A stretch of 64,000 nucleotides of DNA, taken from positions 261,285 through 325,284 of the forward strand of contig CAWEJX010000012.1 in NCBI GenBank assembly GCA_963809485.1, in the 5' to 3' direction. Within the stretch, counting starts at the first letter, position 1. Each line of letters begins with the position of its first letter. The position numbers and the translations under genes were made by a program. This DNA is from an uncultured Acidobacteriota bacterium. Lineage in GTDB: Bacteria > Acidobacteriota > UBA6911. The notes under the pieces were generated by a model that did not search any database, had not been told where the DNA came from, and saw only the letters and a list, made by a program, of their open reading frames with translations. Shown piece by piece: positions 1 through 64,000 of this stretch.

Positions 1-261
1 CCGGAATCAAAGCGAAATCCTCAATCGGTGCCCCCCTGCCATCCGCCGACCACCCGTCTCGCATTCGGCTGAGCCACAGGAGCAATATGTCTCTTATAGG
101 AAATTCAAATTATGCATAGGAGATTTATGTGATTTGAGGTATATTCTTGTGAAACAAAATGCAGTAGGCAGACACACCCAAGACGGTCTCTGGGATAAGA
201 TCCTTCTTACCGATAGGATATCCTGGGGCAGGTTTTCGATGAGTACAGGGTTACAAAAGCT

Positions 262-1074
262 ATGAAACGGGAAAGGGATATGAATACAAAATCGAGGGCC
301 AGGCGCAGCGGATCCCGCAAGCCTGCCTACATTGTGCCTGCGGTGGACAGGGCAGCCCGCATCCTATCATTGCTGCGAAACGAAGGGCGCGCGATGACCA
401 TAGCGGAAATCTCCGATGCCACCCGATGGCATAAGAGCAGCGTTCACAAGCTGCTGGTGACCTTGCATCACCACATGCTGCTCGATCGCGACGAGGTGAC
501 CAAAAGATACTCCCTCGGGATCGCGCTCTCGGAATATGGAAGGATCGCGTCGAGCCGCTCCGATATCCTGCATGCCGCCAAATCCTTCCTTAAAGCCCTC
601 GTCGATTACAGCGGTGAAACCGCAGCTTTGGCAGTCCTGCGCGGGACCCAGATGATTATCGTGGACGTGGAGGAGTCCCTGACTCAGCTCCGCGTCTCTC
701 TGACTATGGGCATGCGCTCTCCGGCGACGGCAACCTCCAACGGCAAGGCGGTTCTCGCCTACCTCCCGGAAAGCCGGGTTAACGAAATCCTGCAGTCGGA
801 AGGGCTCCCTGCGGCGACGCCGAATGCGATCACGAAGCTGGGCCCCTACCGTGTGGAACTGGCCGCCATACGCGAGCGTGGCTATGCAACCGATTTCGAA
901 GAGTTCCAGGAAGGGATTGTAGGAGTTTCGGCTCCCGTATTCGATTCAACGAATCAGCCTATCGGTGCGCTCTCCGTGGCGGCGCCCGCTTCCAGGATGA
1001 CGAAGGATAAAATTCGCAATTGCGGCAAAAAGGTCAAGGAAATGACGGCCCAGCTATCCGCCATGATCCGTTGA
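262..1074 (+). CDS. IclR-family transcriptional regulator
   Basis: N-terminal HTH (VPAVDRAARIL...KSSVHKLLVTL) and IclR C-terminal signature (ATSNGKAVLAY...IRERGYA...GIVGVSAPV); start could be ATG at 280. Confidence 0.93.
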   Translation: MKRERDMNTKSRARRSGSRKPAYIVPAVDRAARILSLLRNEGRAMTIAEISDATRWHKSSVHKLLVTLHHHMLLDRDEVTKRYSLGIALSEYGRIASSRSDILHAAKSFLKALVDYSGETAALAVLRGTQMIIVDVEESLTQLRVSLTMGMRSPATATSNGKAVLAYLPESRVNEILQSEGLPAATPNAITKLGPYRVELAAIRERGYATDFEEFQEGIVGVSAPVFDSTNQPIGALSVAAPASRMTKDKIRNCGKKVKEMTAQLSAMIR

Positions 1075-1210
1075 CCGGACAAGATCCGGATCCTCCCTCC
1101 CGTTTCCCGGCCTGAGGGCAAGCCCTGCCTGCAGAAAATCGACAAATGCTTCCCCCCTGCGAAGCTGGGATCGGGAGGACTGGCTCATAATTTGCGGTGG
1201 TTTTGCACAC

Positions 1211-1230
1211 GGGCGGCCTTCCGGCCGCCC
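1211..1230. terminator. Hairpin downstream of iclR
   Basis: GGGCGGCC-TTCC-GGCCGCCC perfect 8-bp stem between convergent genes; U-tract weak. Confidence 0.4.
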
Positions 1231-1278
1231 GTTGTGGTATATCCAGGATTCCCGCGGGCGGGTTGTTTCAATCCCTAA

Positions 1279-1500
1279 AAGTCAGGCACCTCCGGCAAAG
1301 CCGGAGGCTTGAAAGATTGGAACCGCTCAAAGCGGTTGGAGGAGTTACGCTGGTCTTGAACGCTGACTGACGCGGGCAAACGCCGACTCTCGCCGAACAA
1401 ATCATAGACGTTTGTCAGCGCTTTTGTCAGCGTATCTCAGCGTTTCAAAATGCGGAGCTGTCAAACTCTATGAATCCCCCGGCAGAGCCGTGGGTTTACC
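1279..1500. mobile_element. Non-autonomous IS200-type element (MITE/PATE-like), copy 1
   Basis: One end CCTCCGGC-AAA-GCCGGAGG then AACCGCTCAAAGCGGTT; other end GGAGCTGTCAAACTCTATGAATCCCCCGGCAGAGCCGTGGGTTTACC; no transposase between, only inverted CGCTGA/TCAGCG arrays; homologous copy at 33254-33478. Confidence 0.7.
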
Positions 1501-1574
1501 AATAGAATCGAGCACCCCGGGAACTGCGCCCATCTTTGAGATGAACGGTAGAGAGCCGTCCGTCCCTCTCAGTA

Positions 1575-2582
1575 TTACGCGGGCTTTTTAGCAGGCGCCT
1601 TTTTGTCGGGGCTGTAGAACGCTCCCGTATCCCTCCGGATCAGGAAGAAAACATAGGGTTTATCCACCTTCTGGGTGATGATGGGAGCATGCGTGTACAA
1701 TGCCGGGCAGACAACCACACAAGGGCTGGTAATATTGTAAACTTCTTCCTCCTTGCCCATATGCAGGTCAATTTGCGCCCCCAGCTGATTCGGATTCCGG
1801 GCATCCAGCCCGACATAAACCAGGAATTCATCGCCTTCATGAATGTGCGGGTCAAATCCGGGAATGTTATGCCAGTTGCCCAGTCCGGTATAGAACCCCC
1901 ATGTGAAGTTGACGATGAACCCTTCAAGGTCTTTGCTCTTGGGCCATGAAAGCCAGTCCGCGTTTCCCGAACCTATCTTTGTCTGTTCCGGCATCCCTGT
2001 GGCGGACATCTTCTTGATCAGGCGCCCATATTCGTTTTGGGATGAGCCTGCCCCCGGCTTTTCGGAAAGCTTCGTCTCGGCGTATTCCCCGGCAAGTCCG
2101 ATGGCATAGTGCGCGAAGGGCTTCTCGACTTTTTTGGTCACGATCGGGCCGTACGGAAAGTTTTTGGGGATGCATACAATCGAGGGGATGTTGATCACGT
2201 GCTTTTCATATTCTTTGCCCAGGGATATCTCGATCTCCGCTCCCAGGTAGTTCGGGTCTTTGGGCTCCAGGCCTGCAAAAACGAGACAAGTGTCATAAGG
2301 GTGCATCTTCGCCGTGGTTTCGGCGGCGTTCCAGGCGCCGGCCTTACTGTAATAACCAAAAGAAAAATTGGTATTGGTCCCATTCAGATCGTTGCGGTCC
2401 ATGCGGACAAAATAGTCGGCATCTCCGGGTCCGCTTTGTCCTACCCTATAAAAGAAGTTATGGAAATAATGCCCATACTTTGCTTCGGCCGCGGTTACCA
2501 GGGAACCCAGGGAGCTCGCCACGGCCAGCCCGGCGGTTCCAACAACCACATCCTTCACAAATTCTCTTCGCGTCGTGCTCAT
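1575..2582 (-). CDS. Tat-signal double-cupin-like protein, type A copy 1
   Basis: MSTTRREFVK Tat motif plus hydrophobic stretch; two internal repeats; cupin-like motifs PHIHEGDE...THAP; RBS GAAGGAGA upstream. Confidence 0.8.
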   Translation of the reverse strand: MSTTRREFVKDVVVGTAGLAVASSLGSLVTAAEAKYGHYFHNFFYRVGQSGPGDADYFVRMDRNDLNGTNTNFSFGYYSKAGAWNAAETTAKMHPYDTCLVFAGLEPKDPNYLGAEIEISLGKEYEKHVINIPSIVCIPKNFPYGPIVTKKVEKPFAHYAIGLAGEYAETKLSEKPGAGSSQNEYGRLIKKMSATGMPEQTKIGSGNADWLSWPKSKDLEGFIVNFTWGFYTGLGNWHNIPGFDPHIHEGDEFLVYVGLDARNPNQLGAQIDLHMGKEEEVYNITSPCVVVCPALYTHAPIITQKVDKPYVFFLIRRDTGAFYSPDKKAPAKKPA

Positions 2583-2685
2583 GCCTGTCTCTCCTTCTGT
2601 GACGTGCAGCCGGCCGCAGGACTCCTGAGACCGGCCAGCAAAATCTGTTGCTTCGCTTAAACTCGATACGTCTCCCAAAACGGGC

Positions 2686-3687
2686 TTATGCCGGATTGAT
2701 ATCCGAGGGATCTCCCTTATCCAGGCGCACCATGTACATCCCGAATGGCTTTTCCATACTCTTTGTGACTATCGGCCCGTGCTGCATCCCTGCGGGGATG
2801 ATGACGCACGACGGCACGCTGATCGTATGCTTTTCATCCTCGAGCGTGATTTCCACTTCTCCGCCGAGATATTCCGGCCGCTTGTTGTCCAGGCCCGCGA
2901 ACACCAGGAACTGGTCGCCCACATGCTTGTGCGGCTTGGCCCCCCAATCGCCGGTGGTTTTGTAAAACCCCCAAGCCCAGTTGACGTTGAAATTCTCCAC
3001 CTCTTTGCCCCGGATCCAGGTCAGCGAGTCCGCATTGCCCGGCCCCGTCTTGGCCTGTATGTCTTTCCGGAAAACCAGCTTCTTGTACAGCGGGTCATAT
3101 TTATGCCCGTCCGTGGTGTCGAGCGTGCTCCTCTGTGGCATTACGTCCGTCTTGTGGTTGGGCTCGAGGCTGAGAACGATAAACCCGAAAGCCTTGTCGC
3201 ACTTCAGCGTGATTTGTGGGCAGTGCACGACGTTCTTGGGATAACAGCATGCGGTCGGGACGCGGAAAACGTGCTTTTCGTATTCCTTTCCCGCATCGTG
3301 TTCGATCTCGGCGCCCAGGTATTCCGGCTTTTCCGGATCAAATCCAATGTAAATGAGGAGTTCGTCACCGTCGGGGTGCACATGCCCGCCGGTTTCCCTG
3401 GTGTGCCAATCGCCGATTTTGGTGTAATACCCGAAAGAGAAATTGACGTTCTTGTTTTCCAACTCGACTCCCTTGGGCCACCAGAGCAGGTCGGCATTCC
3501 CCGGTCCCACGACCTTGAACATCTCCTTCATGTTGTAGACGATTTTCTTGATCAGGTGTCCGTGTTTTGTTTCCTGCGCGGCTGCCGGCCATGCGCCCAG
3601 AGAGCTCACCACGGCCGCCCCCGCAGCGCCAAGCGCCGTATCTTTGACAAACTCCCTCCGAGTCGTGCTTTTATCGGCAAAATTCAT
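2686..3687 (-). CDS. Tat-signal double-cupin-like protein, type B
   Basis: TTRREFVK Tat motif, AAA cleavage site; GHVHPDGDE...VVHCP and PHKHVGDQ...PAGMQHGP; RBS AGGAGG. Confidence 0.8.
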   Translation of the reverse strand: MNFADKSTTRREFVKDTALGAAGAAVVSSLGAWPAAAQETKHGHLIKKIVYNMKEMFKVVGPGNADLLWWPKGVELENKNVNFSFGYYTKIGDWHTRETGGHVHPDGDELLIYIGFDPEKPEYLGAEIEHDAGKEYEKHVFRVPTACCYPKNVVHCPQITLKCDKAFGFIVLSLEPNHKTDVMPQRSTLDTTDGHKYDPLYKKLVFRKDIQAKTGPGNADSLTWIRGKEVENFNVNWAWGFYKTTGDWGAKPHKHVGDQFLVFAGLDNKRPEYLGGEVEITLEDEKHTISVPSCVIIPAGMQHGPIVTKSMEKPFGMYMVRLDKGDPSDINPA

Positions 3688-3743
3688 ACAAAATTCCCTC
3701 CTTTTGATGCTTAGCCTAATTATTAAACCATGTCCAAGCTACT

Positions 3744-4046
3744 TCAAAGGGCCGCCCCGGATTGGTGATTGCCGGGCGTCCGGACATACTGCTTGAACCC
3801 GGGCGCTGAAACCGTCAGGCTGTAAACGCCTGCGGGCAACTGGGCGAGCGTGAAGTTTCCGGTCGAGCTGCTGGCCACCTTGTATACGGCGGCAGTCGCC
3901 ACGTTTTTGGCCTCAACGGAAGCGTTGGGTATCATCGCGCCGGCGGGATCGGCAACCGTACCCGTGATCGTTCCACGGTCGCTCTGGGCAAATGCAATCC
4001 CCAAAAAAAGAATCGTGCAGGTGAGTATTTTTAACATCGAACGCAT
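3744..4046 (-). pseudogene. 5' stub of a TonB-dependent receptor
   Basis: MRSMLKILT...AQSDRGTITGTV...GFKQYVRT matches the N-terminus of the 6316 and 10651 receptors, then stops 10 codons later. Confidence 0.85.
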
Positions 4047-4354
4047 GAGATATGTCCTCCTGTGGTTAAATAAACCTTTACGGCCCATCTGAGGCCGCGA
4101 GATTTTGAGTGCACCAGGCACCGCTCGTTCCTGGCAAACAGGCCACTTTGCCAAAAGTGAACATCCACAAGCTGCCGCCCGAATCCTGCATTCAGGCTGA
4201 AATATCTCCAAGTTCGTCGTTTGCATCCGGCGCCGGAGCAAGGGAGCTCAAGTCAGCGGGTGCGAAAATCTTCCACAAGGAGTTCCACAGCGGACCCTTG
4301 CCGGCACCGGACATTTTGTTGGTGCCAGTATAGTACGCTTTTTTTATTTTGCAA
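4047..4354 (-). promoter_or_regulatory. Sigma70-like promoter and conserved long leader, copy 1
   Basis: TTGCAA-16bp-TATACT on minus strand (4354-4327); leader blocks shared with 9928-10239 and 14263-14577. Confidence 0.6.
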
Positions 4355-4967
4355 CATCAAGAATTCTCTTCAGAGACTGGCATCTCTAATCAGCTACTAT
4401 CCGGAAAGCAATCCTGACTTTTTAGGGTGAGGCTCCCGGGAAGGAATCCCATGGGGACGACTGACAGAGCAACGGTCGAGAACCGCAAAGCGGCCGAAGC
4501 CCGGGATTTGCCCGATCGCCCATAAGCGTCCGGGCCGGTCTCGGCCCGGCTTTTTGCACATGCATCGGAGAACCCGTAATAACACAGACGGAGGAGTGCC
4601 TCAAGAATAGGATTTTGCATTTAACGGGAGTTCCGGCAGGGCGGGGGAAATACAGCCGGGGAGGCGCGAAGCGAAACACCGGCAATATTCGACGGATCAG
4701 GGAGCCCTGGAAGGCGAAAGATCCGGTTCCGCCGCTCTTCCAGGTTTTTCCCTTGCTGATTTATACCGGGCCTCCGGCCTTTGATAACCGGAGGCCCATT
4801 CCGGCAAGCAAGAATGATTCTCCGGCGGCCCTTCGGGCCTCATTCGCGAATAAGGGGCCCGAATAAAGGGCCAGCCGCTTGGTTTTGCTGCTGCATGTTC
4901 GGGCCATCCTTGCCCCAGAACAAGGATACTGCAATTACGCCCGCTTTTAAGACAATCTCTGCCGCAA

Positions 4968-5975
4968 TTACGCGGGTTTCTTCGCAGGAGTTTGTTTGTT
5001 GGGGCTGTACCGCTCTCCCGTATCCCTGCGAATCAGGAAAAATCCATACGTCTTGTCCACCTTCTTGGTAATGACCGGAGCATGCGTGAAAAGCGCCGGA
5101 CAGACAATAACCTGCGGCACGGTGACTATATGGCTTTCCTCTTCCTTGCCCACATGCTGATCGACCAAGGCGCCCAAATCGTAGGGCTTTTTCGCGTCCA
5201 GGCTCACGAAAACCAGAAATTCATCGCCTTCGTGTTCGTGCGGATCAAACCCCGGGATGTCATGCCAGTTGCCCAGGCCGGAGTAGAATCCCCACGTGAA
5301 ATTAACGATGAAGCCCTCCAGGTCTTTGGCCTTAGGCCACGAAAGCCAGTCTGCATTGCCCGGACCGATTTTGTTAGCTCCCGGCTGCCCCGTCGCCGAC
5401 ATTTTCTTGATCAGATGCGCATACTTGCTCCCGGATGCAGGGGCTGCAGCCTTTCCGGCAAACTTCGACACAGCATAATCCCTTGCAAGGCCGATGTCAT
5501 AATGCGCGAAAGCTTTTTCGGCCTTTTTGGTCGTGATCTGGCCATAGGGAAAGTTTTTGGGAATACAAACGAACGAGGGGACATTAATCACGTGCTTTTC
5601 AAATTCCGGTCCAAGCACCAGCTCGATTTCGGCGCCCAGATAATTCGGATCCTTGGGTTCAAGGCCCGCAAAAACCAGGCAGGTGTCGTACGGATGGGTG
5701 CGGGCCCCGGTTTCGGCGGAATTCCAGGCTCCTACTTTGCTGTAGTAACCGAAGGAAAAATTGGTCTCCCTGTCGTTCATTTCCTTTCCACCAATCCGGC
5801 AGACATAGTCGGCAGCTCCCGGCCCGCCTTCTCCCTTCTTATAGACAAATTTATGCACCAAATGGGCATACTTCAGGTCAGCCGCGGCCGCCCAGGGGCC
5901 CAGCCGATTCGCAACCGCCAATCCGCCGGCTCCAACAAATACTTCCTTTACAAATTCTCTTCGCGTTGTGCTCAT
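4968..5975 (-). CDS. Tat-signal double-cupin-like protein, type A copy 2
   Basis: Full-length paralog of 1575-2582 (MSTTRREFVK; HPYDTCLVFAG; PHEHEGDE...THAP). Confidence 0.8.
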   Translation of the reverse strand: MSTTRREFVKEVFVGAGGLAVANRLGPWAAAADLKYAHLVHKFVYKKGEGGPGAADYVCRIGGKEMNDRETNFSFGYYSKVGAWNSAETGARTHPYDTCLVFAGLEPKDPNYLGAEIELVLGPEFEKHVINVPSFVCIPKNFPYGQITTKKAEKAFAHYDIGLARDYAVSKFAGKAAAPASGSKYAHLIKKMSATGQPGANKIGPGNADWLSWPKAKDLEGFIVNFTWGFYSGLGNWHDIPGFDPHEHEGDEFLVFVSLDAKKPYDLGALVDQHVGKEEESHIVTVPQVIVCPALFTHAPVITKKVDKTYGFFLIRRDTGERYSPNKQTPAKKPA

Positions 5976-6076
5976 GCCTGTATCTCCTTATATGAGGTGC
6001 AGCCGGTCGCGGTACTTCAGCGGCCGGCCCATAGTATCCGCCGTTTCGCCCGAATCTGCTTATGCGTCGCTCCGGC

Positions 6077-6253
6077 CTATGCTGGATTAATGTCGGACGC
6101 ATCTCCCTTATCTAGACGTACCATATACATTCCGAAAGGTTTTTCAACGCTTTTCGTCACGATCTGCCCGTGCTGCATTCCCGCGGGGAGGATGACGCAC
6201 GAGGGTACGTTGAACGTATGCTTCTCGTCCTCGAGCGTGATTTCCAGTTCGCC
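6077..6253 (-). pseudogene. 3' remnant of a type B double-cupin gene
   Basis: GELEITLEDEKH...PAGMQHG...DKGDASDINPA matches only the last ~58 aa of 2686-3687. Confidence 0.8.
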
Positions 6254-6259
6254 TTGGAT

Positions 6260-6293
6260 GGCATCCCCGGAATCCGTCCATCCCGGGGATGCC
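6260..6293 (-). terminator. Hairpin after receptor gene
   Basis: GGCATCCCCGG...CCGGGGATGCC 11-bp stem just past the stop at 6316. Confidence 0.5.
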
Positions 6294-6315
6294 ATGGCTC
6301 CACTATCAGGTCCTA

Positions 6316-9300
6316 CTAAAATTGAATTCTCGCAACTATCTGACCTGTACGGCCGATGCTGCCCGGACCCGTGTTGATATATCCGAAGCCCGTGATCGGT
6401 TTGCCGTTCGCATCGACTCTCTGCGTGGCCTGAGCATTCGTTGCAGTCGGATTGGGCACTCGAATCCGGTTGAACACGTTGTTCAGTTCAATCCGGATGT
6501 TAAGGGTGACTTGCTCCACTATCGGGAACGTCCTGCCCAGGCTCATGTTTTCGAGCGGAGCGCGCCGATACCGGTAATCGCTCAGGTATGCGGCCGTGGT
6601 GCCGAACTGGCCGGCAGCCGGATCCGACCAGGCTTTCGGGTTCAGCACGAATTCCTTGTTCGGGTCGAAGCAGCTCGTGCAGTTCAGGTCCGTCGTGAAA
6701 TACGGCTCCCCCTCCACACGGTTGGCGAACGAGCCCGTGCCGAACGGTACAGCCCCAAAAGAGAAGTTCATGGGGGTGCTGAGCTTCAACAAGGTGCCGA
6801 TCTGGTTTTGCGCATAGGGCACGCGGATCGGCGCTCCGCTGGTGTACGTCAGCATGACACCGTACGTCCAGTCACGGATTATCCACGACAACGTCTTGTT
6901 GGTTTCCAGCGCCGGAAGGCGATAGTTCGCCGCGACCACAAGGCGATGCGGCCGCGAGTAGCCGGACAGATACTTGTTAACATTCCGGTCCAGCGAGTTG
7001 TTGATGGAAGTATTGAGAGCGAAGAAGGCGGCGTTATCCGTCTCCCCCGTTCCCAGGGTGAGCTCCTTCGCCCAGGTATACGCGGCCGTCAGATCCAGAC
7101 CATACGAATACCGCTTGGTCACCTTCGCCTGCAGCGAGTCGTACCAGGTGTTGCCCTGCGGATTCCACAAAACATTGATCCCCGTGAATTGCGGGAACGG
7201 CCGCAGTGCCTGGTTCACCGTAAGCGCTTTCGAAAATGCCGGATAGGGCGGTGTGCCGAATCCCCTGGAGATTGCGGTCTGCGAGTCCAGGCGAGCAAGC
7301 AACAGGTCCCTATCCGCTTTAAGATTGATGTCCAGGTGGTTCTTGGCAAGGATTTCGGGCGTAAGCCGGTTGGGATCGTTGATCGCGGCCGCCTGCCACC
7401 ACACCCCGCGGTTGCCCACGTAGGCGGCTTCCACCGCCAGGTTCGTCGTGAGCTGGTACTGCAGCCCGATACTCCACATCATGATCCTGGGCGGACGCCC
7501 CGCGTTGTGATCAAACATGGTGAGGAACGACGTCGGCGTCGATGGAATCGCCGGAAATTGCCCCGGATCGAAGTTCGGCCATGTCGGTTGAATCGGCACG
7601 CCATCCTTCAGCAGCATCGCCGGCGTGCCATACGCCGGAGCCGCAAACGGAACGTTGGATCCAAAGCGCATCGACCAGAAATTGTTCGGCGCCGTCTGCC
7701 CGTAGGAATATCCCCAACCGCCGCGGAATACGGCCTTGGGAGTGATTTGATACGCAACCCCAAGCCGGGGACCAAAGGCGTACTTATAGACATTCGCAAA
7801 CGGACCCGACGTCTGCTCAAATATCACGCCCCCGGGCAGGTTGCCCACTGCAGGATTCGGCACTGCCGCCGAGATGCTCGGAACCCGGCCGTGCTGTTCC
7901 TTCAGGTAGCCCTGGTAATCCCAGCGCAAGCCGTAGTCCAGCGTCAATTTGCGCGTCACTTTCCACGTGTCCTGCGCGAACAGCGCCCAGGCGCTTTTGC
8001 CCATCCGGGTTGCTGTCTGCGGACCGATAGCTCCCGTGTCCACCGCGCCCAGCATGAAGCTGGCCCACGGGAATCCCACCGTGCCCCCGAAAAGATTCTG
8101 GCCCTGCGTCGAGGGAAGCCCCGACTCAATCGCGTTGAAGGCAAAATAGCCGTTGGAGGGCCAATCGAGATACATCGGGTTGCCCGCCAGGCGCAACTCC
8201 ACACCGAACTTGTACGTGTGGTTCTGTTTGACCCAGGTCAGGCTGGCGTTGGTTGTGGGTTTCTCCTCATATAAATGGTACAGCTGATTGGCGCCCATCC
8301 CCCCTGTCGGATTGCCGTAGCCCCCAAATGGCGAAAAGATGCCTGTGATGGTGGGGAAAAAGTCTACGTAGGTCCCCTTCAGCCCGAGCTCCTCTTCAGT
8401 TTTGAATTCAGGCTGAGTTTGTGCCCACAGGGTGTGCATGTAGCCCGCGCCAAAATGCAGCAGCAGTGTCGGACTGAGAGTCTGATCATAGTTCAGGCGA
8501 AAAGTATGCGAATTCTGGGGGTTGTCGTACGCCATGCTGCCCGGGAAATCCAGCCCGTCGTTCATCTGCTTGCGGCCGATGGTAAAGGCGTACGACCAGT
8601 AGCCGGACAGCTTGATTTTGGGGCTGAAATAGTGATCGATTTTGACCGCCGGAATGGTCTTGGCAGAAGGGATAAACTGGTTGGGATAGAAGTTGTTGGT
8701 TATGGCCGAGTTGGTCGGCATCGGCACCAGCGCCTGAATCTTTGCCGATACCGGATCAAATCGTTCTACCGGAATCCGATTGTTTGGAAACGGATCGCGA
8801 ACTCTCAGGCCATTGACGGTTGTTTCTGTGGCCGGATCGTAGATCGCGTTTTCCCAGATGGGGACCGGGTTGCCCTGGGTATCCAGGGCGCAGTTGGGAT
8901 TTGTCGCCGGACAGAGATTCCGTCCCGTCAGGATTGCGCTGAAATCCCCATTCCGCATCGCCACAGTGGGAATCGTGTTCGGCGTGATGTAGCTTACGGA
9001 CGTGCGGTACTGCTCGAAATTGAAAAAGAAGAAGGTCTTGTCCCGGCCGTCATAGATGCCGGGCAGGTAGACGGGCCCTCCAAGGGTAAAACCGTAATCG
9101 TTCTTGCGGTCGCGCGGCTTTTGGTTGATGTATCCCCGGCTCGCATTCAGCGCCTCGTTCACCCAATATTCGTAGGCGCTTCCGTGAAGGGCGTTGGTGC
9201 CTGATTTGATGGCTGCGTTCATCACCCCACCGCCCGCCTGCCCGAATTCGGCCGCGAAATTGCTGGTCTGAATCGCAAACTCATCAATAGCGTCCACGCT

Positions 9301-9927
9301 TGGCTGAGCCACGTATTGAAACCCGCTGTCGATGCCCAGGTTGGCATCCTGGCCCTCAATCCGCAGAGTCTGCGTGCCCGCCGGAGTCCCCTGCATGCGG
9401 ATGCTGGTGCTGTTCGCGGACCCGCTCGCCGACAGGCCGGGAACCAGGTCTGCGGCAGCATAGGGAGAGCGCATACCGCCTCCGACCGCCAGAATAGGCA
9501 GTTCGTTCAGGCGTTGGGATGTGACGGTATGACTCAGGTCGCCGCTTTCCGTCCTCAGCAGCGGGGCGTCGGCATTGACCGTGACGGTTTCGGTGATGTT
9601 TCCTACCTCGAGCGCGACATCAACGCGCAGGGTCTGCGCGACCAGCACCGTGATGCCCGTTCGGACGTACTGCTTGAATCCTTGCGCCGAGACGGATATC
9701 TGGTAGCTGCCGGCCGGCAGCTGGGCAAGGGTGTAATTGCCCGTGGACGTGCTTTCCACCTGGTATAAAGCACCCGTCTCGGAATTCTTGGCATCAATCC
9801 TGGCACCCGGTATAACGGCTCCTGCGGGGTCCGCGATCGTGCCCGTGATTGTGCCTCGGTCGCTCTGGGCGAACGCCAATCCGCCCAGGAGCAGCAAACA
9901 TGTGAGTGTTATCAACATCGAGCGCAT
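6316..9927 (-). CDS. TonB-dependent receptor (Acidobacteria type), copy A
   Basis: Signal peptide, carboxypeptidase-regulatory-like domain, SNFAAEFG...KSGTNALHGSAYEY, FAQDTWKVTRKLTLDYGLRWD, C-terminal Phe. Confidence 0.93.
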   Translation of the reverse strand: MRSMLITLTCLLLLGGLAFAQSDRGTITGTIADPAGAVIPGARIDAKNSETGALYQVESTSTGNYTLAQLPAGSYQISVSAQGFKQYVRTGITVLVAQTLRVDVALEVGNITETVTVNADAPLLRTESGDLSHTVTSQRLNELPILAVGGGMRSPYAAADLVPGLSASGSANSTSIRMQGTPAGTQTLRIEGQDANLGIDSGFQYVAQPSVDAIDEFAIQTSNFAAEFGQAGGGVMNAAIKSGTNALHGSAYEYWVNEALNASRGYINQKPRDRKNDYGFTLGGPVYLPGIYDGRDKTFFFFNFEQYRTSVSYITPNTIPTVAMRNGDFSAILTGRNLCPATNPNCALDTQGNPVPIWENAIYDPATETTVNGLRVRDPFPNNRIPVERFDPVSAKIQALVPMPTNSAITNNFYPNQFIPSAKTIPAVKIDHYFSPKIKLSGYWSYAFTIGRKQMNDGLDFPGSMAYDNPQNSHTFRLNYDQTLSPTLLLHFGAGYMHTLWAQTQPEFKTEEELGLKGTYVDFFPTITGIFSPFGGYGNPTGGMGANQLYHLYEEKPTTNASLTWVKQNHTYKFGVELRLAGNPMYLDWPSNGYFAFNAIESGLPSTQGQNLFGGTVGFPWASFMLGAVDTGAIGPQTATRMGKSAWALFAQDTWKVTRKLTLDYGLRWDYQGYLKEQHGRVPSISAAVPNPAVGNLPGGVIFEQTSGPFANVYKYAFGPRLGVAYQITPKAVFRGGWGYSYGQTAPNNFWSMRFGSNVPFAAPAYGTPAMLLKDGVPIQPTWPNFDPGQFPAIPSTPTSFLTMFDHNAGRPPRIMMWSIGLQYQLTTNLAVEAAYVGNRGVWWQAAAINDPNRLTPEILAKNHLDINLKADRDLLLARLDSQTAISRGFGTPPYPAFSKALTVNQALRPFPQFTGINVLWNPQGNTWYDSLQAKVTKRYSYGLDLTAAYTWAKELTLGTGETDNAAFFALNTSINNSLDRNVNKYLSGYSRPHRLVVAANYRLPALETNKTLSWIIRDWTYGVMLTYTSGAPIRVPYAQNQIGTLLKLSTPMNFSFGAVPFGTGSFANRVEGEPYFTTDLNCTSCFDPNKEFVLNPKAWSDPAAGQFGTTAAYLSDYRYRRAPLENMSLGRTFPIVEQVTLNIRIELNNVFNRIRVPNPTATNAQATQRVDANGKPITGFGYINTGPGSIGRTGQIVARIQF

Positions 9928-10239
9928 GAGCTCTATCCTCCTGTGTGAGTGAACCTGTACAACCCATCTGAGGCCGCGCGATCTATGGCGAGTCGGGCGC
10001 CTCTGGCTTCAGCCGTATGGGCCAAATCTTCGTTGACAAGTCAAATGCCGTCACTGGAATCCGGCATTCATGAAGCAATATTTCTCAATTACGTCGTTTG
10101 CATCCGGCTGCCTGAGTGAGGGCGCTGAAGTGATCTGGTGCAAACATCTTCACAAGCAGCTCCGCAGCACCGCATATACCGCCGCCGGATTAAAAAGAAA
10201 CCGAGCAATATCATATCCTGTAATATTTTGGATTAGCAA
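9928..10239 (-). promoter_or_regulatory. Sigma70-like promoter and conserved long leader, copy 2
   Basis: TTGCTA-18bp-TATGAT on minus strand; shared leader blocks. Confidence 0.55.
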
Positions 10240-10650
10240 GGAATCTTTGGTGAGACCCGAATTTCTTCTGTGAGACTGGCTATTTCGATACATGCCGCCG
10301 GGCGAATATTTCCCAAGCCATAATTGAGGCAGTCTGTGCCGCATTCGATGCCTGGCTGGAAAGCGCGGTGTTTTCTAATCGATCGCAGCTGGAAGGCGTG
10401 GCTTTGGTCCGCCCCGCAGAAGGCGTATAGGAAGGTCCCGCTGGGGCCTGTCAGGCCGGAAAAACCCTGCGGCCTTGAGCATCGAAGCCGCCGAACGCGT
10501 AGCCGCGCACCTGATCCCAGGCCGGCCTTTCAAGGCCGGCCTGGGATTGATTCGAGCAATGCGTCGCCTCAGCACGGAATCAGCCGCCATCCTCGCCCCG
10601 GAATCAAAAAGATTCCGGGGCGAGGACGGCCTTTGCGGCTTTCGTTCACA

Positions 10651-13600
10651 TCAGAACTGAATCCGTGCAACTATCTGGCCTGTACGGCCGACACTGCCCG
10701 GACCCGTGTTGATATATCCGAAGCCCGTGATCGGTTTGCCGTTCGCGTCGACTCTCTGCGTGGCCTGAGCATTCGTTGCAGTCGGATTGGGCACTCGGAT
10801 CCGGTTGAACACGTTGTTGAGTTCAATCCGGATATTAAGCGTGACTTGCTCCACTATCGGGAACGTCCTGCCCAGGCTCATGTTCTCGAGCGGAGCGCGC
10901 CGATACCGGTAATCGCTCAGGTATGCGGCCGTGGTGCCGAACTGGCCGGCAGCCGGATCCGACCAGGCTTTCGGATTCAGCACGAATTCCTTGTTCGGAT
11001 CGAAGCAGCTGGTGCAGTTCAGGTCCGTCGTAAAATACGGCTCCCCCTCCACACGGTTGGCAAACGAGCCCGTGCCGAACGGTACGGCCCCAAAAGAGAA
11101 GTTCATGGGAGTGCTGAGCTTCAACAGGGTCCCGATCTGGTTTTGCGCATAGGGCACGCGGATCGGCGCCCCGCTGGTGTATGTCAGCATCACGCCGTAC
11201 GTCCAGTCGCGGATTATCCACGACACCGCCTTGTTGGTTTCCAGCGCCGGCAGTCGATAGTTCGCCGCGACCACAAGGCGATGCGGCCGCGAGTAGCCGG
11301 ATAGATACTTGTTAACATTCCGGTCCAGCGAGTTGTTGATGGAGGGATTGAGGACGAAGAAAGCAGCGTCTTCGGTCTCTCCCGTGCCCAGGGTGAGCTC
11401 CTTCCCCCAAGTGTACGCGGCCGTCAGATCCAGACCATAGGAATACCGCTTGGTCACCTTCGCCTGCAGCGAGTCGTACCAGGTGTTGCCCTGCGGATTC
11501 CACAAAACATTGATCCCCGTGAATTGCGGGAACGGCCGCAGTGCCTGGTTCACCGTAAGCGCTTTCGAAAATGCCGGATAGGGCGGTGTGCCGAATCCGC
11601 GGTTAATGGCAGTCTGCGAGTCCAGGCGCGAAAGCAACAGGTCCCTGTCCGCTTTAAGATTGATGTCCAGGTGGTTCTTGGCAAGGATTTCGGGCGTAAG
11701 CCGGTTGGGATCGTTGATCGCGGCCGCCTGCCACCACACCCCGCGGTTGCCCACGTAAGCGGCTTCCACCGCCAGGTTCGTCGTGAGCTGGTACTGCAGC
11801 CCGATACTCCACATCATGATCCTGGGCGGACGCCCCGCGTTGTGATCAAACATGGTGAGGAACGACGTCGGCGTCGATGGAATCGCCGGGAATTGCCCCG
11901 GATCGAAGTTCGGCCATGTCGGTTGAATCGGCACGCCATCCTTCAGCAGCATCGCCGGCGTGCCATAGGCCGGAGCCGCAAACGGAACGTTGGATCCAAA
12001 GCGCATCGACCAGAAATTGTTCGGCGCCGTCTGCCCGTAGGAATATCCCCACCCGCCGCGGAATACGGCCTTGGGAGTGACTTGATAAGCAACCCCGAGC
12101 CGGGGACCAAAGGCGTACTTATAGACATTCGCAAACGGACCCGACGTCTGCTCAAATATCACACCCCCGGGCAGGTTGCCCACTGCAGGATTCGGCACTG
12201 CCGCCGAGATGCTCGGAACCCGGCCGTGCTGTTCCCGCAGGTAGCCCTGGTAATCCCAGCGCAAGCCGTAGTCCAGAGTCAGTTTGCGCGTCACCTTCCA
12301 GGTATCCTGCGCGAACAACGCCCAGGCGCTTTTGCCCACCCGGGTTGCTGTCGGCGGACCGATAGCTCCCGTGTCCACCGCGCCCAGCATAAAGCTGGCC
12401 CACGGGAATCCCACCGTGCCTCCGAAAAGATTCTGGCCCTGCGTGGAGGGAAGCCCCGACTCTATCGCATTGAAGGCGAAATAGCCGTTGGAGGGCCAAT
12501 CGAGATACATCGGGTTGCCCGCGAGGCGCAACTCCACACCGAACTTGTACGTGTGGTTCTGTTTGACCCAGGTCAGGCTGGCGTTGGTTGTGGGTTTCTC
12601 CTCATAGAGATTGTACAGCTGGTTGGCGCCCATCCCCCCTGTCGGATTGCCATAGCCCCCAAATGGAGAAAAGATGCCTGTGATGGTGGGGAAAAAGTCC
12701 ACGTAGGTCCCCTTCAGCCCAAGCTCCTCTTCAGTTTTGAATTCAGGCTGACTTTGTGCCCATAGGGTGTGCATGTAGCCCGCGCCAAAATGAAGCAGCA
12801 GTGTCGGACTGAGAGTCTGATCATAGTTCAGGCGAAAAGTATGCGACTTCTGAGGGTTGTCGTACGCCATGCTGCCGGGGAAGTCCAGGCCGTCGTTCAT
12901 CTGCTTGCGGCCGATGGTAAAGGCGTACGACCAGTAGCCGGACAGCTTGATTTTGGGGCTGAAAAAGTGATCGATCTTGACTGCCGGAATGGTCTTGGCA
13001 GAAGGGATAAACTGATTGGGATAGAAGTTGTTGGTTATGGCCGAGTTGGTCGGCATCGGCACCAGCGCCTGGATCTCCGCCGATACCGGATCAAATCGCT
13101 CTACCGGAATCCGGTTGTTTGGAAACGGATCGCGAACTCTCAGGCCATTGACGGTTGTTTCCGTGGCAGGATCGTAGATCGCGTTTTCCCAGATGGGAAC
13201 CGGATTGCCCTTGGTATCCAGAGCGCAATTGGGATTTGCCGGCGGGCAGAGATTTCGTCCCGTCAGGATTGCGCTGAAATCCCCATTTCGCATTGCCACA
13301 GTGGGAATCGTGTTCGGCGTGATGTAGGTCACGGACGTGCGGTACTGTTCGAAATTGAAAAAGAAGAAGGTCTTGTCCCGCCCGTCATAGATGCCGGGAA
13401 GGTAGATGGGCCCTCCAAGGGTGAAACCGTAATCGTTTTTGCGGTCGCGGGGCTTTTGGTTGATGTATGCCCGGTTGGCATTAAACGCTTCATTTACAAA
13501 ATAATCGTAGGCGCTTCCGTGGAGAGCGTTGGTGCCTGATTTTATGGCTGCGTTCATGACGCCGCCGCCCGCCTGCCCGAATTCGGCGGCGAAATTGCTG

Positions 13601-14262
13601 GTCTGAATCGCAAACTCATCAATAGCGTCCACACTCGGCTGCGCCACATATTGAAATCCGCTGTCGATGCCCAGGTTTGCATCCTGACCCTCAATCCTCA
13701 GAGTCTGCGTGCCCGCCGGAGTCCCCTGCAAGCGGATGCTGGTACTGTTCGCGGATCCGCTCGCCGACAGGCCGGGAACCAGGTCCGCGGCAGCGTATGG
13801 AGAGCGCATACCGCCTCCGACTGCCAGGATGGGCAGTTCGTTCAGGCGTTGAGAGGTGACGGTATGGCTCAGGTCGCCGCTCTCCGTCCTCAGCAACGGT
13901 GCGTCGGCATTGACCGTGACGGTTTCGGTGATGTTTCCTACCTCGAGCGCAACATCAACGCGCAGGGTTTGCGCCACGAGCACCGTGATGCCCGTTCGGA
14001 CGTACTGCTTGAATCCTGATGCCGAAACGGATATCTGATAGCTGCCGGCCGGCAGCTGGGCAAGGGTGTAATTGCCCGTGGACGTGCTTTCTACCTGGTA
14101 TAAAGCGCCGGTCTGGGAATTCTTGGCCTCGATCTTGGCGCCCGGTATCACCGCTCCTGCGGGATCCGCGATCGTGCCCGTGATTGTGCCTCGGTCGCTC
14201 TGGGCGAACGCCAATCCGCCCAGCATCAGCAAACATGTGAGTGCTATCAACACTGAACGCAT
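10651..14262 (-). CDS. TonB-dependent receptor (Acidobacteria type), copy B
   Basis: 1203 aa from ATG 14262 (RBS AGGAGG); colinear and nearly identical to copy A. Confidence 0.93.
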   Translation of the reverse strand: MRSVLIALTCLLMLGGLAFAQSDRGTITGTIADPAGAVIPGAKIEAKNSQTGALYQVESTSTGNYTLAQLPAGSYQISVSASGFKQYVRTGITVLVAQTLRVDVALEVGNITETVTVNADAPLLRTESGDLSHTVTSQRLNELPILAVGGGMRSPYAAADLVPGLSASGSANSTSIRLQGTPAGTQTLRIEGQDANLGIDSGFQYVAQPSVDAIDEFAIQTSNFAAEFGQAGGGVMNAAIKSGTNALHGSAYDYFVNEAFNANRAYINQKPRDRKNDYGFTLGGPIYLPGIYDGRDKTFFFFNFEQYRTSVTYITPNTIPTVAMRNGDFSAILTGRNLCPPANPNCALDTKGNPVPIWENAIYDPATETTVNGLRVRDPFPNNRIPVERFDPVSAEIQALVPMPTNSAITNNFYPNQFIPSAKTIPAVKIDHFFSPKIKLSGYWSYAFTIGRKQMNDGLDFPGSMAYDNPQKSHTFRLNYDQTLSPTLLLHFGAGYMHTLWAQSQPEFKTEEELGLKGTYVDFFPTITGIFSPFGGYGNPTGGMGANQLYNLYEEKPTTNASLTWVKQNHTYKFGVELRLAGNPMYLDWPSNGYFAFNAIESGLPSTQGQNLFGGTVGFPWASFMLGAVDTGAIGPPTATRVGKSAWALFAQDTWKVTRKLTLDYGLRWDYQGYLREQHGRVPSISAAVPNPAVGNLPGGVIFEQTSGPFANVYKYAFGPRLGVAYQVTPKAVFRGGWGYSYGQTAPNNFWSMRFGSNVPFAAPAYGTPAMLLKDGVPIQPTWPNFDPGQFPAIPSTPTSFLTMFDHNAGRPPRIMMWSIGLQYQLTTNLAVEAAYVGNRGVWWQAAAINDPNRLTPEILAKNHLDINLKADRDLLLSRLDSQTAINRGFGTPPYPAFSKALTVNQALRPFPQFTGINVLWNPQGNTWYDSLQAKVTKRYSYGLDLTAAYTWGKELTLGTGETEDAAFFVLNPSINNSLDRNVNKYLSGYSRPHRLVVAANYRLPALETNKAVSWIIRDWTYGVMLTYTSGAPIRVPYAQNQIGTLLKLSTPMNFSFGAVPFGTGSFANRVEGEPYFTTDLNCTSCFDPNKEFVLNPKAWSDPAAGQFGTTAAYLSDYRYRRAPLENMSLGRTFPIVEQVTLNIRIELNNVFNRIRVPNPTATNAQATQRVDANGKPITGFGYINTGPGSVGRTGQIVARIQF

Positions 14263-14577
14263 GAGACCTATCCTCCTAGAAGATAATTGGGCTTGTGCGA
14301 CCCATCCGAGGCTTCGGGCTTTATGGCACATCGGGCGCCGTCCCGTTCCAGCAGACAGGCCACTTCTCCAACAGTGATAATATTGAAGCCGCCGCTCGAA
14401 TCCGGTATTCGGGCGGGAATATCTCTCAATTACGTCGTTTGCATCCGGCAGCCTGAACATGGACACCAAAGTCAGCAGGTGCAAAAGCTTCAACGAAGAG
14501 CTTCGCAGCAGGATCTTGACGGCGCCGGATTTTAATCGGTTGCAGCCAGTATAAGATACTTTATAAATATTTGGCAA
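14263..14577 (-). promoter_or_regulatory. Sigma70-like promoter and conserved long leader, copy 3
   Basis: TTGCCA-18bp-TATACT on minus strand; shared leader blocks. Confidence 0.6.
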
Positions 14578-14905
14578 ATATAAAGTACTCCCTTATGGGA
14601 TGGGTATTTCATTTTGGACACTCCACGCATATCGGAAGCTTCTCCTTCTTAGTGCTCGATCTCCGAATTCGACTGCTGTTCGAGATGCCTTGCCATTGTC
14701 ACTTTGTAAGAGCTTATTTTGTTTTCCTTAGGTTGGGTGCGGCAGCTATAAGGCAATCCCCGCGATGCTATTTATTCAGGATGGAAAATCCGGCAGAATA
14801 GAGGGGCGCCACCGATCGTTCCAATGTGCGTGGGTTACCACCAGGATATCGGCAGAAATGGAGCATTTTCATCCTGGCGCCGATATGTAACTCCATACTG
14901 AGGCT

Positions 14906-16666
14906 ATGCGTTCTATGAATGCTTGCTGGAGGATCGACAGGACCCGATTGAGGATTTTTGCACTATTCGCAGCCTTGGCTTGCCTTCCCGTCAGCGCGGG
15001 GCCGGTGACGCAGAGGATACGCTATCGGATCGACGCCGCGGTCGACTACGAACTGCTGACGCTGAAGGGGTCCGCCGAGGTAAGCATTCCGAACGAAGGG
15101 CAGGAAACTCTGCGCGATGCTGTATTTTTCCTCTATGCCAATTCCAAGGGCATCGTCGGCGACGGGCGGCGGAAACACATAGCTGTCGACGGAGTAAGGC
15201 TTGGCACGGAGGCCCTGCCGTTTTCGCTGGATGGCCCGATACTGCGCGTGACGCTGAATACGCCTCAAAGCCGCTCCTTTGCTCTGCGAATCGATTATCA
15301 CGGCGTCGTGCCGCGATCTTCCGGCAACGGCGCGGGATTGACGGGCGCCCTCGGAGGTTTACTCGGCTCCATGAACGGCAACGCAGCGTCCGGGAACAGC
15401 GACTTCGGCCTCTATTGCTACAGCGATGGGATACTCAGCCTTGGATCCTTCTGGTACCCGCAGCTGGCCGTGCGAAAAAACGGGAAATGGGTGGATGAGG
15501 CGCCGGCGGGGCTGGGCGATGTAGCATACTCGGAAGCCAGCGATTTCGATGTCAGCCTTGCGGTCCCGGCGGACGTCAAGGTCATTACCTCAGGCACCCC
15601 ATCCGGGACAGGCCGCTATATCGCCTCGAATGTGCGCGACTTCGCGGTCCTCATGAGTGAGGACTATGTGTGCAAATCAGCATTCATCGAGGCGTCCGGC
15701 AAAAACATAACCGTCGAAGCGTGCGCCACGCGCGGAAATGCGGCGCAGGTCGACCGCTCGCTGGAGGTGGCAGGCCGGGCCCTGCAGATTTACTCGGGCC
15801 GCTTCGGGGAATACCCCTACAAAAACTTCAAGGTGGTGGAAGGAACACTCACCGGCGGGGCAGGCGGAATGGAGTTCTCAGGCATGACGGCCATCGCCCC
15901 GATGCTCTACACGGACTGGAGCACGCAACTCCGCGAGCTGACAGGGATGCTGGGTAACCTGGGCGGTCTGGATAAGCTGCTCGGCGGCCTTAATGCCGGG
16001 CAAGATGGCGGAGCTTCCAGGCAGCAGGCGGACTCCACGCCCCAGAAAACCGCCGGGGATCTTTTCGGCTCAATTCTGGGCCAGAAAAATGCCCTCGATT
16101 CGCTGCTGGAAATGACCATCGCCCATGAGGCTGCGCACCAGTGGTGGGCGATGGCCGTGGGGAGCGACAGCGTGCGCGAGCCGTTTGTTGACGAGAGCTT
16201 GACCAACTATTCGGCGATACTCTATTTTGAAGACCGTTACGGCAGAGAAGCCGCTCAGAAGATGATCGACACACACCTGAAGATGCCATACTCGATGGCG
16301 CGCCTGATGGGACTCCCCGATGCGCCGGCCAACCTCCCGACATCCGCATACGCCAGCAACCTTCAATACAGCGCTATCGTTTATGGAAAGGGTGCGCTTT
16401 ATTACGACGCTTTGAGGCGCGCTGCCGGCGACGAGGCATTTTTCTCTGCTCTGCGCGCCTATTACCAAAAGTATCGCGGTCATCTGGCGGGGCCGCGAAG
16501 CTTTCTCGACCTTGTCAACACAAAGGCGCCTGCGGCGGGCGCCGGAGCATTATACCGGCACTGGATTGAGGAGACAAACGGGGACCAGGACATCTCCGGG
16601 CCGGGAATTATCGGGATTCCGGGAATCCTTGGCGAATTATTGAGGAAAAGCAGCCCGCCGCAATAG
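14906..16666 (+). CDS. M1-family zinc aminopeptidase, probably secreted
   Basis: GGMEF, HEAAH with downstream E (DESLTNY), YGKGA motifs; N-terminal hydrophobic segment. Confidence 0.88.
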   Translation: MRSMNACWRIDRTRLRIFALFAALACLPVSAGPVTQRIRYRIDAAVDYELLTLKGSAEVSIPNEGQETLRDAVFFLYANSKGIVGDGRRKHIAVDGVRLGTEALPFSLDGPILRVTLNTPQSRSFALRIDYHGVVPRSSGNGAGLTGALGGLLGSMNGNAASGNSDFGLYCYSDGILSLGSFWYPQLAVRKNGKWVDEAPAGLGDVAYSEASDFDVSLAVPADVKVITSGTPSGTGRYIASNVRDFAVLMSEDYVCKSAFIEASGKNITVEACATRGNAAQVDRSLEVAGRALQIYSGRFGEYPYKNFKVVEGTLTGGAGGMEFSGMTAIAPMLYTDWSTQLRELTGMLGNLGGLDKLLGGLNAGQDGGASRQQADSTPQKTAGDLFGSILGQKNALDSLLEMTIAHEAAHQWWAMAVGSDSVREPFVDESLTNYSAILYFEDRYGREAAQKMIDTHLKMPYSMARLMGLPDAPANLPTSAYASNLQYSAIVYGKGALYYDALRRAAGDEAFFSALRAYYQKYRGHLAGPRSFLDLVNTKAPAAGAGALYRHWIEETNGDQDISGPGIIGIPGILGELLRKSSPPQ

Positions 16667-16669
16667 GAG

Positions 16670-16711
16670 CCAGTGTTTGTCAGCGTTTTTTTATCAGCGC
16701 ATGTCAGTGTT
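16670..16711 (+). repeat. Four-box TCAGCG array
   Basis: CCAGTG-TCAGCG-TCAGCG-TCAGTG, spacing 10/14/10, between convergent genes. Confidence 0.7.
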
Positions 16712-16788
16712 ATCGGTTCCCGGGAAATTTTCACCCTCCAAATTCGCCGGCAAAACCGCGTATGAACGATGCGCCGAATCCAGACCCA

Positions 16789-18183
16789 TTATTTCTTTCC
16801 CGGCATTCCGCCTGAATACAGCGCGGCGAAATGGAAATCGTACTGCCGGCCTGCCACATAGCAGAGGACGGCGGATATCGTCAGTGGAATCGATATCAGG
16901 GCCAGCAGTGTCCCCAGAGGCAATCTTGCCAGAAGAAGGCCGCCGAGAGAGGGCCCCAGGATGGCCCCGATCCGCGCCACGGCTATGGCCGTGCCGGCGC
17001 CCTGGTTCCTGCAGCTTGACGGATACACGATTGGGGCGAGTATCGTCACATCCATGTGAGCGGAATTGATGAAGAATCCGCTGGCAAAAAGCAATACGAC
17101 AAAGCCCGTCTGCGCCTGGTTGCCCATGAATATGACGCAGACACCGGCAATGACATACAGTACCGATCCCCACCGGAAGCCGACCTTGTCAAAGTAGAAG
17201 CCGCTCAACAGGCAGCCGATGGCGACCAGGACCCCGTTGGTCCCGGTGATAAATGCCGCCGTTGAAGCGGAAAAGCCTTTCACCACGAGCAGTTGCGGCG
17301 CCCAGGAGCCGAAAAAGAAAACCGCGATGGAACTGACCAGGTAAAAGGTCCAGATGACGGGCGTAACCCATGCCAGCCTGCCCGAGAAAAGCTCCTTCAC
17401 AGAACGGCGTTGCTTGCCCGATTCGGCGGAGATAAACCGGGTGCTTTCATCAACCAGGATGCCGGGTCGCAGCTTTTGGACTATCGCGGCAAGAGCCTTC
17501 CTCTGCTTCTCGGTTTTGTATCTGACGGAAAGCCATCGGGCGGATTCGGGAAGCATCAGGATGAGCACGATTATTACGGCGAGGGGGGCAAAGAAACCCA
17601 GAAGGAACAAGGGCCGCCAGCCCACGCTTTGCAGCATGAAGCCGGCAATGTACCCGGCGAGAACAATACCGACCAGAAAGCCCGAATACATGACCGACAC
17701 GTACTTCCCTCGCCCCTTGGAAGGCGAATACTCGCTGGTCAGCGTAATCGCGCATGGCACGGCGCCCCCCAGACCGATCCCGGCGAAGACGCGCATCGGG
17801 ATGAGAGTCTCGAGGGAATGCGAAAAGTAAACGAGCATCGTGGCAACCGAGAAAAGAAACGCTCCAAGGATGAGCGATTTCTTCCGTCCGATAGTATCCG
17901 AGAGAGTGCCGAAAGCCAGTGCGCCGAACAGATACCCCACGAACGCCGCGGAAAATACTCCGCCGAACAGCGCGGTGCCTATATCCCATTCCTTCATTAC
18001 GGTCGGGGCCGCCACCGAAATGATCCCATAATCATACCCATCCATCAGCATGATCAGACCGCACAAGATGACGACACGGATTGAAATACGGTTCAGTCTG
18101 GAATCGTCAATGATTTTCCCAACGTCGATCACCGGCGCTTCTCTGCCGGTCCCGCTTGCATCGGCCTCGCTGATGGTGCCCAT
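16789..18183 (-). CDS. MFS transporter, aromatic acid:H+ symporter (PcaK/BenK-like)
   Basis: DGYD in TM1, GTLSDTIGRK, AGIGLGGA, TSEYSP. Confidence 0.88.
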   Translation of the reverse strand: MGTISEADASGTGREAPVIDVGKIIDDSRLNRISIRVVILCGLIMLMDGYDYGIISVAAPTVMKEWDIGTALFGGVFSAAFVGYLFGALAFGTLSDTIGRKKSLILGAFLFSVATMLVYFSHSLETLIPMRVFAGIGLGGAVPCAITLTSEYSPSKGRGKYVSVMYSGFLVGIVLAGYIAGFMLQSVGWRPLFLLGFFAPLAVIIVLILMLPESARWLSVRYKTEKQRKALAAIVQKLRPGILVDESTRFISAESGKQRRSVKELFSGRLAWVTPVIWTFYLVSSIAVFFFGSWAPQLLVVKGFSASTAAFITGTNGVLVAIGCLLSGFYFDKVGFRWGSVLYVIAGVCVIFMGNQAQTGFVVLLFASGFFINSAHMDVTILAPIVYPSSCRNQGAGTAIAVARIGAILGPSLGGLLLARLPLGTLLALISIPLTISAVLCYVAGRQYDFHFAALYSGGMPGKK

Positions 18184-18341
18184 GGAAAACTCCCCGCATT
18201 TTCAGCTGCGAATTCCATCCCCGGCGGGACCTGCAATCCCGGGGGAGGGATGACTCGCCAAAAGGCCTTCCAGCCGGCAAACGGATGCCGTCCGGCCGCT
18301 GGCGCAGATCCCGGCCGCCTCGATTCTGCCCATCCGTTCCA

Positions 18342-19781
18342 TCAGTGGGTTCCCGTGAGAATTGCGCCCTGCGCCACCAGGATACGCTGGAGTTCGGCAA
18401 CATCGGCCTCCAGCATCCTCGGTGTGATGCCGTGTTTTGCGCAGAGAGCAGCCGCCACACCGGCTGCCTGCCCCGTTACCATCGTTTGCATGAGGAACCG
18501 TTGATAGGCCTCGCGCCGCGTCGAAACCGCCTTGCCTGCAACAAGCAGATTCTCGATTTCCAGGGGAACCAGGCAGCGGTAAGGGATGTCATGCGATCCG
18601 CCGTTGCGGGGGACATCGGGAGGCTTCATGGTTGCCAGGGTTCCCGGGCCCACGACGTGGACGGCGCCGGCCGGGAAAGCGCTCTTGCCTATCACGTCGC
18701 TGAATTTGCGCTCCTCAATCACATCTTCGCCCTTTAAAACGTAGTCGCCCATGATGCGCCGGCCTTCGCGGATCCGCAACTCGGGACAAACCCTGGTAAT
18801 GTAGGCATTCTCAAAACCGGGCAGATACTTTTTGATAAAATTCCAGGCTATCACGACCTGCCTGCGGCATTCGATTTCACCATAGGTCAGGTCCTCGGCG
18901 TCGGTCGCGTCGCAATTCCCGACTTGCGAGGAGTGCTGAAAATGGGCCTGGACGACGCCGCCCTCGCGCGGAATCAGGAAAAAGCCGACACCGCTGTATC
19001 CGTGCCACTCGCCGGTCTCCAGCCCTTTCAACTTGAGGCTCCGGTATCCCATGATTTCACCGAATTCGGCGATGGTGTCGACCTTCCGGATGCGTTCGAC
19101 GAGCTGTTCGAAAGTCCACTGATGCTGCGTGTTCTCCTGGAAGCGCTCGAACTCGAATTCCCGGGGATTGCTTTTGATGTATTCGAGGACTTTGTTCCAG
19201 TCGACCCCATCCGCGGTGAATGCAAGAGAGTGGGGTTCCATCTGTTCTTTGGGCAGGATCTCGTAAGGGGCGCCTGCGCGCGCCGCGACTTCCCCTTCAC
19301 CCGTGCAGTCGATGGTCACCTTGCCCGGAATCATTTGCCGCCCCGACACATTTTCCACCACAACGCCCTTCACGGCATTGCCTTCCTTGACGACATCGAC
19401 GACAAGAGAGCGGAGGAGGAGCTTCACATTGTTTTCGCGCATCATTTCGAAGATCAGCAACCCCCACCAGTCCGGATCCACGTAGGCGAAGGTGTACCAG
19501 CCGCGGAAATCCGGCTCCATATGGGGAATCGCGTGCCCTTCCCTTAGGAGGCGCTCGTGAGTTTCGGCGATGATTCCGCCGATTATGCGTTCTTGCCGTT
19601 CATTGTAAAGATTGGCGTAGGCGAAACCCGGGGGGCCGGAAATGTTCATCTGGCCGCCCAAGGCTCCGACCCGCTCAATGACGATGGTTTTCGCCCCTGT
19701 CCTCGCCGATGCGATTGCCGCGGCTACCCCCGACGTCCCCCCACCGGCCACGATCACGTCATATTCAGCGTTTGCCTGCAT
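18342..19781 (-). CDS. FAD-dependent oxidoreductase
   Basis: DVIVAGGGTSGVAAAIASAR, IDCTGEG, IREGRRIMG, IPYRCLVP...NLLVAG, TGQAAG. Confidence 0.88.
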   Translation of the reverse strand: MQANAEYDVIVAGGGTSGVAAAIASARTGAKTIVIERVGALGGQMNISGPPGFAYANLYNERQERIIGGIIAETHERLLREGHAIPHMEPDFRGWYTFAYVDPDWWGLLIFEMMRENNVKLLLRSLVVDVVKEGNAVKGVVVENVSGRQMIPGKVTIDCTGEGEVAARAGAPYEILPKEQMEPHSLAFTADGVDWNKVLEYIKSNPREFEFERFQENTQHQWTFEQLVERIRKVDTIAEFGEIMGYRSLKLKGLETGEWHGYSGVGFFLIPREGGVVQAHFQHSSQVGNCDATDAEDLTYGEIECRRQVVIAWNFIKKYLPGFENAYITRVCPELRIREGRRIMGDYVLKGEDVIEERKFSDVIGKSAFPAGAVHVVGPGTLATMKPPDVPRNGGSHDIPYRCLVPLEIENLLVAGKAVSTRREAYQRFLMQTMVTGQAAGVAAALCAKHGITPRMLEADVAELQRILVAQGAILTGTH

Positions 19782-20035
19782 GACTACCTCCTTATCGAAT
19801 CGAGGCGTCGAACCGCTTCTCTCGTAAGGCACTTTTTGATACTTGTCAATTTTAATTTACCGCACCATCCCGGCATATTTCGGATCGATTCCCGGGAATG
19901 CGCCTCCCATGATCATGGACGCGAAGTGTGCGGCAGTCAACAATCTCCGGAAAAGCCGGCGCATTACTGATACATTCAGGCTGCTGGAAAATTGCGGGCG
20001 CAGGAGCGGGCGTGGTATCCTCGGGGCCGGCCACG

Positions 20036-22207
20036 CTATTTGGCGAACATATAGGTGAATTTGGCGGTGATGGAGCGGTCGAGCATTTCCCCTGTCAACT
20101 GGTCGCGCTGCTCGTTGTAGACGAGATAGAAGTCGCTCAAGGGACGATGAATGATGTTGAAGCGCACATTGGAGCTCCATTGGCGCAAATCGCTGTTGTA
20201 TTGGACCAGAGCCTTCAGGAAAACGCTTGTGGAGAACGAATAATTGAAGCGCCCGACAAAGAGGTCGGTGGCAAAATGCCCGTTCGGCTGCGGGAGTGAA
20301 ATGATGTTGCGGGTGTAATCCATCGAGGCATTCATTTTATAGTTCACACGAAAGCCGGCGCCGGCCATGTAGGAATGTTTGTATCCGCCGTAAAAATCAC
20401 CGACATCAAAGCGGCCGGCGCCGTAAATCCGGCGCGATTCGTCTGAATTGCCGCGGATGAAGTAGCTTCGGAACTCATAGGTCCCGACCGGCACCTGAAT
20501 GCCTTCCGCGTTTGAAATCGTAAAAGGCTCGCGGACATACTCAAACGTCGAGTTGGTCCCGGTCTCAGCCTGGGAACCGTTCTGGAAGTCTACAGTGAAG
20601 TGATACCCGAGTTCCCGTGTTTCCGTGCTGCCGTCGAATCCCTTTACATATGTAAGAGGCGAATGCGGCCTGAGGCTGCGAATCCATTTGCGAAGCCCTT
20701 CCGGACGCCAGTCGTAGGCCAGATAGCTCCACAGTTTGCGAATTCCCGTGCGCGGAACGAAGCCCATTTCATTGGTGAAATTTTCCTGAATATCGGTATA
20801 GGTCACATCGGCAGTATAGGTGCCGTCGCGGTAATTGAAACCCAGGTTTGAGGCCCAGTTTTTTGTGTCCTTGCCTTCATCAGGGCTGAAGGATTTGGCC
20901 GCGTAACCGTTAAAACTGACGGCCTGGCCGAAACGGAAGTTGGCGTCTGCACCGAACACGCGGTTGTAGTGGGGACCTTCGACTTCCTTGTTCGTCATCA
21001 TGACGCCGATGTCGGAGTTCGCCAGTATGTTCCTGCGCAAACGGGCGACGGTGAAATTGGTGGCACGATTGTCCTCAAATTCCCTTTGCTGCATGTTGAG
21101 AGCCCCGAGTTCCCAGTTGGCGGCCCGGCCCGTGATCCGGGTGCCCCCAAAAATCGGGATAGGCTGGCCGTCGTCCGAGAGGCCGATCCTGCGGCTGAAG
21201 AAAAAGATCATGTCGCTGGACATGGCCATCGAGCTTCCTGTGCCGAACTGGAAAATGCCTGAATTCTCGAGGAAGAAATCCCTTTTCTCGGGAAAGAAGA
21301 GGCTGAAACGCGTAAGGTTGATCTGCTGCTCATCGGCTTCCACCTGCGAAAAATCGGTGTTATAGGTGAAATCCCAGGTGAAGCCGGTGGTTACTCCATA
21401 TTTTACATCGAACCCAAAATCGGCATCTCCTTCGGTATTTCCGCCTCCGTGCTTGAGCAGGCTGCCCAAAACATAAGGCTTGACCTTAAGATTCGCCCCC
21501 GGCTTGATTTCCTCCAGGTTTTCGAGCGTTCCGGCGAGTGAGACTCTTTGAATGCTGTAGATGCGCGGCAGAGGGGACCAGTGGCCGTCTTCATTGCGAT
21601 TGTTGCTGCGCAGTTTTCGGTGAAAATTCAGCCCCCAGGTCTGGATGGCCGCGTCCTTGAATTTCAGGGTCTTGAAGGGAATCGCCATTTCTGCAATCCA
21701 GCCATCGATCTGGCGCGAGGTTTTTACATACCAGACGCCGTCCCAGTCGTCGTCGACGGCGCGTCCTTCGTTGATCATCTGCGCGTCATATTTGGCTCCT
21801 GCCGCGTTGGTTGAAAACAGGTAGCCGTTGCGCTCATCGTGGAAAGTGTCCAGAACAACATCCACGGTATCCGCAGATGCCGTGTTGAAATCCTTATCCA
21901 GTTCGTTGATGACAAGCCCCTCCATTCGGCTCTCGTGCATGAAGAATCCGAAATAGATATTCTCCTCGTCGTAGAGCACGCGCACTTCCGTTTCTTCGGT
22001 AGCAGGCTCGCCCGGCGCAGGCTCGTTTTGAATGAAGTGGGTCGCTACCGGGGCGCTGCTCCAGGCTTTTTCGTCGAGTTTGCCATCGATGGCAATTTTT
22101 CCGTCAATCTTGACCGATTCCAGCCTGCGCTCCTGATGCGCATTTTCGTAGTCAATTTCTCTTGCATTCGCGGTTGCCAGGAAAAACAGGATAGCCATAA
22201 GCACCAT
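20036..22207 (-). CDS. CBM9-like / DUF5916 outer-membrane protein
   Basis: IDGKLDE..W, TEVRVLYD, NTDFSQVEAD, RFSLFFPEKRDFFLEN. Confidence 0.85.
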   Translation of the reverse strand: MVLMAILFFLATANAREIDYENAHQERRLESVKIDGKIAIDGKLDEKAWSSAPVATHFIQNEPAPGEPATEETEVRVLYDEENIYFGFFMHESRMEGLVINELDKDFNTASADTVDVVLDTFHDERNGYLFSTNAAGAKYDAQMINEGRAVDDDWDGVWYVKTSRQIDGWIAEMAIPFKTLKFKDAAIQTWGLNFHRKLRSNNRNEDGHWSPLPRIYSIQRVSLAGTLENLEEIKPGANLKVKPYVLGSLLKHGGGNTEGDADFGFDVKYGVTTGFTWDFTYNTDFSQVEADEQQINLTRFSLFFPEKRDFFLENSGIFQFGTGSSMAMSSDMIFFFSRRIGLSDDGQPIPIFGGTRITGRAANWELGALNMQQREFEDNRATNFTVARLRRNILANSDIGVMMTNKEVEGPHYNRVFGADANFRFGQAVSFNGYAAKSFSPDEGKDTKNWASNLGFNYRDGTYTADVTYTDIQENFTNEMGFVPRTGIRKLWSYLAYDWRPEGLRKWIRSLRPHSPLTYVKGFDGSTETRELGYHFTVDFQNGSQAETGTNSTFEYVREPFTISNAEGIQVPVGTYEFRSYFIRGNSDESRRIYGAGRFDVGDFYGGYKHSYMAGAGFRVNYKMNASMDYTRNIISLPQPNGHFATDLFVGRFNYSFSTSVFLKALVQYNSDLRQWSSNVRFNIIHRPLSDFYLVYNEQRDQLTGEMLDRSITAKFTYMFAK

Positions 22208-22370
22208 AAGGAAGTCCCCTGAATCCTTTTATGCAGAACAAATCCGGAATTTTACATGATTGTTTAAATTTGCGCCATCCCGTTAAAGCGGCCTCAATGC
22301 GGGCATAGTATTGCAGGAAGTGATGCGGAGTTCGCGGAGCAAATGATTGACGCGGGCAGCCCGGTTTCCG

Positions 22371-22563
22371 ATGAAACGCTTCTTTTGCCTCAAGAGGTCG
22401 GCCCTTTGCAGTGCGACACCATCGGAAGCGTCTCGTTGGCTCCTGCAAGCCGACCGGTGCCTTTGTGATCAGCGTTCGTCAGTGTTTTGTCAGTGTATGT
22501 CAGCGTTCAATGATCCTGGAACGTTCAAACTCTGTGAGCTCCTCAGCAGAGCCGGCGGTTACC
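22371..22563 (+). mobile_element. Partial copy of the IS200-type element with TCAGCG array
   Basis: TCAGCG/TCAGTG x4 (10/11/10) followed by GATCCTGGAACGTTCAAACTCTGTGAG...GCAGAGCCGGCGGTTACC, matching one end of the complete copies. Confidence 0.6.
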
Positions 22564-22570
22564 CCTTAAT

Positions 22571-24607
22571 TCAGCAGGACTCACGATACCCGAGAACCAT
22601 CATCGTGATGTCATCGTGCTGGGGAGTATTTGCGGAAAATGCCAGCACGGCCTCCTGCAGGCGAGCCAGGATCTCCGGCGCGCCTGCCCGGGCATTGTCC
22701 CGCAGCAGGGATACTACGCGGTCGATGCCGAATTCCTCTCCCGAGACATTGAGCGCTTCGACAACGCCATCCGTGAACAGGACCAGGTGATCGTCGGGCT
22801 GGAGTCTGACGGTAGCAGCCTCGTACTGCACTCCGGGAAAGAGGCCCAGGACCATTCCGCCGACCGTCAGCTCCTTCATCGAGCCGTCCCGGCTCAGAAG
22901 AAAGGGTGGATTGTGACCGGCATTGACATACGTGCAGTTGCCTTCAGGATCCAGAATACCGAAGAAAAAGGTTACGAAGCGATTCCCGGTCCCTCGGCGC
23001 ACCAGAGAGCGGTTGACGCTGCTGATAATGTCAGGAAGCGGAGATTCAAAGAGCGTTTGGCCGGAAAAGATCCCCTGGATCAGGGAAGCCAGGAGAGCCG
23101 CGGGCATTCCCTTGCCGGCAACGTCTCCCACGGCAAAGCCTAATCGCCGGCCTTCGAGTTCGAAGTAGTCAAAGTAATCGCCGCCGATTTGATAGCAGGG
23201 GATGCTTCGGCTGCAGGCGCGGGCATATTCCGTTTGCCGGTTCGGGTCAGGAAGCAGCGACTGCTGGATCTCGTGGGCAAGCACCAGTTGCTCTTCCATC
23301 CTGCGTTTGTCCTGAGAATCCTTATAAAGCTGGGCGTTGTAGATTGCCATCGCGGCCTCGGATGCGAGGGTTTCCAGAGCATCGACCCGCATATTCGACA
23401 TTCCGGCGCCGACATTTGCGCTGTCCACATAAAGGACCCCGATGTTTTCAGCGCGACCGATAGCCGACAGGTTGCTGGATTCATGGACCGTGAGATAACG
23501 CAGTGGAACACAGGAAATGCTGCGCAATCCCAGCTGGCGGGTGAAGTTGTGATTTTCAGCCGCCTCCCCGAAATCCAGGTCTTTGATGACAACCGGGCGG
23601 CCGGTTTTGAACACTTCGTGAGGAACGCGCTGGCTGGTCTGGAAGCAGGATCCGTCCAGAGGACGTTTATGATTGTTGCGCGCGCAGCGGAAACTTAATT
23701 CTCCCCCCGGCTCCCTGAGCATTATAAAGCCGCGCTCGGCCCCGGTCAGCTCGATGGCCGTGTCCACAACCAGGGCAAGAAGGTCGTCCAGCACAGGGAT
23801 GGAGCTGAGGGCGCGGAATGCGGCGAACAGCTTCCCGACATCTTTAAATCCCCGGACCGATAGCCCGATATCGTCGCCCGTAACAGAGCTGGCCAGAAGC
23901 GATTGAAGGAGGTCTCCCGTGTGAAAGGCAAGGCTTATCCCATCGGGTCCGCCGAGCTGAACCCGATCCCCATCCTTCAGCCTGGCCTGTTCCACCCGAA
24001 CACCATTCAGATAGGTCCCGAGCTTGCTGCCAAGATCATGCAGCCCGTACTCCCCATCCTGGACCAGGACTTCGGCGTGAGAGCGCGAAACGCCCATCTG
24101 CCCCAGCACAAGATTGTTGGCCGACCCGCGCCCGATCGTGAACCTGGGAGGCTTAACGGTAGCCCAGCATTCCCTTCCGCCTTCATCAAGGTAAAAGAAG
24201 CGGGCTGCCGACGGGGGATTTGCCTGGATTTCGCGCGACGACATCCTTCTGGCGCTGCGCTGCAAACTGTCATCCAGGGCCTGGCCAGTCAGGGGAAGAA
24301 AAAGGATGTCTGCCGCGCCCGCACGCCAGGCTTCAAGAACAAGGCTCTCCGGCATCCGGTCACACACGAACACAACCGGGACCGAAGGAAAGATTCCCGT
24401 GAGCTCTTGCAGCTGGCGTATTGCGCCGCCATCCGCGGCCGACCGCAGATAGGTCAAATCCACCTTTCGAGACCGCAGCCTCTCCCGGGCCTCGGCAAGG
24501 TCTCCGGCAGCGAACACCTCCTTGCCCGATCGCGAAAAATGCGCCGAGACAAGGCTCTCTTCGGAGCCAGTCAGTCCAATGAACAGAATGGAATAGTTTT
24601 CAGTCAT
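22571..24607 (-). CDS. SpoIIE/RsbU-type PP2C phosphatase with receiver-like, FHA and GAF domains
   Basis: FHA (IGRG...VSRSHA...DLGSKLGTYLNG), GAF (GAERGFIML), PP2C (GGDYFD, GDVAGKG, LFTDGV, DDIT). Confidence 0.92.
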   Translation of the reverse strand: MTENYSILFIGLTGSEESLVSAHFSRSGKEVFAAGDLAEARERLRSRKVDLTYLRSAADGGAIRQLQELTGIFPSVPVVFVCDRMPESLVLEAWRAGAADILFLPLTGQALDDSLQRSARRMSSREIQANPPSAARFFYLDEGGRECWATVKPPRFTIGRGSANNLVLGQMGVSRSHAEVLVQDGEYGLHDLGSKLGTYLNGVRVEQARLKDGDRVQLGGPDGISLAFHTGDLLQSLLASSVTGDDIGLSVRGFKDVGKLFAAFRALSSIPVLDDLLALVVDTAIELTGAERGFIMLREPGGELSFRCARNNHKRPLDGSCFQTSQRVPHEVFKTGRPVVIKDLDFGEAAENHNFTRQLGLRSISCVPLRYLTVHESSNLSAIGRAENIGVLYVDSANVGAGMSNMRVDALETLASEAAMAIYNAQLYKDSQDKRRMEEQLVLAHEIQQSLLPDPNRQTEYARACSRSIPCYQIGGDYFDYFELEGRRLGFAVGDVAGKGMPAALLASLIQGIFSGQTLFESPLPDIISSVNRSLVRRGTGNRFVTFFFGILDPEGNCTYVNAGHNPPFLLSRDGSMKELTVGGMVLGLFPGVQYEAATVRLQPDDHLVLFTDGVVEALNVSGEEFGIDRVVSLLRDNARAGAPEILARLQEAVLAFSANTPQHDDITMMVLGYRESC

Positions 24608-24778
24608 GAGTGAACACCCGGATAAACAGACCCAAGAAACCTGGCGTGGCTCCCCGGCCACAACATAAGAATCCCTGCAACAAAAGCCGCTGCCGAATCG
24701 GAAATCCGGGATGCCGCAAATGGGCGGGTCCGGACTGTGACAGGCCGCCTCCCGGGATCCGCAAAAGCCGGCGGCGCG

Positions 24779-25204
24779 TCAGAAGCCCGGCTTGGCCTTG
24801 AGCACGCCCAGCTGTATCAGGATTCCGGTGAAATCGTAGACCCGTGTTTCGTGCGCAATCCTGCCATTCTCAAAGGAAAACAGGAAGGCGCAGCGCATTT
24901 CGAACCGCTTCCCGGTAGGGGCGAGGCCGCAGAAATCGCCTTTCTGGGCCCCGGCCATCTTGATGAACTGCGCCGCCCTATCCCCGTCGATCAGCAGATG
25001 CTCGGCGACATACTCCGCGTCGGGAAAAGACGAAAACCATTGGGCGTAGACGTTTTGAATGGCGCCGCGATCCTTGACCTTTCCCCACAACGGACTGTCC
25101 ACTTCCCCATCCTCGGCGTGATCCGCCGCAAGCGCGGCGACGTCGTGGCGCTGCCATGCCGCGTCTCTCCTGGCAAAAAATTCCACGATTTCCTGGCGAG
25201 TCAT
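24779..25204 (-). CDS. SnoaL-like ester cyclase / NTF2-fold protein
   Basis: 141 aa; WFSSFPD, GDFCGLAPTGKRF; RBS GGAGG. Confidence 0.85.
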   Translation of the reverse strand: MTRQEIVEFFARRDAAWQRHDVAALAADHAEDGEVDSPLWGKVKDRGAIQNVYAQWFSSFPDAEYVAEHLLIDGDRAAQFIKMAGAQKGDFCGLAPTGKRFEMRCAFLFSFENGRIAHETRVYDFTGILIQLGVLKAKPGF

Positions 25205-25543
25205 GATCCGATCCCTCCTTGCGCGCAATAAATGCCGCAAATCACAGGGCTGATCTCTGCCCTGCGGTTTGAACCGCATTTCTCCGTGACCAGCCTTCAT
25301 CGAATCCTGGTTCCGGCGTCCGTTGATGAATCTGGTTCGAAGATGGATTTCCAGCCGAATGAATTCCGACCTGACCGGATGGACCCGCGACCTGTATGCA
25401 GCCCAGCTCCCTGCCGATCATGAGGAACAGCGCCTCCACGTCGACCGCTGGTGCAATGCTCTGAAACGCATTTTTTGATACTAATTGATATTGTAATGGA
25501 ATCATGGGATTAATGACAGTCCAGAATGGAAGGCCGCCAGGGA

Positions 25544-25637
25544 AACGCTGACCTGCGCTGACAAAAGCGCTGATATACGCTGAACAACCTATATTTTTTC
25601 AGCGTGCGTCCGCGTCTGTTCAGCGTAGCTCAGCGTT
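25544..25637. repeat. Inverted pair of four-box arrays
   Basis: CGCTGA x4 (10/12/10), AT-rich spacer, then TCAGCG/TCCGCG x4 (10/11/10); no IS ends. Confidence 0.8.
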
Positions 25638-25784
25638 ATTGATTCGGCAGAATTTTGATGAGATCGAGGGCAGGCGCGCTACAATAATTTACGGGGCGGA
25701 TTTCGGCGCCGTCGGTTTGAGACGCCTGGATTTGCAGCTGCCTCTTCATCGCATTTCTGACCATCGGTTTCAAGGAGGTTCAAG

Positions 25785-27290
25785 ATGGCACACAGGAAGT
25801 TTTACTGTCCCGGGGCACTCCTCCTGGCGGCAGTTTTGGCTCTTTTCTGCTCTTCCGCTTCCTCCCAGACGTTCGAGGCCGTCAGGAAGCAGGTCCAAAC
25901 CCAACTGCTTCCCAACGGGATGAAATTCATCGTCCTCGAGCGTCACGGCGCGCCGGTGGCTTCCTTCCATGTCTATGCCGACGTCGGCAGCGCCAACGAA
26001 TCGTACGGCATCACGGGCATCTCCCACATTCTCGAGCACATGGCTTTCAAGGGCAGCAAGGCGGTCGGCACCAAAGATTACGCCGCGGAATCGAAAATTC
26101 TCGAGCAAATCGATTCTGTGTACGCATCTCTTCGCAACGAGGAAAGCAAGCCCGAACCCGATCCGGCAAAGGTTGCGGAACTCAGGAAGCAGTTTGCCGG
26201 CCTCGAGAAACAGGCCAAGGAGTATGTCGTCAACAACGAATACTTCGACCTGATGATGCGGGAGGGAGATAACGGAATTAACGCTTACACTTCCAGCGAT
26301 GCCACGCAATACATCAACAGCCTGCCCTCGAACCGGCTCGAATTCTGGATGGCCATGACTTCGGACCGGTTCCTGAACCCTGTGTTCCGTGAATTTTATA
26401 AGGAACGCGACGTGATCATGGAGGAGCGCAGGATGGGGCTCGAGACCCAGCCCACCGGCAAGCTGGTCGAGGATTTTCTGGCCGTGGCTTTCAAAGCCCA
26501 CCCGTACCACCACGAGGTAATCGGGCACATGTCGGACCTGCAGTCGATCATGCGCAGGGATGTCGAGACCTATTTCGCCAGATTTTACGGTCCCAGCAAC
26601 CTGACGGTCGCCATAGTCGGCGACGTCCGAGCGGATGAGGTTTTCAGGCTTGCGGAAACCTACTTCTCCAGGATTCCAGGCAGCCCAAAACCTGAGCCGG
26701 TCCGCACGCAGGAACCCGAGCAGTGGGGCGAAAGGCGCGTCGCGGTCTCGGCCAAAGCGCAGCCTTATCTGGCCATGGGTTACCACGTGCCCGATGCCCG
26801 GCACAAGGACAGCCGCGCTCTGGAGGGATTAGCCAACATCCTCGGCCAGGGACGGTCCTCGAGGCTTTTTTCATCACTGGTCAAAGATAAGAAAATCGCC
26901 ATTTCCGCTTCAGCCTCCAGCGGTTTCCCGGGTGACAAATACCCGAACCTTTTTGTCCTTTTCGCTGTGGCAGCCGCCGGCAAAACATCGGCCGAATGCC
27001 AGTCCGCCATCGAGGATGAGATCGAGAGGATCAAAAAAGAGCCCGTGAGCCCGGATGAGCTGACAAAATTCCAGAGGCGCTCCATCAAGAATCTCCTGGA
27101 CCAGATGGCCAACAACGCGAGCATGGCCGCACTCCTGACCTACTCCGATGTGGTTCTGGGCAGCTACGGGAAGCTTTTTGACCAGATCGATCAAATCAAG
27201 GCGCTGACGGCGGACGATCTCAAGCGGGTCGCAAACCAGTATCTCGTCAAAAACAACCGGACAATCGGCGAAATCATTCCTGAGGAATAA
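25785..27290 (+). CDS. M16 zinc protease, catalytic subunit
   Basis: GISHILEHMAFKG (HXXEH), NAYTS, signal peptide. Confidence 0.92.
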   Translation: MAHRKFYCPGALLLAAVLALFCSSASSQTFEAVRKQVQTQLLPNGMKFIVLERHGAPVASFHVYADVGSANESYGITGISHILEHMAFKGSKAVGTKDYAAESKILEQIDSVYASLRNEESKPEPDPAKVAELRKQFAGLEKQAKEYVVNNEYFDLMMREGDNGINAYTSSDATQYINSLPSNRLEFWMAMTSDRFLNPVFREFYKERDVIMEERRMGLETQPTGKLVEDFLAVAFKAHPYHHEVIGHMSDLQSIMRRDVETYFARFYGPSNLTVAIVGDVRADEVFRLAETYFSRIPGSPKPEPVRTQEPEQWGERRVAVSAKAQPYLAMGYHVPDARHKDSRALEGLANILGQGRSSRLFSSLVKDKKIAISASASSGFPGDKYPNLFVLFAVAAAGKTSAECQSAIEDEIERIKKEPVSPDELTKFQRRSIKNLLDQMANNASMAALLTYSDVVLGSYGKLFDQIDQIKALTADDLKRVANQYLVKNNRTIGEIIPEE

Positions 27291-27309
27291 CAGGGGAAAG
27301 GAAACAATA

Positions 27310-28743
27310 ATGAAAACGCATAAAGTTGCCAAAGCGGCTTTCGTGGGAATTTTAATCCTGGCCCTGGCCGCCGGGACGGCCTATGCCCAAAAAAGCCCAA
27401 AGGACAAATTCACCTACGGTCCCCTGAATCCGATTGTGATGCCTGAGGTGGAAAAGGCTGAACTGCCCAACGGGTTGAAGCTGTTTCTGGTCGAAGACCA
27501 CGAGTTCCCCACCATCAATCTCTGGATCCTGGTCAGGGCCGGCTCCGCATTCGAGCCGTCCTCAAAGGTGGGTTTAGCCTCAATTACCGGATCCGTCCTT
27601 CGCACGGGAGGCTCCAGGAGTAAAAGCGGCGACCAGATCGACAAGGAACTGGACACGCTGGCCGCATCCATATCTTCCGGTATTTCCACCAACCTGGCCT
27701 ACCTGTCGGTGTCCGCCCTACAGGAAAGCTTCGATCCGGCTCTCGCGATTCTTTCGGATATCGTGAGAGAGCCTGTTTTTGCCGAAGATAAAATCGAGCT
27801 TGCCAAAATACAGCAGCGCACCTCCATCTCGCGGCGCAACGAAGGCATCTCCGGAATCACGTCCCGCGAATTTGCCAAGCTTATTTACGGCAAAGACAAT
27901 CCCTATGCGCGGCACACCGAGTATCGGTCCATCGACGCCATCACGCGGCAGGACATCATCGATTTCTATAGCCGGTTTTTCCATCCCAACAATGCCTGGG
28001 TGGCGGTCTGCGGGGATTTCAAAAGTAAAGAGATGGTGGAGAAAATCGCCGCGGCGCTCGGCAAGTGGGAGCGAGGCACTCCTTCCGCCGATCCGTGGCC
28101 CAAAGTGGACTACCAGGAGAAATACACGGTCAACTTCATCGATAAACCCGATGTCAACCAGTCCAGCATCATGCTGGGCCACATCGGAGGCCTGATGAGC
28201 AGCCCCGATTACCCGGCGCTCACCATCATGAACCAGATCCTGTCGTTTGAACGCATGTTCAAGCGAATCCGGACGGATGAAGGGCTGGCGTACAGTGTCT
28301 GGGGCTCTTATGGCGCCGGCTACGTCTATCCCGGGGTGTTCAGCTGCGGCGCTCAGACCAAGTCGCAGTCGACCGTTTACGCCATCGAAATCATGCTGAA
28401 GGAACTGAAGCGGATCATGGAGCAGGAGGTCGGCGACGACGAGCTGGCCAGGGCCAAGGACGGATATCTGAATTCCTATGTGTTCAATTTCGAGACGAAG
28501 TCCCAGGTCGTGGACCGCATGGTATCGTATGCTTACTACGGCTATCCGATCGATTTCATGGAACAGATCAAGTCGAAAGTCGAAAAAGTCACCAAAGCGG
28601 ATGTCCTGCGCGTGGCACGGACGTATCTGAAGCCCGAGAAGGTCCAGGTACTGGTAGTGGGCAAAAAGGAGGATTTCGACAAGCCCCTGTCGACGCTGGG
28701 AGATGTGAATGTCATCGACATCACAATCCCGCCCCGGCAATAG
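27310..28743 (+). CDS. M16 protease-like partner subunit
   Basis: LPNGLK..., IRTDEGLAYSV; lacks HXXEH; tandem with the catalytic gene. Confidence 0.88.
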   Translation: MKTHKVAKAAFVGILILALAAGTAYAQKSPKDKFTYGPLNPIVMPEVEKAELPNGLKLFLVEDHEFPTINLWILVRAGSAFEPSSKVGLASITGSVLRTGGSRSKSGDQIDKELDTLAASISSGISTNLAYLSVSALQESFDPALAILSDIVREPVFAEDKIELAKIQQRTSISRRNEGISGITSREFAKLIYGKDNPYARHTEYRSIDAITRQDIIDFYSRFFHPNNAWVAVCGDFKSKEMVEKIAAALGKWERGTPSADPWPKVDYQEKYTVNFIDKPDVNQSSIMLGHIGGLMSSPDYPALTIMNQILSFERMFKRIRTDEGLAYSVWGSYGAGYVYPGVFSCGAQTKSQSTVYAIEIMLKELKRIMEQEVGDDELARAKDGYLNSYVFNFETKSQVVDRMVSYAYYGYPIDFMEQIKSKVEKVTKADVLRVARTYLKPEKVQVLVVGKKEDFDKPLSTLGDVNVIDITIPPRQ

Positions 28744-28765
28744 CACGCACGGGGACGGTTACCGT

Positions 28766-31171
28766 TTAATGCGTCTGCGGGGGCTTGAGCTCGTTGATTG
28801 GAGCTTTTGGTACCAGGGCCGTGCTTTCTTTCTTGACAGTCAATTCCCTAACGAGGTCGAATGCGGCCGTCTGACGGATGTCCCTGGAAGAAGCCCCCAT
28901 CTTTATCTCATACCAGCCGGCTTCGGCTATCCAGCTCGAGGAAGCCGGATCAAAAGACGACAGGCTGCGCGGTGTAATCTCGAAACTCAAGGTTTGCGCC
29001 TCTCCGGGTTTGAGCAGGCGCGTTTTGGCAAATCCCTTCAGCTCAAGAGCCGGCTTGAGGAGCTTTCCGGCCGGGGCGCTGATGTAAAGCTGGACGACTT
29101 CCTTTCCGGCCGCCCTGCCGGTATTTTTCACTGTGACTGTCGCCGTCAGCCTGCGGGAAAACTTCTCTGAACTCAGCGAAAGCCCGCTGAATTCGAAAGT
29201 CGTATAGGACAATCCATACCCGAACTCGTAAGCCGGCTTTATCTCGAAGGACTCGTAATACCGGTACCCGACATAGATCCCTTCTTCATAAACGATCCGG
29301 GATGCTTTCGGCCGCCGGAAAACGCTCATTAAATCCTCGTCCTCGGCTTTGGCCTCCGGTTTCGCCTCTTCCAGCACGACTCCGGGAAAATTTCGGGCCG
29401 AAGGCACATCCCGGTATTTCATGGGGAATGTGGACGCGAGTTTGCCCGATGGATTGACCTTGCCCCTGAGCACATCGGCAATCGAGTTCCCGGTCTCCTG
29501 GCCTCCCTGCCATGCGAGCAGGATCGCGTCCGGTATGTTCCTCCAGCTCGCGGTCTCGATTACGCCTCCGACGTTCAGGACAACTACGGCCTTTTTGCCC
29601 ATTGCGTGGAAAGCCTCCGAAACGGTTTTAATCAGGCTCTTCTCCGAATCACTCAAGTCGAAATCATTTTCCACTTTGCGGTCGTACCCTTCGCCCGAGT
29701 TCCGGCCGATGGTGATCAGGGCGACGTCTGCGCCGACCGCCATTTTGGCAACGAACGCCGGATCAACGGTCATTTCCGCAATCGGAACCGGAAGCATGAA
29801 CTGCCGGGTCGGGGGGCGTTTCGCTTTCGCCGCGGCGAGGTAATCGCCATAGGCTTTCAGCAATTCTTCGTTCAGGACAAATCCCGCCCCTTTCAACCCT
29901 TCCACCAGTGAAACGCTGTACGCCTCATTGACATCTCCGCTTCCGGTGCCCCCGGTGATGATGTCATAGGAAGTATTGCCGAAGGCGGCCAGGTTTCTCA
30001 TTCCAGATGAGAGAGGCAGCGCCGCTCGATCGTTCTTCAACAGCACCATACCCTCGGCAGCCGCTTCGCGGCTGATCTTCGCGTGAGACGCCAGGTCGGG
30101 CTTGTTGGAGTATTTGTAGCCTTTGAAGCGGGGCGACTGGACCAGGATGCTGAGTATCCTTTCAATGTTCCTGTCCAGGACAGCCTTGTCCAGCTTGTTT
30201 TCCCGCACGGCCTTGATGATGGCTTTCGCCTGATCCGGACTGCCGGGCATCAGAAGGTCGTTCCCGGCTTTCATCTGCGCTACGGCATCGATGCCGCCAA
30301 ACCAGTCGGTCATCACAAAGCCTTTGAACTCCCAGTCCTCGCGAAGAACTTTAGTCAGAAGGTCGGGATTTTCGGAGGCATGGATTCCGTTGATCAGATT
30401 GTAGGAAGACATGACCGTCCAGGGCTGCGCCTCTTCAATCGCTATGCGAAAGCCTTCAAGGTAGATTTCCCTCAGGGCTCTTTCGCTTACGATGGTGTTC
30501 AAAGCGTTGCGGTTGGTCTCGGCGTTGTTGGCTGCAAAGTGTTTGACGGAAGTCCCGACGCCTTGCGACTCGACGCCGTTGACCATGGAGGCGCCCAGCT
30601 TGCCCGTAATCAGCGGGTCTTCGGAATAATACTCAAAATTTCTTCCGCACAGGGGATTGCGGTGAATATTCATCGCAGGGCCCAGCAGCACATCCGCCCC
30701 GTATTCCAGGACTTCGTTTCCCATCGCCTGGCCCACCCTGTAAACCAGATCGGTGTCCCAGGTGGATGCCAGCAGGGTGGCGACAGGAAATGCCGTGCAG
30801 TAATAAGTGGCACTCGAGTCCTTGCGGGTCGGGCTGATGCGCAATCCCGCCGGTCCGTCGGCCATCACCATGGCGGTGATACCCAACTCCGGGATTTCGT
30901 AGGTGGTGCCGGCTGCGCCGGGCACCAGATTCCGGGTTTGTCCTTCAACAGGCGCCCCGGGCACCGGAGCTTCGTCTTTGGCTGCCGGTGAATCCTGCAG
31001 GCTCATGCCCGTGCCGGTGACAAAATATGCTTTTTGTTCAAGCGTCATCTCCTGAATCGCTTTTTTTATCGAATCTTTGCTCAAGGGCTCCACCCTCTTT
31101 TGGGACATGGCGAATGCCAGAAGGCTGACACCCGCCATGGCAATGATCACGGGAAACCGGATCTTCTTCAT
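28766..31171 (-). CDS. GH3 beta-glucosidase
   Basis: DGPAGLR, GRNFEYYSEDP, KHFAAN, VMTDW, C-terminal FN3-like domain. Confidence 0.93.
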   Translation of the reverse strand: MKKIRFPVIIAMAGVSLLAFAMSQKRVEPLSKDSIKKAIQEMTLEQKAYFVTGTGMSLQDSPAAKDEAPVPGAPVEGQTRNLVPGAAGTTYEIPELGITAMVMADGPAGLRISPTRKDSSATYYCTAFPVATLLASTWDTDLVYRVGQAMGNEVLEYGADVLLGPAMNIHRNPLCGRNFEYYSEDPLITGKLGASMVNGVESQGVGTSVKHFAANNAETNRNALNTIVSERALREIYLEGFRIAIEEAQPWTVMSSYNLINGIHASENPDLLTKVLREDWEFKGFVMTDWFGGIDAVAQMKAGNDLLMPGSPDQAKAIIKAVRENKLDKAVLDRNIERILSILVQSPRFKGYKYSNKPDLASHAKISREAAAEGMVLLKNDRAALPLSSGMRNLAAFGNTSYDIITGGTGSGDVNEAYSVSLVEGLKGAGFVLNEELLKAYGDYLAAAKAKRPPTRQFMLPVPIAEMTVDPAFVAKMAVGADVALITIGRNSGEGYDRKVENDFDLSDSEKSLIKTVSEAFHAMGKKAVVVLNVGGVIETASWRNIPDAILLAWQGGQETGNSIADVLRGKVNPSGKLASTFPMKYRDVPSARNFPGVVLEEAKPEAKAEDEDLMSVFRRPKASRIVYEEGIYVGYRYYESFEIKPAYEFGYGLSYTTFEFSGLSLSSEKFSRRLTATVTVKNTGRAAGKEVVQLYISAPAGKLLKPALELKGFAKTRLLKPGEAQTLSFEITPRSLSSFDPASSSWIAEAGWYEIKMGASSRDIRQTAAFDLVRELTVKKESTALVPKAPINELKPPQTH

Positions 31172-31388
31172 AGCCCCCCATTGGGAGTAGACTACTTTGT
31201 CATTGAGCCGGATCTGCGCACGGCAAGCCGATTCGATCCATCCTCCAATACGCTTTATGTACAAACAGATAATAATATTTTTTAAAAACGAAATGCACGA
31301 ACGAATGCCAAATCGATCTCACATATTTCGGGTTTTCTGTGTTAAAGTGGAAGCACGATCGATTCATCACCATAGGAGATTCATATTC

Positions 31389-32318
31389 ATGGAGATAAAA
31401 GACTGGAGCGCTTCTGCCGTGGTCTGCTTCGCGCTGGCCATAACGATACTGGCCGCGCCGGCCCTCCAAAGAACACTGAGAGCGCAGTCGCCCGTCATCG
31501 CCCCGGGAGCCAAGGTTCAGCTGCTGGCGAATGGATTCAAATTCACCGAAGGGCCCGCGTGCGACAAAGAGGGCAACGTTTATTTCACCGATCAGCCGAA
31601 CGACCGCGTCCTCATTTGGAGCACTGAGGGAAAACTGTCCACTTTCCTGGAACCCGCCGGACGTTCCAACGGCTTGAGTTTCGACAGCGAAGGGAATCTC
31701 TGGGCGTGCGCCGATGAAAAAAACGAGCTGTGGCGCATTTCCCCTTCCGGGCGTCCCACGGTGGTCGTGAAGGATTATGAAGGCAAACTGCTCAACGGCC
31801 CCAACGACGTATGGATCCATCCCGGCGGAAAGGTCTACTTCACGGATCCGCTTTACAAACGGGACTACTGGAAGCACGACGGGCAGCGGATGGATGCGCA
31901 GTGCGTGTACTGCTGGGACCCCAAAAACAGCAGGCTGGTTCGCCTGACGGACGACCTGAAAAGCCCGAACGGCATCATCGGCACGCCGGACGGCAAGATC
32001 CTGTATGTGGCCGATATTGCGGCGCAAAAGACCTACAAGTACAGCATCCGGCCGGACGGCTCGCTTGCGGACAAGACGCTGTTCTGCAACATGGGTTCCG
32101 ACGGGATGACGATCGACAGCGAGGGAAATGTTTATTTGACCGGCAAGGGAGTGACCGTGCTCGACCCGGCGGGCAAGCAGATCGAGCAGATACCCGTCGA
32201 TGCCCCATGGACGGCAAACGTATGCTTCGGCGGAAGGGACCGTCAGACCCTGTTTATCACGGCCATGCAGAATCTCTTCAGCCTGCGCATGCGCGTTAAA
32301 GGCGCCGGGAGCCAATAG
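31389..32318 (+). CDS. SMP-30/gluconolactonase family protein
   Basis: FTEGP, NGPND, PNGI, SDGMTIDSEGN. Confidence 0.9.
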   Translation: MEIKDWSASAVVCFALAITILAAPALQRTLRAQSPVIAPGAKVQLLANGFKFTEGPACDKEGNVYFTDQPNDRVLIWSTEGKLSTFLEPAGRSNGLSFDSEGNLWACADEKNELWRISPSGRPTVVVKDYEGKLLNGPNDVWIHPGGKVYFTDPLYKRDYWKHDGQRMDAQCVYCWDPKNSRLVRLTDDLKSPNGIIGTPDGKILYVADIAAQKTYKYSIRPDGSLADKTLFCNMGSDGMTIDSEGNVYLTGKGVTVLDPAGKQIEQIPVDAPWTANVCFGGRDRQTLFITAMQNLFSLRMRVKGAGSQ

Positions 32319-32368
32319 GAGCGCGCTCGAGGCCAGGGTTGTCTTCATAATCAGGCGGAGGACAAATA

Positions 32369-33286
32369 ATGCAGAACCTCGAAGGGAAGGTTGCCTTTAT
32401 TACGGGCGGAGCCAGCGGCATAGGGCTTGGCATAGCAAAAGCATGTGTCAGGGGCGGGATGAAAGTTGTCCTTGCGGATATCCGCCAGGATCACCTGAAT
32501 GAGGCCCTGGCCGGTTTTAAAGCGGAAAATCTGGAAAGGAGCATCCATGGCATCCTGCTGGATGTTACCGATCGCGAAGCGTTCGCCCGGGCGGCGGACG
32601 AAACCGGGCACGTTTTCGGCAAGGTTCATCTCCTGTGCAACAACGCCGGCGTTGGCGTGATCGGGCCGATAAAGGACGCGGGATTCAGCGACTGGGATTT
32701 CGCTCTGGGGGTGATGCTCGGCGGAACGGTTAACGGGCTGCAGATCTTTCTGCCCCGCATTCTCAAACACGGCGAGGGCGGACATATTGTCATGACATCG
32801 TCGACGGGCGGCATCCTCCCCCTTGCAGAGAGCGTCATATATTCCACAGCCAAAGCGGCGCTGATCGGAATGTGCGAAGCCCTGCGAGGGGCGCTGGAGG
32901 AAGACAATATCGGCGTATCCGCTTTTTGTCCCGGGCCCGTGGCCACGAATATCCGCGAGACGGGACGCTTGCGACCGGAGAAATACCGGAAGGACAGCGG
33001 CTATCTTCAATTCGAGAAGAAGCTGGAACAGCGCCCGAATTCGCCCAACTGGATGAGCATCGAGGAATGCGGAGAGAGAGTGCTGCGGGGAATCCGGCGC
33101 AACGACCTCTACATTTTCACACACAGGGAATTCAAAGAAGGCGTGGCAGAGCGCATGGAGGCCATCCTGGCAGCTTTCCCGGACGATCCGATCAACCATG
33201 CGCTGATAGCGGAAATACCTCACCTGTTTTCAAATCCCGTATTTCGGCGGTCCAGTCAAATACCTCTGGCAGAGCCGGAGGCTTGA
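32369..33286 (+). CDS. Short-chain dehydrogenase/reductase
   Basis: TGGASGIG, NNAG, YSTAK. Confidence 0.92.
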   Translation: MQNLEGKVAFITGGASGIGLGIAKACVRGGMKVVLADIRQDHLNEALAGFKAENLERSIHGILLDVTDREAFARAADETGHVFGKVHLLCNNAGVGVIGPIKDAGFSDWDFALGVMLGGTVNGLQIFLPRILKHGEGGHIVMTSSTGGILPLAESVIYSTAKAALIGMCEALRGALEEDNIGVSAFCPGPVATNIRETGRLRPEKYRKDSGYLQFEKKLEQRPNSPNWMSIEECGERVLRGIRRNDLYIFTHREFKEGVAERMEAILAAFPDDPINHALIAEIPHLFSNPVFRRSSQIPLAEPEA

Positions 33287-33478
33287 TTGTCTACCGCTCA
33301 AAGCGGCTGGATGAGCTACACTGCCTCTAACCGCTGACATACGCTGGCAAGAGCCAATGAGACGCTTCCGTTGCCTTATGGATCGGCGTTCGTCAGCGTT
33401 TGGTCCGCGTATGTCGGCGTTCAAGGATCCTGGAACTGTCAAACTCCGTGAGTCGCCCTGCAGAGCTGTGGGATTACC
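33254..33478. mobile_element. Non-autonomous IS200-type element, copy 2
   Basis: AGTCAAATACCTCTGGCAGAGCCGGAGGCTTGA...ACCGCTCAAAGCGG...box array...GGAACTGTCAAACTCCGTGAGTCGCCCTGCAGAGCTGTGGGATTACC; colinear with 1279-1500. Confidence 0.7.
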
Positions 33479-33564
33479 AGTTTATTTAGGGGATTGAGTT
33501 ACAAGGCAGGACAAACCGGTGCCGAGAGAGGATATCCTCACGCGGAGGCGCGGAGAATAGAAGG

Positions 33565-34794
33565 CTAGGCAGCTTTCCTGCCGGTCTTGACCGGCGCGGT
33601 TTCTTTCAGCAGCATCGCCATCAATGTCGCAATCAAAGAGCAGGCCCCCATGATCCACATGGTTACAGGCAGGCCGAAAATGTCCGCAGCCCTGCCCGCC
33701 GCCCAGGCTCCTCCCGCCGCACCGATGATTTCCCCAAATCCCTGCACCAGGCCCGCCGTGGTTGCGACATACCGGGCGGGAATTGTTTCCGATGGGATTG
33801 TGGCCATCATGAGAGGCGACACGCCGTTGGCCAGCCAGCCGATGAAGAGCAGCACGCCCAGGATCCAGGTCGGCCCGCCGTAGAACAGGGCAGCCATTGG
33901 AACCAGCACTCCCGTGAGGGCTCCGACGATCATGACAGGCTTGCGGCCGATCCGGTCCGATAATCCCGGCAAAATGAACGCCCCGGCTGCCGCCGACATC
34001 CCCAGGACCGACATCAGGTAGCTCATGACCTGTGTGGAAAACATGCGGTGATTGACATAAACCAGCGGAAGAAAAGCCCAGCCCAGCTGCATCCACGCCA
34101 CAACGAAGACGCTCATCAGCATGCATACCCAGATATTGCGGTGCCGGAGCATTTCCCGGATCGGCATGCGCTCCTTTTCCCGGTCGGAGGCCGGGCGCTC
34201 GATCTTGGGCTCCCGCACAAACATCCACAGCAGAAGTGCCGAAAGCAGTCCAGGAGCAGCGGCCAGGTAAAAGGAAACCCTCCACCCGAAGGCGTTGGCC
34301 AATGCCACGATAGCCAATGGGGCCACGAAGGAGCCGAACAGGTTCGACCCGAAGTTCTGCACAAAGCCCATATTCAAACCCCGGCGTTCCGGGCTCGACT
34401 CGGCCGCCGCAAAGGATTGCGAGATCGGCATCAGGGGGCCCTCAGCGGCACCCATGATCATACGGGCCGCGAGCAGCATCAGGAAGGAGCCGGCCATGCC
34501 GGAAACAATGGAGCAGAGCGAAAATATGATCACGGTGATCACGAGAAAGGCCTTGCGATGGCCCGCCCGGTCGGCGATGGTTCCGATAACAAATCCCGAG
34601 ATGGCCCACATGAAAGCCAGACCCGATGCGAACAGACCGACCTGCTCGTTGGTCAGGTTCAGATCCGGCTTCACGAAAGGCGCCAGGTAGCTCATGGCGT
34701 TCCGGTCGAAGAATACGATCCCGAAATTGAGGCTCAACAGAACCATCAGCATTGTTTCGTAGGACCAGAAGCCTTTGCGGACCTGCTGCTGCAT
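33565..34794 (-). CDS. MFS transporter
   Basis: FFDRNA, GTIADRAGHRK, LSDRIGRK, many hydrophobic segments. Confidence 0.9.
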   Translation of the reverse strand: MQQQVRKGFWSYETMLMVLLSLNFGIVFFDRNAMSYLAPFVKPDLNLTNEQVGLFASGLAFMWAISGFVIGTIADRAGHRKAFLVITVIIFSLCSIVSGMAGSFLMLLAARMIMGAAEGPLMPISQSFAAAESSPERRGLNMGFVQNFGSNLFGSFVAPLAIVALANAFGWRVSFYLAAAPGLLSALLLWMFVREPKIERPASDREKERMPIREMLRHRNIWVCMLMSVFVVAWMQLGWAFLPLVYVNHRMFSTQVMSYLMSVLGMSAAAGAFILPGLSDRIGRKPVMIVGALTGVLVPMAALFYGGPTWILGVLLFIGWLANGVSPLMMATIPSETIPARYVATTAGLVQGFGEIIGAAGGAWAAGRAADIFGLPVTMWIMGACSLIATLMAMLLKETAPVKTGRKAA

Positions 34795-34902
34795 AAAACC
34801 TCCCCATTTGTGGAGAAATGCTTTCATTCTCAGGTCGGGCGGCTCCGGAAGCCGTCCTCGCCGGAATCTGAGTTGTTTAACGGCAAATGGCTGGTGCGAC
34901 TG

Positions 34903-35439
34903 CTACGGATTTCGCATGTGGCCGACGGCCATCCATTCCGCCAGGGATTCCGCATGAGCAGGATCCAAATGGACGGAAGAAAACAGGAAAGCGGACCCAT
35001 CCGAAGCTTGAATGCGCCGGATATCCCCATAATCCGGATCGGTCAATATCGCTTCAACGGTCTCGTCCAGTATTTCCTTCGAAAGCAGGAAGGGCGCCTC
35101 GCCAAACAGCGCGAGCGGTGTCGGACGGGGATATGTGTGCGATTCGCCGCGCACCGTTTGAGCGATGGCGTATCGTATATCCCCGCAGGCGGCGCGGGCG
35201 GCGGCCTCCGCATAGGCCCGGGTCATGTGCTTCTCCGAGTACAGGATGACGCGATCCTTCTCCCGCATCAGCACGATATCCGCGGTTCCGGTTGACGCCC
35301 GCGACTGTCTCCATTCGATGAATTCCGCCTCAGTGCCCGGCCACACCTCATCGAGGCGCAGAATTTTGCCGCTCCGAGAGGAATCCCGGACTTTTTCGGC
35401 AAGAATCTCGAGCGAGTCCGGTTTATCATAGTCCGGCAT
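34903..35439 (-). CDS. ydhW: YdhW-like accessory protein
   Basis: YS..MT..YA...AIAQTVR.ES.TYPRP...DIR...EW...NP resembles enterobacterial YdhW; follows the ydhV-like gene. Confidence 0.7.
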   Translation of the reverse strand: MPDYDKPDSLEILAEKVRDSSRSGKILRLDEVWPGTEAEFIEWRQSRASTGTADIVLMREKDRVILYSEKHMTRAYAEAAARAACGDIRYAIAQTVRGESHTYPRPTPLALFGEAPFLLSKEILDETVEAILTDPDYGDIRRIQASDGSAFLFSSVHLDPAHAESLAEWMAVGHMRNP

Positions 35440-35462
35440 TTGCCTTCTCCCGGTTCCGCCAT

Positions 35463-37559
35463 TCACACGGGCAACAAATCCATCCCGGCGAGTTTTTCCG
35501 CCACGTCCTTCAGGCCGAGCTTTTCCAGAGTCGCCCGTGTCGGAGCCCCCGTCTTCCGGTCCCAACCCAGCACCTGGTAAAAGTGATCCTTTGCTATCTC
35601 CATGTCCTCTCGCTCCATCTTGTTCGTGCCCGGCGTAAAGGCCTGTTTGTTTTTAGGAAGATCAAAGATCCGGTCCGGAATCATATCGTGAACGGTGCGC
35701 ATATCCGCGGTTCCCATATCACGGATTGTCAGTGCCCGGTGCAGGTTGAAAATCCGCTCCGCGACCAGATCCAGCTCCGCGGCATCCTTGCGGTCGCCCG
35801 TCACAAACGAATAAAGCTGCGCCTCGATTCCGTTGTCCCCTTCGTAGTTTCGCGACTTCAGGGGTGAAGCGACCATAGGATACATCCAGTTGCAGAGAGT
35901 GAGGGAATCGTGCAGCTCTTTGCGCAGCAGCGCCCAGACCGCGAACCTGGCCTTGTCGGGATTCATCCGTGTGAAATTCTGAACATCGTCCACGGCCCCT
36001 GAACCCCAAAGTTTTTCCGCAAGCTGCTTTTGTATTTTTGTGGGCAGGCCGTTGCGGACGAAGTTGGAGTGCGAGTGGCATTGGGCGTCCCGGTTGTAGA
36101 TCAGGTTGATCAGAACGCCCGCCTGTCCGGCATCCTCGTTGGCATGGTGTCCCGGGTGTCCCATTTTCCAGTAGTGTGTAGCCTCACTGTCAAAATACGA
36201 TTGGGGAAATTTCCAGCGGGCGGCCAGGTAGCCGGGACCTTCGCCAAAGGCGACGCCGAATTCGCCCTCGCGCAACGCAATGCGCCGGTAAAGCTCTTTC
36301 AGAAACCCCGGGTCCCCCGCCTCGCATTTGGACCAGTCGATGGATTTGTATTCTTCCGCCGGCAGGTTTGCTTTAATAAAGCCATTTTCATAGGCCCACC
36401 GGAAATCCCTCTGGAGCTGGCTGTAGCATGTCCAGACGCCGTAATCGTCGGCCATGTGCTTGCCGACAACGGCCGCTTCGATGCTGGTCGTGCCTGCAGG
36501 ACCGTCCGGGAAGGATTTGAAATACATCCTGCCGTTCCATCCCACGCAGGTGCTTGCCGCGTAGCGGCTGACGCCATATTTTGCCTCCACCGAGGGCACA
36601 TCGATCTGGGAATGGCAGCGGATGGGGCAGGAAGCGCATCCGCCCATCCGCACGGTGTGCTTTTCCGCTTCGGGACCCAGATCATAGGTAGCCTTCATGG
36701 TCCGGAATCCGATGCGGTTCAGTTCCTCGGGACGGCACTCTCCGGTCTCTATAGCAGGATTGGCGGCGCCCCAGAACAGTCCCTTGCGGGCGGTCCAGCG
36801 GCTGCGGGGAGCGGAGAAATCAGCCCAGGGCTGAGGGGTGCTCGGAACGACGTGCTGGTTGTTTCCGCCCATGAGCGAGAGTACATAGCGGCGCAGCTTT
36901 TTCCATTCCTGCGGGTCGGCAGCGATTGGGATTGCGCCGCTGCCCCGCACGGCGATGGCTTTCAGTTTCTTGGATCCGAAAACACCGCCCACACCGCCCG
37001 CGGAATGTGAGAAGGCATTCATCACGACAGACATCCGGACCAGGTTTTCGCCCGCCTGCCCTATCGCAGCCACCTGGGTTTCAGGGCCCATTTCCTGGCA
37101 GATGGATGCCGTCGCGCGATAAATGCCATTGCGCCACAGGTGGGACGCGTCGCGTATTTCAACCCTGTCGTCCGAAATAGCGATGTATACCGGCTTGTCC
37201 GATTTCCCCTCGATGATGACATTGTCCCAGCCGGCGTATTTGAGCTCTGCGCCCCAGTGTCCGCCCATATGCCCGGTGCCAACGAGTTCTGTGGGGTAGA
37301 CACACGGGAAGATCGTGGTGATCGACGTCCGTCCTCCGCAGGGAGCGCTGGTCCCCGTGAGGGGCCCGCCCCCCATAACGATCTTGTTGGCTTCGTCGAA
37401 GCTGCGCGTTTTTGCCGGGACTTCGTCCCAAAGCACCCTATAGCCGACACCGGTGCCTCCAAGGTAATCTTTATACCTGGCAGTATCTTCCTTCGATATC
37501 TTCCCCGTGGAAAGGTTGACGCGCAGTGTTTTGCCCGTCCAGCCGCCGTAGGATTGCAT
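35463..37559 (-). CDS. ydhV: Aldehyde:ferredoxin oxidoreductase family, YdhV-like
   Basis: GWTGKTLRVNLSTG, HMGGHWGAELKYAGWD, IGQAGENLV, GSKKLKAIAV, GCASCPIRC, LHDSLTLCNW. Confidence 0.85.
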   Translation of the reverse strand: MQSYGGWTGKTLRVNLSTGKISKEDTARYKDYLGGTGVGYRVLWDEVPAKTRSFDEANKIVMGGGPLTGTSAPCGGRTSITTIFPCVYPTELVGTGHMGGHWGAELKYAGWDNVIIEGKSDKPVYIAISDDRVEIRDASHLWRNGIYRATASICQEMGPETQVAAIGQAGENLVRMSVVMNAFSHSAGGVGGVFGSKKLKAIAVRGSGAIPIAADPQEWKKLRRYVLSLMGGNNQHVVPSTPQPWADFSAPRSRWTARKGLFWGAANPAIETGECRPEELNRIGFRTMKATYDLGPEAEKHTVRMGGCASCPIRCHSQIDVPSVEAKYGVSRYAASTCVGWNGRMYFKSFPDGPAGTTSIEAAVVGKHMADDYGVWTCYSQLQRDFRWAYENGFIKANLPAEEYKSIDWSKCEAGDPGFLKELYRRIALREGEFGVAFGEGPGYLAARWKFPQSYFDSEATHYWKMGHPGHHANEDAGQAGVLINLIYNRDAQCHSHSNFVRNGLPTKIQKQLAEKLWGSGAVDDVQNFTRMNPDKARFAVWALLRKELHDSLTLCNWMYPMVASPLKSRNYEGDNGIEAQLYSFVTGDRKDAAELDLVAERIFNLHRALTIRDMGTADMRTVHDMIPDRIFDLPKNKQAFTPGTNKMEREDMEIAKDHFYQVLGWDRKTGAPTRATLEKLGLKDVAEKLAGMDLLPV

Positions 37560-37563
37560 GAGT

Positions 37564-38262
37564 TCACCTCCGCTTTGAGTGGCAGCTGCTGCAGCCGGCG
37601 GACACATAATCTTTGGCAACCGGCAGAACAGCCTGGCGCACAGGTACTGCTTTTGTGAGATTATTCCACGAAACGAAACGGAGGGCGCCCGTAGGGCACA
37701 CCGCCACGCACTCGGGCTCCCCGTTGCAGAGGAAGCACTTGCTGGCTTTCGCGGCTGCCTCGTTGAACGTCGTCATCTCCCAGGGGCAGGCACGCTGGCA
37801 GACTCTGCACCCTCTGCATTTTTTCTGATCGACCACACGTGCGCCGGTCTTCGGATCCATCACGATCGCCTCGTAAGGACAGGCGGTCGCACAGGGAACA
37901 GGATGGGGGCATTGCAGGCAGACGTCCTGGACCAGACGCAGGTTGCCGAATTCGCCCATGCCGCGGTTGAATCCGTCCTGTTGTCCACGGGGGCCGAAAT
38001 TGTAGTTGCGGGAAATTTTGACGCGCGCGAGCGAGGGCTGAGAGCGTCCCTCGTTGAATTCCGTGCAGGCAAGCTCGCAGAGCTTACAGCCGACGCATCG
38101 TGTGGAGTCCGCGACGATCATTCCCTTGGCGTTTTCCAGAATGACTCCCCCGGAATCGGGCAGCAGGGCGCTCCATGCGCCATACAAGGGCAATGCCGCT
38201 CCTGCGCTCAAGGCGCTTTTCAGGAAGCGCCTTCTTCCTGTCCCTGGTTTGATTTCAGTCAT
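37564..38262 (-). CDS. ydhY: 4Fe-4S ferredoxin-type subunit, YdhY-like
   Basis: Four Cys clusters (CVGCKLCELAC, CLQC..PC..ACP, CRGCRVCQRACP, CFLC..C..CP); RRRFLK Tat-like N-terminus. Confidence 0.82.
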   Translation of the reverse strand: MTEIKPGTGRRRFLKSALSAGAALPLYGAWSALLPDSGGVILENAKGMIVADSTRCVGCKLCELACTEFNEGRSQPSLARVKISRNYNFGPRGQQDGFNRGMGEFGNLRLVQDVCLQCPHPVPCATACPYEAIVMDPKTGARVVDQKKCRGCRVCQRACPWEMTTFNEAAAKASKCFLCNGEPECVAVCPTGALRFVSWNNLTKAVPVRQAVLPVAKDYVSAGCSSCHSKRR

Positions 38263-38426
38263 GCCGTGTCCTTTCTTGTGAAGAAGGATTTGCCTGCCAG
38301 TGTAGCGGTTTTCGCGGCCGATTTCACTCACTCAAAACGATCCTTTTTGCCCCGCGCCGATGCTGCCAAATTCCTCTGAAAACGGCTGGCGGCATGATAT
38401 ACCTATGCCCCGAAAGCGAGAAAACT

Positions 38427-39056
38427 ATGTTGGCATCCCTTTGGCCGGCGGTTGCGTACGGCTTTGCCGCCGCCATGACTCCCGGCCCTCTTTCGATGTT
38501 TCTTTTTTCCCAGGCCGTAAGCACCGGCTGGCGGCGCACAATTCCCGCGGCTTTTTCGCCCCTTATCAGCGACGGTCCCGTCGCCGTGCTGGTTCTGGCG
38601 GTTTTGAGCCAGGTGCCGGATTCGATGATCCATTATCTGCGCCTGGCGGGCGGCGCCTTTATTCTTTACCTCGCTTTCGGCGCGTGGAAAACGTGGCGTA
38701 CGGCTATGCCGGGCGAAGAGATTTCCGCCGGTCCCGGGCCAAACAGCCTGATCAAGGCCGCAGTAGTGAATTGGCTGAATCCCAACGTTTATCTTGGATG
38801 GAGCCTCATCCTTGGCCCCATAATCCTGGGCGGGTGGCGCAAATCCCCGGCGCTGGGTGTGGGGCTGGTATTTGCGTTTTACATAACCATGATCGCCATG
38901 ATGATGGCGATGGTGGTGGTGTTTGCGTCCACACGCAATCTCGGCCCGCGCGTCCGTAAGTATTTGATGGCCTGCGCGGCTCTGGCGTTGGCCGGCCTTG
39001 GGTTTTATCAGCTCTGGATGGGTAGCACCGGCCTGCTTGCCTCTTTTCGACTTTAA
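38427..39056 (+). CDS. LysE-family translocator
   Basis: TPGP, GGAFILYLA, NWLNP. Confidence 0.85.
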   Translation: MLASLWPAVAYGFAAAMTPGPLSMFLFSQAVSTGWRRTIPAAFSPLISDGPVAVLVLAVLSQVPDSMIHYLRLAGGAFILYLAFGAWKTWRTAMPGEEISAGPGPNSLIKAAVVNWLNPNVYLGWSLILGPIILGGWRKSPALGVGLVFAFYITMIAMMMAMVVVFASTRNLGPRVRKYLMACAALALAGLGFYQLWMGSTGLLASFRL

Positions 39057-39074
39057 ATCCAGAGCATTTTTTTA

Positions 39075-39114
39075 TCAGCGTCCGTCAGCGCTTTTGTCAG
39101 CGTCTGTCCGCGTT
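39075..39114 (+). repeat. Four-box TCAGCG array
   Basis: TCAGCG-TCCG-TCAGCG-CTTTTG-TCAGCG-TCTG-TCCGCG-TT (10/12/10). Confidence 0.8.
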
Positions 39115-40007
39115 ACAGAGTTCGGCGAGCAATATAAATCGAGAATGCTGGAGCAGCGCGGTTTTTCGAGAAGGAACCGATAGACGTTTTCCGCAACGGG
39201 CTTGCCGCCGGGCTTTTTCAGCACCGGCGTTTCCCAAAATATCGTCCGCAATCCGGCTTTCTCCACCAGCGCCTTGAGAGAAGCAGGCGTGAAATACCAC
39301 AGGTGGTGGATGGCCGCGTAGTGGCGCCAGCGGCGGGCCTTGAGATGCAGACGGCTTTGTACGGATTTGATCCGCGAGCTGATTCCGGCAAGGTTTGGTA
39401 CACTGATGAATATGATGCCCCCGGGCGCGGCCAATCTGCCGCTGTTTTGCAGTTCCACCAGCGGATTTTGAGTGTGCTCCAGAACATGGTTGATGCGAAT
39501 CGCGTCAAAGGATCCGGGTTCGAGGTCCGCCTGGCCGAGCTGCCCCTCGACCAGCCTGCAGGATAGCCTGAGCGCCTGTTCAGAGAGCCGGATGTCCGTT
39601 CCCGTGACCTCCCATCCTTCCTTCTGTGCGAAGGCCAGAAAAGCGCCGTCACCGCAGCCAAAATCCAGGAGACTGCCCTTCCGGCGCAGCAGTCTGAAGA
39701 TCGTGTTCAGCTGCCGATGAAATTGATATTGGCGGGTGTAGGCGATCTGCTGTTCTCCGCCCGAAAGATAGAAATATTCCTGCTGATAGAGGAGCTCGCG
39801 AAGCTCTTCGAGGGTCGGCCTTGGATTGGCGAATTCGAGCTTGCAGACGGGACAACGGCAGAGGTGGAATCCCTGATGGTCCACGGCGAACAGCCGGGGT
39901 TCGACATCGCAGACCGGGCACCGGACCTGCTCCATTTGCCGGAATCCGGGCACCCCCAGGGAACTGTCCTCGTTTGGATTAGTTTGTTCGGGACTCACTT
40001 CCATCAA
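39075..40007 (-). CDS. Class I SAM-dependent methyltransferase with N-terminal Cys motifs
   Basis: CPVC...CPVC, LLDFGCGDG, HVLEH, ISVPN. Confidence 0.88.
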   Translation of the reverse strand: MMEVSPEQTNPNEDSSLGVPGFRQMEQVRCPVCDVEPRLFAVDHQGFHLCRCPVCKLEFANPRPTLEELRELLYQQEYFYLSGGEQQIAYTRQYQFHRQLNTIFRLLRRKGSLLDFGCGDGAFLAFAQKEGWEVTGTDIRLSEQALRLSCRLVEGQLGQADLEPGSFDAIRINHVLEHTQNPLVELQNSGRLAAPGGIIFISVPNLAGISSRIKSVQSRLHLKARRWRHYAAIHHLWYFTPASLKALVEKAGLRTIFWETPVLKKPGGKPVAENVYRFLLEKPRCSSILDLYCSPNSVTRTDADKSADGR

Positions 40008-41599
40008 TAAATCCTCTTGTCCTTGACCTCGATGTCAATGGAGACTTCGGGGATAAAAAGCACAAGCAGGAAGGCGAGAAACATCGTTACTGCGCCGACC
40101 ACAAAGACCATTCTCAAACCGAATTCCATGGAAGTTCGGATAGCCTGAACCGTCTGCCGGAATCGCTCCTTCCCTTCGCTGCCCGCTTGAGCAAAACTCC
40201 GTTCAAGAGACTGCATCGCCGGTTTCGAAAGAAGCACGCGGGAATTCCCCAGGGAATTCATCGCCGCCTGGTCCACTCCGTCAAGCGCGGCAGGCAGCGA
40301 GGATTTGAGCTTGTCCGCATATGCAATGTTCATGACCGAGCCAAGAATAGCGGGTGAAATCGACATCGCCATGGTGACGCTGAAAAAGTAAGCTCCCGTC
40401 GCTATCCCCAGCAGTCTCCGGGGAACGATGCACTGAACCACAACCGTTTTAAGTGTGGGGACAGCCCCCAGTCCCAGGCCGCCCAGCGTAGTCGCCGCCA
40501 GTGCCCATACCATGGAGGTTTTTTCATTGAGCAGAATGCACCCGGCTAGGACAAGGGTAAGCAGGGCATAGCTCATCAGGAACAACCGCTTGTAGCGCTT
40601 CGTCTTCGCGATCACAAATCCGGTGGGAATGCCGACGAACGCCATCAGCACACCAAAAGGAGTCAGGATCTGGCCGCTCCGCATGGCGCTCATGCTTTGA
40701 ACACCCTGCAGGAAGAGAGGAAAGTAAACCATCATCGCCGTCAGCCCGAAATTGGACAATATGCCGGATGCAACGACGAGGAGAAACGTACGGTTCTGGA
40801 GCACCTGGGGATCCAGAAGCGGCTCTTCAGCCCTGGTTTCGGCGCGATAGAAAGCTATCCAGAAAACCAGTCCAACAACAAGCAGGCCGACGACCTGCAC
40901 GGAAGCCCAGGGATATATCGTTCCGGCAAAGGAAAGACCAAGTATGGTCGCGGAAGAAGCAACGATCATCAACGCGGAGCCCCTAACATCGATTTTGCGG
41001 ATGGCGCTGCTTGCGGCGGAAGGAACGCCCACCGGCACGGCAATGAGACACAGAATGACAAAAGGGAGGCCCATCCAGTAGATGTAGCGCCAGCTAAGGT
41101 TATCCACAAACCATCCACCCAGCGTAGGCCCGACCAGGGCGAATGCTCCGGCCGGGATGTTAAGCATGCCAATCCATCGGCTTCGTTCCACGGGCGGGAA
41201 AATATCGCCCAGCACCGAGAGGCACAGGGGAGCCATCGCGCCGGAACCGAGCCTGGCCAGGGCGTTTGCGGCGATCAAAATCATAAAGGTCGGGCTGATC
41301 GCGCTTAAAACCGTGCCCGCCATGAAAATGCTCAGAGACACTATCAGCATCACCCGGCGTCCGTACATGTCGGAGAACTTCAGGAAAATTAGAGTGGCAA
41401 AGGCACCGGCCAGCCCCGGAATTGAGATAAGCCAGGCATACAATGGCATTCCGTTCAGTTCGGCCGCCATCCTGGGGCGTGCAACAGCCAAGGTCTGAAC
41501 GTAATAGTTGGATGTGATGTAGATCAGGAATATCGCAACAAGTCCAAGGAGGATCTGCCTCCTGGTGTGCCTGGGCGCTGCTATCACTGGCTGTATCAT
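40004..41599 (-). CDS. MFS drug:H+ antiporter (DHA2-like)
   Basis: SDMYGRR, GPTLGG, ~14 hydrophobic segments. Confidence 0.88.
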   Translation of the reverse strand: MIQPVIAAPRHTRRQILLGLVAIFLIYITSNYYVQTLAVARPRMAAELNGMPLYAWLISIPGLAGAFATLIFLKFSDMYGRRVMLIVSLSIFMAGTVLSAISPTFMILIAANALARLGSGAMAPLCLSVLGDIFPPVERSRWIGMLNIPAGAFALVGPTLGGWFVDNLSWRYIYWMGLPFVILCLIAVPVGVPSAASSAIRKIDVRGSALMIVASSATILGLSFAGTIYPWASVQVVGLLVVGLVFWIAFYRAETRAEEPLLDPQVLQNRTFLLVVASGILSNFGLTAMMVYFPLFLQGVQSMSAMRSGQILTPFGVLMAFVGIPTGFVIAKTKRYKRLFLMSYALLTLVLAGCILLNEKTSMVWALAATTLGGLGLGAVPTLKTVVVQCIVPRRLLGIATGAYFFSVTMAMSISPAILGSVMNIAYADKLKSSLPAALDGVDQAAMNSLGNSRVLLSKPAMQSLERSFAQAGSEGKERFRQTVQAIRTSMEFGLRMVFVVGAVTMFLAFLLVLFIPEVSIDIEVKDKRIY

Positions 41600-41816
41600 C
41601 TTCCCTTTCTCCCCAAAAGCGCTGTGGATTATGCGGTGCGCCCGTGTGGCCGCAATAAAATGGATGCGAAATCGCAAGACGGCCGCGCCGTTATGCGGAC
41701 GGCTTTTCAAACCGTCCGCAGGCGCGCGGATTAAAAAATTTTTACCAAAACAACAAAAAGCTGCGTGTTTGTATCACAGATGGTTTCCTGAATCCACGGA
41801 ATCTGCTGCGCTTTTC

Positions 41817-44800
41817 CTACGAACGAAGTTTCAGGGCGCGTTCCAGTGAGGGCTGCATTTTCATTTCGCCGAACTCCTTGATGGCGAAGTCGAGGTGCTC
41901 CAGGGCGTTCGCCTTTTCTTCGGGATAGTGCTCCAGCAGAAGCTCGGCAAGCTGGAGACGCGTAAGCGCCAGTTCCGGGCGGATCCTCATTCCGGCGGTG
42001 ACCTTCTGCGCATCCTGATAAAGCCTGCGCGCTTCGTCAGGCCTGCCAAGAAGCACTGCGGCTGCGCCGAGATGGCGCGATATGCAGGCCGTATAATTGA
42101 GGACCATGTTCATACCACTTTCGACAAACCTGCGCAGCAGCAACTCCGCGGCCGGGCGGTGCCTGATTCTCAAGGCCGCTTGAAGCAGGAACATATCAAT
42201 AAAGGTTGGAGTTTCATCTTCGACGGATCCAATATCAGGGCGTGCTATTACCCATTTCTCAAGGATTTTGGCCGCCTCCATATTCTGCCCAAGCTGGAGA
42301 AAACTCTGAAATTGGATGGGCATGGTTTTTAACAACTGAGCACATTCATCAAAACGACCAAGCAGGAGCAGTGGTTGGTAGGCGGCCATACTCCCAAAAA
42401 GATTTGCCCATTGAGCGGTGCCCGGTTGGTCGCCACGGGCAAGAATGCTTTGGGATATCGCTACTGCCTCCTCCAGATTGCCATCAATGGTGGCCTGGAA
42501 GGAGTCACAAGCCTTCGATGCAATCAGCATGTTGACCTGTCCGCTACGCTCCGCTGTTTGTTTCAGCTCGCTAGAAAACTCCTCAGCGCGTTGGCGATTG
42601 CCGGACTCCAGGAAGACATAGCCAATTAGACGGGAACCAATCCCATACAGTCTTGGCGAAATACCGGCCCGGGCTATTTGCGCCAGCTCTTCTGCCAGGT
42701 TCAATCGCGCTTTTGCATGTTGAGGCGCAGCCACGATATTAAGCACCGCGCAGGCGGCAAACCAGAATGCCTCGGTGTCATTGACGCGCCGGGCCAATTC
42801 AACGTTCCGGATGAGAAACCGAAAACCTTCGTTCGATATGTCAAATCGCTGCGCAAAAATCCCGCCAAAAACTTTCTGCTCCCCTATGCCTATATTGGCA
42901 CAGACGCGCGCTGGCGTATCCGGTGCCGCATAGCGATCAGCCCTGTCCAGCCACTGAGCTGCCTCCGGAGTAGACCAGCTACCCGCACCGGCTCCATAAA
43001 AAAGCAGGGCAAACATTGCCAATGAGCAGGCACGGGAAGCACGGGTTTTATCCGCAATCGCCTCGGCCAAGGAAAACGCTTCCTGCAGCTCGGCAGAAAA
43101 AGCCCTTTGCGGTTCCCCAACAGTGATCAGGAGGTCGCCCAGAGCAAGTTGGAGGTCGCACACTTTTTCCTTATCATCGGGATCGAGCACTCTCTGTACC
43201 TTTATGGCTTGCTCCAGCAGGCGCACTGCCTCGCCGTAAGCATAGACGGACATAGCCCGCTGCGCCGCGATTTCACCGTACGATACCGCCTTGGCCAGAT
43301 CTGCAGGATCGGTGGATTGCGAGAAATGCTCGGCCAGCTCCGCGGCGTGCTCATCGAGCCGTTTGGCATATTGAGTCTCCAGAGCGCGCGCCACCTGCTG
43401 GTGCAGTTTCAGGCGCTGCGGGGCTATCAACTCTTCGTACATGGTCTGGCGGAAGAAAGCGTGCGTAAAGCGGTAGCGGATGGAACCGAGCTGCGAGCGT
43501 TCTTCCAATACCGACATCTGAACGGCTTCCTTTAATGCGCCGACAAAAGCGTCCTCACTGATATTTGCCACTCCCCTCAGGATGTCGAGAGAAAATTCCC
43601 TGCCGATTACAGAAGCCACGGAGAGCAGCCGATTGCAGTCCGCGCTGAGCAGCGACAGGCGCTTGCCGATGACGTCGCGCAGTCCTTCGGGTATGGTCAT
43701 TTCCAGCGGGGTTTCGCGGCTGGACTTCCAGCGCCCTTCCTCGCGGCTTATCAGGCCCTCCTCAGCCAGATAGCGCACCACTTCCTGCACGAAAAGCGGA
43801 TTCCCTTCCGTCTGGCGATGCACGGCCTCGGCGAGGCCCCAAGGGACCTCCTGCCTGGCGATGCTCTCCAGCATGCGCCGGACTTCGTCGGCATTCAGGC
43901 CGCGCAGGAGAACGCGTCCATAACTGGACATGCGCCGCAGTTCGGCCAGAGCGGCCGAAAGCGGATGGCTGCGGTCGACCTCCACATCCCGGTACGTTCC
44001 CATGATCAATACTCTTGTCCCAGCCAGGTGGCGCGCAACATGTGTCAGCATGTCCAGCGTCCCTTTGTCGGCATCATGAAGGTCCTCGACGACAAGCAGC
44101 AATGGCTGGACATTCGCGGCGTTAGCCAGGAATCCGGTGACGGCCTGCAGCAGCCGGTATCGTTCCTCTTCGGGATCCTTCGGCGGCCGCAGTTTTATTT
44201 TCAGCCGCTCCCTGATTTCAGAAACGATACGAGCGACATCGGCCGCGCCGGTTCCCAATTCCTTTTGCAGGTCCTTGACTTCGCGGGATAGAACGTAGCT
44301 GCGCAAGGCTTCCACAAACGCCAGGTAGGGCAGGCTTAGGGAACCTTCCTCGTAACAGTGGCCCACCAGCGCCTTGCCGCCGCGCAGCGTGACATAGGTG
44401 GAAAGCTGCTCGCACAGGGCCGTTTTGCCGATGCCCGGCTCGCCCACCACCATCGTCAATGACCCCTGCCCGGACATGGCGCCGTCAAACGCCGACTGGA
44501 GCTGGCGCAGCTCGGCCTCTCTCCCGACAAACACGCGCCGATAGATCGGATTTTCCCCGGGCGGGCGGGATTCCTTCGTTTCCAAAATCCTGCCTGATTC
44601 GATCGATTCGAGGACCCGGGAAACAGCCGACGCGGACTCCGGACGCTTCTGCGGATCCTTCTCCAGCAGCTGAAGAATCAATGCCTCCAGCGCCGACGGA
44701 AGATCGGCCCGGTGCCAGGAAGGCGATATCGGCGGCGTATTGATATGCTGGCCGACGACGGCGATCGCGTTTTCCCCCAGGAATGGTGGACGTCCGGCTA

Positions 44801-45619
44801 CCATTTCGTAGAGCATGGCACCAAGCGAATAAAGATCGGACTTCGGAGTAACCGTGCCGGCAATCGCTTGCTCCGGAGACATGTAAGCCACGGTGCCTAC
44901 AATCATGCCGGACTCCGTGAGGCGGGAAAGATCGATGTTTACGGCCAGACCGAAGTCGCCGATCTTGGCCGTGCCGTCAGCGCTCAGCCAGACGTTTCCC
45001 GGCTTCAGGTCGCGGTGGATGATGCCTTTCGAATGAGCAAACGCGAGGCCGCTGGAAATAGCTTTGGCGATCCCGACTGCCTTTTCGAGCGGAAGGCGAT
45101 GTCCGGGCGCCTGCTCAAGCAGGTCCTGAACGTCGCCTCCGGCAAGCAGCGGCAGAACCATGAAGGGCCTGCCTTCGTCGTCGCCAAAGTCGTACACGGC
45201 GACGATGTTCGGGTGATCCCCGAGACGCCCCATGGCCTGGGCTTCGCGCTTGATGCGCGTGCGGGCGTCCTCATCCAGCCTTTCGGTCTTTATCTGGGCG
45301 AAGGGTCGAGCACGGTATCGTGGACCAGGTAAACCCGCTTCTTGCCGCCCTCGCCAAGAAGCTTTTTCGCCCTATAGCGGCCGCCCGCAAAGGAATTGGG
45401 CTCCGGAGACCCCTGGGCTAACGGCTCAAAGGGGCCCTGCGTGGAATCTGTGGATGTTACGGGACTCAGACTGTGGCCGCACTGTTCACAGAACCTGGCA
45501 GGGAGGATATTTTTATGGCGGCAATTGGGGCAGACAGCCTCCGCCTGCAGCAGCTTGCCGCATTCCCGGCAGTATTTTGCCTTTTCGGAATTATTGGTCT
45601 GACAAGAAGGGCATTTCAT
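41817..45619 (-). CDS. Zinc-ribbon / Ser-Thr kinase / P-loop ATPase / helical-repeat protein, frameshifted near 45303
   Basis: Four CxxC (45619-45470), [44 protein letters not shown]; frame break at GAC-CC-TTC. Confidence 0.85.
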
Positions 45620-45744
45620 CGAGAACACCTCTCATGAGATACCGCTGTCAACTGTGGATACTATTTTGAGGCGAATCCGGTCCCGCTATATCCTATGGCG
45701 CATATTACACCCAAACGGATTATTGAAGCGGGCAATTTGAGCAA

Positions 45745-45834
45745 TCTGCTGAGGATGGGAGAACCTGCGGAGTTTGACAGCTCCTTGACCGGATAACGCC
45801 GACTTACGCTGACAATAGCGCTGAGGAACGCTGA
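45745..45834 (-). mobile_element. Degenerate reverse copy of the IS200-type end plus four-box array
   Basis: TCTGCTGAGGA...GGAGTTTGACAGCTCC then CGCCGA/CGCTGA x4 (10/12/10). Confidence 0.6.
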
Positions 45835-45874
45835 CCATCAAGACTCCGGCAGCGCGGGAGGCCGGTGGTTTTGC

Positions 45875-47334
45875 CTACTGCTTCCATATGGAGGTTTTGC
45901 CGATGCCGATGTCGGGCCTGGATCCGTCTTTTGCCGGGATCAGAAACAAATAGTTGGGGCCCGGATCCACGGCTACTTCCTTGGGTTTGGGCAGTTGCGG
46001 CACCCAATCATAGGGGACACGGTAGGCGCGGTATACCAGGTTGCGGGTCGACGGCACGCTGGAGTCCCACAGATAAGGCGAAATGTATTCCCAGACAATT
46101 TCGCGGTCTTGGGTCACCTCGATGACACGGCCGTCGGATCCTTCGGTGATCAGCGTGTTGCCGTTGGGGAGGCGCTGGGCCGATGAAATGAACGGGCTGA
46201 ACAATTCGAAGCCGTATTTTTGATTGGGCAGATTCATGCTGCCGGGCGAGTATTCCCAGATGATATCCTTTGTGAGCGGATTGAACTCGATCACCCTGGA
46301 GTATTGGCGCCGAATCACGCCGATGCCGTTCGGCGCGATGTCGTTGGGCGGACCGTAGCCGGACTGGCCTCCGTTGTCGAACAGCAGGATATTCCCTTCA
46401 CCCGGCAGTCCTTTGGGAATCATGTGCGTGTGGTGAGGGCCGACAATCCATCCCAGTTTTTTGTCGTCGCCGTCCCTGTAATAGGGGCCCGCCCTCCACA
46501 CGATCTTGCCGCTCGCGCGTTCCACGATCGCCAGGAGGCCGGCTTCGCGGCTGTCCAGGATGATGTTGTCCGGGTGGAAACGCTTGTCGCCCTGATCGAA
46601 CCACCGGTTCGGCCCGAGGTAAGAGGCGCAGTTCTGGTGAAACCAGTCAAATCCGTCACCCTCTCCGCGCGGTTTGTTTTGGTAATTCTGCATAGCCTTG
46701 AAGGCCGCATCGTCAAAGCCCATTTCGTCCACGTGATCCGCCGCTTTCCAGGTCCAGGCGATCTTTCCCGCGGCCATGTCGATTTCATAGAGCGCATCAT
46801 CCAGGAGCCGTATGTTTCTGTTGATTTTGTCGTTCTGCACATTGTAATGGGCCAAAGCCAGGAGGGTTCCTTTGGATATGTCGAACGATCGAAGCCCGGC
46901 ATAAAATAGCCGACCGGATTGCTCTTTATCTGCATGTCGTGATGCTGGCGGGAAACCCACATCGTTCCATCGCCTTCGTTGGCCTTGCCTTCCTGCCACC
47001 GGTCGAATCTCCAGACGACTTTGTCGTTGAAATCCCTGACCTGAATTTCGATGGCGTCCTGGCGGCCGTGTTTCCAGGCAGCCGTTGACGCCAGGAGATA
47101 CCCGCCGGGGAACATCTTATTCGGATGATGGAGCGGCCCTTTCCAGAGATGAACCAGGTTCCCGTTCATATCCACAAGGCGGCCCTCTTCGGCCGAGAGG
47201 ATGGTAAAGCCGTTCCAACACTTTTCGGGCGAGTAAATCGTGGTGCCGACCGGGTGGACGCTGGGATCCGTCCGGACTGTAGCGGGGACCAAAATCAGAA
47301 ATGCGGCGATTGTCAACGCGGCCCAATTTTTCAT
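45875..47334 (-). CDS. Aryl-sulfate sulfotransferase family protein, frameshifted near 46889
   Basis: RQHHD, DWFHQN, ILLFDNG, SSAQRLPNGNTLITEG, VYRAYR; adding 1 nt at GAT-CG-TTC joins the two ORFs. Confidence 0.82.
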
Positions 47335-47399
47335 TTCATGCTCCCCTAATACCGCATGCGTGTGTTCAGGAATACGCCCCTTTCCCAGGCTCGACACGG

Positions 47400-48551
47400 T
47401 CAGGCGAGGTCGGAAAGGCCGTCAAAGCCGCAATAGGAAATGCGCACTCGCCGTATCTCCCGGGTGTAGGGTGTTTTTACGAGAGGCTTATGTAGTTTCT
47501 GCCTTTCGGATATATTTCCCGGAAGGCAAGAAAGGAACGACACATCCAGACGATCCGGATTGTATTTACATTCGACAGCGTCGATTGTTCCTGCCGGTCT
47601 TCGAATAACGAAGTCCAACTCACGGTCGGATTTGTCACGCCAGAAGTGGAGCCGGGCGGGATCGAGCACCGTGCGCAGGCAATCCAGAACAGCATGCTCC
47701 CATAGAATTCCACGGTCATCCTCACGTATGGAATCCCAGCCGCGGGCATAGGTAACGAAGCCTGTGTCAAATGCGTAACACTTGGGGCGCCGGACAATCT
47801 CGCGGCGTCCTCCTCCATGGAACGGCGGCAGCAGAAAAGCAGCGTGTGCAATGCACAATGCGTCTAAATGAGCCTTAACGGTCAGCCTGCTGAGACCGCT
47901 CAGATGCGCCAGATTCGTGTAGTCTACAAGCCCGCCACTCTGGCATAGCAGCAGTTGGAAGAGCTTGATGAATCCGGCGCGGTCCCGGATGCCAAAAAGA
48001 TCCTGTATGTCGCGCGCATAATAGCTGTCCATCCACTCTGCAAAAAATTCTGGATTCTTGCTGCTTGAAAGCAGCGGCTCCGGCAATCCGCCGTGAAGCA
48101 AACGATGGTCAAGATCGCTGATCTTCGAAACAGGCCAAACACTCGCTCCAAAGCACCGGGGTGAGATAAAGCGAATATTTGCGGCCTGTCAGGCTATCGC
48201 GGAATTTTCTTGTGGCGGCCAACGTCGAAGAGCCTGTGGCCAGCACTCGCAGATGGGAGTATCTCATTCCGCCGCAATCTTGAGAACGCGGCTGGGATCC
48301 TCAAGACGGTGGACCTCGTCCAAGACGACGACAGAACCCTTTTTCAGAGAGTCATAGAAATGCTCGGGTTGTTCAAGCTGCCGGACAACCGATGGAAGAT
48401 CACAGTTCATATATACGGTTCCGGAAACCATATGCGCGAGCGTGGTTTTCCCCGCTCGGCGCACGCCGGACAACCATACAATGGGACGCCGTTTCCATCC
48501 TTCCTCGATCCGTTGAATCCAGAAGGGCCGCTCAGCTATCACGGGAATCAT
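47400..48551 (-). CDS. AAA+ ATPase with DUF4143 domain, multiple frameshifts
   Basis: GVRRAGKT, LDEVH, ATGSS, SLTGRK, GGLPE, FDTG, ELDF...VECK spread over shifting frames. Confidence 0.8.
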
Positions 48552-48630
48552 ATTATACTAATATTCGTCTATATGCATAGTATATTCTACATCCTTCGTC
48601 TTTCCGGGCGCAGCAGGAGGCCTCCGCATT

Positions 48631-48969
48631 TTAAGCCTTCCCGTCCCGCACGACCTTCACGGCTGTGCCGTAGGCGAGGACTTCGGTGACGCCGTTCATC
48701 ACTTCGTTGGCATCATACCGCATCCCGATCACCGCGTTGGCGCCGAGCGCTTCTGCGTGCTGGACCATGATCCAGTACGCCTCGGCGCGCGTCTTTTCGC
48801 ACAATTCCGTGAACAGGGTGATGTTGCCTCCAATAATGGTCTGCAGCCCACCCCCGATGGTTCCCAGAATGCTGCGGGAGCGCACGGTAATCCCGCGGAC
48901 GATCCCCAGGTTTTCGACAATTTTCCACCCGTCAATCTCGAAAGCGGTTGTGACCAGTCTTTGATCCAC
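48631..48969 (-). CDS. YbjQ/UPF0145 family protein
   Basis: LGIVRG, LGANAVIGMRYD, EVLAYGTAV. Confidence 0.9.
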   Translation of the reverse strand: MDQRLVTTAFEIDGWKIVENLGIVRGITVRSRSILGTIGGGLQTIIGGNITLFTELCEKTRAEAYWIMVQHAEALGANAVIGMRYDANEVMNGVTEVLAYGTAVKVVRDGKA

Positions 48970-49026
48970 GATTTTCTCCTTCGGCTGTCATGAATTGAAG
49001 CAGGAATACTCTGCTGCGGATTTCAT

Positions 49027-49392
49027 TCATAGCACAGAGTGACGGCAGGATTGCTGCGGGCCGCCATACAGAATCTGATGGGTGAAAATATCGAACACAT
49101 TTACATCCGTGCTGTAGCTATCGTCCCAGTAAAGAGCCTTGTCTCCGATCCGGATCAAGAGCCTTCCGGTACGCGCGAACCGGACGAAGTCCTTTGCATC
49201 CGGATAGTATTCCTTGAGCATGGGCCCCAAGGGGACCGGCGTGACCGCGCATCGCGCTGAATTGCCGCCGGTGGTATATTCGTCGACGACCCTGAAAATC
49301 TGTTTATGACGCGCATGGTGCCGGTCGTAAGTGAGTTCGCTTCTTAAATACAGGCCCAGGATCAAACAGCAGGCTATCGCCAGGGCCAGGCC
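49027..49392 (-). pseudogene. Fragment of a MacB/FtsX-type ABC permease
   Basis: GLALAIACCLILGLYLRSELTYDRHH...IFRV; no proper start, truncated. Confidence 0.75.
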
Positions 49393-49702
49393 GGAAGCCG
49401 CAAATCTCCGGTCCAGGCAGGAACAGCTGAGCGCTGATATGAATCAGCCGTTTAACGAATTCGTCGGATCTTCGGTTGCCATGCAGAGGGTTTATGACAC
49501 GATCCTCAAGGTCGCCCAGACCGATGCTAATGTCCTCATCCTGGGCGAAAACGGCACGGGCAAGGCACTGGTCGCAAGAGCTCTCCACCGCAACTCGGCC
49601 AGAAACAAGGAGGTCTTCCTGAGCGTCGACATGGGCTCGATCAGCGAATCCTCTTTGAGAGCGAGCTTTTCGGCCATGTCAAAGGAGCCTTTACCGATGC
49701 CG
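49393..49702 (+). pseudogene. Fragment of a sigma54-dependent activator AAA+ domain
   Basis: VGSS.AM, VLILGENGTGK, then after a 1-nt shift ESELFGHVKGAFTDA. Confidence 0.85.
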
Positions 49703-50335
49703 CATTGGACCGCCACGCTTTTGGATATTCTTGGCGGCGACGGCAAAAATGGAGGTCAGACCCCGGATACATTGAGCCGAGAGGAAATGGAGGAGGTGGC
49801 CGGAGCGCTGGAAACCATCCATAAGAGAAGTCAGGGGCTCATGACCTTTGTGGACAGTTACCGGAACATGACTCTGATCCCGAAGCCTCAATTCAAGCTG
49901 CTTTCGATATCGGATTTCTTTAGGAGAGTGGAAAAGCTCATGTATAGCAGGCTGGCGGATAAAAACATCTCTTTCCGCTGGTCTGTGGATCCGGAATCCC
50001 TTGAATTGACCGCCGACCCCGACCTGATGGAACAGGTGATGATCAACCTGCTTTTAAATGCCATCCACGCAGTCAGCGGACGCGAAAATCCACGTATTGC
50101 GCTTTCCGCTTCATTGAGCCCGGAGGGCAAGGTAACCATCACTGTCGAGGATAACGGCATGGGGATTGTCGAAGAAGCATTGGAAAAAATCTTCATACCT
50201 TTTTTCACGACCAAAAAACAGGGCTCGGGCATCGGCCTCAGCCTTTCCCGTCAAATTCTCCGCCTTCACAGCGCAACAATCAGCGCAAAATCAAAGCCTG
50301 ACGAAGGTTCCGTCTTCACGGTAAGGTTCGCCTGA
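49703..50335 (+). pseudogene. C-terminal fragment of a sensor histidine kinase
   Basis: [32 protein letters not shown]; no sensor domain or H-box. Confidence 0.8.
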
Positions 50336-50560
50336 TCCTTGCTTCTGAGGATATCTTGCGGCGGCAGGAAGCAGGCAGGGAATGATGAGTGTCGGTTCAA
50401 TGTCGGTTCAATGCCGCCTGTCCCAAATAAATCCGAATAAAATATTGATTTAAGATGACTTAAAGCCACCAAGGTGATCTGGTGCGGGCATTTGCGAGCC
50501 TATATAAAGGTGCCATTCTGGAGGATTCGTGACCGCCATCACGCCCTTTATTGATGATTC

Positions 50561-53500
50561 ATGCGATTAATAGGTACTATGAGGACAGGTGACCGCTTTC
50601 GCAATTACCCGGGGATGCTGCTGACAGCAGTAACAGCCATCATTTTAATCATCCTTCTCCCGCGAGCCGCGTCCGCCGCTGAGGTCAAACTCGCGTGGGA
50701 TGCGAGCACCTCGGCAGCACTCGCAGGCTATGAGGTTCATTACGGCAATACTACTTCAGGCAAATACAGCCGCGTAAGAGATGTCGGGAACAAAACGTAT
50801 GACACCGTACCGGATCTGACTGCAGGCACATGGTACTTCGCGGTAAGAGCGTACGGCAAATCCGGCGAGATAAGCGCCTTTTCGAACGAGGTTTCAGCCG
50901 TTATCCCTTCCGCTGACACCAATCCGCCCGTGATTTCGAGTGTCAACAGTACCGGCATTACGGTTTCCTCCGCCACCATTTCGTGGGCAACGAATGAAGC
51001 ATCGGATACGCAGATCGAGTACGGAACGACAGCATCCTACGGTTATTCGACTGCGCTCAACACATCCATGGTTACGTCTCATTCGCAAGTCCTGAGCGGT
51101 CTTGTTGCCGGAGCGACGTATTATTACCGTGTAAAATCCAGAGATGCTGCCGGAAACCTGGCTGTATCCCCGAACTACAACTTCACCACATCAGCTCCGT
51201 CCGATACAACTGCCCCGACAATCAGCGCGGTTGGGAGTTCCGGATTATCGAGCACCGGCGCCACCATAGCCTGGACCACGAGCGAGGCCGCCGACAGCCA
51301 GGTGGAATACGGCACGACCACCAGTTACGGCCGATCGTCCGCTTGAACAGCGCCATGGTCACCTCCCACTCCCAGGCGTTGAGCGGGCTGACGGCCAGCA
51401 CGCTCTATCACTACCGCGTGAAATCCAAAGATGCCGCCGGGAACCTGGCTACTTCCGGCGATTACACCTTCACCACGACCTCTGCATCCGATACGACCAC
51501 CCCGACCATCAGCGCAGTTGCATATTCCGGATTGTCGAGCACCGGCGCCACCATCACCTGGACCACCAGCGAGGCCGCCGACAGCCAGGTGGAATACGGG
51601 ACGACCACCAGCTACGGCCGCTCGTCCGCTTAAACAGCGCCATGGTGACTTCCCACTCCCAGGCGTTGAGCGGGCTGACCGCCAGCACGCTTTACCACTA
51701 CCGCGTGAAGTCCAGAGATGCCGCCGGCAACCTGGCCACTTCCGGCGATTACACCTTCACCACGACCTCTGCATCCGATACGACCGCCCCGACCATCAGC
51801 GCAGTTGCAAATTCCGGATTGTCGAGCAGCGGCGCCACCATCACCTGGACCACCAGCGAGGCCGCCGACAGCCAGGTGGAATACGGCACGACCACCAGCT
51901 ACGGCAGCTCATCGGCGCTAAACAGCGCCATGGTGACTTCCCACTCCCAGGCGTTGAGCGGGCTGACCGCCAGCACGCTATACCACTACCGCGTGAAGTC
52001 CAAAGATGCCGCCGGCAACCTGGCCATCTCCGGCGATTACACCTTCACCACGACCTCGGCACCCGATACGACCGCCCCGACTATCAGCGCAGTTGCAAAT
52101 TCCGGATTGTCGAGTACCGGTGCCACCATCACCTGGACCACCAGCGAGGCCGCCGACAGCCAGGTGGAATACGGCACGACCACCAGCTACGGCAAATCAT
52201 CGACGCTGAACAGCGCCATGGTGACTCGCACTCCCAGGCTTTGAGCGGACTGACGGCCAGCACGCTCTATCACTACCGCGTGAAGTCCAAAGATGCCGCC
52301 GGCAACCTGGCCACTTCCGGCGATTACACCTTCACCACGACCTCGGCGCCCGATACGACGGCCCCGGCTATCAGCGCAGTGGCAAGTTCCGGATTATCGA
52401 GCACCGGCGCCACCATCACCTGGACCACCAGCGAAGCCGCCGACAGCCAGGTGGAATACGGGACTACAACGTCATACGGCCGTTCCTCTGCGCTGAAGAG
52501 CGCCATGGTGACTTCCCATTCCCAGGGATTAAGCGGGCTGACCGCCAGCACGTTGTATCACTATCGCGTGAAATCCAAAGATGCCGCCGGAAACCTGGCC
52601 ATTTCCGGTGATTACACCTTCAGCACGACTGCAACACCGGATACCGAGCTGCCGGCTATCACCGATGTCGCCAGTTCAGGATTATCGAGCACCGGGGCCA
52701 TCATCACATGGACCACCGATGAAGCCGCCGACAGCCAGGTGGAATACGGCACGACCACCAGCTATGGCAGCTCATCGGCGCTGGATGACGACCTGGTGAC
52801 GTCTCATTCGCAGGCTTTAAGCGGACTGACAGTCGGCACCCTGTATCACTTCAGGGTGAAGTCGAAAGACGCGGCAGGCAACCTCGCTACATCCGGCGAT
52901 TATTCGTTCACCACTACTCTGGATGAAGAATATGTCCTTGCCTTTCCGCGTTTCTCCGCCATGCAGAGTGTAATGGGCAAGGACACTATGGCCGGAATAG
53001 CTCTTGCCAACCTGAGTCTCCAGCCTGCGGTCCTGACATTTACGGCGATCGAGGATGATGGGGAGATTACGACAGGGAAAGATATTTCCAACCCCATAAT
53101 CGAGGAGCTGAGGTCGCGCGCCCAGCTTCCGATCATCGACTGGCAGATATTTGGAGACGGGCTCTTCAACTCCGACTCGAACGGTTGGATCAAGCTGGAA
53201 AGCACCACACAGGATACTTTGGGATTCTTCCTGATCTTCGACAGTGATCTCAATCTGATGGATGGAGCCAATTTTTCGGAAACGGCGCTAATCGATTTTG
53301 CCTTCACGGAGATTCAGGCGGAGGGATATAACAAGATCAGTGTGATCAATGACAATGCCGCGGATTCCACCGTAACCTTCAATCTGATGGGTACAGACGG
53401 AACGATCCGAAGATCCCGGTCCCTCGTAATCAATGGGAACGGGTCCTTGACTGCGGACCTGTTCAGTGATCTGTTCGCAGGCATTGCCCCCAGTGCGGGC

Positions 53501-54268
53501 GATTATGTTCGTGTGCATTCCAGCCAGCCGGTCCGTTCGTTCCATGGAATGAGACAAGGGTCCAGCAACATTTCCATGCTGACCGGACAGGACCTTGCCG
53601 CGGGCGCGAGCACCATCTACTCGCCGCATTATGTCGTCGGCGGCGACTATCTTACAAGCCTTTCGGTCATAAACCTGGACTCCAGAGCCGGAACGGTTGC
53701 TTTCCGATTCATCGGCGAAAACGGCTCTCAAATAGGCGAGACCCGATCCCTTTCCATTCCGGCAAACGGGAAACTTCACATCGACGATCCGGAATTTTTC
53801 CTGGGCCCGGATTCGACCACCATGCTCACGGGATATGTCGAACTGACCAGCAGCGGCGTAAGGCTTGCAGGCAGCACCGTGTTTGGCGACCGCATCAGCC
53901 GGCGATTTTCTTCGGCACTGGCGCTCATTTCCAGCCTGCACACCTCGGTAGTCTTCAGCCACGTAGCTTCGAACGATCTGTATTTCACCGGCGTGGCCAT
54001 GCTTAATACTCAAGGAGACAGAATGGCGGCCGTTACGCTGGAACTGTATTCGTCCGACGGCACGCTTCTACAGCGTAGGAACGAATGGCTGGGAGCCAGG
54101 CAGTCCGAGGCGCGTCTGCTGACAGAATACTTCCCATCCCTCGTGGGTCAGGACCGGACTTCCGGATACGTGCGGGTCATTTCCGATCTGCCGATAGCTT
54201 CTTTTGCGCTGTTCGGGACGCACAGCCTGTCTGCGCTTGCCGCAATTCCACCTCAGGTTATCCGGTAA
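50561..54268 (+). CDS. Secreted fibronectin-III-repeat protein, three 1-nt deletions
   Basis: Signal peptide, FN3 domain (LAWDAS...YFAVRAY), seven ~96-aa repeats, ~445-aa C-terminal region; frame breaks near 51343, 51630, 52226. Confidence 0.82.
50915..52920 (+). repeat. Seven tandem ~288-bp coding repeats
   Basis: DTTAPTISAV...WTTSEAADSQVEYGTT...YHYRVKSKDAAGNLA.SGDYTFTT units starting near 50915, 51203, 51490, 51777, 52065, 52352, 52641. Confidence 0.92.
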
Positions 54269-54572
54269 GCCATCCGCCGGCCGCATACCAGCCCAGGCGC
54301 TGCCCGTGCGGCCAGGGCAAGCACACATACCGCAAGGTTCGCGCCGAACTGAATCCGGCGCAGAGCTTTCGTTTTCCTTTGCATATACAACCTTTCTTAT
54401 CTCTAAGCCTGTTTTAACTTCTGTTGGTTGTGCTTTCGTATGCAAAGCGCAGCCAGAAATAAGAACGTCCTGCGATAATTATTGGGGTTGCAATAAGCAG
54501 GGAGAAGCCATGGGCGGGTTCTGCAGCACTCCCGGCTTTCTTTCGGGATGGAATGTCTATATACTTGATTAT

Positions 54573-54818
54573 ATGAAACAGCTTTTAATTGAAGTTGATG
54601 ATGAATTGTCGGCCGAACTTGAAAAAGTCGCTCCCGTACGCAGCCGACGCCGTTCGGAGTTTATCCGATATGCCATACGCCAGGCGCTTTGGAACCTCGA
54701 AGAGAAACGGACTGCCGAAGCATACAAACAGCAGCCGGATTCCGCAGACGAAATTTACATGGATCCGCGTGTTTGGGAAAAGCCCGCGAAAGGTGCGGCC
54801 GCGCGGCGAAAAAAATGA
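54573..54818 (+). CDS. Ribbon-helix-helix antitoxin
   Basis: MKQLLIEVDDEL...RSEFIRYAI; ATGA overlap with the toxin gene. Confidence 0.8.
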   Translation: MKQLLIEVDDELSAELEKVAPVRSRRRSEFIRYAIRQALWNLEEKRTAEAYKQQPDSADEIYMDPRVWEKPAKGAAARRKK

Positions 54819-55144
54819 GACAATATGAAATTCGCTGGGCTAATCTGCCCCTTCCCATTGGGAGGCGGCCGGTTCTCCTTTTGACAAGGACTTCCGCGTA
54901 CGCCTATCTGAACAAAGTCATCGTGGTTGAAGTAACCTCAACAGTTCGCGGAATTCCTCAGGAAGTCGCGCTGGGCAAACAAGAGGGACTGCAACGCTTA
55001 TCCGTGGCCAACATGGACAACCTTCATGTAATTCCGAAACTGATGCTCGGCGACCGCATCGGCGCGGTTGGAGCCGGTAGAGAAACCCAGATTAAGCGAG
55101 CTTTGGGTTACGCGCTCGACTGGCCCGAACTCAAGGTAATCTGA
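54815..55144 (+). CDS. mazF: PemK/MazF-family toxin
   Basis: EIRWANLP...RRPVLLLTR...VTSTVRG; 109 aa. Confidence 0.85.
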   Translation: MRQYEIRWANLPLPIGRRPVLLLTRTSAYAYLNKVIVVEVTSTVRGIPQEVALGKQEGLQRLSVANMDNLHVIPKLMLGDRIGAVGAGRETQIKRALGYALDWPELKVI

Positions 55145-55190
55145 GGATTCATAAGAAAAACACCACGAATTTCCCAGCGCGGCGTTTTTT

Positions 55191-55280
55191 TCATGCAAGC
55201 TCGGCGAGGAGCCAGGCCCTCGCCATTCGGAAGTCGCGCTTCACAGTGTCGACGGAAACATTAAAAACTTCCGCGGTTTC
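55191..55280 (-). pseudogene. 3' remnant of an ECF sigma factor (region 4.2)
   Basis: Minus strand reads ETAEVFNVSVDTVKRDFRMARAWLLAELA*. Confidence 0.7.
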
Positions 55281-55285
55281 CTACC

Positions 55286-55348
55286 ACCTGACGTCTGAGC
55301 TCAGCGGCGGGCGCGCAGCACACCAACCGCTTGCGCGAATGGTTAGGG
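55286..55348 (+). mobile_element. Degenerate integron attC-like site
   Basis: ACCTGAC-5nt-AGCTCAGCGG...CCGCTTGCGC-5nt-GTTAGGG; 63-bp imperfect palindrome. Confidence 0.55.
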
Positions 55349-55436
55349 AAGGAGGGGCTGCCGATTTGGCCCTGATGCTGGATTAGGCTCCCTTCCCTTC
55401 AGCCTCCGATTGCCCATAAATGAACCTCCCAATGGA

Positions 55437-56336
55437 TCAGCCCCGGAGTACTTCAAGAAAGTATGCGGCGATCAATATAATGGTGGCAACGGAAGACAGG
55501 GTAATAATGCGTCCCATTGCCGGAGTATAGTGGCTTTCGTCGCTGTATTTGCCGGCGTGCTGCAGCATGTTTACTGCCAGCGGAACTGTGATCAATACCA
55601 GCAGCGTCCATAAGGGCAAAATGCCGGATAGAGCGCCCAGCACGATGGAAAGATAAGCGACAAAGGTCGTGACCGCTATGATGCGCAGTGCAGCCGCCTG
55701 GCCGAAACGCACCGACAGGGTGCGCTTGCCCGAACGGATATCATCGTGATAGTCAAAGGTATTGCTGACAATACCCACATTCATGGTGAATATGCCGGGG
55801 ACGAGTGAAATAAGGAAAGGCTCCACCGTTATTGTGCCGGCAAGCACGTACCACACACCGAAAACGATCATGGGGCCGAAGGCCAGAAAAAGCACCGTTT
55901 CTCCTAACCCGCGGTAATTGAGCTTGAGCGGGGGTGAAGTGTAGAAAAATACGGCTATGAGCCCGGCCGCCACCAGGACGAGCACCGGGTATCCAACTTT
56001 GATAAAAATGATCACTCCCGCAACAAAGGAAATTGCCAGGCACAAAACGATTGCGATCACCACCTGCTTGAGGCTCACTTTGCCGTCAATCAGCGGGCTG
56101 TCATGGAACTGCTGTACTTTGTTGCCCAGGTTGCCTTTTTGAAAATCGAAGTAATCATCCACAAAATCGCCGGCGGAATGGGCCATTACAATACCTATCG
56201 TCGCAAACACAAATATCATCGTGTCGAACGATCCGCGGGTATAGGCCAGGATCCCGCCCAGCAAACACGGCAGAATGCTGATTATGAGGAAAGGTGCGCG
56301 AGCCGCTTTAAACCATGTGACCAGCCATTGTTTCAT
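55437..56336 (-). CDS. UbiA/MenA-like prenyltransferase
   Basis: AARAPF, DDYFDFQKG, YTSPP..L.YRGLGE, NTFDYHDDIRSGKRT. Confidence 0.88.
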   Translation of the reverse strand: MKQWLVTWFKAARAPFLIISILPCLLGGILAYTRGSFDTMIFVFATIGIVMAHSAGDFVDDYFDFQKGNLGNKVQQFHDSPLIDGKVSLKQVVIAIVLCLAISFVAGVIIFIKVGYPVLVLVAAGLIAVFFYTSPPLKLNYRGLGETVLFLAFGPMIVFGVWYVLAGTITVEPFLISLVPGIFTMNVGIVSNTFDYHDDIRSGKRTLSVRFGQAAALRIIAVTTFVAYLSIVLGALSGILPLWTLLVLITVPLAVNMLQHAGKYSDESHYTPAMGRIITLSSVATIILIAAYFLEVLRG

Positions 56337-56342
56337 ATGCAT

Positions 56343-57260
56343 TTATCCTTGGATACGGCTTCCCAGAAACATTCCCAATGCCATGAGGAGGCATGTGGCA
56401 ATGAAGACAACAAGCGAAAAAACGGTTGCCCACAGGTAATCGGTGATCCTTTTCTGGGTGCGCAACCGCCGGTAAAGAAGTGCTGAAAAAGGGACCGTGA
56501 GCAATCCCAGCAGCGCCCAGCCGGAGACAAAGCCCGACAGCACAGCCCCCAATAAGGCCAGATAGGCCAGCGTCAACAGGATCCCCGCCAGCCATGGCTT
56601 GAGATTGAGAATGACCTCGGAGCCGCCTGCCTCAGCAACTTTATAGCGCGCTCCTTTGAGATATGCCACCACGGTCACCAGAAACCCGACCGGCAGGGAC
56701 GCAATAACGGGTGCAAGCCGGAATTTGTGGGTCATCACAAAGTCGATGCCCGACATGCACAGCGGGCCGAACGTGATGAATACCACGGGTTCCTTCAGTC
56801 CACGCAGCATCAGCGGCGTAAAAAAGACGGAAACCAGCCCGCCTGCAAGGACCAGCCAGAGTACCGCCGGCCCCAGCAGAAAGAGGAAGCGGGTGCCGAT
56901 GAGCAGCGCCGCAAACAGACATATAACACCGGCATATAATGAGTGCTCGTTTTTCAGCGGGCCGCCTATGAAAAGCGGCCTCCAGCCGGCGAATATTTTG
57001 CTGTGGGCGTCGCGGCTGTCAGTGTGAAAGTGCGTGAAGTGATAGTACAGATAGTCCGCGCCCGCCTGTCCGATGAGCAATCCCAATCCGGCCAGCAGCC
57101 AGCGTGAAAGGTCGCCGTATCCTTGAGTCCAGGCCAGTGCGCCTGCCACGACCGCGGGCATGACGGATGCACTGAAAAGAAGAATTTTAATGAAACGAAT
57201 CGGACGCGACCGCTCTTCAGGTAAAACAACAACGGAAGTTCCTTTCATAAATACATCCAT
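56343..57260 (-). CDS. Divergent UbiA-family membrane protein
   Basis: Similar topology (FFTPLMLRGLKEPVVFITFGP), Asp-rich motifs eroded; start could be 57248. Confidence 0.7.
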   Translation of the reverse strand: MDVFMKGTSVVVLPEERSRPIRFIKILLFSASVMPAVVAGALAWTQGYGDLSRWLLAGLGLLIGQAGADYLYYHFTHFHTDSRDAHSKIFAGWRPLFIGGPLKNEHSLYAGVICLFAALLIGTRFLFLLGPAVLWLVLAGGLVSVFFTPLMLRGLKEPVVFITFGPLCMSGIDFVMTHKFRLAPVIASLPVGFLVTVVAYLKGARYKVAEAGGSEVILNLKPWLAGILLTLAYLALLGAVLSGFVSGWALLGLLTVPFSALLYRRLRTQKRITDYLWATVFSLVVFIATCLLMALGMFLGSRIQG

Positions 57261-57299
57261 TGCAGCGCCAGGGATACTGGCTTCTTACTATATTGGTTG

Positions 57300-57338
57300 T
57301 CAGCCTTCATCCGCGTCTATTCAGCGTCCGTCGGCGTC
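57300..57338 (+). repeat. Four-box TCAGCG array
   Basis: TCAGCC-TCCGCG-TCAGCG-TCGGCG (10/11/10). Confidence 0.65.
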
Positions 57339-57401
57339 CTGTTATGCTGAGCCCGTCTGCTCTTGAGAATTCTCCGCCAGAGTTGCGGATTGCCGATGCA
57401 T

Positions 57402-58760
57402 TTACGGCTTGGATGATCTTTTATCCCGATGAAAAACCTTCTTCCGCACGAAATCGCCCAGGACCGTCTGAAGGTCCGGTTTGCTCTTCTCTTCCAGCGA
57501 ATACTGGACCCGCGTCGATGGTTTCTGAATGTTCAGGATTCTGCGCAGATCGATCGGGGTGCCGATGATCACCGATTCACAGGGAGTCCTGTTGATGGTC
57601 GTTTCCAGGTCGCGAATCTGTTCGGGGCCATAGCCCATGGCCGGCAAAAGCACTCCGGTCGCCGGATACTTTTTAAAGGTCTCGGCGATGGAATGGACCG
57701 CATAGGGGCGGGGATCCACTATTTCCCGCGCGCCGAAGAGCCTGGCCGCCAGCGTTCCGGCGCCGAACTGCATTCCCCCGTGTGTGAGGGTCGGGCCGTC
57801 TTCGACTACCAGGACGCTCTTGCCCCGGATGACATCGGGATCATCGACGGTGATCGGGGAGGCCGCGCGAATGATCTGCGCCTTCGGATTCATCCGCGTC
57901 ACTTCGTCGAGGACCGACGTCGATGTTTTCTTCCGGAGCGCTGTCCACTTTGTTTATGATGATGACATCGGCAAGCCGCACGTTGGCGGCGCCCGGATAA
58001 TACGTTCGTTCGTGCCCGGGACGATGCGGATCCACGACGGTGATGGTGAGATCCGGCCGGTAGAATGAAAGGTCGTTGTTGCCGCCGTCCCAGACGATCA
58101 CGTCCGCCTCGCGTTCCGCCTGGCGCAGAATGGCTGCGTAGTCCACTCCCGCATAAATGACTCCCCCCTCCACGATATGCGGTTCGTATTCCTCCATCTC
58201 CTCGACGGTGCAGTGGTGTTTCCTGAGATCGTCCAGCGTTGCGTACCGCTGAACGACCTGCTTCATCAGGTTCCCGTACGGCATAGGGTGACGCACAGCC
58301 ACGACGCGCAATCCGCAGGCTTCGGAGATAGGAGCAGACCTTTCGTGGAAGTCTGGCTTTTCCCCGAGCCTGTCCGCACGGCCACGACCGCCACTACCGG
58401 CACCTTCGCGGCAAGCATCGTATCGTCCGCGCCGAGCAGGACAAAGCGCGCCCCGCACGCATTCACCAGTGCCGCACGCTCCATCACGTACTGGTTCGAG
58501 ACATCGGAATAGGAGAACACGACCTCCTGAACCTTGTGTCTGGCGATAAGCCGGGGAAGCTCCTGTTCCGGGAATATCGGAATCCCTTTCGGATAGAGCG
58601 CGCCGGCAAGCTTGGCAGGGTACTTGCGTCCGTCGATGTTGGGAATCTGCGTCGCGGTGAACGCGACGACTTCGTGCCGTCGGCTCCCGCGAAAGACCGT
58701 ATTGAAGTTGTGAAAATCCCTTCCTGCCGCTCCCATTATCACGACGCGTGTGCGAGGCAT
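57402..58760 (-). CDS. Arginine synthetase ArcE-like (cyclic 2,3-diphosphoglycerate synthetase family), frameshifted
   Basis: MGAAGRDFHNFN, AFTATQIP, RTGSGKSQT, RHPMPYG, WDGGNND, VEDGPTLTHGGM, PAMGYG; 1-nt insertions near 58320-58345 and 57915. Confidence 0.8.
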
Positions 58761-58859
58761 AATGCACTCCTGTATATGCGAATGTTCCAAAATCCGCGGC
58801 TGATGCCGTCGATGCCGTTCCTCTCGACCGAAGCTTGCCGTCAGCTGCCTTTGACGGGA

Positions 58860-59814
58860 TAGTCCTCTGCTCATCCCGAAGGATCCGTGTTCCCGCTCTT
58901 CCTTCCAGCGCTTCAAGCAGGTGCTCGTGATCGGTGATCACCACCATGCTTCCTCCAAGCTCGAGGTACTTAATGGCGGCGGTGATTTTCGGGTCCCATG
59001 CTCCCCGGCGGGAATTGTCCTTCTTCCAGGTACTGGTGGCACTGGGAGATTGTAAGACGATTCGAGCGGACGTTGCGTCGCCTTCCCAAAATCGAGGAAA
59101 ACGCGCTCGACATCCGTGGCAATGGCGAACACGTCCGCTTCGAGCTGGCGCGCCAGGATTGCCGAGGTGTGGTCCTTGTCGATCACGGCCTCGACTCCTT
59201 TGGAAATGTCGTGATCGTTGAACACGGGCACGCCTCCGCCCCCGCCCGCGATGACCACCAGCCCGCGGTCGACGCAGGCTTTGATCGCATCGAGCTCGAC
59301 GATTGCGACCGGCTCCGGAGAAGGGACGACTCTGCGAAAGCCGTGCGAAGGATCTTCGACGATCACCCAGCCGAGGGTATCCCGATATCGTTCCGCGACC
59401 TCTTTGGTGTAGGAAGGCCCGATGGGCTTCGTCGGATGCTGGAACGCCGGATCCCGGGAATCGACCAGGACCTGGGTGATCAGCGAGACCACGGGAGTGT
59501 TCAGACCCTCTGCCTGCATCATCTGCCACATGGCATACTGAAGCACATAGCCCACCTCACCCTGGGTCGACGCGACGCAACAGTCGAGCGGAAGGCGGTA
59601 TGCGTAGGCAGCCGCCGACTCCGAGCGGACAAGCTGGGCGCCGACTTGCGGTCCGTTGCCATGAGTAAGAACAACGCGATGGCCGGCGCGGATGAAGCCG
59701 GACGACGGCTGCTGCCGTCTCGACGGCATTTTCGAATTGCTCCTGCGCCGTTCCTTTCTGCCCGCCGCGGATCAGCGCATTCCCTCCGACAGCAACCAGG
59801 ACCAGTTTTGACAT
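58860..59814 (-). CDS. arcC: Carbamate kinase, frameshifted (3' end approximate)
   Basis: AVGGNAL, THGNGPQVG, PTKPIG, RRVVPSP, GGGGVPV, GVEAVIDKD, GSMGPK, GT.I. Confidence 0.88.
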
Positions 59815-60230
59815 AGGCCTCTCTGCGCGCATCCGCCGGGCGATGAAACCATTTCAATTCCGCTCCACCGCCGGGAACAATTCGGGGAGTCCCGTTCACG
59901 CCACCTTTCCTGCCGGCAGCTTCTTGCCGCCTTTCCAAATACGGCCGGGCCCCCGAAAGCGACGATTTCGTCGCCAACCCCCGTCAAATATTTTATACTC
60001 CAGGTGCCTGTTCCCCGCAACAACGGCTGCTACCGATGACAGGCCGGGAAAATGGCGGCCCGAACCGCCAATTCGAGAAAGGGCGCCCGATGGAAGCCGA
60101 TGCGACCAAACCGCTGCTGGAAAATGCCCGCACCCCCGCTGCCGCCCGGAGGCTCCTGCAGACCGCTCGTTCCATCCGGATCACCGGCGCCCGAAATAAC
60201 GTTGCGGTTCGCTTTCTAAAGGAGGAATAG

Positions 60231-61631
60231 ATGAACAACACCCATGAACTTACAGATTTCGATCGGCTGGTCGCGGACGCCGTCCTGGGGATCGATACAC
60301 TGTGGGGCGGAGATGTCATGAATCCCTCCGGTGTCGGGCGCTTTATTGCGGACTCCTGGTTTTCCGGCGCCCCAATGCCGCCGGCATACACCCATCCCAC
60401 GGCTGCAAGGTTGCGGGAGACAGGCGGGATTTCGGCCAAGGCGCCCGACCATGCGGCGATCGAGGCTTACCTGGCCGCGGTGGATGTGCACGGAGCCATA
60501 AGCAGCATGGCGGACAAAAGCCGGTCCTTGCCTCGGCGCCGCCGGGCTTACGTGAAGGGGCTGGCCAACTCGTTCGAGGTGATGTGGGACCTGGCCATGG
60601 AGATTCTTGGCAAAGGGGACAGCGTGCTTTATGAACGTTGCGTCCGCGCTTCGACCGGTCTCGCCCCGCAACCTTCAGAACCCTCGGCAATGCGCGAACG
60701 GGTCGCGGAACTGCTGGGCAAGGCGGGACACCCGGCAAAAGGGAGAGAGGAACTGTGCGCCGCTGCCGACGCCTGGCGAAGAGAACGGCTCGTCCCGGCC
60801 AAGTCGATCCCGGCTCTGAGTTCGGCCTTCATTGCAGAATTCGACCGTCTGGCTGAAAGGCACCTGCTCCCCTATCTTCCCAAGAGCCTGCACTCGGTGC
60901 CTCGTGCCAACATAAAGTTCCTGCCCATCAAGGACGCCTTTTTTTCCGGATCGATGAATTACCTGGGCCGGGCAAGGACGGCGGACGGGAGCCCGGAGTA
61001 TGAGGCGAATTATGAAATCAACGCCTCCCTGCAGATTTCGGTGCCCGAGTTTCAACAGCTTATCAGCCACGAAGTCGTGCCCGGGCATGTCACCACCTTT
61101 GCCTTCATGCAAAACCTTTATGAGCGGGGCAAGGTTGGGTTCGAAGCCACGGTGCTGACCATGAATACGCCGGGGGCAGCCTTGGATGAGGGCATCGCCA
61201 ATAATGCCCTGCTGATGGCATACGATATCACCGAGGTCGGCCAGCTCCCGGACGAAGACCTGCAAACCGGGATGCTTCTGGCCCTGCTCCAGGATGACGC
61301 CAAAAATCAGGCTTCCTATCTTACATGGAAAGTGGGCATGCCGCAGAAAGAGGTCGCTGCCGAACTGCGGCGGGATTTCCTTGTCTCGGAGGAGCGCGCG
61401 GATAAGCTTTCGGGCGCATGGGGACGTCATCCGCTGATGGGCAGGATGTACCTGCCTGCCTATCGCGCGGGAACGGAAAAGGTGGCGGAGCTGCGCAGAA
61501 AGTATCCGCCGAAGCGCGTCCTGCCTGCTCTATACAGCTGCCGGGGGCTTGTGGATCTTCTGACAGTGGAGGGATTCATTGAATCCATTGGGAGATCTAC
61601 CAGCTCTGCCGGTAAAGCAGTCTCGGTTTGA
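60231..61631 (+). CDS. Uncharacterised protein with DUF885-like zinc-binding motif
   Basis: HEVVPGH...DEG; RBS AAGGAGG. Confidence 0.65.
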   Translation: MNNTHELTDFDRLVADAVLGIDTLWGGDVMNPSGVGRFIADSWFSGAPMPPAYTHPTAARLRETGGISAKAPDHAAIEAYLAAVDVHGAISSMADKSRSLPRRRRAYVKGLANSFEVMWDLAMEILGKGDSVLYERCVRASTGLAPQPSEPSAMRERVAELLGKAGHPAKGREELCAAADAWRRERLVPAKSIPALSSAFIAEFDRLAERHLLPYLPKSLHSVPRANIKFLPIKDAFFSGSMNYLGRARTADGSPEYEANYEINASLQISVPEFQQLISHEVVPGHVTTFAFMQNLYERGKVGFEATVLTMNTPGAALDEGIANNALLMAYDITEVGQLPDEDLQTGMLLALLQDDAKNQASYLTWKVGMPQKEVAAELRRDFLVSEERADKLSGAWGRHPLMGRMYLPAYRAGTEKVAELRRKYPPKRVLPALYSCRGLVDLLTVEGFIESIGRSTSSAGKAVSV

Positions 61632-61634
61632 CAC

Positions 61635-61711
61635 GAATATTGAATGTCGAACCGCAGAAGTCAGGACCGGACTTCGAAATTCATCATTCTTCATTCGACA
61701 TTCTGCGGTTC
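61635..61711. repeat. Inverted heptamer array (GAATNNN)
   Basis: GAATATT GAATGTC GAACCGCA GAAGT ... ACTTC GAAATTC ATCATTC TTCATTC GACATTC TGCGGTTC. Confidence 0.7.
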
Positions 61712-61803
61712 AAAAAACCTTAAAGATATATATTGCGCCTGAGACCGGTTTTATTTTCAAGCTGTGTTTAAGAATGATATTGGTGTTAATCGTGGCCTGT
61801 TTA

Positions 61804-62334
61804 TTAGAGCTCGCGCTGGTTGGAAAATACCCCGGAGTAGGTGGCTTTCCCTTCGCACTGTTCGAAAATAACCTGAGCGATCCTTACGCCCGAGCGCAGT
61901 TTTATGGCATTCCGGCTCGCGTTGAATATCTCGAAAACCTGCCGGGTATCCCGAATGCCTGGCTGAAGGAAACTGGCTGTAATGTGCACCATCAGGCCCA
62001 TTCGGGCGAAGCGGCTGCGTCCCTCAAGGGATCCGGCGATGCCGGGGGGCAGGGTTAGTTTTTCTTCCGTCATACCCAGGACAAGCTCTCCGGGCTTGAG
62101 CAGGTAATAGCTTCCGGCGGGGATATCGACGATGCGCGTTATTTTCAACAGCGCGTTGGCGTCTGCGGCCATATCCAGTAAATCGATTTCGTTCAGTCCT
62201 TCAACAAACACGCGGATCTGGTGATAGAGCGTCATGTCGTATGAGGCGGCGTCCAGAGCAGCCTCGTCGAAAGGATCGATGACAATTTCGCGCTTTCGCA
62301 CGGCGTCCAGGATTTTATCGCGAGTCAGAATCAT
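61804..62334 (-). CDS. dcd: dCTP deaminase
   Basis: MILT, ASYD, LEGRSRFARMGL, RIAQVIF. Confidence 0.85.
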   Translation of the reverse strand: MILTRDKILDAVRKREIVIDPFDEAALDAASYDMTLYHQIRVFVEGLNEIDLLDMAADANALLKITRIVDIPAGSYYLLKPGELVLGMTEEKLTLPPGIAGSLEGRSRFARMGLMVHITASFLQPGIRDTRQVFEIFNASRNAIKLRSGVRIAQVIFEQCEGKATYSGVFSNQREL

Positions 62335-62356
62335 GAAAGACCTTCCAGTCTGCGGC

Positions 62357-62539
62357 TCATTCTTCGGTGTTCAGGTTCGCCAGTTCTTTCCGTATATATT
62401 CCCACATATGACCGTGCAGATTTATTTTCATGCGGCAGAGGGGACATACGAGGTCGGCGCCTTCCGTCAGGTTTTCCACCGGGAAAGAATTTTTCCGGCC
62501 GCAAACAGGACAGGTGATAGCCAATTGCTTCTGCTCCAT
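62357..62539 (-). CDS. Small zinc-ribbon protein
   Basis: 60 aa, CPVC...CPLC; RBS GGGAG. Confidence 0.7.
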   Translation of the reverse strand: MEQKQLAITCPVCGRKNSFPVENLTEGADLVCPLCRMKINLHGHMWEYIRKELANLNTEE

Positions 62540-62600
62540 TTTGGAATCTCCCTGGAAACTGCGTGGGCAAGCCCGGGCGGGCATCCACCCCTTCGACTGC

Positions 62601-62660
62601 AGGTTAAAGGTTTCAGGTTTTAAAGTGTGAAACCTGAAACCTGCAGCCTGTAACCTGAAA
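62601..62660. repeat. Inverted heptamer array (AGGTTTC / TGAAACC)
   Basis: AGGTTAA AGGTTTC AGGTTTT ... TGAAACC TGAAACC TGCAGCC TGTAACC. Confidence 0.7.
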
Positions 62661-62710
62661 GCAAATGCTAAGATACGCGCTTTAACAGGAAATACCGACA
62701 ATAATCCGGG

Positions 62711-63124
62711 TCAGTGCTTTCCGGGAGCCAGCGCGACGCCGCGGCGTTCGTAAACGATGTACGACTCCAGGGCCACCATTTGGGGATCGTCCAGGGCAAG
62801 GGGTTTCCCTTCGAGCGGCTGCTGAATGCACCAGTTGATCATATCGCGCAGAGCGATCACCCGGCCGAGCTGCTGCTGGAACTTCGGATAGGTTTCCGGG
62901 TGGGTATTGGCCGCATTCGGGTGGCACTGGGCACAAGCCACGCCGTTGGTGCCGAGTTCAGGGCTGGTCCAGAGCTGGCGTCCCTTCTGCACGACGCTCA
63001 TATATTCCTTTTCCCAGCGCTCCATGTCCTTCTTGGTGAATTCGTCGGCGCGTGCCAGGAGAGCTATCACAACTCCAAAAACAATCAACGCCGCGATCGT
63101 TGTGGTCAGAATCTTTGTCTTCAT
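62711..63124 (-). CDS. Monoheme c-type cytochrome, TsdA/SoxA-domain-like
   Basis: Signal peptide, CAQCH, YPKF...GRVIALRDMINWCI...EGKPL. Confidence 0.8.
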   Translation of the reverse strand: MKTKILTTTIAALIVFGVVIALLARADEFTKKDMERWEKEYMSVVQKGRQLWTSPELGTNGVACAQCHPNAANTHPETYPKFQQQLGRVIALRDMINWCIQQPLEGKPLALDDPQMVALESYIVYERRGVALAPGKH

Positions 63125-63134
63125 GGCTCGCTCC

Positions 63135-64000
63135 TTAAAAATGGATTTGCGGCGGTATCCGCTTGGCCGGGCTCTGGTAATCCCTGTCTTCCGGCCGGCC
63201 GGTTGCCGGATTAAACGTCACAACCCGGTTCGTGTTGCTGTAAAGATTGTATTCCATCGATACGCGGCCGGTTTTCATGTCGATAAACTGCCAACCGGTT
63301 GCGTCCCGTTCGAAAAACGGATCCGCCCGGTTCATCGGCACGGTGATTTTTGGAAGATTTTGTTTGGCCTGGGCGTAGCTTTGTGGGTACGGCCAGGGCC
63401 ATGCGGTGGCCATAACCGCGTGAAACGAGATATTTCCGATCTGGTTGTACTGGATCTGGTGCACATGCCCGTAAATGACTGTGGCCTTCTGGAAAGGCTT
63501 CAGCATCGCCTGGATCTGCTCGGCGTCGTCTGTCCAGAAGTTCCAGTCCTTGTAGATCTTCTGTATCGGCGAGTGCGAAAACAGTACGACAGGGGTAGCC
63601 TTGTCGACCTTATCCAGGTCTTTCCGGAGCCACTCCCTCTGGGCTTCCCCGACCATAAACGGAGAGCCGTTCGGATTGTCGAGGCCGGCCATCTCCAGCA
63701 TACGCTGCTGAGCGGTCGGCCAGCGTTTGTGAGTCCATTCGTCCGTGGTCAATACGCTATTCAAAACGATAAAGTGAACACCCTTGTGATCGAAACTGTG
63801 GTAGTGCGGTCCGAAAAGCTTCGACCAATATTCGCCGAGGTCCAGGTAGTAATCGTGCTCGCCCATGACGTGATAGGTTTTATATTTCAGGCGGGACAGC
63901 ATCTCCGCCCCATGATCCAGCTCTTCCCTGGTCCCCAGCTGAGCCAAATCCCCGCCGAAGATGACGAAATCCGGTGTGGGGGTCAGCATGTTGGCTTCAG
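63135..64000 (-). CDS. Calcineurin-like metallophosphoesterase (5' end outside window)
   Basis: GGDL, GEHD, FSHSP, GHVH. Confidence 0.88.
   Translation of the reverse strand, partial: EANMLTPTPDFVIFGGDLAQLGTREELDHGAEMLSRLKYKTYHVMGEHDYYLDLGEYWSKLFGPHYHSFDHKGVHFIVLNSVLTTDEWTHKRWPTAQQRMLEMAGLDNPNGSPFMVGEAQREWLRKDLDKVDKATPVVLFSHSPIQKIYKDWNFWTDDAEQIQAMLKPFQKATVIYGHVHQIQYNQIGNISFHAVMATAWPWPYPQSYAQAKQNLPKITVPMNRADPFFERDATGWQFIDMKTGRVSMEYNLYSNTNRVVTFNPATGRPEDRDYQSPAKRIPPQIHF

Follow-up and report, generated by a model that had tools for sequence, protein, structure and literature searches.

A transposase-free repeat with IS200-type hairpin ends and a palindromic hexamer passenger in Acidobacteriota DNA

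The 64-kb stretch of acidobacterial DNA analysed here (the window) contains a non-coding repeat of about 230 bp, and the question it raises is what kind of element this repeat is and by what means it could have been multiplied. The first-pass annotation had proposed a transposase-free IS200-type element with a second repeat family as cargo. Our analysis indicates that the repeat is very probably a palindrome-associated transposable element (PATE), in which the hairpin ends of a tnpA-only insertion sequence of the IS200 group enclose a palindrome of about 100–130 bp, built of TCAGCG-type hexamers, in place of tnpA. PATEs are non-autonomous IS200/IS605 derivatives that, in the account of PMC3119063, were first catalogued in Haloquadratum walsbyi, and PMC10055086 describes them in Geobacillus stearothermophilus as well. 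Their defining features are set out for Haloquadratum in PMC3119063, while the ends of IS200/IS605 elements in general are treated in PMC6006769 and PMC10055086, each as far as its account goes. On this identification, parasitic DNA of a known kind is met in a lineage new for it and with an uncommon passenger; a full-text literature search returned no description of the element or of its arrays in Acidobacteria.

Two full colinear copies (c1 and c2) and two one-ended copies (c3 and c4) had been claimed for the window, and all four are real. Orientation is kept as in the first-pass annotation, and the right ends were fixed against seven further full copies from other genomes, which places the true right ends of c1 and c2 about 9 bases past their earlier coordinates. 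The two full copies are identical at 162 of 218 ungapped columns (about 74%, MAFFT pairwise; 73.5% in a nine-copy comparison). An nhmmer model built from this pair recovers both of them and also the one-ended copies c3 (E = 5e-21) and c4 (E = 1e-12), which retain the same side of the element, c3 being longer than first stated. Further, weaker matches of the model are arrays of the TCAGCG-type hexamer. The copies in the window, with the parts of c1, are as follows.

1280..1509, + strand: c1, full transposase-free element of 230 bp (nhmmer E = 1e-73), its ends set against the seven foreign full copies; modules are the left end (LE) at 1280–1352, the middle (MID) at 1354–1452 and the right end (RE) at 1454–1509.
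1289..1307, + strand: left hairpin 1 of c1, an 8-bp G+C stem with an AAA loop.
1321..1337, + strand: left hairpin 2 of c1, a 7-bp stem with a CAA loop.
1354..1452, no strand assigned: interior cargo of c1, an imperfect palindrome with a self-complementary nhmmer match (1490–1354).
1454..1509, + strand: right end of c1, consisting of the GTCAAACTC block, hairpin 3 and a 15–16-nt A/T-rich tail.
1476..1494, + strand: right hairpin 3 of c1, within the right end.
22344..22572, + strand: c3, one-ended, the array part with a central insertion plus the right end, without a left end.
33254..33488, + strand: c2, full transposase-free element of 235 bp (nhmmer E = 4e-75), of a second subfamily.
About 45745..45854, − strand: c4, one-ended, the right arm of the array and a decayed right end whose hairpin is gone.

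An alignment of nine full copies resolves three modules. The left module (74 nt) carries an 8-bp G+C hairpin with an AAA loop, followed by a 7-bp hairpin. The middle module (about 100–130 nt) is an imperfect palindrome of hexamer units 10–12–10 bp apart, variable in the number of units and with an A/T-rich centre in some copies; in c1 its left arm has one clear CGCTGA unit and degenerate ones, and its right arm has TCAGCG units at 1415, 1427 and 1437, spaced by 12 and 10 bp. The right module (57 nt) comprises the conserved GTCAAACTC block, whose reverse complement includes TTGACA, then a hairpin and a 16-nt A/T-rich tail. This hairpin is nearly identical to left hairpin 1 in the same orientation, the two being direct near-copies with an 8-bp G+C stem and an ARA loop, and the termini of the element are not inverted repeats of each other. 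The longest stop-free stretches in the full copies of the window are 52 and 76 codons, against the 143 residues of a TnpA; the sense strand of the lost tnpA of c1 and c2 would be the minus strand. Copy c2 overlaps the final 33 nt of an SDR ORF (32369–33286), and the final three bases of c3 are the stop codon of a converging SpoIIE/FHA/GAF gene (22571–24661, − strand; domains by Pfam). By Pfam, the genes of the window, among them TonB-type receptors with a CarboxypepD_reg domain and an aldehyde:ferredoxin oxidoreductase, have an acidobacterial look.

Sub-terminal hairpins had been claimed for both ends, and they are present in c1, with stems kept by compensatory changes across copies. Watson–Crick pairs occupy 221 of 274, 131 of 153 and 115 of 126 stem cells in the aligned copies, the last figure being that of left hairpin 2 across the aligned left ends. 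Double compensatory changes of both kinds, T-A to C-G and G-C to A-T, are seen; in the conserved left hairpin 1, 3 of the 19 copies aligned show a T-A to C-G change. In c1 and c2 the stem of the right end is imperfect, whereas in the family consensus it is perfect, and other copies show compensatory changes in it. Stem mismatches, taken as a test of strand, favour neither, with 20 G.T against 29 A.C.

The origin of these ends is indicated by plasmids of other phyla. In a blastn comparison of c1 with a plasmid collection, only its two end pieces match, at 84–86% identity, on Desulfovibrionales and Rhodanobacter plasmids. On pDCAR1 of Solidesulfovibrio carbinolicus (L023), an ORF of the opposite strand is found 60 nt away from the right-end match; it encodes the N-terminal 60 residues of a Y1 transposase (PF01797, E = 2.9e-12) and is cut by IS1380. 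With this right-end/Y1 junction as the query, two intact elements and one interrupted one were found.

L024, Pseudodesulfovibrio profundus plasmid paDPRO, about 2498–3104: intact element in the order reverse-complemented right end, tnpA, reverse-complemented left end.
L025, Leptolyngbya boryana plasmid pLBX, about 2490–3125: intact element in the order reverse-complemented right end, tnpA, reverse-complemented left end.
L026, Azotobacter salinestris plasmid: right end and tnpA, with the other end cut by IS701.

Both ends and tnpA lie within about 620–650 bp in L024 and L025, and the end matches in the three loci have nhmmer E values of 1.4e-12 to 3.9e-06. The three TnpAs are 143–144 aa long and 61–71% identical to one another, and they cover positions 2–121 of the 121-position Y1_Tnp profile (E = 7e-36 to 7e-41). 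The reverse complement of c1 matches L025 at 21–68 (83.3% over 48 nt) and 594–642 (81.6% over 49 nt) of 657, and that of c2 matches the two ends colinearly (84.3% over 51 nt and 75.4% over 61 nt). When c1 and c2 are compared by blastn with both extremes of L024 and L025, the matches are colinear at E = 1e-12 to 2e-8 with one exception, the weak match of the tnpA-upstream end of c1 to L024 (73.7% over 38 nt, E = 0.005). Overall, the ends agree with those of the intact elements at 75–84% over 48–61 nt, in the same order, orientation and spacing. L024 and L025 have left hairpin 1 at the end downstream of tnpA, and both conserve left hairpin 2, as do the plasmid loci L020 and L021.

The order of the matches in the intact relatives places the right end, in opposite orientation, upstream of tnpA, and the left end follows the tnpA stop codon. 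The TTGACA-bearing block is followed in the intact elements by a stem-loop over the ribosome-binding site; the succession of hairpin, TTGACA block and ribosome-binding-site stem-loop is a layout that we take to be that of IS200 itself. Shells with neither an ORF nor the hexamer array also occur on the plasmids. One of them (L020, 4002–4271) lies on the plasmid that bears L024 and has an unrelated interior; its two ends match those of L024 over 72 nt each, one at 98.6% and the other at 80.6%. A second lies on a Rhodanobacter plasmid (L022, 3888–4057). For the query with the Leptolyngbya element, two places were reported per record, of which the best one is listed; this element has no match in E. 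coli genomes.

The assignment of the ends to the IS200 type is therefore borne out by homology, since both match the extremes of intact tnpA-only elements; the contrary outcome named in the first-pass annotation, ends that match no Y1-transposase element anywhere, did not occur. The full tnpA element with the same ends that it had envisaged was found on plasmids of other phyla, all tnpA-bearing relatives recovered being outside Acidobacteriota, and was absent from the acidobacterial DNA sampled. This sample, the window plus 319 kb of loci from metagenome-assembled genomes (MAGs) with overlap removed, amounts to 383,022 nt. Pfam searches of 54 window ORFs and 280 MAG ORFs, 130 of the latter scanned only at E ≤ 1e-12, gave no Y1_Tnp domain and no transposase near the copies. 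A tblastn search of the 383,022 nt with the three cognate-type TnpAs gave nothing better than E = 0.5 and nothing in the window copies, and no LE–RE pair enclosing an ORF was found in the window and MAG loci. MAG assemblies often lose IS copies.

The MAG loci come from a genome-collection scan with a degenerate pattern that spans the array/right-end junction and matches all four window copies. The scan returned at least 19 loci, all of which, among the matches listed, are from two Acidobacteriota MAG assemblies (CAYYTC01 and JAFNAG01); the genome of the window itself is absent among the matches listed. Together, the window and the 19 loci (383 kb) hold 48 instances. Of these, 14 are full copies, 3 have lost the outer left hairpin and 1 has a core deletion; the right end is retained together with the array in 9 and by itself in 4, left end and array are kept in 1, and the remainder are 3 isolated hairpins and 13 arrays alone. 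These proportions are biased towards copies retaining the array/right-end junction on which the scan pattern was built. Truncation points differ widely between copies. All 48 instances lie outside Pfam-supported genes; all also lie between ORFs, by construction, as ORFs sharing more than 45 nt with an element were set aside. Convergent genes flank 19 of the 47 instances with two assignable neighbours, and in tandem contexts a hand tally of orientation relative to neighbouring genes (7 same, 6 opposite) shows no bias.

Gene contexts of the copies are unrelated across the three genomes. The nine aligned full copies are 64–93% identical (median 83%), with no two identical. Copy c1 is nearer to copies of the first MAG (78–90%) than to c2, and c2 groups by its terminal words with copies of the second MAG, so that at least two subfamilies are common to several genomes. 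Among the foreign copies, L016 is the closest to c1, at 90.6% identity, and its flanks are entirely unrelated; together with the divergence among copies, this speaks for past transposition and against a recent burst. The same divergence, with 34 of the 48 instances truncated or partial, makes current activity doubtful. The family looks old and largely decayed, and many copies may now be inert.

Insertion without target duplication, as claimed for the family, is upheld: 8 of 14 full copies show 0 nt of duplication, and the others show 1, 1, 2, 3, 3 and 4 nt, with no fixed length. Flanks outside the conserved termini contain no motif, and each terminus has a conserved word, one being T-R-A-T-T and the other A-G-T-C; in the tnpA-sense reading, most copies start with T-R-A-T-T. 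A comparison of empty sites between the window and the two MAGs found no orthologous flanks in the sampled DNA, so that we infer the exact cut points and the target motif. The terminal T-R-A closes a converging ORF of at least 100 codons at 9 of 28 tnpA-upstream ends, against a rate of only 7.9% among all stop triplets of the sampled DNA (n = 18,356; binomial p = 2e-4). In six of these nine ORFs, Pfam domains extend to the last residues (TrkH, an ion channel, PPK2, an amidohydrolase, a tRNA_SAD protein and the SpoIIE/FHA/GAF protein of 22571–24661); of the other three, one is ambiguous and two, which are probably spurious, overlap better-supported genes on the opposite strand.

The element may thus insert beside a T-R-A(-T) word on the tnpA-sense strand, and such a target would explain why the tnpA-upstream end often sits on the stop codon of the preceding gene. 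In a genome of 57% G+C, the instances of this word at which insertion is tolerated may be mostly stop codons. The hairpin feet lie 16 nt and 9 nt from the termini. The terminus–hairpin geometry of IS608 is a yardstick for the choice of active strand, and the two distances would seem to fit a tnpA-sense active strand better than the other.

Mobilisation of this element would follow the mechanism described for the IS200/IS605 family, from hairpin recognition to re-insertion without duplication, as far as PMC6006769 and PMC10055086 set it out. A Y1 HUH transposase, supplied in trans, would bind both hairpins on one strand of single-stranded DNA and cut beside a short motif at each end, giving a single-stranded circle. 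The circle would then re-insert beside a short target motif without duplicating it, and the hexamer array would travel along as a passenger. The active strand would be the would-be tnpA-sense strand, which is the minus strand for c1 and c2, and the target motif would be the T-R-A(-T) word next to the tnpA-upstream end.

The passenger also occurs outside the shell. Arrays of CGCTGA/TCAGCG had been noted inside the full copies and are present there, and their total in the window lies far above shuffle expectation: the pattern TCNGYG-N4-TCNGYG occurs 17 times against 1.14 expected, a count reached in 0 of 100 shuffles, and GTCAGCG occurs 21 times against 9.3. Arrays are also found free in the window.

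About 16677..16711, + strand: free single array of three units, between convergent genes.
25542..25637, no strand assigned: free palindromic double array without IS200-type ends, with four CGCTGA units, an A/T-rich centre and four TCAGCG-type units, spaced 10–12–10 in each arm.
39074..39120, + strand: free single array of four units, spacing 10–12–10, between convergent genes.
57302..57390: weak free array.

Free arrays and shell interiors form one family, because they have in common the hexamer, the 10–12–10 spacing, a CTTTTG/A middle spacer and, in double free arrays as in the shell interior, an A/T-rich centre. A model of the array run against eight non-acidobacterial plasmid loci gave nothing real (best E = 0.25), and a free array had no match in the plasmid collection. 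The arrays so far occur only in these acidobacterial sequences. Their absence from the non-acidobacterial relatives, together with their free occurrence, makes cargo a fair label for them, and, the non-acidobacterial shells being without arrays, the shell most likely acquired them within the acidobacterial lineage. The earlier picture of a composite, in which an HUH-mobilised shell carries a second repeat family, stands in its composite part, with arrays that occur free and shells elsewhere that lack them; mobilisation by an HUH enzyme is drawn from the mechanism of the IS200/IS605 family. Some single free arrays could, in individual cases, be shells stripped of both ends. One MAG copy (L018, 7524–7926) has an extra 170-bp perfect palindrome inside the centre of its array.

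The helical phasing of the units suggests that the array binds a protein along one face of the DNA. No gene consistently adjoins the arrays in the window and MAG loci. It is conceivable, if rather unlikely in our estimate, that the arrays form an independent repeat family, either mobile or bound by a protein, one member of which entered the IS200 shell as a second vehicle; they might, for instance, be REP-like and depend on another HUH enzyme. In their direct repeats on both hairpin arms and their A/T-rich centre, the arrays resemble in layout those origins of HUH Rep proteins that combine iterons with a hairpin. The terminal inverted repeats of acidobacterial TIRYT genes (Figure 9 of PMC3733652, within its account) may bear on the arrays.

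Among the other explanations, the one that survives best concerns present activity and not origin, and so does not conflict with the homology of the ends. On this account the copies are relics of an IS200-type PATE, immobile now and in part kept by exaptation; a G+C hairpin 13 nt past a stop codon could act as a 3′-end stabiliser or terminator, and the arrays could act as protein-binding sites. We regard this as quite possible while inclining somewhat against it. The divergence of the copies and the large share of partial ones agree with it, as do the missing tnpA in the 383 kb sampled, the frequency of convergent neighbours and the abutting of 9 of 28 ends on a stop codon. Hairpin stems held by compensatory changes would also be expected of retained function, but they are expected equally under recognition by a transposase. 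A role as terminators is opposed by a simple scan of 1100–1700 that found 0 terminator-like sites and by hairpin tails that are not T-rich, and orientation to flanking genes is not uniform.

A system of the REP/BIME kind, in which a single-copy domesticated Y1 enzyme (RAYT, TIRYT or class 3, each of them reported from Acidobacteria) maintains the elements or arrays, is unlikely. The repeats do share with such systems a dense and strictly intergenic distribution (48 instances in 383 kb) and a mosaic, modular make-up, and Acidobacteria are described as having class 3 Y1 genes with atypical structures of high copy number on their flanks (in the account of PMC6006769) and TIRYT genes with repeat families (in that of PMC3733652). 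The ends, however, match IS200-type elements with class 1-like TnpAs of 143 aa in which the whole PF01797 profile is covered, the hairpins lack a foot of the GT[AG]G or CGTC type, and no Y1 or RAYT-like gene lies beside the copies in the acidobacterial DNA sampled. The class 3 'CnGA-foot' repeats were considered as a match, but the sequences given in Table S1 of PMC6006769 differ, with only an 8-mer in common with the right hairpin. A 159-aa ORF flanked by two arrays in L011, considered as a hidden Y1 enzyme, has no Pfam match at E ≤ 1.

That the copies might instead be a multi-copy family of structured small-RNA genes, with a secondary resemblance to IS ends, appears very unlikely. Conserved hairpins with compensatory changes would suit such genes, and the fold of c1 has a z-score of −3.45, but that of c2 is unexceptional (z = −1.88, with 11 of 200 shuffles as good). 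The ends of IS200 make regulatory RNAs in Salmonella, which is a point for this explanation. Against it, the whole window has 0 Rfam matches at gathering thresholds, copies are truncated at many points and both ends flank a transposase gene in the relatives. A simple scan of 1100–1700 showed no consistent promoter or terminator, two weak promoter-like matches lying inside the array. A conventional MITE of a DDE transposon, which would likewise be small, non-coding, intergenic and multi-copy, is refuted by termini that are not inverted repeats and by target duplications without a fixed length, and the DDE transposases by the plasmid copies (ISL3, IS1380, IS701, DDE_5) are separate interrupting or neighbouring insertions.

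The PATE identification is best viewed beside the systems already described. Like the PATEs of PMC3119063, within that account, the family lacks terminal inverted repeats and target duplication, its near-terminal palindromes are similar to one another and to those of intact elements of the family, and it includes homogeneous and heterogeneous copies as well as core-deleted 'terminal-only' versions (here L018, 3252–3374). In contrast to those PATEs, its parent is a tnpA-only element of the IS200 group and not an IS605/IS1341-type element with tnpB, no guide-RNA (omega RNA) region is evident, the host belongs to Acidobacteriota and every acidobacterial full copy here has the same foreign palindromic array inside. 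The plasmid elements L024–L026 share with the window copies their end sequences, order, spacing, hairpin pair and TTGACA-bearing block; unlike the window copies, they encode a Y1 transposase of 143–144 aa and have no hexamer arrays.

For the passenger, the closest parallel is SMR-A of Haloquadratum, small mobile repeats that PMC3119063 describes as lying often within PATEs and IS605-type elements. SMR-A is, in that account, likewise a second small repeat family with inverted symmetry and without target duplication or a known mobilisation route, found both free and inside PATEs. The two differ in that the composite here has itself been multiplied and is common to three genomes, whereas Haloquadratum shows many independent insertions into PATEs; by description, the arrays here are also set apart as phased hexamers at 10–12–10 and not plain inverted terminal repeats. 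High-copy intergenic hairpin repeats tied to HUH Y1 enzymes are a further likeness, to REP/REPIN-RAYT, class 3 and TIRYT systems as presented in PMC6006769 and PMC3733652. The class 3 system comprises, in PMC6006769, about 600 atypical structures in Solibacter usitatus. In REP/REPIN systems, inverted dimers give rise to long hairpins, and so do the free double arrays here. The GT[AG]G, CGTC or CnGA-foot hairpin unit of REP/REPIN-RAYT and class 3 systems, as given there, has no counterpart in these repeats.

Our analysis gives an identity to an abundant and previously unlabelled intergenic repeat of Acidobacteriota, present at about one instance per 8 kb of the DNA sampled, and places it with one IS200-group lineage that keeps its ends 75–86% identical across four phyla. 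Several spurious ORFs across repeats are present in our own ORF lists, and models of LE, MID and RE would spare annotation pipelines such ORFs. In GC-rich genomes the element appears to land on stop codons, which matters both for annotation and for regulation at 3′ ends. The same array is offered in three ways, free, in one-ended copies and inside a defined shell, and this type of locus would be a handy entry point if the arrays bind a protein or have a mobilising enzyme of their own. Should the arrays prove independently mobile, this would be a true two-tier system, with one selfish repeat riding another across acidobacterial genomes.

Two open reading frames meet c2, the complete copy of the transposase-free IS200-type element at window 33254-33488.

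Open reading frames at c2
33230-33442, (-): mechanical ORF of 70 aa, inside c2
32369-33286, (+): SDR ORF running into c2, its last 33 nt within the copy

Mechanical ORFs of 94-419 aa likewise run across elements in the loci from other Acidobacteriota MAGs, and Pfam searches with these returned no match. The mechanical ORFs that extend into or through element copies are likely annotation artefacts.

Beyond the element copies, the window holds further repeats. A repeated gene cassette occupies 1574-14577; its two repeat pairs share 73-82% DNA identity, a range that covers both pairs jointly. The two TonB-type genes also have stretches in common that are 96-100% identical.

Components of the repeated cassette
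1575-2678 and 4968-5975: ORFs of the first repeat pair
2686-3687 and ~6074-6253: ORF and matching stretch of the second pair
3744-4241: 165-aa fragment with the N-terminal domain of the TonB-type genes
6316-9927 and 10651-14577: two large TonB-type outer-membrane genes (CarboxypepD_reg and OMP_b-brl_4)

Seven head-to-tail repeats (51064-52917; unit 287-288 bp, identity 69-100%) span two adjacent ORFs with Fn3 and purple-acid-phosphatase-N domains (50561-51346 and 51431-54268). Nearby, the ORF at 49331-50335 combines a sigma-54 activator AAA+ domain, represented by its first ~70 positions only, with a histidine-kinase ATPase domain; this gene may have arisen by fusion or by rearrangement. A PemK/MazF-type toxin ORF lies at 54689-55144 (E 1.7e-8).

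On plasmids, IS200-type shells that are ORF-less or interrupted were found in three loci, and none of the three is annotated in the gene table of its record. The hosts are Pseudodesulfovibrio, Desulfolutivibrio and Rhodanobacter.

IS200-type shells on plasmids
L020, 4002-4271
L021, 4001-4090
L022, 3888-4057

A DDE transposase gene follows the shell at 170-280 bp or less in L020 and L021. On pDCAR1 of Solidesulfovibrio carbinolicus (L023, 3760-3942), an IS200-type tnpA, the Y1 transposase gene, codes for 60 residues and breaks off immediately ahead of the HUH motif, at the junction with an IS1380-family element; the fragment is absent from the plasmid's gene table.

The MAG locus L018 carries both a reduced and an enlarged form of the element. 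The 'terminal-only' version at 3252-3374, comprising the outer left hairpin, an array remnant and the right end, looks like the product of a deletion between the element's two CTTGAA words. The full element at 7524-7926 contains an extra ~170-bp insertion in the centre of its array. This insertion is a long near-perfect palindrome in its own right, and with it the nesting reaches a third level.

Follow-up and report, generated by a model that had tools for sequence, protein, structure and literature searches.

Phased four-box TCAGCG arrays in an Acidobacteriota genome as probable arms of a repeat family partnered with a GxxExxY nuclease gene

Arrays of phased boxes in the window

The window, that is, the whole stretch of 64,000 nucleotides analysed here, is C12:261285-325284 of G000, the genome under study, whose assembly comprises 6.04 Mb in 21 contigs. 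Its genes, which look acidobacterial in content, were placed by our own ORF map with Pfam support. A relative, G006, is 93-95% identical over the syntenic stretch. Dispersed over the window are short arrays of the hexamer TCAGCG (Table 1). The hexamer itself occurs 80 times, against 44.7 +/- 6.8 in 100 shuffles, the largest of which held 63. The sequence-only reading that preceded this work had named eight loci, each with four such boxes. The scan looked for four boxes at spacings of 10-11 / 10-14 / 10-11, with at most 3 mismatches per 24 box letters. It found at least one array at every one of these loci (one or two per locus) and nine in total, against none in 30 second-order Markov simulations. 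The spacing is 10/11-12/10 in eight of the nine.

As that reading had also stated, the linker sequences differ from copy to copy while the boxes and their spacing are kept, and the boxes are usually followed by TT (1130 of 2156 boxes genome-wide). Two further descriptions can be made more precise. It had counted two full inverted pairs; the one at 25546-25635 is indeed complete, in the one at 1361-1442 the left arm has decayed (4 mismatches), and a third pair, likewise decayed, lies at 33309-33419. It had also placed seven of the eight loci just past a gene 3' end, which is roughly right: a 3' end lies within 100 bp at six of the eight, with the array 16670-16709 beginning only 4 bp past the stop codon of an M1 peptidase gene. 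The pair 25546-25635, on the other hand, is located between divergent genes, namely a SnoaL-like gene on the minus strand and an M16 peptidase gene on the plus strand, and the array at 57300 is 40 bp upstream of a gene start.

Table 1. Positions of the arrays and associated features in the window, and of the GxxExxY cassette on contig C7
Feature	Position	Strand	Remarks
Complete short composite element	1289..1510	+	Order: hairpin end module A, degenerate reverse arm, 8-bp loop, forward arm, hairpin end module B; without counterpart at the orthologous G006 site
Left arm facing 1405-1442	1361-1396	-	Spacing 10/10/10, 4 mismatches, decayed
Four-box array	1405-1442	+	From the window scan
Bare solo array	16670..16709	+	Spacing 10/14/10, 3 mismatches
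Array 22469-22505 followed by end module B	22469..22565	+	Carrier-borne
Left arm of bare inverted pair	25546..25583	-	Spacing 10/12/10, 0 mismatches
AT-rich loop of bare pair	25584..25598	.	15 bp
Right arm of bare inverted pair	25599..25635	+	Spacing 10/11/10, 1 mismatch
Old degenerate composite element	33309..33480	+	Decayed reverse arm, forward arm, module B
Decayed reverse arm of this element	33309-33347	-	5 mismatches
Forward arm of this element	33383-33419	+	From the window scan
Bare solo array	39075..39112	+	Between the ends of two convergent genes
Array 45797-45834 with module B on its other side	45745..45834	-	Element in reverse orientation
Array 57300-57336 with decayed module-B-like tail	57300..57400	+	3 mismatches
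GxxExxY ORF	C7:765102-765530		142 codons; outside the window
Left arm at the gene	C7:765014-765050	-	1 mismatch
Right arm at the gene	C7:765545-765581	+	1 mismatch

Distribution in the genome

The genome-wide scan that the earlier reading had proposed found the family to be abundant, with 539 arrays in the 6.04 Mb at the same tolerance of 3 mismatches. The spacing is 10/12/10 in 314 of them, 10/11/10 in 140 and 10/10/10 in 80, so that 534 of the 539 fall within 10/10-12/10. In 1 Mb of the real sequence there were 62 arrays and in a third-order Markov copy of it none. An unbiased census of periodic 6-mers gave CGCTGA a score of 261, while the next family, AACGTT, scored 25. The middle linker is slightly richer in T than the others (62% vs 47-53%).

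Chains of the looser box TCNGYG with two, three, four, five and six boxes number 878, 115, 438, 7 and 1, against 223, 2 and 0 in a reversed-genome control. Four boxes is the preferred chain length. Growth by nested insertion, in which a two-box hairpin enters the loop of another, was considered and set aside, as chains of at least five boxes are nearly absent (8 of 1439) and the excess of T in the middle linker is only slight. One site is in line with it, having 2+2 boxes in G006 and 4+4 in G000, and the notion is kept as an idea only.

By crude ORF calls, in a genome that is 84% coding, 433 of the 539 arrays are intergenic. Convergent spacers hold 31% of the intergenic arrays and make up 21% of the intergenic length. 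Fifty-one tight, gene-less inverted pairs of four-box arrays in the order '- +' account for 102 of the 539 arrays. Their loops, 15-27 bp long, are 91% AT, and the pair 25546-25635 of the window is among them.

The arrays fall into two classes, 269 being bare and 270 joined to end modules. The bare ones are concentrated around the GxxExxY gene described below, with 47 in C7:700-790 kb, and another 52 lie in C8:600-673 kb, the mean being 2.2 per 50 kb. The arrays of the other class are spread evenly over the genome. At C8:627652-628291 and C8:639840-640720, a TCAGCG pair together with 60-150 bp of flank stands in tandem in four to five copies. The counterparts of these two places in G006 contain either a single partial copy or a different family, and tandem units of the same type, again a pair with 60-150 bp of flank in four to five copies, were seen in a further genome (G015 C1:688067-689190).

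A gene-less carrier of probable IS200 type

The end modules belong to a composite element, of which there are 161 complete copies, mostly of about 210-230 bp or about 390 bp (range 210-390 bp; size clusters at 209-223 and 384 bp). Its order is a hairpin end, a decayed reverse arm, an inner palindrome in the long form, a forward arm and a second hairpin end, with the end hairpins 9-14 nt from both ends. It has no coding capacity. About half of all arrays ride as cargo in this gene-less carrier of 210-390 bp. Five of the eight window loci (1289-1510, 22469, 33309-33480, 45745-45834 and 57300) are such cargo of a larger IS200-type element, which the sequence-only reading had missed; the remaining three (16670, 25546-25635 and 39075) are bare.

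Among the 161 copies, target duplications of 3 bp were seen once, of 4 bp twice and of 5 bp or more never. The flank reads AATTA, with 79-96% agreement at each position, and two of the empty sites in G006 contain AATT. An IS200-like element at C6:298.4 kb, with a TAG in its Y1 gene, has an end that can be aligned over about 45 nt with one carrier end, although BLAST alone found no match between the two. The absence of target duplication, hairpin ends and a fixed short target are habits of derivatives of IS200/IS605 elements, known as PATEs, which are moved by a Y1 transposase made elsewhere. It is only the composite carrier that resembles them, in these three habits, in its lack of coding capacity and perhaps in having one end alignable with a resident IS200-like element. 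It differs in that the four-box arrays are internal cargo and not ends, and the bare pairs and the gene cassette have no carrier ends at all.

Candidates for a larger mobile element did not hold up. No autonomous element with carrier ends was found, and the four pairs of ends at 3.5-5 kb look like mere neighbours. Ends of TnpB/IS605 or IS607 transposons in the window were rejected, there being no transposase among its 47 ORFs by Pfam. Integron attC sites in the array-dense region were rejected as well (best TIGR02249 match 100 bits, cut-off 265). Four matches to Y1_Tnp (PF01797) exist in G000, none with a TCAGCG array within 3 kb. One Y1 transposase gene, at C15:225627-225971, has clusters of a different hairpin repeat on both sides and looks like an ordinary RAYT with its REPs.

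The GxxExxY gene and its arms

The earlier reading had compared the arrays to inverted repeats of about 10-bp period around GxxExxY genes, and had noted that no such gene lies in the window. Both points are borne out. The genome has a single match to TIGR04256, at 109 bits (cut-off 35), and the same ORF matches PF13366 at 116.7 bits. It lies on C7, outside the window, and is bracketed by the very same arrays. The '- gene +' geometry of the cassette is that of the 51 gene-less '- +' pairs, the gene occupying the place where these carry their AT-rich loop.

In 29 sequences, the residues E29, D68, E78, K80, Q92 and Y96 are invariant (E78-x-K80 and Q92-x-x-x-Y96). A structure model of the protein (pLDDT 88.8) has Cas4 SSO0001 and lambda exonuclease as its best fold matches, with a TM of about 0.5; a search of solved structures by sequence gave no match. 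The protein is predicted to be a small Cas4/RecB-like PD-(D/E)XK nuclease with its catalytic residues intact. In a 2012 survey of the PD-(D/E)XK superfamily, the passage on PF13366 gives its function as 'Unknown' (PMC3424549).

A search for a recurring partner protein near the arrays, in which 4481 ORFs within 1.5 kb were clustered, yielded none; the largest cluster (170) consists of ORFs that overlap the repeats, and the remaining clusters resemble ordinary paralogue families, as judged by size.

The same design around related genes

For 35 related GxxExxY loci taken from other phyla, a strict automatic test, which asks for inverted exact boxes at 8-10 bp spacing, found inverted periodic boxes at 16. 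Of 12 loci inspected by eye, 11 have arms, with boxes such as TCCGCG, TCCGTG, TCTGCG, AATCAG and similar. The closest relative of the G000 gene comes from an Acidobacteriota MAG.

Within the genus, the family is present in 12 of 30 genomes, and arms were seen at 12-13 of 13 loci inspected. All five of the closest relatives inspected (L045/L098, L101, L102, L103 and L104) have TCAGCG/TCGGCG/TCCGCG boxes. Other gene lineages in the genus have CACGAAT, CGCGAAGAC or CACGGA boxes, and the type differs between lineages even inside one genome, G012. In these comparisons, box type follows gene lineage. This alone does not prove recognition, because the gene and its arms are co-inherited.

Chains of at least three TCVGCG boxes, numbering four or more, occur in seven of the 30 genomes, with counts of 506 in G000, 96 in G006, 46 in G015, 7 in G035, 6 in G007, 5 in G002 and 4 in G012. 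The matching gene lineage is found in six of these seven genomes and in none of the other 23. As the genomes are kin, the co-occurrence is to be read as an association and not as a statistical test. In G012, G007, G035 and G002, the few chains lie mostly around the gene itself. The orientation of the arms is not fixed: G012, G015 and G002 have '+ gene -', whereas '- gene +' is found in G000 and G007. Four-box arrays are absent from 17 of 18 sampled relatives of the same genus. In viral contigs, the one exact match to the pattern was an unrelated coding tandem repeat.

The exception is G006, in which no GxxExxY match was found in a 98%-complete assembly of 200 contigs, despite its 96 chains. 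In this genome, either the gene is missing from the assembly, or arrays can be retained, or even multiply, in its absence.

Variation between close relatives

The sequence-only reading had offered the ends of a short mobile unit as one meaning of the arrays, and had suggested that orthologous loci be compared for filled and empty sites. This comparison with G006 speaks for mobility: at eight sites, a composite element in G000 is matched by at most 25 bp in G006. Out of 58 indels between the two genomes in 452 kb, 21 involve an array. In the window, the whole pair 25546-25635 and the arrays at 39075 and 57300 are common to both genomes, and the element 1289-1510 is absent from G006. At other loci, the synteny breaks at or beside the array. 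It stops at 16636, shortly ahead of the array at 16670; at the 22469 locus, homology begins within the array, at position 22479; and it resumes at 33556, just past the 33383 element, and at 45869, just past the array at 45797.

For the bare pairs, the comparison gave no clean empty site and no target duplication, and G006 mostly has another box family there. The palindrome of the bare pairs extends only to TAA|...|TTA. At the site of the gene cassette, G006 has no gene; AACGTT boxes that recur every 9 bp form an array there instead. At no fewer than seven orthologous junctions, a TCAGCG element in G000 is matched by AACGTT/GTGGAA arrays in G006.

In G000, this second periodic family, whose AACGTT / GTGGAA boxes have an 8-9 bp period, numbers 25 chains, and G006 has many of them. 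The family was seen at G006 C10 and C21, at G000 C7:755111-755140 and elsewhere, in the same intergenic sites as the TCAGCG elements, and no GxxExxY gene matching it was seen.

In four metagenome runs, examined over 24700-26400, one 16-kb contig spans the bare pair, with 75 differing letters in 1663. The left arm is replaced by other letters in two of the four runs, and no joint that removes the pair was found in any of them. The extra depth on the arm stems from other contigs that bear arrays.

Box recognition and hairpin pairing

An inverted pair can be kept for its boxes or for the hairpin that it forms. As single-strand DNA, the stretch 25538-25642 folds at -25.2 kcal/mol (z = -4.9). In the 51 pairs, complementarity between the two arms is 90.5% in the boxes and 60.4% in the linkers. 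The linkers of unrelated arms are 62 +/- 1.7% complementary, so those of partner arms do no better. The likeness of partner boxes (0.9052) equals that of shuffled partners (0.9057; 1108 of 2000 shuffles reach the observed value), and non-consensus boxes have a matching partner in 13 of 81 cases, with 15.4 expected. Since both linkers and partner boxes match their controls, each arm appears to represent the family pattern independently of its partner. By linker complementarity and partner-box covariation, the 51 pairs give no sign of maintained arm-to-arm pairing.

That boxes are kept and pairing is not favours recognition of the boxes themselves over that of a hairpin, and makes putative binding by a multimeric protein, which the sequence-only reading had raised, more likely. 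The box starts, at 0, 10, 21-22 and 31-32 bp, would put all four boxes on one face of B-DNA. In the 18 arrays common to G006, the change rate is 8.6% in boxes, 13.1% in linkers and 11.2% in flanks; a constraint on the boxes after insertion is not significant in these 18 (Fisher p = 0.08 and 0.13).

A role as an intrinsic terminator was rejected for the bare pair, as the window has no terminator-like site in 25300-25900 and the arms end in TT, with no T-run. An Rfam search of the window matched no family.

A repeat family partnered with a nuclease

We propose that the arrays are probably arms in a family of repeats whose partner is the GxxExxY nuclease gene, and that a nuclease reading the boxes would seed bare copies. 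An arm consists of four direct copies of (G)TCAGCG(T)T, which would lie on one helix face. Between two inverted arms there is an AT-rich loop of 15-27 bp or, in a single case in the genome, the 142-codon GxxExxY gene. Several subunits of the protein, lined up on one face of the DNA, would recognise the boxes, and cutting at or near the arms would seed the copying of bare pairs. The three bare copies of the window (16670, 25546-25635 and 39075) would then be gene-less descendants of such copying, and GxxExxY would be to these repeats what the RAYT transposase is to REPINs. The copies in the window appear to be a widespread selfish DNA element in its gene-less form. The best-supported, though still putative, mechanism is one in which the nuclease recognises the boxes and drives the formation of the bare copies. 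Against this main reading, the IS200-type carrier could by itself account for the dispersal of about half of the arrays. The chains of G006, where no gene was found, the non-significant constraint on the boxes, the lack of a clean empty site or target duplication for bare pairs and the variable orientation of the arms around the gene weigh against it as well.

A wider claim may be made, tentatively and with the expectation that it will more readily fail than hold. GxxExxY genes and phased-box arrays could form a separate class of within-genome replicator, a PD-(D/E)XK equivalent of REPIN-RAYT. One face of a four-box arm would then be the docking place of several nuclease subunits, rival box families would displace one another at the same chromosomal sites, and the present genome, with its one gene and about 540 arrays, would be a natural bloom.

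The gene may instead be an invader. Older hairpin arrays would have been spread by the carrier, by recombination and by tandem amplification, and a homing-type GxxExxY gene would have settled in their AT-rich loops. The gene does sit where gene-less pairs have a loop of 91% AT. Half of the arrays are in a carrier with its own means of moving, G006 retains its 96 chains with no gene found there, and a pair with its flank has been amplified in tandem at C8:627.6-628.3 kb and C8:639.8-640.7 kb. Nor is the orientation of the arms around the gene constant. However, if any hairpin could serve as a target, it is hard to see why the box type should be particular to the gene lineage, even inside one genome, and the chains of G012, G007, G035 and G002, which lie mostly around the gene, imply that the gene brings its arms along. 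We consider the invasion unlikely.

Two further explanations dispense with the nuclease. The arrays may be sites of a DNA-bending or global regulatory protein of the host, as has been proposed for paired arrays in Geobacter metallireducens, the nuclease gene being incidental. One-face phasing of direct repeats would fit cooperative binding, and the passages of Aklujkar et al. 2009 on this species describe opposite-strand pairs of tandem 7-9-mers (PMC2700814). Such a host role appears improbable, given that the presence of arrays differs between genomes that are 93-95% identical, with another box family at the same sites, that 17 of the 18 sampled relatives of the genus have no four-box arrays and that the arrays track one gene lineage. 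Furthermore, the enrichment is at convergent gene ends and not at promoters, and the constraint on boxes is not significant. Alternatively, the arrays may act as RNA or single-strand hairpins, that is, as transcript ends, stabilisers or processing sites, like REP elements or rRNA intervening sequences. The stable fold of 25538-25642 and the many copies that adjoin gene 3' ends would suit this. It is very improbable, since the complementarity of partner linkers does not exceed that seen with unrelated arms, partner boxes show no compensatory changes and most arrays have no four-box partner arm (102 of 539 are paired); the bare pair also has neither a T-run nor a terminator-like site at 25300-25900, and there is no Rfam match.

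Relation to known systems

The partnership proposed here, of arrays with a nuclease gene, resembles in design that of REPINs and their RAYTs (PMC3116915, PMC3337134, 10.1101/2022.05.22.493013). The two have in common a single-copy gene flanked by inverted short repeats, hundreds of gene-less inverted doublets in intergenic DNA, and mostly vertical inheritance with copies that differ between close relatives. They differ in the partner, which here is a PD-(D/E)XK nuclease (PF13366) and not an HUH Y1 transposase (PF01797), and in the repeat, which here is made of four phased direct boxes and not of one short palindrome. Arm-to-arm pairing is not kept here, and none of the four Y1_Tnp matches has an array within 3 kb.

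In Geobacter metallireducens, a site of classes 1-3 is built of three to five 7-9-mers in tandem, and such sites form pairs, one on each strand, at a variable distance; they are present in tens of copies, all of them intergenic, and IHF/HU or unknown global regulators were suggested to act there (PMC2700814). Judged from the legends of that paper, the consensus TCTCCGTS resembles the TCCGTG boxes that flank related GxxExxY genes. The difference is that the sites are read there as sites of IHF/HU or of a regulator, and the passages concerned do not mention a link to a nuclease (PMC2700814).

Several short motifs at the ends of IS607 and Hermes are bound by several transposase subunits, according to passages of a further paper (PMC6188088). 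The likeness lies in the repeated short motifs inside each end, serving as docking sites, and for IS607 also in the lack of target duplication (PMC6188088). These elements use serine or DDE transposases, of which there are none beside the arrays here, and the analogy is one of mechanism only.

Literature searches found no paper tying GxxExxY to repeats, which does not prove that none exists, and no description of a selfish element of four TCAGCG boxes. GxxExxY/PDDEXK_3 is a large family across many phyla, and a link to repeats would give it a testable role. If the proposal is true, a second protein fold would join the few enzymes by which bacterial populations of palindromic repeats are maintained. 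The genome is a good test case, with one gene and hundreds of arrays, a close relative that differs at many sites and a second box family competing for sites. In practical terms, many indels that separate close relatives (21 of 58) are marked by these arrays, which also break assemblies.

Other features of the window

The segment 28764-33555, of 4.8 kb, holds genes for a GH3 glycosidase, a short-chain dehydrogenase and others, with the 33309..33480 element at its right edge. It is missing from G006, which has 83 bp with an unrelated palindrome in its place. G006 is also without a counterpart for 42089-45868. A gene for a Ser/Thr kinase-AAA-TPR protein spans 41817-45233; its Pfam kinase match begins at profile position 56, and the N-terminus may be cut or the start miscalled.

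At 54689-55144 and 47400-48101 are, respectively, a MazF/PemK-like toxin ORF and a DUF4143 ORF that is without the usual ATPase part. At 51064-52917, a unit of 287-288 bp is repeated in tandem six to seven times. The repeats sit in ORFs for an Fn3 / purple-acid-phosphatase-N repeat protein (50561-51346 and 51431-54268), which may be one gene that is broken or mis-assembled.

Two genes resembling those of TonB-dependent receptors, at 6316-9927 and 10651-14577, share a 3' part that is 96-100% identical at a distance of 4335 bp. Both map to a single copy in G006 (14124-18547), which points to a recent tandem duplication in G000. The units 1574-4241 and 4967-6253 are also paralogous.
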